Source of the DNA: an uncultured Candidatus Saccharibacteria bacterium
GTDB taxonomy: Bacteria; Patescibacteriota; Minisyncoccia; Phycocordibacterales; UBA9973
DNA length: 42,200 nucleotides
NCBI GenBank assembly: GCA_964474435.1
Contig: CAYYSI010000001.1
Coordinates: 1 to 42,200, forward strand
Reading direction: 5' to 3'
Below the pieces are notes generated by a model, which was not told the origin of the DNA, did no database searches, and was given only the letters and a program-made list of their open reading frames with translations. Below, piece by piece: positions 1-42,200 of the stretch. The translations under genes and the position numbers were made by a program. How positions within the stretch are numbered: position 1 is the first letter of the stretch; each line of letters opens with the position of its first letter.

Positions 1-37
1 ACACCGCAAAAGAAAGATATTCAACTAATGAATAAAT

Positions 38-667
38 ATGAAAAAGATAGGTGAGGGGTACTATTACAATGTATACGATCTTGCTAATAATCGAGTCTTG
101 AAAAGACAGAAGAGTAGATTTCGTATTTTTCTCTTTATTTTGTTTTCCAGGAAATTCAAGCCAGACTTTTTTCGAGAATATAAAAATGTCTTGCGTGTTA
201 TTCCTACACTTCAGTTTTTGTATAAAAGAATAGTGGAGTCTGGTTTTAATCTTGATCTCTTGGGAAGGCCTACGTTTGGCAAAGGTATTGAGTATGAACA
301 AGATAAGGTGATAACTATACGAAAATTTATTAAAAGCTATTCAGATAGAGAAACAGAAAATCTAATCGAGAGTTTTATAGAACTCATGCATGAGTTGTGG
401 AAGTATGGTATGTCAGATGAGGTGTACAACTTTACAATTAATAATGCGGTAGATGATAATGGAAGAGTGGTTCTTATCGATTTTAATGAGGTTACATTTG
501 ATAAAGCAAAAGTTGAAAGTGATATCAAAAATGAGATATGGCTAAAACGATGGTCATATACTCATTTAAAACCTGTTGCGCAAAGATATTATAAGAAAAG
601 AATGAGAGAGGAATTAAACACTATCAAGCTAAATCTTTTATGGGGCAAGAGTATTAGAAAAGTTTAG
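38..667 (+). CDS. Hypothetical protein, probable atypical protein-kinase-like fold
   Basis: 209-aa AT-rich ORF; N-terminal IGEGYYYNVY (Gly-loop-like), VLK lysine, and NN...VVLIDFNE resembling the catalytic-loop/DFG region of PK-like enzymes. Confidence 0.5.
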   Translation: MKKIGEGYYYNVYDLANNRVLKRQKSRFRIFLFILFSRKFKPDFFREYKNVLRVIPTLQFLYKRIVESGFNLDLLGRPTFGKGIEYEQDKVITIRKFIKSYSDRETENLIESFIELMHELWKYGMSDEVYNFTINNAVDDNGRVVLIDFNEVTFDKAKVESDIKNEIWLKRWSYTHLKPVAQRYYKKRMREELNTIKLNLLWGKSIRKV

Positions 668-1452
668 TGCGAATTATCTATGATCACTGTAATCGGGGAT
701 GAGGTCTTGGTATTGCCGGCCGCATCAGTTGCCTTTGCGGTCACGCTGTAGGTGCCTGATGGGGTTTGTATCGTATCCCAGTAGAGTGTGTTGGGATTTA
801 CATTTCCACTGACGATGTTTAGGAGTGTGTTGTCACGATAATACTCAACTTTTTGAATAGTACTGTTTCCGGAGAATGCCCAGACTTTCAATGTGGCTCC
901 AAGGGAGCTTTGAGTATAGGTGATGGGTCCTGTTGTTTGGAGGTCGATATTGAAGTTCATGAGTGAGATCATATTTGGCACTGCGCTTGGATCACGCGTT
1001 GCATTGCCGCATGTTTTGGGTCCTGTAGTTGCAAGCAGTCCGTCGGTACCTCTGGACGCACCTTCGGCATCGACACACCAGTATTTGGTAGGAGCGACTT
1101 TGAGTGGAAAAATCGCAACAAAGCCGTTGGTATCTGCGATGTATTGGTATGCAGTGCCATTGTCGGCCGTTGTGTATCCAAGGCTGAGCGCAAGTTTGTC
1201 GAGCTGTGTTTGCGCGGCACTGCCGACTGTAAAGGTGTTTGCATACTGTCCAGCATAGTCTTGGGCGGCAACGGTGCGGACTGAGGAGAGCACCTTTTTG
1301 GTTGAGGCATCAACTGCTTTTTTGCGAGCATCGCCAGTGAATGCCATGACGATAAGTACGAGAACAGTGAGGATGGCTATCGTCACCAAAACTTCCAGGA
1401 GACTAAAGCCGCTAGATCGATACCGATATATCTTTGGATGCTGGGCATTCAT
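664..1452 (-). CDS. Type IV pilin-like protein with C-terminal bacterial Ig-like domain
   Basis: Class III signal G|FSLLEVLVTIAIL; pilin body with YWCVDAEG motif like the other pilins; C-terminal KVEYYRDNTLL...WDT...GTYSVTAKATDAAGNTKTS is Ig-like. Confidence 0.85.
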   Translation of the reverse strand: MNAQHPKIYRYRSSGFSLLEVLVTIAILTVLVLIVMAFTGDARKKAVDASTKKVLSSVRTVAAQDYAGQYANTFTVGSAAQTQLDKLALSLGYTTADNGTAYQYIADTNGFVAIFPLKVAPTKYWCVDAEGASRGTDGLLATTGPKTCGNATRDPSAVPNMISLMNFNIDLQTTGPITYTQSSLGATLKVWAFSGNSTIQKVEYYRDNTLLNIVSGNVNPNTLYWDTIQTPSGTYSVTAKATDAAGNTKTSSPITVIIDNSH

Positions 1453-1553
1453 AGGATAGTACTCCTTTATACTACCATATTTGCATACATGGTACAGACA
1501 GAGGTGCTATACTGTCTAAGTAATCACTCATATTAATAGTAAGGAATAAACTA

Positions 1554-1877
1554 ATGGAAAAAAATACAAATGACATGAAGAAAAATCACACGTGCCCAGT
1601 AGATGGACATTGTTGTGAATGTAATGGATGTGGTGGTATGTGTATGCGCGGTGGCAGTCCACGCAAATACTGGCGCCGACATATCCTCGTACTCATCCTG
1701 GGTGTTATCGCGGCATTTTTTGTCGGGATGAAGCTCGGTGAGATCAAAGGATATATGATGGCAAGCTACGGCATGATGCCAATGCGACACCACGGATGGA
1801 TGATGCAAGATGACAAGGATATGCGCGGGGATCCAACCATGATGCCAAACCCGACAACTCCTCCTCCAACACAATAA
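1554..1877 (+). CDS. Small membrane protein with Cys/His-rich N-terminus and Met-rich C-terminus
   Basis: 107 aa; HTCPVDGHCCECNGCGGMCM, one TM helix (HILVLILGVIAAFFVG), followed by a hairpin. Confidence 0.7.
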   Translation: MEKNTNDMKKNHTCPVDGHCCECNGCGGMCMRGGSPRKYWRRHILVLILGVIAAFFVGMKLGEIKGYMMASYGMMPMRHHGWMMQDDKDMRGDPTMMPNPTTPPPTQ

Positions 1878-1880
1878 GAG

Positions 1881-1924
1881 AAATAAAAAACACTCACTCA
1901 GAAAAAACTGAGTGTTTTTTATTT
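1881..1924. terminator. Bidirectional intrinsic terminator between convergent genes
   Basis: Perfect 16-bp inverted repeat aaataaaaaacactca / tgagtgttttttattt with A/T tracts on both sides; overlaps comF stop. Confidence 0.8.
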
Positions 1925-2566
1925 GTTGTACCCATGTGCAAGGGCAATACAGATGATCTTGCGAGCGCCAGTAACTCTAAGGGCGCGTCTCGCTTCATCA
2001 AATGTCGCGCCCGTCGTACTAACATCATCGACGACGACGTAGATTTGGGTGGGATCAAGAGTTGAACCACACTCCATGGTATGTGCAACGTTTTTCAGGC
2101 GTGCACTTCGAGAGAGTCGCGCTTGGGGAAGTGTGAACACAGTTTTGCGAAGGAGTGGACGCACACTGCTACCCGCTATCGCGTGCGTCCACCAAGTCGC
2201 AAGCAACTCACTTTGATTAAATCCTCTACTACGCGCCTTGCTGATGTGTCCCGGTATGGGGACAAAGACCAGAGGTTGCGCGCCGATGCCTTGGAGCAGA
2301 TCAGAAAGATAGTCTTCTATATAGGGTATTGCTGCGTCAGCAAGTGCGCGAGCGCGCTCGCTCCTGCGGTGGTACTTGAGGTCGCGCACGGTCCATTTGA
2401 CGAGCGGGTTGCCATAGTCAAAGACGGCAAAGGTTTTGGCGGGCAAGTCGGGCGCAAGAGGGATAGTATTGATACATGTCGTACAGAGCGCAGACCCAGG
2501 CTTCCCACAGCCATGACAGTGCTCGGGAAAGAAAATCTGTAGGAATGATCGCACCAGGCTACCCAT
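1919..2566 (-). CDS. comF: ComF family competence protein (Zn ribbon + phosphoribosyltransferase domain)
   Basis: CHGC..CTTC N-terminus, RGFNQS motif, PRPP-binding VVVDDVSTTGAT. Confidence 0.9.
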   Translation of the reverse strand: MGSLVRSFLQIFFPEHCHGCGKPGSALCTTCINTIPLAPDLPAKTFAVFDYGNPLVKWTVRDLKYHRRSERARALADAAIPYIEDYLSDLLQGIGAQPLVFVPIPGHISKARSRGFNQSELLATWWTHAIAGSSVRPLLRKTVFTLPQARLSRSARLKNVAHTMECGSTLDPTQIYVVVDDVSTTGATFDEARRALRVTGARKIICIALAHGYNK

Positions 2567-2601
2567 AGGAAATATCTAAATATGCTTTATACTACTACTA
2601 T

Positions 2602-3735
2602 ATGGACAGTATACTCGGGGGATTGAAAAGCGCCTTGTCGGGAATCTTTGGCAAGAAACAGGATGATACGGCAGTAGGTATCGATATTGGTACTTCTGCG
2701 ATCAAAGTTGTCGAGCTCAAAAAAGAAAATGGCCGAGCAGTGCTCTCGACCTATGGTGCGCTTTCGATTGGGCAATACAAAGAAGGTGGATTCCTAGGCG
2801 AAGTGACATCCCTTGATGCGCAAACACTTTCCAAGGCGCTCGTCGACGTGCTCAAAGAAACAAACATTGCGAGCAAAAATGTCGTCGTCGGCATCCCTTC
2901 AGTCTCATGTATTATTTTTATTCTCCAACTCCCGGCCGCGATTGATGAAGCAACACTGCCAACCGTTATCCCAAACGAAGCCAAGAAATTTATCCCGGTA
3001 CCGATCACTGATGTATCACTCGACTGGTATGTGATCCCGCGTCGCGAAGATTCAGGTGTTGCATCACGCGTTATCGCAGAAAGTGGCGGCGAAGCGCAAA
3101 TGTCAGTGCTGGTTGTTGCAACACTGAACGAAACATTGGTGAAGTACACGGAAGTCTTGCAGAAATCAGGATTGCCGATGGACAACCTCGAGATTGAAAT
3201 CTTTAGCCACATCAGATCAGTCCTCACACGTGAACTCTTCCCAGTCCTCATCATCGACATTGGTGCATCCAAGACCAAGCTCACGATTGTGGAGCACGGC
3301 ATTGTCGAAACATTCCGACTGGTCAACCGCGGGAGCCAAGATATGACACACGCGATCTCTCGCAGTCTCGAGATCCCGTTTGATAAAGCTGAGACTATCA
3401 AGAAAGAATACGGCCTCGTCCCAAGTTCTGAGCATCCAACAGTGCCCGACATGATCAAGACACACCTCGTCGACATTTTCCAAGAAGCAAATACAAATAT
3501 CCTTGGGTACGAAAAGCGCTACAACAAAAATATCGGCAAGATCATCTTTACGGGTGGTGGCGCAATGACCAAGGGACTCCTCGAATACGCAAGTCAGAGT
3601 TTTGCAGCAGAGCTCATCATTGCGGATCCATTTTCAAAGGTCGAGTCCCCAGTATTCCTCGCAGGTGTGCTCAAAACAACGGGACCTGAATTCTCGATCG
3701 CGCTTGGGCTTGCACTGAAGCAGTTTCAGCAATAA
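2602..3735 (+). CDS. pilM: Type IV pilus assembly protein PilM (actin-like ATPase fold)
   Basis: VGIDIGTSAIKVVEL, IIDIGASKT, IIFTGGGA, IALGLAL motifs. Confidence 0.93.
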   Translation: MDSILGGLKSALSGIFGKKQDDTAVGIDIGTSAIKVVELKKENGRAVLSTYGALSIGQYKEGGFLGEVTSLDAQTLSKALVDVLKETNIASKNVVVGIPSVSCIIFILQLPAAIDEATLPTVIPNEAKKFIPVPITDVSLDWYVIPRREDSGVASRVIAESGGEAQMSVLVVATLNETLVKYTEVLQKSGLPMDNLEIEIFSHIRSVLTRELFPVLIIDIGASKTKLTIVEHGIVETFRLVNRGSQDMTHAISRSLEIPFDKAETIKKEYGLVPSSEHPTVPDMIKTHLVDIFQEANTNILGYEKRYNKNIGKIIFTGGGAMTKGLLEYASQSFAAELIIADPFSKVESPVFLAGVLKTTGPEFSIALGLALKQFQQ

Positions 3736-3741
3736 GTAAAA

Positions 3742-6711
3742 ATGAGAAAGAAACTTTTATTTACAGTACTTATAATGGTCGGTCTCTTGTTTCTTAAAAC
3801 ATCTACGACTGCTGCTACAACAAATATTTCAGTCGGTGCTTCTGCCGACAAGTCTGCAGTTGTTGGTATTAAACTGTATGTTCCTACTGCGGGATCAGGA
3901 GTTGCGGTTATAGATACAACAACTGATACAGTGGTTACTACTATAGACACGGGCTCTTCGTCTACATTTGCATTTGCATTCGGTACAAAAGTGTACATTG
4001 GCCATAGTACCGGCAGCATATCGGTCATTAATACAGTTGATGACACTGTCGCCAATACCATCTCCTTAAGTAGTAATGGGGGATATATGACTATTGTGGG
4101 TCAGAAACTCTATGCAATTGATGGTAATGCAATAGATGTTATAGATACAACAACCGATACTATCACCACGACAATTCCTGTCAGCACAGGACCATTTTTC
4201 TTTGTCACAATAGGTACTAACGTATATGTTCTTCATTCAGCAAGTAACGATGTCGTGGTCATTGATACTTTGACGGATACTGTCTCTGCGACTATTGATG
4301 TGGGTCATACGGCGTTTTATGGAGTCGCGGTTGGTACGAAGCTCTATAGTATCAGTCGAACACTTGTCACAGCTATTGATACACTGACCAACGTGGTAGG
4401 TGCAGATGTCAGCATTACTTCGGGGTATCAGGCTTCAGTCATTGGTACTAACATATATGTAAACAATGAGTCAGCTCCGGGAACAGTGTCTGTTATTGAT
4501 TCAATCAATCACACCCTTACCACTACAGTATCGGGTGGAGAACGGTTTCCGTATTCTCAGGTTATTGGGACAAAGGTATATGTCAGCAGTACTCGATCAG
4601 ATGAAGTATATGTCATAGATAGTCTCACCAATGCAGTAGTTGATGTTATTGCTGTCGATCCGGGTCCATACTTTTCTACAGCCGTAGGGAAAAAAATATA
4701 TACAAGCAATCATACTGGTGCCAGTGTTAGTGCTATTGATACTACTACTATTCCTTCGCAGCTCCCAAACCTAGTCTCTTTTTCTACTTCATCTCCCGAT
4801 GGTACATATCGCGTGGGGGATAGTATAGAGATAGCGGCAACATTTGGTGAAACGATTGAGCCAGGATCAACAATGACGATTCTACTAAATTCGGGCGCAT
4901 CGGTTGTCTTGAATCAAACCTCTGGATCCGAACTTTCTGGTACATATAGCATCGGCTCTGGTGACTCTTCTCCCGATCTTGCAGTTCGTTCTGTTACTAC
5001 TGCTTCAGTTTCTGATGGGACATACACTCGCACTTCATACGACCTGCCCTCGTCCCAAGGTTCGCTTTTTGCCGAAAATTCCTTTATCACCCGCAGTCTT
5101 GGAGATATAAAAAATATAGTTATTGATACCCGCCCTATTACTATTACGACAGGTTCTCACCCCTACCAAGTTTCCCAGAATATTGGTGGGTATACCTATG
5201 TTGCAAATCAAGGCTCCAATGATGTATCAGTTATTCGACTCTCAGATAATACCGTTGTGGCAACAATCCCTGTTGGACAAGAACCGTACGGTCTTGCATA
5301 TACCAGTGGCAAGCTCTATGTTGCCAACACTCTTTCTAATGATGTCTCAGTCATCAACACTGCAACCAATACAGTGATTCAAACAATAGCCGTTGAAGTG
5401 AAGCCATATTATGTTGCAACGATTGGGACAAATGTATACGTCACCAATGGTGCGTCTAATTCCGTATCGGTTATTGATAGTACAACCGATACGGTCACGA
5501 CGACTATTCCTGTAGGTGCATACCCCCGAGGTATCAAAGCGCACGGCACTGATCTCTATGTTGCAAACTATGGTGACCCAAACTACCCAGGAGGTAATTC
5601 TGTTTCAGTTATTAACTCACTCACGAATACTATCTCTACTACCATTATTCTTCCTCCAGGAAGTGAAGGTCCGCGCGGTGTAGCCGTAGCGGGATCCAAA
5701 GTATATGTTTCAAATTTTAGATCACACAATGTTTCGGTCATCAATACTGCAACGAATGCCGTGGTCGCAACTATTCCCGTGGGAATGGGGCCTCGAGGAA
5801 TAGCAATTGTTGGGTCAAATATCTATGTCGAAAACTTTGATGACGGTACAATTTCAGTCATTAATGCAAATACAAATATGGTGAGCGATACGATTGATGT
5901 AGGACATTCACCATCTGGTATGGGTGTCATTGGTACCGATATATATGTCAGCGCCTTTCAGGATGATGAAGTGCGAATACTGGACACCCTCACAGGTGAG
6001 CTGAAACAAATTCCAGCAACAGCACCTGATGCACCTACTGCACTTAGTGCAACTCCTGGAGAAGCACAAGTTTCTCTCACCTGGACTGCGCCGGCAAATA
6101 ACGGCGCTACGATCACTGATTATATTGTTGAGTATAAACTTTCATCAGACTCAACGTGGACAGTGTTTCCTGACGGCACTTCTGCCGCTGCGACTGTAGT
6201 GGTATTAGGTCTCACTAATGATCTCTCATATGATTTCCGTGTTTCGGCAGTCAATTCTGCAGGTACGGGAGCATCATCAATGACCGCAACCGCAACTCCG
6301 GTTGCTAGCGCAATCCCTTCTCCTTCTGATGAAGATCATTCACCTTCAGGAAGTATTCCCCCCACCGACTGTCTCCCCGGCATGCGCTACTCTCCATCTA
6401 CTGGACAACTGTGTCCCATCATTTCTCCCACAAGTGGTCCCACTGCTCCACTTATACCCACAAAACCTTCATCCCCACCAACCTTCACCCGAACCCTCAA
6501 ACTCGGGTCTTCTGGTTCTGATGTCAAAACACTCCAACAATACCTAAACTCACACAACGTTATTGTTTCAACTGTTGGTGCAGGATCTCCAGGAAAGGAA
6601 ACAACACTCTTTGGTACCAAGACCAAGCTTGCTGTTATCAAACTCCAACTTGCGAACAAATTGAAAGGGGATGGGGTTGTGGGGCCGATGACGAGAGGGG
6701 TGATGAAATAA
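3742..6711 (+). CDS. Large secreted surface protein: two YVTN-type beta-propellers, Ig-like spacer, FN3 and C-terminal peptidoglycan-binding domain
   Basis: Signal peptide; about 8+7 repeats of GxKxYVxN...VSVIDTxTxTVxxTIxVG; FN3 (PDAPTALSA...VSLTWTAP...Y.FRVSAVNSAGTG); PG-binding LKLGSSGSDVKTLQQYLN...DGVVGPMTR. Confidence 0.88.
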   Translation: MRKKLLFTVLIMVGLLFLKTSTTAATTNISVGASADKSAVVGIKLYVPTAGSGVAVIDTTTDTVVTTIDTGSSSTFAFAFGTKVYIGHSTGSISVINTVDDTVANTISLSSNGGYMTIVGQKLYAIDGNAIDVIDTTTDTITTTIPVSTGPFFFVTIGTNVYVLHSASNDVVVIDTLTDTVSATIDVGHTAFYGVAVGTKLYSISRTLVTAIDTLTNVVGADVSITSGYQASVIGTNIYVNNESAPGTVSVIDSINHTLTTTVSGGERFPYSQVIGTKVYVSSTRSDEVYVIDSLTNAVVDVIAVDPGPYFSTAVGKKIYTSNHTGASVSAIDTTTIPSQLPNLVSFSTSSPDGTYRVGDSIEIAATFGETIEPGSTMTILLNSGASVVLNQTSGSELSGTYSIGSGDSSPDLAVRSVTTASVSDGTYTRTSYDLPSSQGSLFAENSFITRSLGDIKNIVIDTRPITITTGSHPYQVSQNIGGYTYVANQGSNDVSVIRLSDNTVVATIPVGQEPYGLAYTSGKLYVANTLSNDVSVINTATNTVIQTIAVEVKPYYVATIGTNVYVTNGASNSVSVIDSTTDTVTTTIPVGAYPRGIKAHGTDLYVANYGDPNYPGGNSVSVINSLTNTISTTIILPPGSEGPRGVAVAGSKVYVSNFRSHNVSVINTATNAVVATIPVGMGPRGIAIVGSNIYVENFDDGTISVINANTNMVSDTIDVGHSPSGMGVIGTDIYVSAFQDDEVRILDTLTGELKQIPATAPDAPTALSATPGEAQVSLTWTAPANNGATITDYIVEYKLSSDSTWTVFPDGTSAAATVVVLGLTNDLSYDFRVSAVNSAGTGASSMTATATPVASAIPSPSDEDHSPSGSIPPTDCLPGMRYSPSTGQLCPIISPTSGPTAPLIPTKPSSPPTFTRTLKLGSSGSDVKTLQQYLNSHNVIVSTVGAGSPGKETTLFGTKTKLAVIKLQLANKLKGDGVVGPMTRGVMK

Positions 6712-6793
6712 ATTGAAAGTGGATTAATCCACTCTTTTCATTATTTTTCCTTGCACATATATAGAGAGTGCATGTATACTTTGTAGTAATTCC

Positions 6794-7438
6794 ATGGAAC
6801 CGCCAATCACTACATCTTTTATTCCAAAGCGCCCCGTCAGCAGTGATCCTATCGCACCAAAAGCACAGAGTCATGCACTCGGTCTCATCTCTCTCCTCGC
6901 AGTCGTGATTGTCATTGCAACTGCAGTATCGTTTGGTGGTGTGTATCTCTACGAGAAACAACTCGTGTCACAAAAAGCAAAATCAGAAGTACTCATTAAT
7001 GATGCAAAGAAGGGGATCGGCACAGAATTCCTCAGTGATATGAAGCGACTCGATGCACGTATCGAAGGTGTGAAGTCATTGCTCAAGAGTCACATCGTTG
7101 TTTCCCCAATCTTTGACGCACTCGAGGAAACAACATTGCGCACGGTGCAATACAAGAGCTTTACCTATTCATTTGTTTCTGATCCTGCAACCAAGGCAAC
7201 TGTCGTACAGGTCACACTGCTCGGTAGTGCCAAAAATTATTCAACCATCGCATTGCAGTCCGATGCCTTTACCAAAAGCTCATTGATCAGAAATCCAGTC
7301 TTTTCAAACCTCACCGTTGATGACAAGACCAATGTTGTTAACTTCAAACTTATGTTTACGGTGGCACCTGCTTCACTGTCGTATGATGCATTTATTAGCT
7401 CACGTATGCCTGCGTCTGCTCAGCAGCAATCATTATGA
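6794..7438 (+). CDS. pilN: Type IV pilus assembly protein PilN-like
   Basis: N-terminal FIPK motif (PilM-binding INLLP analogue), one TM helix, coiled coil, ferredoxin-like C-terminus; position after pilM. Confidence 0.75.
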   Translation: MEPPITTSFIPKRPVSSDPIAPKAQSHALGLISLLAVVIVIATAVSFGGVYLYEKQLVSQKAKSEVLINDAKKGIGTEFLSDMKRLDARIEGVKSLLKSHIVVSPIFDALEETTLRTVQYKSFTYSFVSDPATKATVVQVTLLGSAKNYSTIALQSDAFTKSSLIRNPVFSNLTVDDKTNVVNFKLMFTVAPASLSYDAFISSRMPASAQQQSL

Positions 7439-8007
7439 AGACATTTTTTTCACTACTACTTATAGCTACATCCCTCATTGTCTTTGTGACGGTTATCAGA
7501 CCGCGCTACCAAAACCTGCAAGTGACGCGCAAGGCAGTTGCCGTATCAAATGCAAATCTTGAAACCGCTGCAAAGCTTGCCGAATCTCGTGAGTCATTGA
7601 TCGCGACATACAACACTATTTCCAAAACTGATCTCGATAATGTCAGAACACTCTTGCCCGACAGTGTCGATAACATTCGCCTCATCATCCAGATCAACTC
7701 GCTCGCAACAAAAAATGGCCTTTCATTGCTCCGAAATGTGGATTACCAAACAGAGTCTCCTGATGGTTCACAGCCAACTCAGGCTCCCGAAGCAGCAAAC
7801 CGCCCATATGGTGAGTTTACGATTTCATTCCAGACGACAGGGCAGTATTCCAACTTCCTCGCCTTTGTCGCAGACCTCGAAAAGAATTTGCGCCTCGTGG
7901 ACGTGACCAAAGTCGAGTTTACGACCAACGAAGCTCCGACTGCACAAACACCGGCAAGCAGCCTCAGTTACAAGGTCAGCCTCAAGACGTATTGGCTTAA
8001 AAAATAA
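7435..8007 (+). CDS. pilO: Type IV pilus assembly protein PilO
   Basis: TM anchor, coiled coil, LLP motif, GQYSNFLAFVADLEKNLRLVDV; ATGA overlap with pilN. Confidence 0.85.
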   Translation: MKTFFSLLLIATSLIVFVTVIRPRYQNLQVTRKAVAVSNANLETAAKLAESRESLIATYNTISKTDLDNVRTLLPDSVDNIRLIIQINSLATKNGLSLLRNVDYQTESPDGSQPTQAPEAANRPYGEFTISFQTTGQYSNFLAFVADLEKNLRLVDVTKVEFTTNEAPTAQTPASSLSYKVSLKTYWLKK

Positions 8008-8009
8008 CT

Positions 8010-8675
8010 ATGAATAAGAAACTTAAAACAATTTTGATACTCGTAGTCGTCGTTGTGGTGATCGGCATTGCGGCAAGCTATTTCTTGCAGAACAAAAGTG
8101 CACCAAGTGCTCCGGTAACAAGCGACAACCCACTGAGCGCATCTTCTCGTGCAGCTGGTGTTGCATCGTCCACTGCTCCGCTTGCTCCAGCAACAGAGTT
8201 CTCAGCGTTGCTCTCGACTATTAAAAGCATTTCTATCGATACGTCACTGTTTACCAATGCATCGTATTTGAGCTTGCGAGATTTCCCAATCACACTCGGT
8301 ACCGAAATCATTGGTCGCCCAAACCCATTTGCACCGATCGGCTATGATGCAGCAAGTAGTACTACGACAACTGATACTCCTATCCAGTTTGAAACACTTC
8401 AGCCAGGCAAGGTCACGAGTACGACTGCAGAGTTTGGCGGACAAGGACTCCTGAGTAATACTGCACAATCAAGTGTCGTGTTTGAATACGGAACGAGTGA
8501 TCTCTTTGGTAGTGCAACACCCCCGGTATCTCTCGGTAAAAATGGCACTGCACTCTTTACTGCAAGTGGTCTCACACCTGCAACGATGTACTATGTTCGT
8601 GCCGTATTGGTGCAAGGGTCGAACACCACCGTGGGTAACACCATGACCTTTACGACGACTGCAAAAACACGATAA
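8010..8675 (+). CDS. Membrane-anchored protein in PilP position with C-terminal FN3-like domain
   Basis: TM helix, Ser/Ala/Pro linker, GRPNPFAP (PilP-like RxPF motif), then FN3-like FEYG...SGLTPATMYYVRAV. Confidence 0.7.
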   Translation: MNKKLKTILILVVVVVVIGIAASYFLQNKSAPSAPVTSDNPLSASSRAAGVASSTAPLAPATEFSALLSTIKSISIDTSLFTNASYLSLRDFPITLGTEIIGRPNPFAPIGYDAASSTTTTDTPIQFETLQPGKVTSTTAEFGGQGLLSNTAQSSVVFEYGTSDLFGSATPPVSLGKNGTALFTASGLTPATMYYVRAVLVQGSNTTVGNTMTFTTTAKTR

Positions 8676-10399
8676 TGTTTCTCGACTTCCTGCTTTCGCA
8701 GAACATCATAACGGAACTCCAGTACAACAAGGTGGCAACATCACTTGATACTGAATTTGCAGGCAATCTCACCAAGGCATTACTCTCCGTTGGTCTTTCC
8801 GAAGACGGCATGACGATGGCAAAGGGGACATTCTACAAGATCCCGTACCAAAAGATCAATAAAAAAGACGTGACATACGAAGTACTCAAGTATGTCGAAG
8901 AAGATGCCGCTCGTCATTACAAATTTGTGCCGATCGGATTCAATGACGGCGTGCTCTCGATCGGAGTCACCGAGCCCGAAAATATTGAGGCAATGAATGC
9001 GCTCCAGTTTATCTCGGTCAAACTTGAAGTACCGTTCAAAATCTTCCTTATATCGCACTCCGACTATCTCGAGATCCTCGAAAACTACAAGGCACTCACC
9101 AATGAAGTCGACAATGCAGTCGGAGAGCTCAATGATGAGCTTGAGCAAGCAAATGTTGCCGTCGGCAAAGGTGCAGAGGTCATCGAAAAAGTTGATGCTA
9201 CAAAGCAGGTCAAAATCGTTGAGGATGCACCAATCATCAAGATTGTGGCGGTCATTATCAACCACGCTGTCGAAGGGGGAGCATCTGACATCCACATCGA
9301 AAACAATGGTGAGTCGGTCAAGGTTCGCTATCGTGTCGATGGGACACTCCACACGACACTCGTACTCCCGCTCAACACATTTGACGGTATTATTGCGCGT
9401 ATCAAAATCCTCTCAAAACTTCGTCTCGACGAAAAGCGCAAACCACAAGACGGCTCGTTTGTGACCATGATCGACAAGCGCAAGATTGAGTTTCGCGTTT
9501 CGACATTCCCCGCATACTTTGGAGAAAAGGTCGTGATGCGTATTCTCGACTCTGATCACGGAGTGAAATCGATCGACGACCTCGACATGACACCCGAGCA
9601 CAAGAAAATTGTTCAGGATATTTTGAAGCGTCCATATGGACTCGTGCTTATCTCTGGTCCAACAGGATCTGGTAAATCAACGACACTCTACTCAATGCTC
9701 AACGCAGTGGATCGCGAAGGTTCAAATGTCGTCTCACTCGAAGATCCAGTTGAATATCAGATCCCAGGAGTGACACAGTCTCAGGTGATGCCAGAAATCG
9801 GTTACACGTTTGCAACAGGACTCAGGTCAATCCTCCGACAAGACCCAAACATCATCATGGTGGGAGAGATCCGCGACAAGGAAACTGCAGAGCTTGCGAT
9901 CCAGGCGGCTCTCACGGGTCACCTCGTATTCTCAACAATCCACACCAACACCTCGATCGGTATTGTGCCGCGACTTGTGGACATGGGTATTGATCCGTAT
10001 TTGATCGCGCCAACACTTATCCTCGCGATGGCGCAACGTCTCGTGCGCCGCGTGCATCCAAGTGCACGACACGAAGTACCTATCGATGCCGCAACCCAAG
10101 AAATGCTCGACAAAGAATTTGGAGATCTGGATCCCAAGTATCGAGATTTGCTCAATATCCCAAAGACTATGTATGAGGCAAAACCCTCATCAGAGGCACC
10201 CTCGATGACGCATGGGCGTATTGCAGTGTTTGAAATGTTTCCGCTCGACAAGGATATTCAACAAGTTATCTTGAAAAATCCTGTCGAACAAGAGATTTAC
10301 AAGGCATGTCGCACAAAAGGCATGATCACGCTTCGCGAAGACGCGCTCTTAAAGGCGCTCAAAGGAGATGTCCTCATGCAAGAGGTCTACGGGCTATAG
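8675..10399 (+). CDS. pilB: Type IV pilus extension ATPase PilB/GspE
   Basis: MshEN-like N-domain, ASDIHIE, Walker A GPTGSGKST, LEDPVEY, RQDPNIIMVGEIRD. Confidence 0.95.
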   Translation: MFLDFLLSQNIITELQYNKVATSLDTEFAGNLTKALLSVGLSEDGMTMAKGTFYKIPYQKINKKDVTYEVLKYVEEDAARHYKFVPIGFNDGVLSIGVTEPENIEAMNALQFISVKLEVPFKIFLISHSDYLEILENYKALTNEVDNAVGELNDELEQANVAVGKGAEVIEKVDATKQVKIVEDAPIIKIVAVIINHAVEGGASDIHIENNGESVKVRYRVDGTLHTTLVLPLNTFDGIIARIKILSKLRLDEKRKPQDGSFVTMIDKRKIEFRVSTFPAYFGEKVVMRILDSDHGVKSIDDLDMTPEHKKIVQDILKRPYGLVLISGPTGSGKSTTLYSMLNAVDREGSNVVSLEDPVEYQIPGVTQSQVMPEIGYTFATGLRSILRQDPNIIMVGEIRDKETAELAIQAALTGHLVFSTIHTNTSIGIVPRLVDMGIDPYLIAPTLILAMAQRLVRRVHPSARHEVPIDAATQEMLDKEFGDLDPKYRDLLNIPKTMYEAKPSSEAPSMTHGRIAVFEMFPLDKDIQQVILKNPVEQEIYKACRTKGMITLREDALLKALKGDVLMQEVYGL

Positions 10400-10435
10400 A
10401 CGAAAGGGAACAACTGGGAGTATACTGATACTACT

Positions 10436-10846
10436 ATGGATGCAACGACACCAAACACAGAAAAGCAGAAAAACATTTTGATCGTTGACGATGACTCATT
10501 CCTCCTCGACATGTACGCAATGCGATTTAGTCAGGCACATTTCAATGTCACCACCGCTATGAGTGCGTCAGACACACTGACCAAGCTTCGCGGAGGATTG
10601 AATCCCGATATCATGTTGCTCGACGTCGTCATGCCTGCAGTGGACGGATTTGAACTTTTGGAAACGATCAACAAAGAAGGCCTCGTACCAAAGGCAGTCA
10701 AGATCTATCTCTCAAACCTCGGGCAGGACCAAGACATCGAACGCGGAAAAAGTTTGGGAGCAGCAAGTTATATCGTCAAGGCAAACTCAACTCCCAGTGA
10801 AGTGGTCGCACATGTGCTCGAAGTAATGAAGGAAAAAGGAATATAA
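10436..10846 (+). CDS. Single-domain CheY-like response regulator
   Basis: ILIVDDD, LLDVVMP (phospho-Asp), LSN, YIVK motifs; no output domain. Confidence 0.92.
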   Translation: MDATTPNTEKQKNILIVDDDSFLLDMYAMRFSQAHFNVTTAMSASDTLTKLRGGLNPDIMLLDVVMPAVDGFELLETINKEGLVPKAVKIYLSNLGQDQDIERGKSLGAASYIVKANSTPSEVVAHVLEVMKEKGI

Positions 10847-10848
10847 GT

Positions 10849-11907
10849 ATGGAATATAAAAAAACATTCGAAGAACTTATCGACACCCTCATCCGAGAAG
10901 AAGGATCTGACCTTCACTTGGCGACGGGGCGATTCCCGGCAGTTCGCGTCAACGGCGAACTTATCTTTTTGATGAACCGTCCTGCGCTCACCCAGGACGA
11001 CATGATCGGATTTCTCCAGGCCATCCTCAGCCCTGAGCACTACAAACATTTCCAAGACATCCAAGAACTCGACTTTTCATACGAATACCAAGGCACGATC
11101 CGTCTGCGTGGCAATGTCTACGTCCAGCAAAGCAAATACGTCATGGTCTTGCGACTCATCCCGCATGTCAAAACGCTCCAGGAACTCAACCTGCCCACTA
11201 TTCTTGCAGATTTTGCACGACGCAAACAAGGATTCTTTCTCTGTGTGGGACCAGTGGGGCAAGGCAAGAGTGCAACACTCTCTGCTATGGTTGGCTTGAT
11301 CAATGAAGAGCGCGCAGCGCATATTTTGACGATCGAGGACCCTGTTGAATACGTGTATGAACAAAAAAAGGCAATCATTGACCAGCGTGAAGTTGGTATT
11401 GATACGGTAGATTTTGCCAGAGCACTGCACAGTGCATTTCGTGAAGACGTCAACGTCATGCTCATCGGAGAAATGCGCGACGCAGAGACGATCAGTGCTG
11501 CAGTCACTGCTGCAGAAACAGGACACTTGGTGCTCTCGACACTTCACACCAACAACGCATCCCAAACAGTGGATCGTATTATCGACTCATTCCCAGCAGC
11601 TCAGCAAGACCAGATCCGCATACAACTTGCATCATCGTTGATCGGTATTTTCTCCCAACGACTCGTGCCACGCATCGCCGGAGGTCGCGTGCCTGCATAT
11701 GAGCTCCTCATCAACAACAACGCCGTTGCAAATCTCATTCGCGAAAAGCGCACCCACGAGATCGACATGGTGATCGAGACGGGGTTTGAGCTCGGCATGA
11801 TCGACATGAACCGCTCATTGGTTGACCTCGTCCGCCAAGGAGAAATCACCGTTGAAAATGCGTACGCGTACTCTATTAATCCAAAAAATCTCGAACGATT
11901 ACTATAA
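10849..11907 (+). CDS. pilT: Type IV pilus retraction ATPase PilT
   Basis: SDLHL, Walker A GPVGQGKS, TIEDPVEY, GEMRD, AETGHLVLSTLHT, AVANLIRE (AIRNLIRE motif). Confidence 0.95.
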   Translation: MEYKKTFEELIDTLIREEGSDLHLATGRFPAVRVNGELIFLMNRPALTQDDMIGFLQAILSPEHYKHFQDIQELDFSYEYQGTIRLRGNVYVQQSKYVMVLRLIPHVKTLQELNLPTILADFARRKQGFFLCVGPVGQGKSATLSAMVGLINEERAAHILTIEDPVEYVYEQKKAIIDQREVGIDTVDFARALHSAFREDVNVMLIGEMRDAETISAAVTAAETGHLVLSTLHTNNASQTVDRIIDSFPAAQQDQIRIQLASSLIGIFSQRLVPRIAGGRVPAYELLINNNAVANLIREKRTHEIDMVIETGFELGMIDMNRSLVDLVRQGEITVENAYAYSINPKNLERLL

Positions 11908-11913
11908 CCTATT

Positions 11914-13122
11914 ATGAATTTCACCTACCAAGCACTCACTGACAAAGGAGAGAAACGCGACGGCATGATCGAAGCGGTCAATCGTGACCTTGCAGTTGCA
12001 GGTTTGCAGCGCCGCGGACTGATCGTAACCTCTATCAAAGATGAGAAAGAAGCAAAGAAATGGTTTGAGATGTCGATCTACGAAAAGATCCCGATGAAGC
12101 AGGTCGTCATTCTTTCGCGTCAGATCTCGACACTCTTTGAAGCACAAGTGTCAGCGCTCAAGGCATTCACACTCCTTGCAGAAAATAGTCAAAACAAACT
12201 CCTCGGCAGCAAACTCTCGCAAGTGGTTACTGATCTCCAAGGAGGTTCATCGATTGCAAACGCACTCGCAAAACACCCCGATGTCTTTTCTGACTTTTAT
12301 GTGAACATGGTCAAGGCTGGTGAAGAGTCTGGAAAGCTCACCCAAGTTTTCTCCTACATGGCGGACTACCTCGATCGTCAGTACGCACTTACATCCAAGA
12401 CCAAGCACGCACTCGTCTACCCAGCATTCGTTATTGGTATCTTCATCGCCGTCATGGTGCTCATGTTTACGGTCGTTGTGCCGAAACTCTCTGCGATCAT
12501 TACAGAGTCAGGCCAAGATGTGCCGTTTTATACCAAGATCGTCATGGCGATCAGTAGCTTCCTCGTCCACTACGGCATATTCCTTCTTATTGGAGTTGTT
12601 GTGTTTATCGCATACCTTATTCGACTTTCACGAACGAAACGTGGCAAACAAATCCTCGATGAAGCGCGCCTCGGCATCCCAGTGGTGGGCAACCTGTACC
12701 AAAAGCTCTATCTCGCACGTATTGCAGACAACATGGACACTATGCTCTCCTCTGGTATTCCGATCATTCGATCGATCGAGATCACTGCGCGCGTCGTAGG
12801 GAACAAACGCTACGAAACAGTCATGCTCGAAGCCATGGAGGCAGTGAAAAGTGGTAAGGCACTCTCTGCAGCACTCGCGCTCCATCCAACCGAGATCCCA
12901 AAGATCATGACACAGATCATCCTGGTTGGAGAAGAAACGGGAAGTATGGGATCAATTTTGAAAATGCTTGCGAAGTTTTACAACCGCGAAGTTGATGAAG
13001 CCGTCGATACTTTGGTTGGACTCATTGAACCGTTTATGATCATTTCCCTTGGTATTGGTGTTGGACTCCTCCTCGTATCAATCCTCGTACCGATCTACAA
13101 CATCGCAGGTGGTATTAGCTAA
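11914..13122 (+). CDS. pilC: Type IV pilus platform protein PilC/GspF
   Basis: Two GspF domains (AGEESGKL, VGEETGSM), ALVYP, LIEP motifs, three TM segments. Confidence 0.95.
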   Translation: MNFTYQALTDKGEKRDGMIEAVNRDLAVAGLQRRGLIVTSIKDEKEAKKWFEMSIYEKIPMKQVVILSRQISTLFEAQVSALKAFTLLAENSQNKLLGSKLSQVVTDLQGGSSIANALAKHPDVFSDFYVNMVKAGEESGKLTQVFSYMADYLDRQYALTSKTKHALVYPAFVIGIFIAVMVLMFTVVVPKLSAIITESGQDVPFYTKIVMAISSFLVHYGIFLLIGVVVFIAYLIRLSRTKRGKQILDEARLGIPVVGNLYQKLYLARIADNMDTMLSSGIPIIRSIEITARVVGNKRYETVMLEAMEAVKSGKALSAALALHPTEIPKIMTQIILVGEETGSMGSILKMLAKFYNREVDEAVDTLVGLIEPFMIISLGIGVGLLLVSILVPIYNIAGGIS

Positions 13123-13137
13123 ACAGTGGAAATCTGG

Positions 13138-13168
13138 TTGCGCACTCTATACACGAGCGTGATATACT
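13138..13168 (+). promoter_or_regulatory. Putative promoter of first pilin (extended -10)
   Basis: TGa-TATACT at 13160-13168; ttgcgc at 13138-13143 (spacer 19, so -35 uncertain). Confidence 0.5.
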
Positions 13169-13235
13169 CTATACATTACAAAGGGATTTGTAATAATCGA
13201 TTATTAAAAATTCAAAATATTAAGATTACTATAGT

Positions 13236-13718
13236 ATGAAAAAGAAATTACAAAGCGGTTTCACCCTCATCGAACTCTTGGTGGTGATCGCAATTATCGG
13301 GATTCTCGCGTCAGTGGTTCTCGCCTCACTCAACACTGCTCGTGCAAAGGGTGCTGATGCAGCTGTAAAAGCAAACCTTGCAAACGTTCGTCCTCAGGCA
13401 GAAATCTTTTACGACGGAACAGGTAATAGTACATATGGTACTGCAGCTGCCGCTGCCGCTGCAACATGTAGCGCATCGACATTCCTTGATGCAACTGCTC
13501 GTGCAGGTGTCGCAGCAGCAGTTACTGCTTCTGGAGGTAGTGCTTCTACTGATCAGCGTTGTGCAATTGGAGTCGGTGGTGCAAGTTGGGCTGCTTCAGT
13601 TCCTCTTAAGACAAACACTGCAACTGCTATCTGTGTTGATAGTAGTGGTCAAGCTAAAACAACAACTACGGCCACTCCAGCATTGGGAGGAGGCACAGCT
13701 GTGGCTATTTGTCCGTAA
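13236..13718 (+). CDS. Type IV pilin 1 (probable major pilin)
   Basis: G|FTLIELLVVIAIIGIL; C-terminal ICVDSSG...ICP cysteines; own upstream promoter and downstream terminator. Confidence 0.93.
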   Translation: MKKKLQSGFTLIELLVVIAIIGILASVVLASLNTARAKGADAAVKANLANVRPQAEIFYDGTGNSTYGTAAAAAAATCSASTFLDATARAGVAAAVTASGGSASTDQRCAIGVGGASWAASVPLKTNTATAICVDSSGQAKTTTTATPALGGGTAVAICP

Positions 13719-13735
13719 TCTTCTCAAGGTTACTG

Positions 13736-13775
13736 ACAACAAAAAAACCACTCAACAGAGTGGTTTTTTTGTTGT
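13736..13775. terminator. Intrinsic terminator after pilin 1
   Basis: Perfect 18-bp inverted repeat acaacaaaaaaaccactc-aaca-gagtggtttttttgttgt. Confidence 0.85.
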
Positions 13776-13786
13776 ATACTTTTCGT

Positions 13787-14290
13787 ATGAAAAAGAAATT
13801 ACAAGCAGGCTTTACGCTCATTGAATTATTGGTAGTTATCGCAATTATTGGGGTACTTGCGGCTGTAATACTTGCGTCACTTAATAGTGCTCGAAGCAAA
13901 GGAAAGGTTGCAACCGTAAAAGCTGATATGGCCAACGCTCGGACTCAAGCAGCTCTCTATGCTGATAGTAATACTGGCGTTGCAAATGATAGTGATGCAA
14001 ACGCTTTAACTAGTGGTTATGCCGGTGTCTGTGGCGCAGGCGTAAATGTAAAAGGTATTGCATCCTTTAAGACAGGGGCGGACGCAGTGGATGGGACATC
14101 ATCTATATGTAATGACTCAGTACTTGCGTGGGCATGGGCGATCCGTTTGGGATCAACGCCGTATACATACTGGTGTGCCGACTCCACAGGAGTTTCGCGC
14201 GGAGCAACGGCAAGTGGCACGTTGTACACCGGATCTTCTGGAAGTAGTACGACTGCACTTCCAACATCTCTTTCTACCTATTGTAATTAA
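13787..14290 (+). CDS. Type IV pilin 2
   Basis: Start reassigned to MKKKLQAG|FTLIE at 13787 (track start 13709 runs through the terminator); YWCADSTG and terminal YCN. Confidence 0.92.
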   Translation: MKKKLQAGFTLIELLVVIAIIGVLAAVILASLNSARSKGKVATVKADMANARTQAALYADSNTGVANDSDANALTSGYAGVCGAGVNVKGIASFKTGADAVDGTSSICNDSVLAWAWAIRLGSTPYTYWCADSTGVSRGATASGTLYTGSSGSSTTALPTSLSTYCN

Positions 14291-14298
14291 TATATTGT

Positions 14299-14823
14299 AT
14301 GAAAAACAAATCCAAAGGCTTCACCCTCATCGAACTTCTTGTTGTTATTGCCATTATCGGTATTCTCGCGTCAGTAGTGCTTGCATCGCTCAATAGTGCA
14401 CGTAATAAAAGCAAAGATGCGAAAATTGTCGCTCAACTCAAATCAATGATTCCGCAGGCGCAGCTGTATACAGGACAAGTCGAACAGGTGTATTGGGCAA
14501 CAGCTGCAACGGGGGTTCCCGAAGGAAGTGTAGGAGCAAATCTTTTTACAAATTCCACAGCTTCAACAAATAGTCTGTATCGGCTTGCAACTGGATTTCC
14601 ATCTGGAACCTTTATTTATTATTCAACAGAACCAAAAACACCTGCAAATGGAGGACGATGGGCAATTGCAGCAGCAACATCAAAAGGATCATATTGTGTG
14701 GACTACACAAATGCAGCAATAACCAAGACTGGCACATTTACTGGGGCAACAAAATTTACAGAATATCCAAATCTCGATTACGCACCATCAAATCCTACAA
14801 AACCCGCATATTTGTGCAACTAG
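14299..14823 (+). CDS. Type IV pilin 3
   Basis: MKNKSKG|FTLIELLVVIAIIG; YCVDYT and terminal LCN. Confidence 0.92.
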   Translation: MKNKSKGFTLIELLVVIAIIGILASVVLASLNSARNKSKDAKIVAQLKSMIPQAQLYTGQVEQVYWATAATGVPEGSVGANLFTNSTASTNSLYRLATGFPSGTFIYYSTEPKTPANGGRWAIAAATSKGSYCVDYTNAAITKTGTFTGATKFTEYPNLDYAPSNPTKPAYLCN

Positions 14824-14861
14824 TGGAAAAGTATTAAGCATACACATGCTATACTAAACAC

Positions 14862-15650
14862 ATGCTTTTATTGCCGCTTATTATTTTCGCATTCGGCTTA
14901 CTCATCGGATCTTTTTTAAACGTCGTTATCTTGCGTATCAACACGGGGCGATCCATTGTCATCGGGCGTTCCAAGTGCGCGCGCTGCAATCGTGAGCTCG
15001 CATGGTATGAGCTCGTCCCAGTCTTTTCATTCCTCGGTCTCCGCGGCAAATGTCGCACGTGCAAACAACCGATCTCATTTCAATACGCACTCGTTGAGCT
15101 CGCAACAGCAATCATCTTTGTCGTTGCATATACACAGATCGTCGTAGCGGGAGGTTTCACTGCCACAGCGATCATTTCATACATATTTACCCTGATCATC
15201 GCGAGTTTGTTGATGGTGATCACTATCTATGACCTCCGCCACAAGATCATTCCCGACATGGTTGTCTATCCATTTATTGTGCTCGCTATCGGATCAATCG
15301 TATGGCGTGCAGTGACAGTGCCATATTTCCATATATGGGGCGCATTGCTCGGGGGAACACTTGTGGCATTACCATTTTTCTTGCTCTGGTATTTCTCAAA
15401 AGGGCGACTCATGGGATTTGGCGATGTGAAGCTCATGCTTGGTATTGGGTGGCTCGTCGGACTCACTGCTGGCTTTGCTGTGCTCGTGCTCGGATTTTGG
15501 ATCGGAGGTATCGTCGGACTTTTCTTGCTTGCGCTCACACGACGCTATGGCATGAAAAGTCAGATACCGTTTGGACCCTTTTTAGTAGTTGCACTTGGCA
15601 TAGTCGCACTCTGGGGTGTTACAATTAGTTCACTCTTTCCACTATGGTAA
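14862..15650 (+). CDS. pilD: Prepilin peptidase PilD (A24)
   Basis: GSFLNVVILR, two CxxC (CARC, CRTC), IYDLRHKIIPD and GFGDVKL aspartate motifs, IPFGPFL. Confidence 0.95.
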   Translation: MLLLPLIIFAFGLLIGSFLNVVILRINTGRSIVIGRSKCARCNRELAWYELVPVFSFLGLRGKCRTCKQPISFQYALVELATAIIFVVAYTQIVVAGGFTATAIISYIFTLIIASLLMVITIYDLRHKIIPDMVVYPFIVLAIGSIVWRAVTVPYFHIWGALLGGTLVALPFFLLWYFSKGRLMGFGDVKLMLGIGWLVGLTAGFAVLVLGFWIGGIVGLFLLALTRRYGMKSQIPFGPFLVVALGIVALWGVTISSLFPLW

Positions 15651-16333
15651 AACACTCATTACAACAAGGTGTCACGATTATCGAAATGCTCGTCGTCGTT
15701 GCAATCATTGCAATGGTTTCAGGTGTGATTATTTTTAACTACTCGGACTTTAGTACCAACGTTTCTATTCGTAACCTTACCCAAGAAGTCGCGCTCAGTA
15801 TCCGCAAGGCGCAGACCTATGCGACCAGTGTGCGTCCAATCGAAGGACTCGTAGGAGTCAGTAGTCGTGAGTTCGCAGGGTATGGAGCATCATTTAGTGT
15901 TGCGCGTGATGTTGGGAGCGATCAGTATCTTGCGGATGCAAAGAAATTTATCTTGTTTGCAGATATACCGCTCGTATTTGGTGAAAGTCCCAATGGGGCA
16001 TATGATCAAGAGATCAACGGTGTGTGTGATGCGCCTTTGGCATCTATGGAGTGTATCGAAACATTTGGTATAAATACTGCTGATCGGATCGTTGGTATTT
16101 GTAGTGACGATGTTACACCGTATGACTCTGGATCAATGATTGACTGCTCAGACAAAGGGAGTGTTGATATTACATTCCTTCGCCCAAATCCTGATGCGCA
16201 TATCAGATATCACAATGAAGCCACTAATGAGACTATCGAAAACGCATCATATGCAAAGATTGTCTTTGAGTCTGCAAAAGGGCTTCGTCGATCAGTCACT
16301 GTCTGGAATACGGGGCAGATTAGTGTGCGATAA
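15644..16333 (+). CDS. Minor pilin (FimT/FimU/GspH-like)
   Basis: G|VTIIEMLVVV; C-terminal SVTVWNTGQISVR typical of the GspH-like class. Confidence 0.8.
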   Translation: MVKHSLQQGVTIIEMLVVVAIIAMVSGVIIFNYSDFSTNVSIRNLTQEVALSIRKAQTYATSVRPIEGLVGVSSREFAGYGASFSVARDVGSDQYLADAKKFILFADIPLVFGESPNGAYDQEINGVCDAPLASMECIETFGINTADRIVGICSDDVTPYDSGSMIDCSDKGSVDITFLRPNPDAHIRYHNEATNETIENASYAKIVFESAKGLRRSVTVWNTGQISVR

Positions 16334-16339
16334 TTATTT

Positions 16340-16960
16340 ATGATGAAATTTTCTCAACCACAATCACATACACAGGCAGGGTTCACACTTGTGGAGCTCA
16401 TGGTGTCGCTCTCACTTTTTATTATCGTCGTTCTCGCGCTCGTCGGCTCGCTGTACAATGTTAACGACGCATCACGCAAAGTCCAGGCAATGCGTACCGT
16501 CATGGACAACCTTAACTTTGCTGTTGAATCCATGAGTCGCACGATTCGTACTGGTGAAGACATCACGTGTAGTGAGTCTGGTATCGGCATATGTCCTATT
16601 GCTAGTATTACAAATGGGTCAAATCCGTACCTCTCAGTACGCAGTACGCTTGGAGAGAATGCGCGCATCGAATATCGATGGGTGCATGATGACCCTAGTC
16701 AGCCTGGCAGAGTCGAAAAGAAGCGCACTGAACTCAATGATGATGGTACACCAGTACTTGGTGCAAGTCCTACATGGGTCTCAATCACGTCTCCAGAGAT
16801 CAATGTTGAAAAGTTTAGTTTCTATGTCGCTGGTGTTGGCGACAATGACGGTGAACAACCAAATGTTATTATAAACATGCAAGGAGTGGCGAGTGCAGGT
16901 CGAGACAACGTCGCACCGTTTTCAATACAAACATTCCTCTCGCAGAGAGCACCTGAGTGA
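16340..16960 (+). CDS. Minor pilin (PilW/GspJ-like)
   Basis: G|FTLVELMVS; ESMSRTIRTG helix. Confidence 0.8.
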   Translation: MMKFSQPQSHTQAGFTLVELMVSLSLFIIVVLALVGSLYNVNDASRKVQAMRTVMDNLNFAVESMSRTIRTGEDITCSESGIGICPIASITNGSNPYLSVRSTLGENARIEYRWVHDDPSQPGRVEKKRTELNDDGTPVLGASPTWVSITSPEINVEKFSFYVAGVGDNDGEQPNVIINMQGVASAGRDNVAPFSIQTFLSQRAPE

Positions 16961-17546
16961 TCTATATGATGAAAAAATACACCCAACAATCAGGCTTCAC
17001 CCTCATCGAGACATTGATCGCGATTCTCATTCTTTCGCTCGCAATCGGCGCGTTGCTCACACTCACTGCAGGAGGATTCTTTGGTATTCGCTATGCGAAA
17101 AATGATATCGTCGCAAGCAACCTACTGCAGGAGTCGCTCGAGTACGTGCGCAATAGTCGCGACAATGCTGCGCAATCAGATAGTGGGACGAGCTGGGGCA
17201 TCTGGCAGTCTCGGTATGCAGCATGTGCCTCTGACGATGGTTGTATGATCAACCCGTATGCAGATACTGATGGAGGCAAAGTACAACTATGTCCTGGCAA
17301 GTGTACTCAGTTGAAATATTTTCCTGACGCAGGCTTTTATGGGTACAATGACACTGATATATTTAACACGACAATGGATCAAGGGTTTGCCACATCGTTT
17401 GTTCGTACGGTGCGCTTTACCGATATTGCTCCGACAGGTATCAATGTCGATCCACAACTCCTTGTCACCGCGACAATGGAATGGATGAATGGGACAAACA
17501 AGAAATCAACGACGCAGTCGATAGTACTCACGAGATGGAATTTACA

Positions 17547-17550
<4 letters not shown>
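16957..17550 (+). CDS. Minor pilin (PilV/GspI-like)
   Basis: G|FTLIETLIAI; ASNLLQESLEYVRN; alternative ATG at 16966. Confidence 0.8.
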
Positions 17551-20053
<2,503 letters not shown>

Positions 20054-20122
20054 AAAACAATATAAATCTCCTCTGTCAATACAATCCCCAAAACCCTCAT
20101 ATTCTGCTATAGTTGTTCCTAT

Positions 20123-20398
20123 ATGGATATTGCTCAGGTACAGAAATTGGCGCAGCTTGCCAGAATTACTGTTTCTCAAGAAGAACTAGAGTCTTTTGCA
20201 AAAGATATTGGCAATATCATCGGCTTTGTTGATCGTGTACGCACAGTGACACTTGATACTGTGCCAAGTACTACTGGAAGCGCTGTAAACGTATTTCGTG
20301 CAGATGTTGTTGATCCGATCTCGAGCGCATATGACCTCGTCGAGTGTGCGTCACTGCATCAGGATCATTTTGTAAAAGTGCCTAAAGTGCTCGAATAA
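20123..20398 (+). CDS. gatC: Asp/Glu-tRNA amidotransferase subunit C
   Basis: VQKLAQLARI, NVFRADV, FVKVPKVL; precedes gatA. Confidence 0.9.
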   Translation: MDIAQVQKLAQLARITVSQEELESFAKDIGNIIGFVDRVRTVTLDTVPSTTGSAVNVFRADVVDPISSAYDLVECASLHQDHFVKVPKVLE

Positions 20399-20411
20399 CT
20401 GTTTCATTTCT

Positions 20412-21797
20412 ATGACTATTACTGAACTCAACCAAAAATATACTTCAAAGGAAACAACTATTGCCACAGTAGTTGGGGACTATGTTGCACGTGCAAAAGC
20501 AGATACGCTCAATATTTTTAGAGAAGTCTTTACCGATACTGACGAACAGGTCGCAAAGGCACAAGCAATGTTTGATAATGGCACTGCGACGAAACTCACT
20601 GGTGTGCCAATAGTACTCAAGGACAATATATTATTTGAAGGACATGTCGCAGGTGCTGCATCAAAGATGCTTGAGCACTATGTGGCTGCATATGATTCAA
20701 CTGTAGTTACGCAATTGAAAAATGCCGGTGCAGTTATTATTGGGCGAGCCAACATGGATGACGGTGCAATGGGAGCTTCAACGGAAAACTCAGCATATGG
20801 TGTCACGCACAATCCTCTTGACCCAACACGTGTACCGGGAGGTTCCTCTGGGGGCAGCGCTGCAGCAGTTGCGGCGGATCTTGCAGTTGTTGCACTTGGG
20901 TCTGATACAGGTGGATCGATCAGACAGCCGTCCGCGTTTTGTGGGACGGTCGGCATGCTCCCAACATACAGCACGGTCTCACGTCACGGTCTGATCGCAA
21001 TGGCGAGTTCATTTGATGTTATTGGACCAATGGCGCACACTGTAGAGGACGCACAAATTTTATACAACACTATTGCAGTCCAGGAGCCTCTTGATAGCAC
21101 ATCAGTTGCTCGACCTGAAATGAAGGTGGCTCTCAAAAAGCGTCTAGCTATTCCACGCAACCTCTTTGGTGAAGAAGGAATTGATAAAGAAGTAAAAGAA
21201 AATTTTGAGCAGACAGTTGCGAAATTAAAAAATGAAGGATTTGCTGTAGAAGAAGTTGATTTGCCACACTTTGCTGACTCGCTTGCGGTGTACTATATAT
21301 TGATACCTGCCGAAGTATCATCAAACCTCGGACGACTCGAAGGCGTGCGCTATGGAGATCGTGTAGGGGAAGGTGGTATTAAAGATTTCTATGGTGACAC
21401 ACGAGGTGCACTTTTTGGAAAAGAAGTTCGCCGTCGTATTTTGCTCGGTACCTATGTACTTTCGCATGGCTATTATGATGCGTACTACAACAAAGCAGTT
21501 GCGCTCCGTGCAGTCATTCGCCAAGAGGTTGAAGTAGTACTCAAAGACTATGATGCGATCATCACTCCGACAACACCATCAGTCGCATTCAAGATAGGCG
21601 AGAAAGCCAATGATCCAGTCGCGATGTACCTCGCAGACCTTTTCACCGTGCCTGCAAACATTGCTCAGCATCCAGCTATTTCTGTGCCATCAGGTACCAA
21701 TACCGAAGGTTTGCCATTTGGTTTTCAATTCATTGGGTCTCGGTTTGGAGAAGATACTCTTTTTGAACTCGGCAAGACTATAGAAAAGATCCGCTAA
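20412..21797 (+). CDS. gatA: Asp/Glu-tRNA amidotransferase subunit A
   Basis: Amidase signature KDN, PGGSSGGSAAAV, GSDTGGSIRQP; RRILLGTYVLS. Confidence 0.96.
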   Translation: MTITELNQKYTSKETTIATVVGDYVARAKADTLNIFREVFTDTDEQVAKAQAMFDNGTATKLTGVPIVLKDNILFEGHVAGAASKMLEHYVAAYDSTVVTQLKNAGAVIIGRANMDDGAMGASTENSAYGVTHNPLDPTRVPGGSSGGSAAAVAADLAVVALGSDTGGSIRQPSAFCGTVGMLPTYSTVSRHGLIAMASSFDVIGPMAHTVEDAQILYNTIAVQEPLDSTSVARPEMKVALKKRLAIPRNLFGEEGIDKEVKENFEQTVAKLKNEGFAVEEVDLPHFADSLAVYYILIPAEVSSNLGRLEGVRYGDRVGEGGIKDFYGDTRGALFGKEVRRRILLGTYVLSHGYYDAYYNKAVALRAVIRQEVEVVLKDYDAIITPTTPSVAFKIGEKANDPVAMYLADLFTVPANIAQHPAISVPSGTNTEGLPFGFQFIGSRFGEDTLFELGKTIEKIR

Positions 21798-21815
21798 ACT
21801 ATGGCATAATAGGGT

Positions 21816-22439
21816 GTGCAATCGAGTGTCCCACAACCAGTCTTTCTCAATGTCGAGTTTATTTTCTCATGGCTATGGGGTCGCGTATCAGGAATATTTA
21901 CACTCCAGTTTTTTGCCTTCCTCCAATTTCTCGCAGCGGTGTTGATCATCATTGGGATCACGATCATTTTGTATTCACTCGTTCGGATATACGAAATGAA
22001 GCAAGAAGATGCGAAAAAAGCCGCTAAAGAAAAAGCGACAAACGCTCCTGTTGTAGAAACAAAAACAACTCCACAAGGCATTGATCTCCCGGGCGCGTCA
22101 CCTGTAGCACAGCCAATTGCTCGCAACGAAACATGGGAACACGTCCGTGCCAAGCTGCTCTCAGATAACCCAAGCGATTGGCGGCTTGGCATCATTGAAG
22201 CAGATATTTATCTCGATCGACAGCTCGATGCCAAGGGCTACTTTGGGGACACGATTGGCGACAAGCTCAAAAACCTCACTCCTGACAAACTCCCATCAGT
22301 CCAGATCGCCTGGGAAGCACACAAAGTCCGTAACCGTATTGCACACGATGGTGCAGACTTTGCACTCACCATGCCCGAAGCTCGCCGCGTGCTTTCGTAT
22401 TACGAAATCGTCTTTCGAGACCTCGGCGTGATTGAGTAA
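21816..22439 (+). CDS. Membrane-anchored hypothetical protein with HEPN-like RxxxxH motif
   Basis: GTG start; hydrophobic N-terminus; C-terminal helical domain with AHKVRNRIAHD. Confidence 0.7.
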   Translation: MQSSVPQPVFLNVEFIFSWLWGRVSGIFTLQFFAFLQFLAAVLIIIGITIILYSLVRIYEMKQEDAKKAAKEKATNAPVVETKTTPQGIDLPGASPVAQPIARNETWEHVRAKLLSDNPSDWRLGIIEADIYLDRQLDAKGYFGDTIGDKLKNLTPDKLPSVQIAWEAHKVRNRIAHDGADFALTMPEARRVLSYYEIVFRDLGVIE

Positions 22440-22440
22440 G

Positions 22441-22469
22441 TTGCATACATCTGTATCGTCTTGTATGAT
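22441..22469 (+). promoter_or_regulatory. sigma70-type promoter for initiator tRNA
   Basis: ttgcat-17 bp-tatgat, 26 nt upstream of the tRNA. Confidence 0.65.
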
Positions 22470-22495
22470 GGGTTTCTACACAAAATGTGTCACGC

Positions 22496-22566
22496 CGCGG
22501 GATAGAGAAGCGGCATCTCGTAAGGCTCATAACCTTAAGACCCACGTTCGACTCGTGGTCCCGCAA
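22496..22566 (+). tRNA. tRNA-fMet (CAT), initiator; CCA not encoded
   Basis: Cloverleaf CGCGGGA/TCCCGCA with C1:A72 mismatch, A11:U24, anticodon arm TAAGG-CTCATAA-CCTTA, T arm CCACG-TTCGACT-CGTGG. Confidence 0.92.
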
Positions 22567-22639
22567 CAATAGATTTCAAGAGGTACGTATCTTGAAAAAA
22601 CAATGAAATATGCTATATTTTCTTGGCTTACGTATATAT

Positions 22640-22713
22640 GTCGGGGTAGCTCAGTTGGTAAGAGCGGAGCATTCATAACGCTCAGGTCGTGGGTTCAACT
22701 CCCACCCTCGACA
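22640..22713 (+). tRNA. tRNA with CAT anticodon (elongator Met or lysidine-modified Ile2); CCA not encoded
   Basis: GTCGGGG/CCTCGAC acceptor, GCTC/GAGC D stem, GAGCA-TTCATAA-CGCTC anticodon arm (A31:C39 mismatch), GTGGG-TTCAACT-CCCAC. Confidence 0.88.
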
Positions 22714-22756
22714 CACTGCATGCACAATGCTATTGTGAGCAGGTACTTTACAATTT

Positions 22757-22830
22757 GCGGACGTAGCTCAACTGGTTAGAGCACCCGCCTGTCACGCGGG
22801 AGGTTACGGGTTCAAGTCCCGCCGTTCGCG
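22757..22830 (+). tRNA. tRNA-Asp (GTC); CCA not encoded
   Basis: GCGGACG/CGTTCGC acceptor, CCCGC-CTGTCAC-GCGGG anticodon arm, discriminator G73. Confidence 0.95.
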
Positions 22831-22836
22831 CTAGAT

Positions 22837-22870
22837 CAAAAATACTCAGGTTCATTCCTGGGTATTTTTG
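22837..22870 (+). terminator. Intrinsic terminator after tRNA-Asp
   Basis: caaaaatactcagg-ttcatt-cctgggtatttttg, 14-bp stem with one G-U. Confidence 0.8.
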
Positions 22871-22889
22871 TATCTCATCGCGATAGGGA

Positions 22890-23005
22890 GCAAACCAAAC
22901 TGCTTTAGTTTGCGTCGGGATCTTGAACGACGGAAGCATGCTGATAGCTGCTGAGTCGGTGCCCAGACCCATTCAGAATGAATGGAGTCGAGGGAAAGTC
23001 CCGCC
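22890..23005. other. Structured intergenic element with tRNA T-arm-like ends (candidate MITE/REP-like element or ncRNA)
   Basis: Hairpins gcaaaccaaa/tttagtttgc and ccattca-gaa-tgaatgg; antisense T-arm-like gtcgggatcttgaac (22914-22928); exact 10-nt copy aagtcccgcc (22996-23005) of tRNA-Asp 22814-22823. Confidence 0.5.
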
Positions 23006-23027
23006 TGTAACCTGGTATACTTTATTT

Positions 23028-23435
23028 ATGAATATAAAAAATCTAGTCAGAAATGAAGAAAACGAGATACTAAAAGCTGGAGGTGTTGTTATCGACGCAG
23101 GAAAAGTCCTTTTAGTAACTGGTATACAAGGAACTATTTGGAGTTTTCCGAAAGGGCATGTAGAAAAGGGTGAGACTATAGAAGAAACTGCAATACGTGA
23201 AGTTCGAGAGGAAACTGGATATGATGTTGAAATACTGAAACGTTTGACCGATGTAACGTATACAAACAAAGGAACAGGTGACCCAATACGCGTGGCTATG
23301 TTTAAAATGAAACCAGTGAAAGATACGGGAACAAAAGAATCAGATACTCAAACTAAATGGTTTCCTATAGAAGAAGCAAAAGAATTTTTAGCTTCTCATA
23401 AACCAGCCTCATTACTTGCTGAAATGACCGAGTAA
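23028..23435 (+). CDS. Nudix hydrolase (Ap4A-hydrolase-like box)
   Basis: FPKGHVEKGETIEETAIREVREETG; start reassigned to ATG 23028, 6 nt after TGG-TATACT. Confidence 0.9.
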   Translation: MNIKNLVRNEENEILKAGGVVIDAGKVLLVTGIQGTIWSFPKGHVEKGETIEETAIREVREETGYDVEILKRLTDVTYTNKGTGDPIRVAMFKMKPVKDTGTKESDTQTKWFPIEEAKEFLASHKPASLLAEMTE

Positions 23436-23469
23436 CGATTGGTGGATTAAATTTGCTATACTATTTTCG

Positions 23470-24351
23470 ATGAAAAAATATAGCCTCATACTCAGTCTTT
23501 TTACTCTATTGCTCCCTTTGGGAAGCGTCTTTGCTGCGACAACTCCTCCTCCTAAATTTCCAGTAGTCACTGCCAAGGGTATTGCAGTCTATGGATGGAA
23601 AAATGACGCACCAACTCCTCTGTATATACAAAACGAACACCGCCTCTATCCAGTCGCAAGTATTACAAAACTCGTCACTGCAAAAGCAGTAGAGGATCTC
23701 TATCCCAAAGACAAAATATTTACCATGTCGGCATCGGCGATCGCAACCGAAGGCTCGATCAAAGGCATTGGTATTGGATCACAATTTACTCGTGACGACC
23801 TTTTGAAGGCACTCCTTATTACTTCAAGCAACGATGCCGCAACGGCATTTATGGAAACCATTGGCAAATCAACATTCCTCGCAAAGATGAATGACATTTT
23901 GCATGCAAACGCGTACACGAACACTGCATTTATAAACCCATCTGGCCTCGATCCATCCAAGAAGGTCGCGATCAAGCCAAACCGTCTCACACCATTTCAT
24001 CTCTCTGAACTGTTGAGTGATATTTATACCAATGACAAATTCCTCGTCAGTATCATGGCGCAACCCAAGGCCGACATCATCGACCTCGCAACCAACACTC
24101 CTGTTGAAGTACGACAATCCAACGGTCTGTACCTAGATGAAAATTACAAAGACAAAGTACTCATGGGCAAAACGGGGCTTACCAATATGGCCGGGCAAAA
24201 CCTCGCCTTTGTCACCGAAGGAAATGACAATTATGACTACATCACGATCGTCATCCTCGGATCAAAGAATCGCATGACGGATAGCAAGAAAATCCTCGAC
24301 TGGATCGCCGCATCAAACACGACACTGCAAACTAGTACGTTTGGGGGATAA
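23470..24351 (+). CDS. D-alanyl-D-alanine carboxypeptidase (peptidase S11)
   Basis: Signal peptide; SxxK (ASITK), SxN (SSND), KTG motifs. Confidence 0.92.
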   Translation: MKKYSLILSLFTLLLPLGSVFAATTPPPKFPVVTAKGIAVYGWKNDAPTPLYIQNEHRLYPVASITKLVTAKAVEDLYPKDKIFTMSASAIATEGSIKGIGIGSQFTRDDLLKALLITSSNDAATAFMETIGKSTFLAKMNDILHANAYTNTAFINPSGLDPSKKVAIKPNRLTPFHLSELLSDIYTNDKFLVSIMAQPKADIIDLATNTPVEVRQSNGLYLDENYKDKVLMGKTGLTNMAGQNLAFVTEGNDNYDYITIVILGSKNRMTDSKKILDWIAASNTTLQTSTFGG

Positions 24352-24395
24352 GATTGATCCGGCAGTGAGCCTTGATAGCAAGATCTACTACCGGA

Positions 24396-24424
24396 TTGAC
24401 ATCTAAACCAAAGGATGTTATCAT
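24396..24424 (+). promoter_or_regulatory. Strong sigma70-type promoter for DEAD-box helicase
   Basis: TTGACA-17 bp-TATCAT with TG extension. Confidence 0.75.
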
Positions 24425-24504
24425 AAGTCATTATTCTAATATATTGTGTTTTTGACTACTTGGTCAGGCTGACACAGTAGAAAAATAAAAAAACACAAAA
24501 TATT

Positions 24505-25911
24505 ATGACATCATCTACACCGCGTCCAAGACGCACGTTTTCTAGTGGCGCATCTACGTCTTCATCACGATCATTTTCAGCACGTCCAGCTCGAACTGGT
24601 GGATTTTCATCTGGTCGCATTATCACCTCTATTGGTTCTGGTACACGCGTGAGCGATCGACCAAGTCGTGGTGGATCATCAGGGGGTCGCCCATCATATG
24701 GCAGCAGTCGTCCAAGCTTCGGTGGTAACCGTGGTGGATTTGGCGGCGGAAGTCGTGGAGGTTTCGGCAATCGTGGCGGAGGCGGCGGACGTCGTGGCCC
24801 AAAGGCTGACTTCATCGACGAAAATCGCTTCATCAACAAAGCTGCTCCTATCGAAGACGAAGTAGTCTACACACCCACAAACACCTTTTCAGATTTCAAA
24901 ATTCATGAACTCCTTGGGCAGAACCTCGCAAAGAAAGGCTTCGTGCACCCATCTCCGATCCAAGACCAAGCTATCCCACTCTTGCTCGAAGGCAAAGATG
25001 TGATTGGTATTGCATCTACTGGTACCGGGAAAACTGCAGCATTCTTGATTCCGATCATCAATAAATTCGTTGACGACCGTATGCATCAGGCAATGGTCCT
25101 CGCGCCGACTCGCGAGCTCGCACAGCAAATCGAAGAAGAATTTCGAGCATTCACCGTAGGCATGCGCCTCTTCTCAGTGTCTGTTGTTGGAGGTCTCCCG
25201 ATCACCAAACAGATTCGTGAGATTGATCAAGGTGTGCACATCGTCATCGGTACTCCAGGACGTGTGAAGGATTTGATCGAACGTGGCAAGATCAAGATGA
25301 AAGATTTCAATACAATCGTGCTCGATGAAGCAGATCGCATGCTTGATATGGGATTCGTTGACGACATGCGACAGATCCTTGGTGCAATGCCAAAGGAAAA
25401 GCACGGTATGTTCTTCTCAGCGACATTCTCTCCAGACATCAAGAAACTCTGCGGAGACTTCCTGCGCGACCCAGTGACGATCTCACTGAAAACTCGTGAC
25501 ACTTCTGCAAGTGTCGACCAAGACGTTGTCCGTGTCCCAAGAGGTAGCGACAAAATGGATGTACTCCATGACTTGCTCAACAAACCAGAGTTTAAAAAGG
25601 TGCTCATCTTTCGCGAGACCAAGCGTCATGTGGACGAGCTCGCGCGAGACCTCAAGCGTGCAGGATTTGCAGCACTTCCGATCCATGGTGATATGCGTTC
25701 TCGTGAGCGCATGCGTACGATCGAAGCGTTTTCAAAAGGAACAGCAACAATAGTAGTTGCGACCGATGTTGCCGCTCGTGGTATCGACATCCCGGACATC
25801 ACACACGTGATCAACTACGATGTGCCATCTACCTACGACACCTATATTCACCGCATCGGCCGAACAGGTCGCGGAAACAAAAAAGGGGTAGCACTTACAT
25901 TCGTTCGGTAA
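24505..25911 (+). CDS. DEAD-box RNA helicase with N-terminal R/G/S-rich extension
   Basis: Q motif GFVHPSPIQ, TGTGKT, PTRELA, DEAD, SAT, ARGIDI, HRIGRTGR. Confidence 0.95.
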   Translation: MTSSTPRPRRTFSSGASTSSSRSFSARPARTGGFSSGRIITSIGSGTRVSDRPSRGGSSGGRPSYGSSRPSFGGNRGGFGGGSRGGFGNRGGGGGRRGPKADFIDENRFINKAAPIEDEVVYTPTNTFSDFKIHELLGQNLAKKGFVHPSPIQDQAIPLLLEGKDVIGIASTGTGKTAAFLIPIINKFVDDRMHQAMVLAPTRELAQQIEEEFRAFTVGMRLFSVSVVGGLPITKQIREIDQGVHIVIGTPGRVKDLIERGKIKMKDFNTIVLDEADRMLDMGFVDDMRQILGAMPKEKHGMFFSATFSPDIKKLCGDFLRDPVTISLKTRDTSASVDQDVVRVPRGSDKMDVLHDLLNKPEFKKVLIFRETKRHVDELARDLKRAGFAALPIHGDMRSRERMRTIEAFSKGTATIVVATDVAARGIDIPDITHVINYDVPSTYDTYIHRIGRTGRGNKKGVALTFVR

Positions 25912-25963
25912 TTGAAAAATCACGTTTTTGTGATATCTTTAAAGTGCTTTTAAAAGCACTTTT

Positions 25964-26039
25964 GCCGTTATAGCTCAGCTGGTAGAGCACTCCATTGGTA
26001 ATGGGGAGGTCATCGGTTCAAACCCGATTAACGGCTCCA
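25964..26039 (+). tRNA. tRNA-Thr (GGT), CCA encoded
   Basis: GCCGTTA/TAACGGC acceptor, CTCCA-TTGGTAA-TGGGG, ATCGG-TTCAAAC-CCGAT, T-CCA end. Confidence 0.96.
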
Positions 26040-26042
26040 AAT

Positions 26043-26906
26043 ATGAAGCCACTCATTTCAATTATTATTCCGACGTATAATCGCGCCTATATTCTTCCTC
26101 GTGCCATCGGAAGTGTATTGAATCAAACGTACTCTAATTGGGAATTAATTATTGTCGATGATGGATCAACTGATACCACGAAGGAATTGATTGAGAGCTA
26201 TGATGATGCTCGCATAATATATGTCTATCAAGAAAATAAAGGTCCTTCTCCTGCTCGAAATATGGGTTTACGAAATACGCGAGGTGAATGGATTGCGTAT
26301 TTGGACAGTGATGATGAATTGGTCCCTGAATATTTACAAACAACACAGGAATGGATTAATGACAATCCTAATACTCTATACCTTTCTACAAAATATAAAA
26401 GAATGATGGAAATATTTCAAAACGGAGAGATGGTTGATTCATATGAAGATAGTGTAAATGTCCCGGAACAGCTTACTGTTCGTGATATTTTTCTACGCAC
26501 CTATTATTTCTCAATGGGTGGCTTTATGCATTCAAGGAAAATTTTTGAAGAAGGAATTGTATGGGACGAACAACTTGTTCAATCAGAAGATTGGGATTTC
26601 TTTATGCAGATAGGTGAAAAGTATCCAGATAATTTCATTTATATACCCATTGTGTTATGGACATATCATCGCAGTGTCGGTACTGATGGAGTATCTTCTA
26701 ATACTACCCACTTACAAATGGCCAATTCATTTGAATATATTTATCAAAAACATAAAAATGATCAGCAATTAATAGGCCAAACTTGGTATCCTGAAAGAGT
26801 AGAAAAGTATAAAAAGTTTTACCAAGAAGCTCCAGATGGAAAGATCGAAGATCGCCACTGGAAAGATGGGGTTGTACAAAAGAAGAAACGAGTAGGCGAG
26901 CAATAA
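26043..26906 (+). CDS. Glycosyltransferase family 2 (GT-A)
   Basis: ISIIIPTYNR, IIVDDGSTD, AYLDSDD, EDWDF; start reassigned to 26043 because the track ORF overlaps the tRNA; visibly AT-rich. Confidence 0.92.
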   Translation: MKPLISIIIPTYNRAYILPRAIGSVLNQTYSNWELIIVDDGSTDTTKELIESYDDARIIYVYQENKGPSPARNMGLRNTRGEWIAYLDSDDELVPEYLQTTQEWINDNPNTLYLSTKYKRMMEIFQNGEMVDSYEDSVNVPEQLTVRDIFLRTYYFSMGGFMHSRKIFEEGIVWDEQLVQSEDWDFFMQIGEKYPDNFIYIPIVLWTYHRSVGTDGVSSNTTHLQMANSFEYIYQKHKNDQQLIGQTWYPERVEKYKKFYQEAPDGKIEDRHWKDGVVQKKKRVGEQ

Positions 26907-26909
26907 AAA

Positions 26910-26929
26910 AGATCATCTTTCGATGATCT
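26910..26929 (-). terminator. Probable terminator for the PurZ-like gene
   Basis: On the minus strand agatcatc-gaaa-gatgatct followed by a T tract. Confidence 0.6.
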
Positions 26930-26940
26930 CTGTAGCTAAT

Positions 26941-28032
26941 TTACTGAGCAACCTTTCGGAACATACTACTTCTCGTCCAATCGCGATCGATAGTGGTGAG
27001 TGGTCCTGTTTTGACGAATCCTACTGGAATACCTGTTCGGCTCTCAACCAGTTCAATAAAGTCTTGTACTTTTGAACTCAATCTTTCTTTTTCGTATACC
27101 GAATAATCAAGATGGTCGAGAAATGTCAGTGCAATTTCAGTTGGGCAATTTGCATCACACGCAGCTTTTAATCCTTCCCAACTAAATGTTGCAACTCGAC
27201 GAACAGTTTTCGTCACTGATGTTTTTTCAGTGATGTCATGTGGTGCACCAGAAAATTTCCGTACATAGTTCCAGGTGACCTCTTTTGAGTCTGCATCAAA
27301 TGGTCCACTGTTGCCACCAACTCTGATGGGGAACGTTCGAGCAACGCCGATCACGTCCATCGCATAGTGATGTCCCGGCAATCCAGCTTCCGCAAGGAGT
27401 GCACTTACGGTCGTATCCCTACTTGTTGTGTACGGAAACTTCCCATGGATAACGCTGAGTCCGAAACCTTGCGTTCCTTCTAGTACGACGATGCCACCTT
27501 CGCGAAGTTCTTTGTGAAGGAGCTTTGTTGTATTAGAAAGATACGGTTTCAGCTGTGGAATGTCTTTTGCAAATATGCACTCTGAATCCCGCAGTACTCT
27601 GTGTGATGCATTCATCCCGATACCGAGACTGCTTTTCCCGGATGTGCTTGCAATACGTTCAGCAAGTCCGGTTAAGGACTCGAGTTCGATTTGGTGCTGT
27701 GTGATGACTTGTGCATGCGCATCAATATAGAGCCTGCGTTTGATCGGCATAATTTTTTCTATCATTTCAATCTCTTTGAGCAATACTTTGAGACTGATCT
27801 GTGCTCCAAGGCCAATGACGAGTTTTACGTATGGATTGATCCATCCGCAGGGAAGTTGTCGCATGATATATGGGACTCCTTCATAAAAGACCGTGTGTCC
27901 TGCATTTGCAGCTCCAGTCCGAACGCATACTGATGCAATAGTGCAGTTATGGGCAGCTATCGCTCCTTTGCTCTCTGAGCCATATTGCATACCAACGACA
28001 GCAATAATTTTGCCTGATGTATCTTGTTTCAT
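26941..28032 (-). CDS. Adenylosuccinate-synthetase-superfamily protein with PurZ/PurZ0 (2-amino-deoxyadenylosuccinate synthase) signature
   Basis: 363 aa (short archaeal/phage-type length); GMQYGSESKG, NAGH, EGTQG, PYTTSRD, RTFPIRVGGNSGP, TSVTKTVRR, LTFLD, KTGP. Superfamily is certain; PurZ-type function is inferred from motif substitutions. Confidence 0.8.
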   Translation of the reverse strand: MKQDTSGKIIAVVGMQYGSESKGAIAAHNCTIASVCVRTGAANAGHTVFYEGVPYIMRQLPCGWINPYVKLVIGLGAQISLKVLLKEIEMIEKIMPIKRRLYIDAHAQVITQHQIELESLTGLAERIASTSGKSSLGIGMNASHRVLRDSECIFAKDIPQLKPYLSNTTKLLHKELREGGIVVLEGTQGFGLSVIHGKFPYTTSRDTTVSALLAEAGLPGHHYAMDVIGVARTFPIRVGGNSGPFDADSKEVTWNYVRKFSGAPHDITEKTSVTKTVRRVATFSWEGLKAACDANCPTEIALTFLDHLDYSVYEKERLSSKVQDFIELVESRTGIPVGFVKTGPLTTIDRDWTRSSMFRKVAQ

Positions 28033-28168
28033 ATAGATTTTTTTAAGGTTTCCTTAAACCTACTACAAAATCCCTACGAAGCAAGCCTTTGCCTTTCTCT
28101 CTTTTTATGCTATAAATAGTGCCTTATTGTCGCCCGAAAAGGGCCTTTATTTTATCAAGAATACATAT

Positions 28169-29974
28169 ATGGAAATCCGAAACATTGCAATTATTGCCCA
28201 CGTTGACCACGGCAAAACAACCCTCACCGACAAGATGCTCGCATTTTGCGGTATTGTGCTGGACGGTGCATCAATGGACTCAAACGCGATCGAACAAGAA
28301 CGCGGTATTACGATCTATGCCAAAAATACAGCAGTCATGTACAAAGGTACCAAGATCAACATTGTGGATACTCCAGGTCACGCAGACTTTGGATCCGAAG
28401 TTGAGCGTGTGCTTCGATCTATCGACTCAGTGCTCCTCATTGTCGATGCCCAAGAAGGTCCTATGCCACAAACTCGCTTCGTCTTGAAAAAATCACTCGA
28501 ACTTGGGCTCAAACCTATCGTTGTCATCAACAAGATCGACAAGCCAGGATCTGATTGTGCAGGTACACACGATGCAGTATTCGAACTCTTTATGGAGCTT
28601 GGGGCAACTGACGAACAGCTCGACTTCACCACTGTCTACGCCATCGGACGTGATGGTGTTGCAATGCGCAATGAAAAAGATGAACGAAAGGATCTCGAAC
28701 CACTTTTCGAAACAATTCTTGAAAAAGTCCCACTCGCACTCAACGACACAACCAAGCAGTTCCGTATGCAGGCATTCAACCTTGCGTATGACAACTTCCT
28801 TGGACGACTTGCAGCAGGTCGCGTGTACGAAGGTGTTGCAAAGGCAGGCGACACCGTGTTTATCCGCAGTGGTGACGGTGCAGCTCGTACTGCCAAGATC
28901 GTCAAACTCTTTACATTCATGGGAATGAAGCGCGAAGAAGTATCTGAAGCAGTGGCAGGTGACATTGTTATGATCGCTGGTATCCCGGACATTTTCATCG
29001 GAGAAACCATCAGTACAAACAAAGAAGCAGAACTTCTTCCAGCGATCACGATCGACGAACCAACGATCGTCTTGGATTTCTTGGTCAACAACTCTCCATT
29101 TGCCGGCAAGGAAGGGAAGTTTGTGACATCTCGCCAGATCCGTGAACGCCTCGAGCGCGAGCTTGAAACAAACGTCGGACTCAAAGTGAACTTTGATGCA
29201 AATCCAGATCGCATTGCCGAAGGCTTCACTGTCTACGGACGAGGCGAAATGCACATTGCAGTCTTGCTCGAAAACATGCGCCGCGAAGGATATGAAATCC
29301 AGGTCTCACAACCACAAGTTATTATCAAAGAAGTTGATGGGGTAAAGAGTGAACCGTTCGAAGAAGTCACGATTGATGCACCTGCAGATTTCCAAGGTGT
29401 CATCATCGAAAAGCTCGGCATGCGCGGCTTTATCATGGGTGACATGAATTTGAAAAATAATACCGTGCGTATGGTATTTACCGGACCTACTCGTGGACTG
29501 CTCGGCTACCGCAACCAGTTCTTGGTGGATACCAAAGGCGAAGGGATCATGAGTGCACGTGTGCTCGGCTTCCAGAAATATGCAGGCGAGATCACTCGTC
29601 GTCAGGTTGGCTCTATGGTCAGTATGGAAAATGGAAAGGCATTGGCATTTGCACTCTGGGGACTTCAGGATCGCGGTACACTCTACATCTCTCCTCAGAC
29701 CGAGGTGTATGAAGGTATGGTGATCGGAAATACTAGTAAGGGTGAAGAAATGAAAGTGAACCCAACGAAAGGAAAGCAGCTCACCAACATGCGTGCATCT
29801 GGTACTGACGAAGCAGTGACGATTATCCCGCCATGGACGATGACGATCGAACGCGGACTCGAAGTGATGGTAGATGACGAATTCCTCGAAGTCACCCCCC
29901 TCTCAGTCCGACTTCGCAAGCAATATTTGAATGATGCTGAGCGAACGAAGGCGAAGCGACCTAAGAATCAGTAA
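28169..29974 (+). CDS. typA: Translational GTPase TypA/BipA
   Basis: [55 protein letters not shown]; start reassigned to 28169. Confidence 0.97.
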
Positions 29975-29977
29975 ATA

Positions 29978-30010
29978 AAAAAGTCTTGAACATTTTGTTC
30001 AAGACTTTTT
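29978..30010. terminator. Bidirectional terminator
   Basis: Perfect 15-bp inverted repeat aaaaagtcttgaaca-ttt-tgttcaagacttttt between convergent genes. Confidence 0.85.
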
Positions 30011-30014
30011 ACTG

Positions 30015-30569
30015 TCATTGTGAATCTTCTTTTATAAATTGCATCGCATCATTAGTTTTATTTTCAACCAGGATAAAACGTATCGGATGGCACCAATGAA
30101 TTCTGTCGCCATCACGAAGTTCCTCACCTGTTTCATACGATGTAACAAAATTTAGTTTAGATTCTAATCCAACATTAAAATGTGGATAATTTTGACTATC
30201 CCAAATAATACTCTTTATTGGATAAGCATTTTCTGCAACTAATTGCGGAGCCTTGCTTCTTCCAGGAAGCGGTGAAAAGAAAATAGGTTTTACAATTTCT
30301 CCCGGCCTAAACATTTGTAGCAACGGTCTCAGTATTGGTATAACCAGATCGATCCGTACCAGCTTATTTTCCTCCCTAACTTCTATGTGACCAATATTAC
30401 TCCAGTTGCATTCCTTTGCCTTTTTCTCGAGAAACGTGACAATTTCTTCATCAGTTGAATATTGAGAATACGTGTGCTGCTTGGGAACAGAAAGGGAATT
30501 ATCAAAGAATTTTAAATTAAAGTTTTTACTTTTCATAAATGTAATTTTTTGCAACATTACAACTTCCAT
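30015..30569 (-). CDS. Hypothetical protein (AT-rich ORFan)
   Basis: 184-aa ORF filling the gap between typA terminator and the methyltransferase; no recognised motif. Confidence 0.65.
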   Translation of the reverse strand: MEVVMLQKITFMKSKNFNLKFFDNSLSVPKQHTYSQYSTDEEIVTFLEKKAKECNWSNIGHIEVREENKLVRIDLVIPILRPLLQMFRPGEIVKPIFFSPLPGRSKAPQLVAENAYPIKSIIWDSQNYPHFNVGLESKLNFVTSYETGEELRDGDRIHWCHPIRFILVENKTNDAMQFIKEDSQ

Positions 30570-30589
30570 GCTAATATGTCAAGTATTAT

Positions 30590-31297
30590 ATGAACGAAAA
30601 GCGACTCAAGGAATTTTGGAATAAGGAGTATAAGGATCCGGGCATGTTTGCACTCTCGGATGAAGTCAGTGCTGACTTGGTCAAATGCGTGCGCTGGATG
30701 CAAAAGGAATATGGCAAGGACGTGTTTCGTCCTGATGTGACTGTGCTCGATGCAGGCTGTGGCAATGGTCGCAATTTGCTATGGCTCAATGACATGTTTC
30801 GCGTCAACGGCGTCGGGTATGACATATCAGACGAAGCAATCGCACAGGCAAATGCACAGGCTGCAAAGCAGCAGTGGGGAAGCAAGCTCACATTCAAAGT
30901 GCGTTCACTGGACGAACTTATCCAGCTCCCGGATCAGTCCGTCGATCTCGTCATCGATGCGATGTCATCTCACTTTTTGAAAAATGTGGAGCGTGCGCGA
31001 TTTATATCAGAACTTGCGCGCATCATGAAGCCACAAGGAGTAGTATTTTTCAAATCATTTTATGCAGAGCGCGATAGTCATACCAAGGAACTCCTTGAAA
31101 AACATGGCGCAGGCGAAGAAAATGCATACATTCATCCCAAGCTCAAAGTGTATGAATACGTCTGGACTGATGCAGCACTCGAAGCATCATTTGGAGAGCA
31201 TTTTATATTGATGAAAAAGGAATTGTCAGGCAAACATCATATCAAGGGCAAGCCTGCCAAGCGTCGCAGTGTCGTGTGTTATTTTGAGCGCAAGTAG
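30590..31297 (+). CDS. Class I SAM-dependent methyltransferase
   Basis: VLDAGCGNGRN motif I, GYDISDEAI, DLVID, RIMKPQG. Confidence 0.9.
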   Translation: MNEKRLKEFWNKEYKDPGMFALSDEVSADLVKCVRWMQKEYGKDVFRPDVTVLDAGCGNGRNLLWLNDMFRVNGVGYDISDEAIAQANAQAAKQQWGSKLTFKVRSLDELIQLPDQSVDLVIDAMSSHFLKNVERARFISELARIMKPQGVVFFKSFYAERDSHTKELLEKHGAGEENAYIHPKLKVYEYVWTDAALEASFGEHFILMKKELSGKHHIKGKPAKRRSVVCYFERK

Positions 31298-31316
31298 AGT
31301 GCTATACTGAGTGCAT

Positions 31317-32504
31317 ATGGTTGTGCCGCAAGTCCGAGGAGTACTCGTCATAAAAACTGATGCAGGATTTACTGAAACACATCCGCTCTGGGGTATGTAC
31401 AGCGCGCTTCGTGCACAACTCGCAGAGATTCATGTTGTTATATTGACGAGTCATCATGTGAGCAAACGCGATCGCATGATTAAACCTGACGAACACACGT
31501 TTTGGTATACGTTTCAAAACAATGGCTTACTCTTTTCAATCTTTCATATTTGGAAAGTGCTCAAATTTCATCTCAGGTGGCGTCGTGTATATCGGCCGGA
31601 CTTTGTGCTGAGTGTTGAGCCGGGTGCCGTAACGACACTTGCATGGTTTTTGTCATGGCGCATGCAGCGACCACTCTTTACCCATGCATCCATCCAAGAC
31701 ACCGAGTCAACAGGATATTTGATGCGCCGATGGGTGCTGGGACGTGCGCGTGGGATCTTTGTACCAGGAGATCATACTGCAGATGTACTCGCACGAGCAT
31801 TCGGTATCGATCGAGACAAGTTTAGTATCCTCGCGCCGTCAGTTGATTTGCCGGCATTGAAAATAATTAAGGAGCGCTACAATTTTGAAAAAGAGCACCC
31901 TGCATTCAACGTTTTTCTTTCATCATGTGCACATACTGCGGCAACGCTTCATCGAGTGATCGATGTACACAAACATGTGCGACTGCAGTTTCCACGATGT
32001 GGACTTGTACTGATTGTTGATGAAGCCTTGTACAAAAAAGCGCGTCGAATTGCGCGACGACATATAGGTGTCTTTGTGTATAAAAAAGATGAGCAGTATG
32101 TCAGTATGATCAAGGGCACTTCTGTCTATATCGCACTCTCACTTGAACAAGAAGTTGACCTCATGATGATTGCCGCATTTGGGGTCAACATGCCAGTTGT
32201 TGCAGGTGCGTATGGTATTGCCAAGGAACTCTTTCCGGGTTCTCCGTATGAGCAGTTCCTTTGTCAGTCGAGCGATGTTCGTGGTATCGTAGCTGCTGTG
32301 GTGATACTGCTCAAGGATCAGTACTTGCGCAATCAGTATGGCCTCAACAACCCCGCACTGTCCGGCAAGATCGCATTTTCATCCAACGTCGACGCCGCAA
32401 AGGTTGTCATGGACACTGTCATCCCCATCATTAACCCACCCGAAGTGCATTCTGCAGCATTGCCAGGAACACAATATAGATATACAGATATAACGCCAAA
32501 GTAA
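31317..32504 (+). CDS. Divergent GT-B (family 4-like) glycosyltransferase
   Basis: RPDFV, HASIQD, C-terminal ...MPVVAG...ELF...LLKDQYLR; ATG 8 nt after TGC-TATACT (GTG 31311 alternative). Confidence 0.7.
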   Translation: MVVPQVRGVLVIKTDAGFTETHPLWGMYSALRAQLAEIHVVILTSHHVSKRDRMIKPDEHTFWYTFQNNGLLFSIFHIWKVLKFHLRWRRVYRPDFVLSVEPGAVTTLAWFLSWRMQRPLFTHASIQDTESTGYLMRRWVLGRARGIFVPGDHTADVLARAFGIDRDKFSILAPSVDLPALKIIKERYNFEKEHPAFNVFLSSCAHTAATLHRVIDVHKHVRLQFPRCGLVLIVDEALYKKARRIARRHIGVFVYKKDEQYVSMIKGTSVYIALSLEQEVDLMMIAAFGVNMPVVAGAYGIAKELFPGSPYEQFLCQSSDVRGIVAAVVILLKDQYLRNQYGLNNPALSGKIAFSSNVDAAKVVMDTVIPIINPPEVHSAALPGTQYRYTDITPK

Positions 32505-32565
32505 GAAATCTTTCTTTGGCGGCAATCAGACGAAGAATATGCTGGCATATTCTCGATCTTCATTT

Positions 32566-32638
32566 GCCAAAGTAGCTCAGTTGGTAGAGCACCGCTTTCG
32601 TAAAGCGGGGGTCGTGGGTTCAATCCCCACCTTTGGCT
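32566..32638 (+). tRNA. tRNA-Thr (CGT); CCA not encoded
   Basis: GCCAAAG/CTTTGGC acceptor, CCGCT-TTCGTAA-AGCGG, GTGGG-TTCAATC-CCCAC. Confidence 0.95.
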
Positions 32639-32716
32639 CAATTGACTTTTAATAAGAAATACATAGAGTAAGAGTAAGTACAGATATTTGTACCTCACAA
32701 TTTAAATTAAAAATGT

Positions 32717-33481
32717 ATGGCAGTGTCACATGCGTTTGTGCCGTATTTAGAACGGCAAGCCAGCCCTGAAGCGATAGGGGAAGGAATGAAAATTTTCTCT
32801 TCAAATTTTCACAAGTTTTTTCCAAATGCTGATCGAATTGATCAAATTATTCACCGAGAGGAGGATGTTAAACAAGCATTCGAAAGTCTTGCTGAACATT
32901 CAACAAAGAATAGGATTATTACACACCATCTGCAGTTAAAACGTTTTTACAAGGAGGTATTTGAGGAAGATATAGATATGAAATTGATTAAATCGCCTCA
33001 TACAATTGTACTCAGATATCTGATGTATATATCTCCGGGTTTAACTCGAGAAATCTTATTTGCTGGTGCAAAAAAATTACTCCGAATTGATATTCAAAAA
33101 AGCGAAATTGAAGTTGCTTTTCAAAAAGACGGAACGTATACGTTTTCTTATAATGGACTTATGGGGCCTGATAAGAAACTTCTTTTGGAAGAAGGTCAGA
33201 CGGTACGTAATTTAGTCCGTCGGGAATGGAAAGAAAAAGAATGGATAGGAAAGCACGGAATGACTTGTTTTGAATATTTACTTTGCGCATGTTTTCGATA
33301 TTGGCTTAGTGGTAAGTTATATGACGAAAATGGAAGATGGACGATATTCTCTAATTTTACAGAGACCAAGGCAGTAATAGCTCAGTCACAAGGAGTAGAT
33401 ATGTACACGTTTACCACTATTGATCTTGATACTACAGGGACTCATCCCCCAACTGGTATGCGTGGAACGTACATTTTTTAA
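32717..33481 (+). CDS. Hypothetical protein (AT-rich), possible C-type-lectin/FGE-like C-terminus
   Basis: 254-aa ORF downstream of tRNA-Thr with own terminator; MTCFEY...YDENGRWT...GMR C-terminus. Confidence 0.7.
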   Translation: MAVSHAFVPYLERQASPEAIGEGMKIFSSNFHKFFPNADRIDQIIHREEDVKQAFESLAEHSTKNRIITHHLQLKRFYKEVFEEDIDMKLIKSPHTIVLRYLMYISPGLTREILFAGAKKLLRIDIQKSEIEVAFQKDGTYTFSYNGLMGPDKKLLLEEGQTVRNLVRREWKEKEWIGKHGMTCFEYLLCACFRYWLSGKLYDENGRWTIFSNFTETKAVIAQSQGVDMYTFTTIDLDTTGTHPPTGMRGTYIF

Positions 33482-33485
33482 ATTT

Positions 33486-33512
33486 AAAGCCCGAGTAATG
33501 TCGGGCTTTTTT
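33486..33512 (+). terminator. Intrinsic terminator
   Basis: aaagcccga-gtaatg-tcgggcttt followed by T tract. Confidence 0.85.
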
Positions 33513-33544
33513 GTTTACTTCATTTTTGCTAGAGTGTGGGGGTA

Positions 33545-34426
33545 ATGGACAAAGAATCAATTCAAGAACGTATCACGCATATCGAAGCCGCAATGATGGA
33601 CGGGGATTTTTGGAGCGACGTGCCCAAGGCACAGGCGATGATCAAGGAACTCCAGGAGCTCAAAGACGCACTCGTTGGTGGTGGCAAATATGACAAAGGT
33701 AGTGCGATCATCACGATATTTTCTGGTGCAGGAGGGGACGATGCCGAGGATTTCACGGCAATGCTCCTAAAGATGTATACCAAATACGCCGAGCGCAAAA
33801 ACTGGGACGTGTCATACCTCAACGAAAGTCCGAACGATCATGGGGGCTATCGCAATGTCACGATCGAGATCGCAGGAAAGGGTGCATTTGGTACGCTCAA
33901 AAATGAATCCGGTGTGCACCGACTCGTGCGCATCTCGCCATTCAACTCCAATGCAAAACGTCAGACATCATTTTCGCTTGTTGAAGTTATCCCGAAACTC
34001 ACCAAGGCCGATACCGATGTCGTGATACCAGAGAGTGAACTCGAGATCTCATTTGCGCGAGCAGGTGGACCAGGGGGACAAAATGTAAACAAACGCGAAA
34101 CTGCTGTGCGTATCGTGCATGTGCCAACAGGACTTGCAGTGCATGTGACGACAGAGCGAAGTCAAGAACAAAATCGCGAACGCGGGATGGAACTCCTCAA
34201 GGGTAAACTCTACAAACGCCAAGAAGAAGAACGCATTGCAAAAGAAAAAGGACTCTATATATCCAAGACAACTGACATCGAATGGGGAAACCAGATTCGT
34301 TCGTATGTGCTTCATCCATACAAAATGGTGAAGGATCATCGCACTGATGTCGAGACTGGCAACGTCGACAAGGTTTTGGAAGACGGAGACATCGATGAGT
34401 TTATTGAAGCGGAGAAAGGGTTATAA
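33545..34426 (+). CDS. prfB: Peptide chain release factor 2, short domain 1, no programmed frameshift
   Basis: RISPF anticodon-mimic, [22 protein letters not shown]; single reading frame. Confidence 0.93.
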
Positions 34427-34430
34427 GAAT

Positions 34431-34991
34431 TTACTTTTTTGAATAGTTGTTATCATAAGTGACTGTGACATGTGCTGGACTTTTATCTTTGGTCCAATCA
34501 TGTGAAATATTTATGTCGAAATTTTCGGATAGATATTGATTATTTGTAAAATGCCTTCTTTCCGCACTAATACTTTGAGGGTTGTCTGGAGAAGGTGGTA
34601 TATCATATTTTGTAGCAGCTTCCGCTAATGGATCTCGTCCAATGCTATATCCATTACTTTTTAACCATGTCCGTATACTATTTGCCGTAACATCAATTGA
34701 CTGGTTTGTCTTAAATTGAAATTGTATTGACTCTATACCAATACCAGGCTGCATTTCTGCATTTGTATGTGGCCCATCTTCGTATTCAAATAAATCTGCA
34801 GGTAATGGGAAACCAGGAAAAAGGGTATTAATTGATGCAAGTTCTACTCTGTCATCCTGGAGAATAGTTGCGGTGGGAAATGTTTGCTGAATACCACTGC
34901 CTTTTGGTATTGGTTTTGAGTACCGCTTTGTAAGTATAAGTGCGAGACCCAGTATGAGAATAATAGCAATCCAGACGAATATTTTTTTCAT
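34431..34991 (-). CDS. Hypothetical membrane-anchored/secreted protein
   Basis: MKKIFVWIAIILILGLALIL N-terminal TM; ATG 6 nt after TATAAT; AT-rich. Confidence 0.75.
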   Translation of the reverse strand: MKKIFVWIAIILILGLALILTKRYSKPIPKGSGIQQTFPTATILQDDRVELASINTLFPGFPLPADLFEYEDGPHTNAEMQPGIGIESIQFQFKTNQSIDVTANSIRTWLKSNGYSIGRDPLAEAATKYDIPPSPDNPQSISAERRHFTNNQYLSENFDINISHDWTKDKSPAHVTVTYDNNYSKK

Positions 34992-35054
34992 AGGCTTATT
35001 ATAATACATGTTGGACTTAGGTATAAATTGGATATGGTATACTGAACATTCAGT

Positions 35055-35735
35055 ATGATTAAGTTCGTAAACGTATCAAAGGTGTACCCGAATGGCGCTG
35101 TTGCGCTTGAAAACGTCAATCTCGAGATCGAGACTGGCGAATTTCTTACTATTGTCGGACCATCAGGTGCAGGCAAGACGACGCTTACAAAAATGATCCT
35201 CGCCGAAGATCACCCAACCGAAGGCTCAGTATTATTTGAGAATATTGATATTCAAAGTTTCAACCGCGGAGAGACGACAAAACTTCGTCGCCGTATTGGG
35301 ACAGTCTTTCAAGAATTCCGATTGCTCCCAACCAAGACTGCGTATGAAAATATTGCCTTTGCAATGGAAGCTGCAGGCAAGAGTGATGAAGAGATCGTCT
35401 CTGATGTGCCACACGTGCTTCAGCTTGTCGACCTCCAGGAGCGCATGTTTCATTTCCCCAGCCAGCTCTCGGGCGGTGAGAAACAGCGGCTTGCGATCGC
35501 GCGTGCCATCATCAACCAACCAGAAGTCCTCATTGCTGACGAGCCAACAGGTAACCTCGACGAAGCAAATACACATGAAGTCATTCACATTTTGAAAAAG
35601 ATCAACGACCTCGGCACAACCGTGATCCTCACGACGCATGACCCGCTCCTTATTCACGCAGTGGGTACACGCATTGTCACCATGCAAAAAGGTCGCGTCG
35701 TCGGCGATGAGCAAAGAACAATAAAAAAGGTATAA
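35055..35735 (+). CDS. ftsE: Cell division ABC ATPase FtsE
   Basis: [36 protein letters not shown]; upstream of ftsX. Confidence 0.93.
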
Positions 35736-35742
35736 TACACAT

Positions 35743-36666
35743 ATGTTTTGGATCAGATTACAACGAGTCATACGCAGTGGATGGATCAATTTCAGACGAA
35801 ATGGATTGGTTTCGTACGCGGCTATTTTAGTAACAACGATCACGCTCTCTGTAGCAACTGCGATATTTTTGTTCCAGGCAGTGCTCGTCAATGGTATTAC
35901 ACAGTTGCAAAACAAAGTTGATATCGCGATCTACTTCACTGTCGATGCTCCCGAAGAAAACATCCTCGCACTCAAAGGCACCCTCGAGAAACTCCCCGAA
36001 GTTGCAACTGTCGACTATAGCTCCGCGGATGCTCAGGTTCTCGCATTTCGTGATCGCCATGCTGATGACTATCTCACACTCCAAGCACTCGATGAGCTCG
36101 GCGACAACCCTTTTGGTGGTTCACTCTTGATCAAGGCAAAGGATTCAACGCAGTACGAAGCGATCGCGCGCGTGCTCGAAGGCGACAGTCAGATCGCACG
36201 AGAAAATGCGCAAATCATCGAACGTATCAACTATTCTCAAAACAAAGTTGTCATCGATCGTTTAAATAATTTGATCAAAAATGCTCGCGAAATCGGCTTT
36301 GGGATCACGATCGTCCTTGCGCTCATCTCGATCGTCATCGTGTTCACCACTGTGCGACTCACAATCTATATGGCACGTGACGAGATCGGCATTATGCGAC
36401 TCGTGGGAGCTAGTACTGCGTACGTCCGCGCACCATTTATTGTCGGAGGACTCCTCTATGGATTCTTTGCATGGCTTATCACGACGATCATATTCTTGCC
36501 ACTGACATACTTCCTCGGCATTCACGCAAGTGGCATCCTCGGATTCAATATCTATGGCTACTACCTCTCACACTTCTTTATGATTGGCGGCAGCGTGCTC
36601 CTCGTCGGACTATTCCTTGGTGGCGTATCGAGCTACCTCGCAGTGCGACGATATTTGAACGTCTAA
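35743..36666 (+). CDS. ftsX: Cell division permease FtsX
   Basis: 4-TM layout with large ECL1; EIGIMRLVGAS..YVRAPF. Confidence 0.93.
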   Translation: MFWIRLQRVIRSGWINFRRNGLVSYAAILVTTITLSVATAIFLFQAVLVNGITQLQNKVDIAIYFTVDAPEENILALKGTLEKLPEVATVDYSSADAQVLAFRDRHADDYLTLQALDELGDNPFGGSLLIKAKDSTQYEAIARVLEGDSQIARENAQIIERINYSQNKVVIDRLNNLIKNAREIGFGITIVLALISIVIVFTTVRLTIYMARDEIGIMRLVGASTAYVRAPFIVGGLLYGFFAWLITTIIFLPLTYFLGIHASGILGFNIYGYYLSHFFMIGGSVLLVGLFLGGVSSYLAVRRYLNV

Positions 36667-36685
36667 AACTCCGTATTCTGAAACT

Positions 36686-36715
36686 CCCCGAGGTATCCCA
36701 CGCCTCGGGGTTTTT
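36686..36715 (+). terminator. Intrinsic terminator after ftsX
   Basis: ccccgagg-tatcccacg-cctcgggg-ttttt. Confidence 0.85.
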
Positions 36716-36716
36716 C

Positions 36717-36744
36717 TTGAAAAATACTGCTTTTTGGGTATAAT
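36717..36744 (+). promoter_or_regulatory. Promoter for tRNA-Gln / SET gene
   Basis: ttgaaa-16 bp-TATAAT, 11 nt before the tRNA. Confidence 0.7.
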
Positions 36745-36755
36745 GAGCCCACGAT

Positions 36756-36826
36756 TGCCGAATCGTCTAATGGTAGGACAACGGTTTCTGGTACCGTTTA
36801 TCTTGGTTCGAGTCCAGGTTCGGCAG
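36756..36826 (+). tRNA. tRNA-Gln (CTG); CCA not encoded
   Basis: TGCCGAA/TTCGGCA (U1-A72), ACGGT-TTCTGGT-ACCGT, CTTGG-TTCGAGT-CCAGG, G73. Confidence 0.95.
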
Positions 36827-36828
36827 CA

Positions 36829-37320
36829 ATGTATAACGAAGAAAAGAAGAATCTTATTGTTAAAGATTCTCGAAATGGGAAAGGTATATTTGGCAAAAAA
36901 GATTTTGAAATAGACGACATTATATTTCAAGTCACAGGGAAGCTCATAGCAGGTGACGAAGATGATGATATTGATGACGAAACGCGCGACAACACGTATC
37001 GATACAATACAGATACATATATCAGCCCCAAAGGAAGAATAGGTGATATGCTCAACCACTCCTGCAATCCAAATGCAAAAGTTACTAAAGAAGGTGACAG
37101 GCTTTTAATTCGTGCGATTAAAAACATTATTATAGGCAAAGAAATTACTATTGATTACTCGACTATTATTGCCGCTGACGATATCTGGGTAATGGAGTGT
37201 AATTGTGGGAGCACAAAATGTCGGGGAAAGATTGGGAAATTTAAATTGCTACCTATAGCCATAAAGAATAAATATATTACTGAGAATATAGTTCCGGAGT
37301 ATATAGTACAGATAAGCTAG
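36829..37320 (+). CDS. SET-domain protein lysine methyltransferase with post-SET
   Basis: GKGIF, MLNHSCNPN, EITIDY, post-SET CNCGSTKCRG. Confidence 0.92.
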   Translation: MYNEEKKNLIVKDSRNGKGIFGKKDFEIDDIIFQVTGKLIAGDEDDDIDDETRDNTYRYNTDTYISPKGRIGDMLNHSCNPNAKVTKEGDRLLIRAIKNIIIGKEITIDYSTIIAADDIWVMECNCGSTKCRGKIGKFKLLPIAIKNKYITENIVPEYIVQIS

Positions 37321-37348
37321 TCTACTCTAGATTTGCTATACTACCCCT

Positions 37349-38110
37349 ATGAAACTAATCACACTCAATACATGGGCAGGGAGGCTCAAGGAGCCATTTA
37401 ATGACTTTTTGAAGGCGCATATGGCCGACACGGATATCTTTTGTTTCCAGGAGATATTCAATACTACAGCTGAGGATACGCACGAGTTAGTTATTGATAG
37501 GGCTACAGAAAGTGGGAATACCAATATTCTCAATGAGATCAGTAGTATTCTCACCGACTTTGATGCACACTTTTGTCCGGTAATGGAAAATGTATATGGT
37601 ATTGCAATTTTCTTGAAAAAAGGGATTGAAGTGATCCGTAGTGGGGAAGTGATGCTCTATAGTAACCCATCGTACAGTCTTGATGACGAATCAAATGATC
37701 ATGATCGCAAGATGCAATGGATCCATATCAAACAAGGCACCAAAGATTTGCTTATCATGAACGTACACGGACACTGGGATCCGTCGGGCAAAAATGACAC
37801 TTCAAATAGACTGGCACAATCCAAGATCATTAATGACTTCATCGATACTGTTGGATTTACTCCCAAGATATTGGTAGGAGATTTCAATTTGGATGTAAAT
37901 ACTGAGAGTATCAAGCTCTTGGAAAAGTCATTTATCAACCTTGTCAAAGAGCACGAGATCGAAACGACGCGCACTGAGCTCTACACTGGCGCAGATCGTC
38001 ATGCAGACTATGTGTTCGTATCAAATGAAGTGTTTGTAAACAAGTTCGCCGTCATGCCCGATGTTGTATCCGACCACTTCCCGCTGTCTATCGATTTTGA
38101 TTTGTTTTAA
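37349..38110 (+). CDS. Endonuclease/exonuclease/phosphatase (EEP) family protein
   Basis: ITLN, CFQEI, NVHG, VGDFN, DYVF, SDH motifs. Confidence 0.92.
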   Translation: MKLITLNTWAGRLKEPFNDFLKAHMADTDIFCFQEIFNTTAEDTHELVIDRATESGNTNILNEISSILTDFDAHFCPVMENVYGIAIFLKKGIEVIRSGEVMLYSNPSYSLDDESNDHDRKMQWIHIKQGTKDLLIMNVHGHWDPSGKNDTSNRLAQSKIINDFIDTVGFTPKILVGDFNLDVNTESIKLLEKSFINLVKEHEIETTRTELYTGADRHADYVFVSNEVFVNKFAVMPDVVSDHFPLSIDFDLF

Positions 38111-38124
38111 ATAACCAAATCTTC

Positions 38125-38159
38125 TAAACAAAAAATCCCTCGATGGGATTTTTTGTTTA
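38125..38159. terminator. Bidirectional terminator
   Basis: taaacaaaaaatccc-tcgat-gggattttttgttta 15-bp inverted repeat between convergent genes. Confidence 0.85.
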
Positions 38160-38170
38160 CTATTTTTTTA

Positions 38171-38584
38171 TTACATCGCGATCACGATGCCCATGATGCC
38201 AAGCAGGATGAGCCAGTAGCCAGCGTGGATGAAAAACAGCTTCCATGGCTTGCCTTCCCATGCGACAAATGAAAGCTGGGTTGGAACGACAAATCCGAGC
38301 CAGTTCCAAAATGCTGCCTGGATGCCGATAGATATGCCTGTGCGGCCCATGAATGCTGCTGCATAGCCAATAGAGTACGTGAGGCACAGTGCCATAAAGA
38401 ATGCCCCAACGAGCGAGATAATGATGGGTTTCATCATATCCCGGAAGCACGGCTTTTCTGCAGGGACGACGATGCCGGCGAGGCGGATCCATGTTTTCCC
38501 AAAGAGTGGGCCGTACCAGATCATGCCGAGCACGACTGAGACAGCCATTGAAATAATAATCGTCCAAATATTGATTGCTACCAT
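38171..38584 (-). CDS. DUF1761-type membrane protein
   Basis: LGMIWYGPLFGKTW and WKLFFIHAGYWL; four hydrophobic segments. Confidence 0.85.
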   Translation of the reverse strand: MVAINIWTIIISMAVSVVLGMIWYGPLFGKTWIRLAGIVVPAEKPCFRDMMKPIIISLVGAFFMALCLTYSIGYAAAFMGRTGISIGIQAAFWNWLGFVVPTQLSFVAWEGKPWKLFFIHAGYWLILLGIMGIVIAM

Positions 38585-38684
38585 ATATCTCTATTTAGTG
38601 AGTAATACTGAGAGTATATACGATCACTGGGGAAATGCGAGGAGGTTTTTGAGATAGCAGTATAAGTTTGTATACTACCTGTAT

Positions 38685-39107
38685 ATGAATAAAAAAGCTT
38701 GGATTATCGTTCTCGTACTTATTATTGGTGCAGTGGCATATGCACAATATCGACCAAAAGATGTGCCTGTTGAAACTGTTATTTCTCATGAAGATGTTGT
38801 TCAAGAAGTCAAAACACCAACACCTTCTGTTGATACAACTGAACAGACATTTAGTGGCAAGATCACTGCATACAGCACTGGTTGTTTCGTTGATGGTATT
38901 TGTAGCGTGACGGTTGGTGACAAGGTTGTGATCATCACTGCCGGATTCCGTATGAATGTTCCTCCAGTTGGTACACTCCAAGGGGTCGAGAGTATTGGCG
39001 ACCTCGAAACCAAGATTGGGCACACTGCCACTGTCTACGCGCACAAAAATTCTTCAAAAGAATACACTCTCTATGGCAAAGCTAGCTACTACGTCAAAGT
39101 CCAATAG
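38685..39107 (+). CDS. Hypothetical secreted/membrane-anchored protein
   Basis: N-terminal TM; CFVDGIC pair; OB-like beta-rich body. Confidence 0.75.
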
Positions 39108-39366
39108 CAGCTCATTTTACGCATACATACTCGAATGCGCTGACACGACGCTCTATATAGGGTCAACGAACGATCTGTCCAAGAGACTCCATGAGCACAA
39201 CCATGCTAAAAATGGCGCCAAATACACCAAGGCTCGTCGTCCTGTAGTACTTCGATACTCAGAGATACTCGACACCTTTGCGGCGTCTCGTGCACGTGAG
39301 GCCGCACTCAAGCGATTATCGCGAAAAGAGAAATTGGCACTGTTTGCTGGTAAAACAGCCTTATAG
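39073..39366 (+). CDS. GIY-YIG nuclease (UPF0213/YhbQ-like)
   Basis: [41 protein letters not shown]; start uncertain (nearest in-frame ATG 39073). Confidence 0.85.
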
Positions 39367-39510
39367 GAGGGTGTTTTTCCTTGTCTCATATTGACGCAAA
39401 CCCAATACACAGGTTTCGTTAAACTTCGTCCAACTCATCAATGCTATAGTGTATATACAGGGCAATACGATGGATCTCAGGTGAAGCGCTGATTATTAAG
39501 CAATTAATAT

Positions 39511-39849
39511 ATGAGTTATACAATTATGAAAAAAATATTAGCCACAGGAGGAATGCTCGCATACATGCTCATGTTCAACTCGGGAGTCGTATCGGCTCAT
39601 ATGCTTCCCGATATTGCAGCATCAGAAATACAAGTACCGACAACAGAAGAATCCGCAAAGCGTGAAAAGCACTTTGAAGCAAAGATATCACGTCTCGCCG
39701 ACAAGCTCGGACTGGATGTTGATGAGCTCAAGCAGGATCTGGCGTCAGGTCAGTCAACCAAAGACATTCTCAAAAAGTATGGCGTCACCCAAAAGCAATT
39801 GCGCGAAGTCATGGGCAACAAACGCGCACATGCGCATCGAGGCCGCTAG
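39511..39849 (+). CDS. Hypothetical secreted protein
   Basis: Signal-like N-terminus; LADKLGLDVDEL...GQS..DIL..YGV helical repeat. Confidence 0.75.
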   Translation: MSYTIMKKILATGGMLAYMLMFNSGVVSAHMLPDIAASEIQVPTTEESAKREKHFEAKISRLADKLGLDVDELKQDLASGQSTKDILKKYGVTQKQLREVMGNKRAHAHRGR

Positions 39850-39864
39850 TGGTATACTAGAGGT

Positions 39865-40104
39865 ATGAATACTCACGCCGACATATTTTTCGCTATCTCT
39901 TCTGCCGGTTTTGTCGTCGTTACGATATTGATCATCATCGCACTCGTCTATGTGATCAGTATTTTGCGAAAGGTGAAATACATCTCTGAAAAAATCGGGG
40001 ATAATGTACAGGATATCAGCAATGACACCAAAGAATTCGTCCGAGATGTGCGCGAGAGCGGGGTATACCGTATACTCTTTGCCAAGAAGCGAAAGTCCAA
40101 ATAG
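39865..40104 (+). CDS. Small membrane protein (YtxG/DUF948-like architecture)
   Basis: TM helix then short coiled coil; ATG 6 nt after TGG-TATACT. Confidence 0.7.
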   Translation: MNTHADIFFAISSAGFVVVTILIIIALVYVISILRKVKYISEKIGDNVQDISNDTKEFVRDVRESGVYRILFAKKRKSK

Positions 40105-40164
40105 GTGTTGCGAGATGGGAAAAAGGAGTATACTGAAAGGGATTATCAGTAATCAATATTCCGT

Positions 40165-40569
40165 ATGAAAAAAGAAACTAAAAAGAAAGGAGGAATGTCG
40201 ACTGGAGGTATGGTTGCTATTGGGGCAAGTGTTGCCGCACTTGCTGCAGCATCATATTATTTCTTTGGCCCCGAAGGGCAAAAGCATCGCAAAACTGCAA
40301 AGGGTTGGATGCTCAAGATGAAGGCAGAGATCGTCGAGAAAATGGAGGGTGCAAAAGAAATGACCCAGTCAGCATATGACACCATTGTCGACACTGTTGC
40401 CAAGAAATACGCCAAGAATCCTGAGATCGGGATGATGGTAGATATGCTCAAGAAACAGTGGAAAGGCATTTCAAGCAGTAGTGCTGGCGCAAAAAAGAAA
40501 GTTGCAAAGGCAGTAAAGAAAGCTGTTAAGAAAGCATCTCCAAAGAAATCTGCAGCAAAGAAGAAATAA
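40165..40569 (+). CDS. YtxH-like protein with Lys/Ala-rich histone-H1-like tail
   Basis: GASVAALAAASYYFF.P..G N-terminus; tail AKKKVAKAVKKAVKKASPKKSAAKKK. Confidence 0.75.
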   Translation: MKKETKKKGGMSTGGMVAIGASVAALAAASYYFFGPEGQKHRKTAKGWMLKMKAEIVEKMEGAKEMTQSAYDTIVDTVAKKYAKNPEIGMMVDMLKKQWKGISSSSAGAKKKVAKAVKKAVKKASPKKSAAKKK

Positions 40570-40607
40570 GCTGTAGTATTACTAGTATTAATTTTTAGAG
40601 TTTCGAT

Positions 40608-40760
40608 ATGCTTACAACTATTGCAATTATTCTCCTTATCCTTTGGCTCCTCGGAGTGGTTGGTGTGTTTGTTATCGGCAAATTCATCCACATTCTCCTT
40701 GTCGTCGCAGTTATTATGATCCTTATCCGCCTCATTCGCGGAGAAAATCCGATCAAATAA
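40608..40760 (+). CDS. 50-aa membrane protein, lmo0937 family (not in ORF track)
   Basis: Translated by hand: MLTTIAIILLILWLLGVVGVFVIGKFIHILLVVAVIMILIRLIRGENPIK*; LWLLG / IHILLV.A motifs. Confidence 0.85.
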   Translation: MLTTIAIILLILWLLGVVGVFVIGKFIHILLVVAVIMILIRLIRGENPIK

Positions 40761-40771
40761 TGCTCTCGCAC

Positions 40772-40793
40772 AAGCCCTCCTCGGAGGGTTTTT
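40772..40793 (+). terminator. Intrinsic terminator
   Basis: gccctc-ctcg-gagggt-tttt. Confidence 0.75.
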
Positions 40794-40823
40794 GCTTTGG
40801 GTAAAATAGGGTAGTATCAAGGC

Positions 40824-41633
40824 ATGAATAGTGCGCAAAAGGCATTTGTCCAAACAGTCAAAGGTCATTACAAAAAGCAGGGCAGACACGAGCTCCCATG
40901 GCGCCTGACGACTGATGCATACAGTATTGCGGTGTCAGAGATCATGCTGCAGCAGACACAAGTCGATCGTGTCATACCTAAATACACTGCATTCCTACAG
41001 AAATTCCCGACAGTACAGAAGCTCGCCAAAGCTCCACTCTCAGAAGTACTCGGTATGTGGAGCGGGCTTGGGTACAACAGACGTGCGAAGTTCTTGCATC
41101 AAATGGCACAAGCTGTAGTGAATGATTATAAAGGAAAGTTTCCGACACAGTACGATGATCTCAAGAAGCTTCCCGGCATCGGTCCATATACCGCGGGCGC
41201 AATATCTGCATTTGCATTCAACCAAGCTGTGCCGATCATAGAGACCAATATCCGTACTGTCTATCTCCATCATTTTTTCAAACATAAATCAGATATCTCT
41301 GATGCTGCGCTACACAAAATAATTGAGAAAACACTCGATACCAAAAACCCGCGCGTTTGGTACTGGGCACTCATGGACTACGGCTCACATTTGAAATCCA
41401 CTGGTATTAAAAATAATGCTAAAAGCAAGCACTATACCAAACAATCAAAGTTTGAAGGATCCAAACGCCAAATCCGCGGCACAATCATGCGAGAAGTATT
41501 AAAAGGTCCGACAACAGCGCAACACATGCTAAGAATAATTGATCGCACCAAAGAAGATATTCAAAAAGTATTTGATGATTTGGTGAGAGAAGGATTTGTG
41601 AAGAAGGAGAAAGGGAAGTATAAAATACTTTAA
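40824..41633 (+). CDS. mutY: MutY-like HhH-GPD adenine glycosylase lacking Fe-S motif and C-terminal domain
   Basis: LPWR, SEIMLQQTQV, WSGLGYNRRA, HhH LPGIGPYTAGAI, ALMDYG. Confidence 0.85.
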   Translation: MNSAQKAFVQTVKGHYKKQGRHELPWRLTTDAYSIAVSEIMLQQTQVDRVIPKYTAFLQKFPTVQKLAKAPLSEVLGMWSGLGYNRRAKFLHQMAQAVVNDYKGKFPTQYDDLKKLPGIGPYTAGAISAFAFNQAVPIIETNIRTVYLHHFFKHKSDISDAALHKIIEKTLDTKNPRVWYWALMDYGSHLKSTGIKNNAKSKHYTKQSKFEGSKRQIRGTIMREVLKGPTTAQHMLRIIDRTKEDIQKVFDDLVREGFVKKEKGKYKIL

Positions 41634-41956
41634 AACCAAATATGAGGGTATCTCCAATATCCATTTAGAAAATAAAAACCAAATGGACTGAGAATAAATC
41701 TAAAAATACCGAACGCTGTTATGCCTATCAATAAAATGGCAATTAGTTCGTATTGTTTTTCATGTCGAAGGTATAATATTCCGATGAAGAAACTCATTGC
41801 TAGAAAAATTGGCTTAATTGCGAAACTGTAAATTATCTGAAACGAGTTTCCAAATGATCCATTTATATCATATCTTAGGTTGGTTTTGTCCCATATAGCG
41901 ATAGCAACATAAAAGATAGTGAGAGCTATCAAGAAAATTAAATTTAATCTCTTCAT
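41630..41956 (-). CDS. Small hypothetical membrane protein
   Basis: 108 aa, three hydrophobic segments, AT-rich. Confidence 0.6.
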   Translation of the reverse strand: MKRLNLIFLIALTIFYVAIAIWDKTNLRYDINGSFGNSFQIIYSFAIKPIFLAMSFFIGILYLRHEKQYELIAILLIGITAFGIFRFILSPFGFYFLNGYWRYPHIWF

Positions 41957-41972
41957 ATTAAGAATTATAACA

Positions 41973-42200
41973 TCATTCAGCTTTAAGCCTCAATGCATAC
42001 AGCATCGCTCCTAACAAAAGCATTGAGAGAATGATAAAGAGGATCTGCATATTGCCGAGCCAGAGGACTATGGCGCCAAGGAGTGGGGCAATGATGTATG
42101 CCAGCGGGAGTGTCATGCGCAGCGTTGAGATGAGCGCTGTGTCATGCTCGGTCACTGCCTTAAAGAATGCACTCTCACATCCTACTTCGATGATACTTGC
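41973..42200 (-). CDS. MFS-type transporter, C-terminal fragment (runs off window end)
   Basis: Open frame from 42200: ASIIEVGCESAFFKAVTEHDTALISTLRMTLPLAYIIAPLLG plus last TM helix. Confidence 0.65.
   Translation of the reverse strand, partial: ASIIEVGCESAFFKAVTEHDTALISTLRMTLPLAYIIAPLLGAIVLWLGNMQILFIILSMLLLGAMLYALRLKAE

Follow-up and report, generated by a model that had tools for sequence, protein, structure and literature searches.

The locus considered here raises the question of why a gene for a large double beta-propeller protein stands between two genes of the type IV pilus machine, and whether its product belongs to that machine. The window, i.e. the whole stretch of 42,200 nucleotides that was analysed, comes from an uncultured Candidatus Saccharibacteria bacterium. 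The preliminary description had placed a 989-aa gene 6 nt past the pilM stop, between pilM and pilN, and had proposed for its product a role as a substitute for the tip adhesin PilY1, as a swappable host adhesin, or as a cell-wall-anchored guide for the exit of the pilus. Position and size agree with the reading frame found on the plus strand, which encodes 989 aa without interruption by an internal stop and is called gene X here. Gaps of 6 and 82 nt separate it from the pilM stop codon and from the PilN-like gene, respectively, and the locus is limited by comF (1919-2566, minus strand) on one side and by ligA (18053-20053) on the other. We favour, with a probability of about 0.6, the explanation that gene X encodes an accessory surface binder that is tethered to the peptidoglycan, stands outside the type IV pilus machine, and is the result of a lineage-specific insertion carried on the pilM transcript. 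The genes at the junction are:

2602-3735, plus strand: pilM (PF11104 PilM_2, E 9.2e-39)
3742-6711, plus strand: gene X, for a predicted secreted, peptidoglycan-anchored double YVTN propeller protein (reading frame, domain matches and AlphaFold2 model)
6794-7438, plus strand: PilN-like gene (position; 50-72% identity to the gene after pilM in relatives; weak Pfam PilN match, E 0.088)
7435-8007, plus strand: pilO (PF04350, E 1.8e-9)

The codons of gene X end in A or T more often than those of the pil genes, as had been noticed before: its GC3 is 0.333, the 9th percentile among the 439 long reading frames of the genome, versus 0.529 for pilM, 0.543 for pilB, 0.547 for pilT, and 0.546 for pilC. 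Such a low value (0.33) fits a foreign or accessory origin. The encoded protein is built from the following parts:

3742-3816, plus strand: predicted Sec-type signal peptide, aa 1-25, MRKK and a hydrophobic helix, without lipobox or pilin motif (sequence; model helix aa 3-16 at low pLDDT; no N_methyl match)
3817-4740, plus strand: N-terminal 8-blade YVTN propeller, aa 26-333, in which the family members vary (32 strands in the AlphaFold2 model; weak conservation in the alignment)
4765-5121, plus strand: Ig-like (SwmB-type) domain and connector, aa 342-460, where the conserved core begins (AlphaFold2 model; many invariant columns)
5140-5985, plus strand: 7-blade YVTN propeller, aa 467-748, highly conserved core (AlphaFold2 core model; match to 1L0Q)
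6028-6294, plus strand: FN3 domain, aa 763-851 (PF00041, E 1.7e-10; AlphaFold2 model)
6370-6414, plus strand: Cys loop CLPGMRYSPSTGQLC, aa 877-891, within the Pro/Ser linker (motif C-x2-G-x2-[FY]-S-x2-[ST]-G-x2-C)
6511-6705, plus strand: PG_binding_1, aa 924-988, predicted non-covalent peptidoglycan anchor (PF01471, E 4.7e-10, 39.9 bits against a cut-off of 23; three model helices)

Eight stretches of the protein match the YVTN repeat model (TIGR02276, E 1.6e-84, 277.7 bits against a cut-off of 27.85), and in the AlphaFold2 models the repeats fold into one 8-blade and one 7-blade propeller. The model of the whole protein (pLDDT 87.9) leads from the 8-blade propeller through an Ig-like sandwich (aa 344-424, followed by short strands up to about 460) to the 7-blade propeller (aa 474-748), the FN3 domain (aa 766-851; Pfam match at aa 763-849), a linker modelled as disordered, and a PG-binding domain of three helices, while the Ig and 7-blade core modelled alone reaches a pLDDT of 93.8. 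The C-terminal domain (helices at 926-937, 959-971, and 982-988) scores above the gathering threshold of PG_binding_1, which is used by at least four to five secreted proteins of this genome. The Cys-loop motif precedes PG_binding_1 in 11 of the 121 proteins examined, including the gene X product and its own paralogue, and is also present in a protein of a related species (G059) that is discussed below. This architecture, including the Ig-like spacer and the Cys mini-domain in the linker, had been read correctly in the preliminary description, and the predicted signal peptide and PG_binding_1 domain agree with its view of a secreted, wall-anchored surface protein. We propose that the product would be exported via Sec by its N-terminal signal peptide, that PG_binding_1 would grip the bacterium's own peptidoglycan non-covalently, and that the Pro/Ser linker of about 70 aa with its Cys loop, together with the FN3 domain, would span the wall. 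Both propellers would then lie outside, as a conserved Ig and 7-blade core and a variable 8-blade head, and would bind a putative ligand.

Profile searches across the 99.8%-complete genome gave no match to PilY1 (PF05567) at E <= 0.1 and none to the secretin (PF00263), so that PilY1 and PilQ are missing from the genome and not only from the locus between comF and ligA, for which this had been stated. The whole-genome profile search for RCC1 repeats was also empty, the gene X product included. The N_methyl signal (PF07963) is absent from the gene X product; all ten matches in the genome fall in other genes. A modular minor-pilin adhesin of the PilX1/PilX2 type was considered and rejected, because the N-terminus of the protein is of the Sec type and has no class III prepilin signal.

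The comparison of pilM-pilN junctions across relatives, which the preliminary description had suggested, covers 51 species of the same genus, in 47 of which the junction is readable. In 35 of these 47 species pilM directly adjoins pilN, and in three the two genes are separated by a gap of merely 0.28-0.5 kb. Unrelated inserts stand there in three species (an opposite-strand gene for a membrane protein of 394 aa, EamA together with GNAT, and a 268-aa reading frame), and four have rearranged junctions, in which pilN is joined to map (three species) or to the truB side (one species). Gene X is found at the junction in this genome (G000) only, and thus has no conserved presence there. In each of six genomes from other families of the order, pilM is immediately beside pilN. 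In one further species of the genus, G059, what lies between the two genes codes for a different PG_binding_1-anchored protein, which has at least about 1300 aa and contains LamG, Ig, and FN3 domains. Its gene starts 21 nt past pilM, lies just before pilN, and has its own TATAAT box, and the protein has the same Cys loop and PG_binding_1 tail. Judged from these arrangements, the pilM-pilN boundary is a hot spot of the genus at which insertions and rearrangements recur, and the wall-anchored protein of G059 at the same site might reflect selection of the site for such cargo. Of the earlier term "swappable" the part concerning the site holds, the cargo differing by species and being wall-anchored in G059 as well; an adhesin coupled to the pilus is a less likely reading, with such cargo in only two of the 47 junctions.

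The family to which gene X belongs is similarly scattered. The propeller core is present in about seven of the 51 genus genomes and occupies at least six other sites, among them rplE-rpsH, rpsG-fusA, beside gyrB, and map-rplT; in other Patescibacteria, family members are found at ftsW-murG and recJ-rnhA. A pilus gene within 10 kb was found at only three of 86 homologue loci, two of which reflect the map-pilN rearrangement. The closest relatives are Patescibacteria proteins of YVTN/SwmB/PG_binding_1 composition (P0004, P0002, P0005, and the paralogue at C2:209189-212686), which share the architecture of the gene X product at 45-56% identity over most of their length and at 60-71% over the Ig and 7-blade core, and have the signal peptide, the Cys-loop linker, and the PG_binding_1 tail in common with it. 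In contrast to the other examined copies, gene X is the sole one directly after pilM and without its own promoter, and the FN3 domain is found in only some of the other members. This family is uncharacterised; a literature search for YVTN proteins in Saccharibacteria returned nothing, and the Southlakia Tn-seq paper (PMC10633639) mentions neither propellers nor PG-binding proteins. Over 45 aligned homologues, with Saccharibacteria and Paceibacterota among the named sources, the core is 51-71% identical to that of gene X, and such strong conservation points to a putative specific conserved partner. In the tree of the core, gene X is sister to P0002, the copy at rplE-rpsH within a ribosomal operon (SH-aLRT 96), and not to the paralogue of its own genome, which groups with G015.

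Because gene X occupies one junction in 47 and its family about seven genomes in 51, the conserved pilus does not depend on it. The same distribution argues against both the PilY1 substitute and the pilus exit guide, and for the former the absence of a PilY1 domain and of a pilin leader adds to this. Orthologues at random loci had been named in advance as an observation that would speak against a pilus role, and many homologue sites are indeed unrelated to pili. With its sporadic distribution, its roaming loci, and no PF05567 or N_methyl match, gene X was rejected as a PilY1 substitute or hidden pilus component, and the conserved neighbourhood with type IV pilus or minor-pilin genes that is expected of PilY1 is not found.

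How gene X would be expressed can be judged from its surroundings, which contain the following elements:

2588-2593, plus strand: -10 box TATACT, 8 nt before the pilM ATG, probable promoter of the pilM-X transcript (sequence inspection)
6716-6750, plus strand: weak hairpin AGTGGA-TTAA-TCCACT with a T-rich tail, past the gene X stop, whose right arm TAATCCACT is the ancestral pilM stop plus spacer (folding energy -8.7 kcal/mol, z -2.1)
6751-6780, plus strand: pilN promoter TTGCAC, 18 nt, TATACT, conserved in the genus (alignment of 48 upstream regions; promoter scan)

In the whole genome, -10-like hexamers peak 6-10 nt ahead of start codons and there is no Shine-Dalgarno signal. Throughout the genus, TTGCAC-18-TATACT is found about 10 nt before the pilN ATG, even where map is the preceding gene. 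Since this conserved promoter stands directly before pilN, gene X lies at the boundary of a transcription unit, and its placement inside the pilMNO operon was right as to position but overstated as to the operon. A search upstream of gene X for a -10 box of its own found none, and other family members have their own TATACT or TATAAT box and GC-rich terminators. Given this and the gap of only 6 nt, gene X is most likely co-transcribed with pilM, which is in line with the co-expression expected earlier; it would be the second cistron of the pilM transcript, with pilN and the genes after it keeping their own promoter. We suppose that the insertion is recent and specific to the lineage, and that it hit precisely the space that separates the stop codon of pilM from the conserved promoter of pilN. 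At the right edge of each insertion stands the motif TAATCCAC, which is simply the stop codon of pilM with its spacer in the ancestral form. The idea that this motif is an uptake or REP-like element spread through the genome was rejected, as there are 12 copies versus about 23 expected.

The 3' part of gene X has a history of its own:

6359-6693, plus strand: tract 92.8% DNA-identical to the paralogue at C2:212334-212668, with exact runs of 86 and 52 nt (blastn, ungapped alignment)

Outside this 335-nt tract, gene X is at most 66.5% identical to the paralogue at the DNA level. A recent duplication of the paralogue was therefore rejected, the tree being against it and only the 3' 335 nt being common at 93%. 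We read the pattern as homogenisation of the linker and anchor module with the second copy in the genome, probably by gene conversion. Just before the boundary between gene X and pilN lies the exact repeat of 86 nt that the paralogue also has. One could imagine that the right-hand junction is an assembly chimera formed via this repeat, in which case gene X would follow pilM yet not precede pilN. The exact runs within a tract of 93% identity and the several rearrangements of the junction in relatives would be compatible with such an error, and neither an exact search of metagenome contigs nor an exact-protein look-up returned an independent copy of the junction. However, the 190 nt that follow the repeat show about 10% divergence between the two copies and lead into unique flanks, the gene X stop is followed by the ancestral pilM-pilN spacer including the TAATCCACT motif, and the reciprocal arrangement is seen in no relative. 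A chimera is thus very improbable.

The structural matches invite other functions. The best match to the core, in sequence (phmmer 5.9e-45) as well as in structure (Foldseek 2.2e-21, 41% identity, rmsd 2.6), is 1L0Q, a surface-layer protein of Methanosarcina mazei with a tandem YVTN propeller and PKD domains, which has a homologous 7-blade propeller and is extracellular, as predicted for the gene X product. It differs in being archaeal, in having PKD instead of Ig and FN3 partner domains, and in the lack of a PG_binding_1 anchor, and is itself uncharacterised in function. With 1L0Q, the strongly conserved core, and 3DSM, deposited as a "surface layer protein", among the matches, the propellers might tile or organise the outer wall surface as an S-layer-like structural protein without any foreign ligand. 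However, a family present in only about seven of 51 genus genomes is not a general envelope component, and low GC3 and accessory distribution are atypical of an abundant structural protein, so that we consider this role improbable. In the Leptospira surface antigen Lp49 (3BWS) a 7-blade propeller comes after an Ig-like domain, which is also the layout of the conserved core (Foldseek 7.5e-20, 455 columns), but Lp49 is a lipoprotein of a diderm bacterium with only 16% identity and no wall anchor. Slightly less probable than the S-layer-like role is surface capture of a nutrient or of DNA, feeding an auxotrophic, naturally competent episymbiont, by analogy with the surface lipoprotein BtuG of Bacteroides (vitamin B12) and YncE of E. 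coli (single-stranded DNA), which are 7-blade propellers outside the cytoplasm. This would agree with the matches to BtuG1, BtuG2, and BT2095 (TM 0.53-0.56) and to YncE with and without DNA (TM 0.58-0.60), with sub-threshold matches to Pfam DUF5074 and the NCBIfam YncE model, with the conserved P-R-G loops on blades 4-6, and with comF beside the locus. Against it, TM-scores of this size (0.53-0.60) are obtained from any 7-blade propeller, identity is just 17-20%, and the anchoring is unlike. The YncE model (NF052280) gives 66.4 bits against a cut-off of 400, and the BtuG type is contradicted by the absence of a lipobox Cys, 14-20% identity, and TM 0.52-0.56.

There remains the possibility of an adhesin that works with the pilus. 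PilY1 of Pseudomonas and Myxococcus and PilX2 of Nanosynbacter lyticus TM7x resemble the gene X product in being beta-propellers whose genes lie close to those of the type IV pilus and which may take part in adhesion (PMC11623550). But gene X has no PF05567 domain, pilin-like N-terminus, or RCC1 repeats, is not conserved with pilus genes, and has a predicted wall anchor instead of being carried by the pilus. PilY1 is also outside the best 50 Foldseek matches of the whole protein and of the core, the latter having been searched in addition because generic double-propeller proteins dominate the whole-protein search. A looser coupling would be that the pilM-pilN boundary hosts interchangeable wall-anchored host-binding proteins co-regulated via the pilM promoter, with pilus retraction pulling and the propellers locking the contact and helping to set the host range. 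The location of gene X 6 nt past pilM without its own promoter and the protein of G059 are consistent with this. In addition, Nanosynbacter lyticus binds its host by means of PilX2, an adhesin with a 7-blade propeller, and of lectin-like domains (PMC11623550; 10.64898/2026.10.06.756255), and type IV pili and several adhesins are essential in Southlakia by Tn-seq (PMC10633639). However, such cargo is found in only two of 47 readable junctions, others having EamA and GNAT or opposite-strand membrane proteins, the gene of G059 comes with a TATAAT box of its own, members of the propeller family usually stand as autonomous units where there is no relation to pili, and the known pilus adhesins of Saccharibacteria are pilin-fused, which the gene X product is not. 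We therefore regard this coupling as unlikely. More speculative by a shade is its extension to a reusable slot under the pilM promoter for large peptidoglycan-anchored binders with interchangeable heads (the double propeller here, LamG/Ig/FN3 in G059), which as second-stage adhesins would set host specificity together with pilus retraction, the conserved Ig and 7-blade core, mobile among core operons as well as among lineages of Patescibacteria, recognising a common component of bacterial envelopes. If the co-transcription of pilM and gene X is real, co-regulation with the pilus might be functional rather than incidental.

With the accessory surface binder as the preferred reading, the double-propeller gene beside pilM would be a member of a widespread, uncharacterised family of wall-anchored proteins hopping between core operons, and not a hidden component of the pilus. 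This cautions against over-reading gene neighbourhood in compact genomes, and the pilM-pilN boundary stands out as a hot spot of genome plasticity inside which a promoter is conserved. Few molecules for host choice are known in episymbiotic Saccharibacteria, and these have so far been pilin-fused adhesins. If the less likely coupling to the pilus were true, gene X would represent a second layer of adhesins coordinated with the pilus. The highly conserved Ig and propeller core is a reasonable target for ligand discovery.

The 989-aa gene (here X) stands 6 nt behind the pilM stop codon and ahead of the PilN-like gene (pilN), as the preliminary description had it, in a locus that is indeed bounded by comF and ligA. 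The locus lies at the start of contig C1 of the genome (G000; 640 kb, 4 contigs, 99.8% complete). The A/T-ending codon style that had been described for X is also found, its GC3 being 0.333 (9th percentile of the genome) compared to about 0.53-0.55 for pilM, pilB, pilT, and pilC.

Features of the pil locus, in window coordinates
664-1452, minus strand: pilin-like protein with Ig domains (262 aa; N_methyl motif, Big_7/Big_13)
1919-2566, minus strand: comF
2602-3735: pilM
3742-6711, plus strand: X (989 aa)
6751-6793: pilN promoter region, TTGCAC-18-TATACT, shared in position by 48 relatives (L008-L036, L127-L151)
6794-7438: PilN-like gene
7435-8007: pilO
8010-8675: conserved gene without family match (221 aa), in the pilO-pilB interval
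then, in order: pilB, receiver domain, pilT, pilC, three pilins, pilD, three minor pilins, ligA

Relatives have the gene of 8010-8675 at the corresponding place (56% identity in the case of G062), and it may encode a fourth protein of the alignment complex that is specific to the lineage. On its left side, X is joined to pilM within unique sequence. On the right, its junction with pilN lies 190 nt downstream of an exact repeat of 86 nt, and for this reason a very slight chance is left that it represents a chimeric join. An exact search of metagenome contigs did not reveal any independent contig with the right junction, and an exact-protein look-up did not reveal any protein identical to X.

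The position of X between pilM and pilN is unusual, species-specific, and not conserved. In a survey of 51 same-genus species genomes the junction could be read in 47, while it is unresolved at contig ends in four. X is present at only one of the readable junctions, and the nearest relative by PilM (G042, 88.6% identity) has pilM and pilN directly joined, as do all six genomes examined outside the family but within the order.

State of the pilM-pilN junction in the readable genomes of the genus
35 genomes: pilN directly after pilM, gap <100 nt
3 genomes: gap widened to 0.28-0.5 kb without a gene
1 genome (G000): X inserted
1 genome (G059): another wall-anchored surface protein
G009: 394-aa membrane protein, opposite strand
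G020: EamA half-transporter and GNAT acetyltransferase
G051: 268-aa ORF, opposite strand
4 genomes, locus broken: map-pilN join in G060, G062, and G063 (L129, L130, L131); rplT-truB side joined to pilN in G010 (L150)

The junction is a recurrent rearrangement breakpoint in the genus; in G060 and G062, tpiA-pgk stands after pilM (loci examined L160-L162). Essentially all genus members have a promoter-like element 5' of pilN (TTGCAC or TTGCGT, 18-19 nt, TATACT), which ends about 10 nt before the ATG and is retained even with map or an insert upstream, and a separate TATACT box stands 8 nt 5' of the pilM ATG. Therefore, pilM and pilN-pilO-pilB, though usually adjacent, appear to be separate or internally promoted units, and the junction would be a transcription-unit boundary, which would account for its tolerance of insertions. 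Across G000, TANANT -10-like hexamers peak sharply 6 nt before the ATG (50 of 403 long ORFs; 108 of 403 within 6-10 nt) and a genome-wide Shine-Dalgarno enrichment was not found, and the sequence suggests that the mRNAs are mostly leaderless or near-leaderless.

The site at which X has been inserted is precisely that between the stop codon of pilM and the ancestral spacer motif TAATCCACT. Located 3' of the X stop codon, this motif is today the right arm of a weak hairpin (-8.7 kcal/mol, z -2.1), after which come a T-rich tail and the pilN promoter. Other family members form autonomous units, in which the ATG is preceded at 6-10 nt by a TATACT or TATAAT box, in many cases with a terminator of the preceding gene 5' of the box, and a GC-rich terminator closes the unit. 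For X, neither the 6-nt gap after pilM nor the end of pilM contains a -10 box, and X is thus most likely expressed as the second gene of a bicistronic mRNA with pilM. Of the supposed co-expression with the pilus machine, the part concerning pilM is supported by the sequence while pilN has its own promoter.

The G059 gene starts 21 nt after pilM and ends about 70-90 nt before pilN, and is split over two contigs that overlap in an FN3 repeat (L163:2-3190, minus strand, and L138:3-929). Its product of at least about 1300 aa comprises a signal peptide, two LamG-like domains, Ig domains (Big_5/Big_7/Big_13), FN3, and a C-terminal Ser/Thr/Pro linker, Cys loop (CRSGDVFSSTTGARC), and PG_binding_1 domain. 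Large wall-anchored surface proteins with different heads are thus present at two of the 47 readable junctions, which could mean that the junction is a selected slot for adhesins coordinated with the pilus. However, the accessory gene pool of these genomes is dominated by surface proteins, the gene in G059 comes with a TATAAT box of its own, and its anchor is just 39-42% identical to that of X. Such a slot therefore seems unlikely, and we treat the two genes as probably independent insertions into a permissive site.

X is one of the wall-anchored YVTN propeller proteins found in Patescibacteria, a known but uncharacterised kind. Among 5.8 billion proteins searched, thousands of YVTN proteins were matched; the best full-length matches are 45-56% identical, bear the label 'YVTN family beta-propeller' or 'SwmB domain-containing', and belong to Patescibacteria (Paceibacterota, Falkowbacteria, Saccharibacteria). 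The core of X, its Ig-like domain and seven-blade propeller, is present in only about seven of the 51 genus species, at six different sites: pilM-pilN (X), map-rplT (a G000 paralogue and G015), rplE-rpsH and rpsG-fusA (both G062), beside gyrB (G042, G057), and one further site (G056). Metagenome and other Patescibacteria contigs add rplE-rpsH (P0002), ftsW-murG, recJ-rnhA, mnmA-alaS, and a site next to lepA. Orthologues at random loci, as found here, are what the preliminary description had named as refuting its proposal of a PilY1 substitute and host adhesin or pilus exit guide. Its observation holds in every element, and its interpretation is supported in part. Any pilus gene within 10 kb of a homologue was found at only three of 86 loci, two of which reflect the map-pilN rearrangement. 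Several members are wedged within core operons (rplE-rpsH, rpsL-rpsG-fusA, ftsW-murG; L055:7930-11448, L148:3684-7906, L041:4093-7098, L042:1275-4859), and because most of these have their own -10 box and terminator they appear to be self-contained cassettes nested in housekeeping operons.

A recent local duplication as the origin of X was considered and rejected: in the maximum-likelihood tree of the core, X is sister to P0002 (SH-aLRT 96), and the 1165-aa paralogue, between map and rplT on another contig (C2:209189-212686), groups with G015 in another clade. Only in the last 335 nt of X does the identity to the paralogue reach 92.8%, with uninterrupted matches of 86 and 52 nt, and gene conversion has probably acted here on the module of linker and anchor. 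About 4.5 kb downstream of the paralogue, and preceded by a histidine kinase, lies a second pilus gene set (C2:217256-221832; pilB2, pilC2, three pilins).

Our functional statements on X draw on sequence, structure prediction, and comparative genomics. Its domain layout, as previously described, is supported by Pfam and NCBIfam profiles (YVTN repeats TIGR02276 in eight stretches, E 1.6e-84; fn3; PG_binding_1) and by an AlphaFold2 model built from 50 homologues (pLDDT 87.9). In the model, a signal helix is followed by an eight-blade propeller (aa 26-333), an Ig-like domain (aa 344-424, short strands continuing to about 460), and the seven-blade propeller (aa 474-748). FN3 (aa 766-851) comes next, and a disordered stretch of about 70 aa links it to the PG-binding domain, which is made of three helices. 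PG_binding_1 is carried by at least four or five secreted G000 proteins. Just N-terminal of it, X has a disulfide-loop motif, C-x2-G-x2-[FY]-S-x2-[ST]-G-x2-C (6370-6414), which precedes PG_binding_1 in 11 of 121 proteins compared, X and the paralogue included, and is also present in a small 183-aa ORF (C2:6073-6624, minus strand).

As had been noted for the locus, PilY1 and secretin are absent: their profiles and that of RCC1 had no match in the whole genome, and PilY1 is not among the top 50 structural matches with either whole X or the core. The pilus adhesins of Nanosynbacter lyticus that have experimental support, PilX1 and PilX2, are fused to pilins (PMC11623550; 10.64898/2026.10.06.756255). 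Candidates of this type in the window are the minor pilins (15644-17550) and the Ig-domain pilin at 664-1452, which is a more plausible pilus-borne adhesin than X. Among solved structures, the conserved propeller is best matched by 1L0Q, the YVTN propeller of a Methanosarcina surface-layer protein (phmmer 5.9e-45; Foldseek 2.2e-21, 41% identity, rmsd 2.6). Next comes Lp49, a surface antigen of Leptospira in which Ig domain and propeller are laid out as in the core. Further matches are the vitamin B12-binding BtuG surface lipoproteins of Bacteroides, E. coli YncE, and the hydrazine synthase beta subunit. The leader of X is of the Sec type, and neither an N_methyl profile search nor the N-terminal sequence revealed a prepilin motif. 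Given these surface relatives, the leader, and PG_binding_1, X is most likely a surface-displayed binding protein tethered to peptidoglycan. In 45 aligned homologues the core shares 51-71% identity with X, and numerous non-repeat residues in it are invariant (e.g. RGIKAHGTDLYVANYGDPNY and ENFDDGT), while the N-terminal propeller is variable, which suggests that the core has a conserved partner and that the head may provide variable specificity.

Follow-up and report, generated by a model that had tools for sequence, protein, structure and literature searches.

A chromosomal Ser-type adenylosuccinate-synthetase homologue of the PurZ/PurZ0 branch in CPR bacteria, a candidate dGMP ligase

Natural Z-DNA, named for the unusual base 2-aminoadenine (Z), and the key enzyme that begins the making of this base have been described from phages only (PMC13128860). 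PurZ, which depends on ATP or dATP, is represented by the enzymes of Vibrio phage phiVC8 (PDB 6FM1 and 6FKO), cyanophage S-2L (7ODX) and Acinetobacter phage SH-Ab 15497. PurZ0 is the GTP-dependent N6-succino-2-amino-2′-deoxyadenylate synthase of actinophages, including the Gordonia phage Archimedes (7VF6), Wayne, Ghobes and Hiyaa. In PurZ structures, an insertion after an RVG motif pushes a valine towards C2′ of the substrate, and the structural meaning of the other positions that discriminate PurZ from PurA has been explained in the same work (PMC8342488). Archaeal ‘PurZ-related’ sequences (Tong et al. 2023, as used in PMC12884076) carry Ser or Gly as the catalytic-site residue, are cellular and non-phage, and branch basally to PurZ and PurZ0; PMC12884076 notes only four of them, in passing. 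In the PurZ literature searched, we found no mention of a PurZ clade from CPR bacteria (Patescibacteria). Here we describe such a clade, starting from one gene in the window, by which we mean the whole analysed stretch of 42,200 nucleotides.

The gene lies on the minus strand at 26941..28032 and encodes a 363-residue protein (P0001) with a Ser-type adenylosuccinate-synthetase fold, which matches Pfam PF00709 at 4e-49; the open reading frame picked out in an earlier sequence-only reading is real. That reading had also proposed a terminator belonging to the gene, and there is a terminator-like hairpin with a T-run (26908..26931, minus strand) immediately past the stop codon, between it and a convergent GT2 gene. 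On the other side, a divergent intergenic region of 94 bp (28033..28126) separates the gene from typA; an AAGGA lies there some 18 nt before the ATG, and promoter prediction gave no sigma-70-like call for the region. This monocistronic gene sits among housekeeping genes, and Pfam annotation of the whole window gives a type IV pilus cluster, ligA, gatA, tRNAs, a NUDIX gene, a dacA-like gene, a DEAD helicase, GT2, typA, RF2 and ftsEX. The annotation contains no purB, HD/MazG hydrolase, DNA polymerase or phage structural gene in the 42 kb, in agreement with the cellular, non-phage setting without purB, datZ, mazZ, DNA polymerase or phage structural genes that had been claimed for it, and no DatZ, MazZ, DutZ, DmtZ or DpoZ gene near the PurZ-like gene. 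Among the viral contigs of IMG/VR, identity to P0001 never exceeds 46%; together with a window lacking phage genes, this led us to reject a prophage origin. GC content at 26-28 kb is slightly low (0.41-0.43, against 0.45 overall), and synteny around the gene is lost even at 60% identity; the tRNA-Thr/GT2/PurZ-like block may be a local insertion. Three metatranscriptome runs, all from one study, yielded only fragments of a conserved GTPase and of tRNAs, from other organisms.

We aligned P0001 with the PurA of E. coli and P. horikoshii, the PurZ of S-2L, VP5 and SH-Ab 15497, and the PurZ0 of Wayne, Ghobes and Hiyaa. Residues Ser19, Thr276, Val277 and Asp306 are equivalent to Asp13, Arg303, Arg304 and Asp333 of E. 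coli PurA. Starting from the N terminus, the P-loop G14-MQYGSESKG-23 (27964..27993; this and the following motifs are on the minus strand) has Ser19 at the position of PurA's catalytic base, Asp13. The loop that binds the nucleotide 5′-phosphate (IGST...GIG) holds a four-residue insertion, S131-G-K-S134 (27631..27642), specific to the CPR clade in the alignment, and S131 is invariant across that clade in the invariant-column analysis; a longer 255-267 loop near the nucleotide site is likewise clade-specific. The segment R237-VGGNSGP-244 (27301..27324) combines the RV motif with a two-residue GN insertion after RVG, common to PurZ and PurZ0. In the aspartate loop T271-SVTKTVRR-279 (27196..27222), the arginine that in PurA contacts aspartate and reads the ribose 2′-OH of IMP (Arg303) is lost, with Thr276 in its position and Val277 in that of Arg304; R278 and R279, the equivalents of Arg305 and Arg306, are kept. 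The guanine-recognising aspartate (E. coli Asp333) is retained in L302-TFLD-306 (27115..27129), as in PurA and PurZ0, where ATP-using PurZ has N or Q, and the GTP-pocket motif K341-TGP-344 (27001..27012) is identical to the KTGP of P. horikoshii PurA. The motifs quoted in the sequence-only reading, GMQYGS19ESKG, RTFPIRVGGNSGP, TSVTKT276VRR, LTFLD306 and KTGP, are all found at the residues given, and its description of phage PurZ, with QYGSTGKG and TVTKLPRR in S-2L and NF for TKLD in the ATP-using enzymes, holds in the alignment.

The Ser19 codon is TCA (27976-27978), and independent assemblies agree on it, with no GAT or GAC found. The identical protein is encoded by independent Logan assemblies, and across the gene no letter differs between the contigs of four runs, which come from two studies. 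Wastewater samples hold this genome at about 40x, and no Nanopore run that contains the window was found. All 110 full-length relatives have Ser at this position, all organism-named ones being CPR, and with the independent assemblies this rules out sequencing error or chance as the source of Ser19. At every position that separates the families, P0001 shows the PurZ/PurZ0 state: S13, I271, the GN insertion, T298, and the loss of both R303 and R304. The catalytic and binding equivalents of PurA residues Lys16, His41, Gln224, Arg143, Thr301, Arg305 and Asp333 are all conserved.

Except for Asp13, then, the residues that bear the chemistry of PurA are in place, which favours a reading that we regard as possible, if rather doubtful: a PurA variant for AMP or dAMP synthesis that accepts IMP or dIMP as the partner of aspartate. 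The lost Asp13 would be compensated for by Ser19 or by one of the residues in the 131-134 insertion, and in CPR and DPANN cells the enzyme, together with PurB, would make adenine nucleotides from salvaged hypoxanthine nucleotides. PurZ itself shows that 6-phosphorylation chemistry is possible without Asp13, the gene is housekeeping-like and monocistronic in cellular contexts, a xanthine-PRT-like fragment lies 3′ of it in one lineage, and every source that gives P0001 a name calls it adenylosuccinate synthetase. Archaeal PurA also provides the best sequence and fold matches. Whole-sequence similarity is highest to the Asp-type archaeal enzymes (178 bits, versus 118 for PurZ), and Foldseek searches with the AF2 model of P0001, which is confident (pLDDT 94.3), return 5k7x, 7vf6 and 6fko as best matches, with TM 0.86/0.92 and an rmsd of 1.8 Å for P. 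horikoshii PurA (5K7X) and TM 0.86/0.85 for PurZ0 (7VF6); the fold comparison does not tell PurA from PurZ0. Against the PurA variant, genuine PurA conserves Asp13 at about 99% (PMC12884076), yet every full-length relative here has Ser; P0001 also lacks the 2′-OH-binding Arg303 and carries the PurZ-type insertion. The protein also scores under the PurA equivalog cut-offs, with 250.9 bits against 368 for the archaeal model NF003295 and 181.8 bits against 395.55 for TIGR00184. It likewise falls below the cut-off of the NCBIfam PurZ model NF038379 (207.9 bits against 300).

The maximum-likelihood tree unites all Ser-type proteins in a single clade (support 100/100, stem 0.77) apart from Asp-type archaeal PurA, which comprises Thermococcales, Archaeoglobales and Methanococcales sequences outside it, so that the clustering within ordinary archaeal PurA considered in the sequence-only reading is not what the tree gives. 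A check of the residues in the tree found Ser in all 82 Ser-type rows and Asp in all Asp-type archaeal PurA rows. The CPR sequences form a clade of their own (100/98) that groups with DPANN archaea plus phage PurZ (95/81), the latter represented by S-2L, SH-Ab 15497 and VP5 as a stand-in for phiVC8. The PurZ0 references, together with IMG/VR sequences, belong to a different subclade, where they make up a 100/100 clade. The placement of the CPR clade within the Ser-type radiation is not firm: a basal position among Ser-type proteins is not rejected (p-AU 0.084). The earlier assignment, a PurZ0-like, GTP-type enzyme that is not PurA, therefore survives in part: motifs and tree place the protein with the Ser type and its pocket is of the GTP type, but it lies outside the PurZ0 clade. 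That the CPR clade falls inside the Ser-type radiation is a further point against a PurA variant, the sole characterised members there using dGMP.

The gene is no isolated case: it belongs to one of more than 100 clusters of CPR orthologues at 90% identity, and Ser-type genes are common in other cellular genomes. The nearest 150 cluster representatives at 50% identity have Ser in 128 cases, Gly in 3 and Asp in 1. The sole Asp-bearing near representative, P0253, is degenerate (NAEHR, TDSGKIER) and was left out as an outgroup. Across 56 CPR orthologues with a mean column identity of 53%, 53 columns are invariant, all catalytic ones among them, and the CPR orthologues are, judged from their sequences, under purifying selection. 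Their gene neighbours change from lineage to lineage, and a conserved-neighbour analysis of the CPR loci found no shared neighbour beyond one sublineage, in which the gene adjoins a CyaB-like CYTH protein and either a NadR-like kinase or a xanthine-PRT-like fragment. No dutZ/dmtZ or DNA polymerase I gene occurs at about 20 CPR loci. In tblastn searches of 2.59 Mb and then 0.62 Mb of loci, E. coli PurB found no PurB-like gene in CPR loci; its only matches were in loci L033 (Loki), L054 and L159.

Such surroundings, with the partners of the Z pathway absent nearby and a CyaB-like CYTH protein and a NadR-like kinase beside the gene in one lineage, leave room for a PurZ-fold ligase with an undescribed substrate or role. 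The enzyme could convert GMP or XMP to ribo-Z or isoguanine-type nucleotides, or its product could be a signal, a cofactor precursor or a self-DNA mark instead of a bulk DNA precursor. The clade-specific insertions by the nucleotide site, 131-134 with the invariant S131 and the longer 255-267 loop, fit this reading, as does the variability of the Arg303 position, which holds Arg in 3 of 17 sampled sequences of the CPR clade, while the DPANN sister clade keeps Arg. We nevertheless consider it unlikely: the aspartate-loop residues T274, R278 and R279 that are common to PurZ are conserved in the CPR clade, no feature of the sequence points positively to another substrate, and parsimony prefers the activity of the characterised relatives.

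Outside CPR, at least 584 other species genomes carry Ser-type genes, which lie there within dCTP-deaminase-like/kinase modules; cultured carriers include Dyadobacter psychrotolerans AR-3-6, Parasediminibacterium sp. JCM 36343 and Cellulomonas hominis CS1. The neighbours of the genes are deoxynucleoside kinases and proteins of the dCTP-deaminase/dUTPase fold, joined in a Loki archaeon by a PurB-like lyase, an arrangement paralleled by the pairing of phage PurZ0 with DutZ (PMC12884076). By analogy, these neighbours give indirect support to the idea that Ser-type enzymes may act on deoxynucleotides together with PurB. The modules have members reminiscent of defence genes, namely a dCTP-deaminase-like protein, an RNase H-like protein, an IrrE/M78+Macro protein and a kinase domain similar to the one in the defence dCTPase, and such features would suit an anti-phage or abortive device in which Z nucleotides poison the dNTP pool upon infection. 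For the CPR gene we find this highly improbable, since partners of this kind stand at 0 of 10 CPR loci, P0001 has no PADLOC match, and the gene is flanked by housekeeping genes with no sensor or regulator adjacent.

The reading we prefer, at roughly even chances, is that P0001 is a functional, chromosomally inherited, CPR-specific member of the Ser-type (PurZ/PurZ0) branch and most likely a GTP-driven ligase of aspartate to dGMP. By comparison with its characterised relatives, GTP would phosphorylate O6 of the 2-amino-6-oxopurine deoxynucleotide dGMP, and L-aspartate would then displace the phosphate to give N6-succino-2-amino-2′-deoxyadenylate, which an adenylosuccinate lyase would convert to dZMP. 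Candidate fates of the product are partial incorporation of Z into DNA, further conversion and balancing of pools. A standalone gene with its own terminator, and with no sensor, dATPase or special polymerase alongside, suggests an enzyme made constitutively, with which a cell that scavenges nucleotides would salvage or interconvert deoxypurines, as opposed to a part of a phage-style genome-replacement kit. Several observations count against a dGMP ligase: dZMP has no obvious cellular use, the protein is below the PurZ cut-off and most similar to archaeal PurA, the accessory genes of Z-phages are missing, the position in the tree is not firm and the Arg303 position is variable. The neighbours in the one CPR sublineage (CYTH, and NadR-like kinase or xanthine-PRT-like fragment) could equally fit ribonucleotide salvage.

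The gene is common to more than 100 related CPR bacteria, so Z-type purine chemistry, if the predicted substrate is right, may extend beyond viruses. A stronger proposal, which we think improbable, is that CPR bacteria, with DPANN archaea in parallel, use a vertically maintained chromosomal enzyme of the PurZ type to make 2-aminoadenine deoxynucleotides, some of which enter their own DNA as Z. If true, it would be the first cellular pathway for the Z base, and Z might serve as a mark of self DNA against the nucleases that DNA-scavenging epibionts use on imported DNA. Cells that make Z nucleotides would change the expected range of the ‘fifth base’ and the sequencing and analysis of CPR genomes. 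If a Ser-type site instead serves ordinary AMP or dAMP synthesis, the prediction of PurZ from sequence changes, affecting more than 2000 viruses that have been called ‘Z-genome’ by homology. The finding also bears on the balance of purine pools in nucleotide-auxotrophic ultra-small cells.

Compared with PurZ0, the CPR protein shares the QxGSE(G/A)KG P-loop with Ser for Asp13, the GNSGP insertion after RVG, the TVT-x-x-V-RR loop without Arg303 and Arg304, LT(M/F)LD with the guanine-reading Asp, and a short, archaeal-type length. It is only about 28-34% identical to PurZ0, belongs to another subclade, carries insertions at 131-134 and 255-267, and has KTGP where PurZ0 has T(S/G)P; its gene is chromosomal in a cell as opposed to phage-borne, and has no DutZ, DmtZ or DNA polymerase I neighbours. 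PurZ is the nearest characterised branch to the CPR clade in the tree (95/81) and has the same Ser for Asp13, insertion after RVG and TVTK..RR loop, whereas the GSTGKG and LNF(A/C)(N/Q) motifs that give PurZ its ATP specificity are replaced by the GTP-type GSESKG and LTFLD, and nothing comparable to the datZ/mazZ genes linked to PurZ is linked to the CPR gene. The short archaeal PurA of P. horikoshii (PH0438, PDB 5K7X/2D7U, NF003295), the best match in both sequence (178 bits) and fold, is of the same length class and has the same GTP pocket of KTGP and T-x-LD, but it has Asp13, Thr271, Gly298 and G-R-R-R-R with no GN insertion, and a 100/100 branch of length 0.77 separates it from the clade of the CPR protein. 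The DPANN clade (Woesearchaeota and Nanoarchaeota) is probably of the same kind as the archaeal ‘PurZ-related’ sequences; in contrast to those, the clade described here is bacterial, spanning more than 100 CPR clusters at 90% identity.

P0001, the 363-residue PurZ-like protein encoded on the reverse strand at 26941–28032, is an intact, selected enzyme with a GTP pocket and with serine at the position of the PurA catalytic aspartate Asp13 (hereafter Ser-type; enzymes that keep the aspartate are Asp-type); it belongs to a CPR-specific clade and lies in a non-phage setting. It matches PF00709 (Adenylsucc_synt) at 4e-49 and contains the motifs VVGMQYGS19ESKG, RTFPIRVGGNSGP, TSVTKT276VRR, LTFLD306 and KTGP; every motif quoted in a sequence-only reading of this DNA is present exactly as written. 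That reading also placed a TCA codon for Ser19 at 27976–27978 (reverse strand), and this is what the sequence holds. A protein identical to P0001 is encoded in independent Logan assemblies from three runs, and contigs from four wastewater/metagenome runs in two studies have zero differing letters across 26800–28200. Because these assemblies and contigs agree, Ser19 is not a sequencing error, and TCA stands against a possible GAT or GAC. The terminator claimed for the gene is found immediately 3′ of the TAA stop, as a hairpin with a 10-bp stem and a T-run (26931–26908, on the gene's strand). Upstream, a 94-bp spacer separates the gene from the divergent typA, and a GT2 glycosyltransferase gene is convergent to it.

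The serine is shared by the relatives of P0001. Among 5.8 billion protein clusters searched, the best 120 listed are 47–72% identical to it (BLASTP), and those with organism names are all Patescibacteria (Paceibacterota, Pacebacteria, Tagabacteria, Saccharimonadales and 'Patescibacteria group'), which assigns the genome to Patescibacteria/CPR as well. The pattern Q-x-G-S-E-x-K-G occurs in all 110 full-length sequences among these 120, and 53 columns, including every catalytic position, are invariant across 56 of them. In a second search, run with no word index against 1.84 billion cluster representatives, the 150 nearest 50%-identity clusters have Ser in 128 cases, Gly in 3 and Asp in 1, the last a degenerate sequence; the remaining 18, truncated or variant sequences, fall outside the P-loop pattern by which the residue was called. 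As this index-free search also returns mostly Ser, its prevalence around P0001 is not an effect of how sequences were picked.

We aligned P0001 with reference sequences taken from annotated entries. For PurA these are the E. coli and P. horikoshii enzymes and seven more from archaea; the phage set consists of PurZ of S-2L, VP5 (phiVC8-like) and SH-Ab 15497, PurZ0 of Wayne, Ghobes and Hiyaa, and a PurZ0-like protein from Microbacterium phage Zanella. P0001 has the PurZ state at all positions distinguishing PurZ and PurZ0 from PurA. In E. coli literature numbering, Asp13 is replaced by Ser, Thr271 by Ile and Gly298 by Thr, Gly302-Arg303-Arg304 become Lys-Thr-Val, and a two-residue insertion absent from PurA follows RVG (GN-SGP), while the equivalents of Lys16, His41, Arg143, Gln224, Thr301, Arg305 and Arg306 are kept. 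In the S-2L PurZ structure the serine adjoins the 2-amino group of dGMP, PurA Arg303 touches O2′ of IMP, and the PurZ insertion shifts a conserved Val towards C2′, so that ribonucleotides are disfavoured (PMC8342488). We give an even chance to the reading that P0001 would join aspartate to dGMP in the manner of PurZ0 and PurZ. The main alternative, possible if doubtful, is that the Ser-type site serves amination of IMP or dIMP and so provides a plain CPR route to AMP or dAMP. Specific to the CPR clade are four extra residues (131–134, with S131 invariant) within the IGST...GIG phosphate loop and a longer 255–267 loop. A new substrate or role for P0001 is unlikely.

The guanine-reading aspartate is retained in P0001 (LTFLD306, corresponding to Asp333), where ATP-using PurZ has LNF(A/C)(N/Q), and KTGP is common to P0001 and the GTP-ligated P. 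horikoshii PurA. With these two features, the motifs read as GTP-dependent and PurZ0-like. On the donor the literature diverges: PMC12884076 gives ATP as the preferred donor of PurZ0 and GTP as that of PurZ, whereas PMC8342488 and bioRxiv 10.1101/2025.10.22.683976 assign ATP/dATP to PurZ. The sequence motifs side with the latter two, and the reversed statement is probably a textual slip.

Phylogenetic analysis (IQ-TREE, LG+C20+F+G4 PMSF, 91 rows) places all 82 Ser-type proteins in one clade (100/100) with a long stem of 0.77, outside which lie the PurA of Thermococcales, Archaeoglobales, Methanococcales and E. coli. P0001 is firmly Ser-type and does not cluster within ordinary archaeal PurA. 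The CPR sequences form a separate clade (100/98), joined at 95/81 to a group of phage PurZ, two IMG/VR sequences and a DPANN clade of Woesearchaeota and Nanoarchaeota (100/100). The PurZ0 references sit with many IMG/VR sequences in another subclade (98/87); P0001 is not a member of PurZ0, so that the earlier label of a GTP-dependent PurZ0-like enzyme holds for its motifs and fails as a subclade assignment. A quick tree of 108 rows gives the same picture. A topology in which the CPR clade is basal to the rest of the Ser-type proteins is worse by 24.3 log-likelihood units and is not rejected by the AU test (p = 0.084); under either position P0001 shares the derived active-site states of the Ser-type stem. 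The DPANN clade probably corresponds to the 'archaeal PurZ-related' type of the literature, of which four sequences are on record (PMC12884076). Its standalone Ser-type enzymes (L035, L041, L050, L059, L062 and L096) keep an arginine at the Arg303 position, in TVTGR-x-RR. Separately, the 168-kb Flavobacterium phage MaF61 encodes a 447-residue 'adenylosuccinate synthetase' with GSSGKG and TLTKLPRR (L015:874-2217); the quick tree joins this protein to phage PurZ through a very long branch.

P0001 falls between family models, under PurA and PurZ cut-offs alike: 250.9 bits against 368 for the archaeal-type PurA equivalog NF003295, 181.8 against 395.55 for TIGR00184 purA and 207.9 against 300 for the PurZ 'exception' model NF038379. 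It matches PHROG 1211, of phage PurZ-type proteins, at 5e-65, and its best PDB sequence match is P. horikoshii PurA (178 bits), followed by phiVC8 PurZ (119), PurZ0 7VF6 (113) and S-2L PurZ (88). A confident AF2 model built with 56 orthologues (pLDDT 94.3, pTM 0.92) is ranked by Foldseek closest to PurA 5K7X (TM-score 0.86/0.92), with PurZ0 7VF6 at 0.86/0.85 and PurZ 6FKO at 0.81/0.85; the predicted fold confirms the family without telling subfamilies apart.

The P0001 gene resides on a cellular chromosome. Pfam annotation of the whole window finds neither purB nor genes for an HD/MazG hydrolase, a DNA polymerase or phage structural proteins, in agreement with the cellular setting proposed earlier. 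A type IV pilus or competence-type cluster occupies 664–17550, with pilM, pilO, pilB, a pilT-like gene, pilC, at least seven N_methyl pseudopilins, a prepilin peptidase, a response regulator and a 989-residue surface protein that carries FN3 as well as peptidoglycan-binding domains. The window also holds ligA, gatA, a D-Ala-D-Ala carboxypeptidase-like gene, a DEAD-box helicase, six tRNAs including tRNA-Thr, typA, a methyltransferase, GT4, RF2, ftsEX and others. A bacterial SET-domain protein (36829–37320, forward) immediately follows tRNA-Gln, and an HhH-GPD glycosylase with a C-terminal TrmB-like HTH domain is encoded at 40824–41633 (forward). A NUDIX hydrolase is encoded 3.5 kb from the P0001 gene (22923–23435, forward). 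It is most similar, below threshold, to MutT-type diphosphatases for 8-oxo-(d)GTP and (d)NTPs. Like phage MazZ, it could in principle convert dGTP to dGMP and so supply the latter; its placement is not conserved in other CPR loci.

Viral relatives are distant. The top of 468 IMG/VR relatives reaches 46% identity and the rest at most 43%, and 213 GenBank phage matches span 25–36%; given this ceiling, the CPR clade is without a close viral counterpart. Z-DNA has been described as phage-only (PMC13128860), and none of the papers searched names PurZ together with Patescibacteria. Across about 20 CPR loci, the PurZ-like gene is always single, amid cellular genes, and its neighbours differ each time, even at 60% identity, except in one Tagabacteria-like sublineage (L180:8001-10264, L181:8001-10092, with L182, and L025:3225-5857). 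There, the next gene on its strand encodes a CYTH/CyaB-like protein that scores over the TIGR00318 cut-off, and after this comes either a truncated ORF resembling xanthine phosphoribosyltransferase or a NadR-like AAA_28 kinase, neighbours that hint weakly at purine-nucleotide business without deciding the substrate. Neither the window nor any CPR locus examined has a PurB-like gene. Z phages likewise lack PurB and depend on that of the host.

Ser-type genes extend well beyond CPR. A scan for Q[YFW]GSE[GA]KG over 185,579 species genomes, with 584 of the 600 matches listed confirmed, finds at least 584 carriers, among them CPR, DPANN, many Dehalococcoidia, Binatia, Acidobacteriota, Nitrospira, Bacteroidota, Myxococcota, Actinomycetota, Thermoplasmata and one Loki archaeon. 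In the genomes outside CPR and DPANN, the genes are embedded in conserved modules of two types. Type I runs from an RNase_H_2+DUF429 protein, optionally with an AAA_18 kinase, through the Ser-type enzyme and a dCTP-deaminase-like protein (PF22769) to a 264-residue unknown protein or a deoxynucleoside kinase (for example, among loci L027–L096, L087:7838-12977, L077:7916-12546 and L029:9995-12700). The type I locus of the Asgard MAG Loki_b31 (Promethearchaeota; L033:8341-14114) has the look of a full deoxypurine cluster. In it the Ser-type gene is accompanied by genes for a 543-residue kinase-containing protein, a DCD-like protein and a deoxynucleoside kinase, and then by one for a PurB-like lyase with 27% identity to E. 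coli PurB (E = 9e-32). Type II has a core of a kinase::Ser-type fusion of about 545 residues and DUF7002 (L090:7791-11661, L080:8025-11671, L049:9425-11725 and L057:9377-11732), preceded in two Bacteroidota isolates (L090 and L080) by an IrrE/M78+Macro protein. Its carriers include Dyadobacter psychrotolerans AR-3-6, Parasediminibacterium sp. JCM 36343, Cellulomonas hominis CS1 and Thermoplasmata, and since some are cultured, this form is experimentally tractable.

Type I resembles a module for nucleotide-pool control or defence that has not been described before. Both types are absent from PADLOC 2.0, and the literature search found no paper tying adenylosuccinate synthetase to defence systems; for P0001 itself, single amid cellular genes, a defence role is very improbable. 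The pairing of a Ser-type enzyme with a dUTPase/Dcd-fold protein in the cellular modules parallels that of PurZ0 with DutZ, an accessory protein of Z phages.
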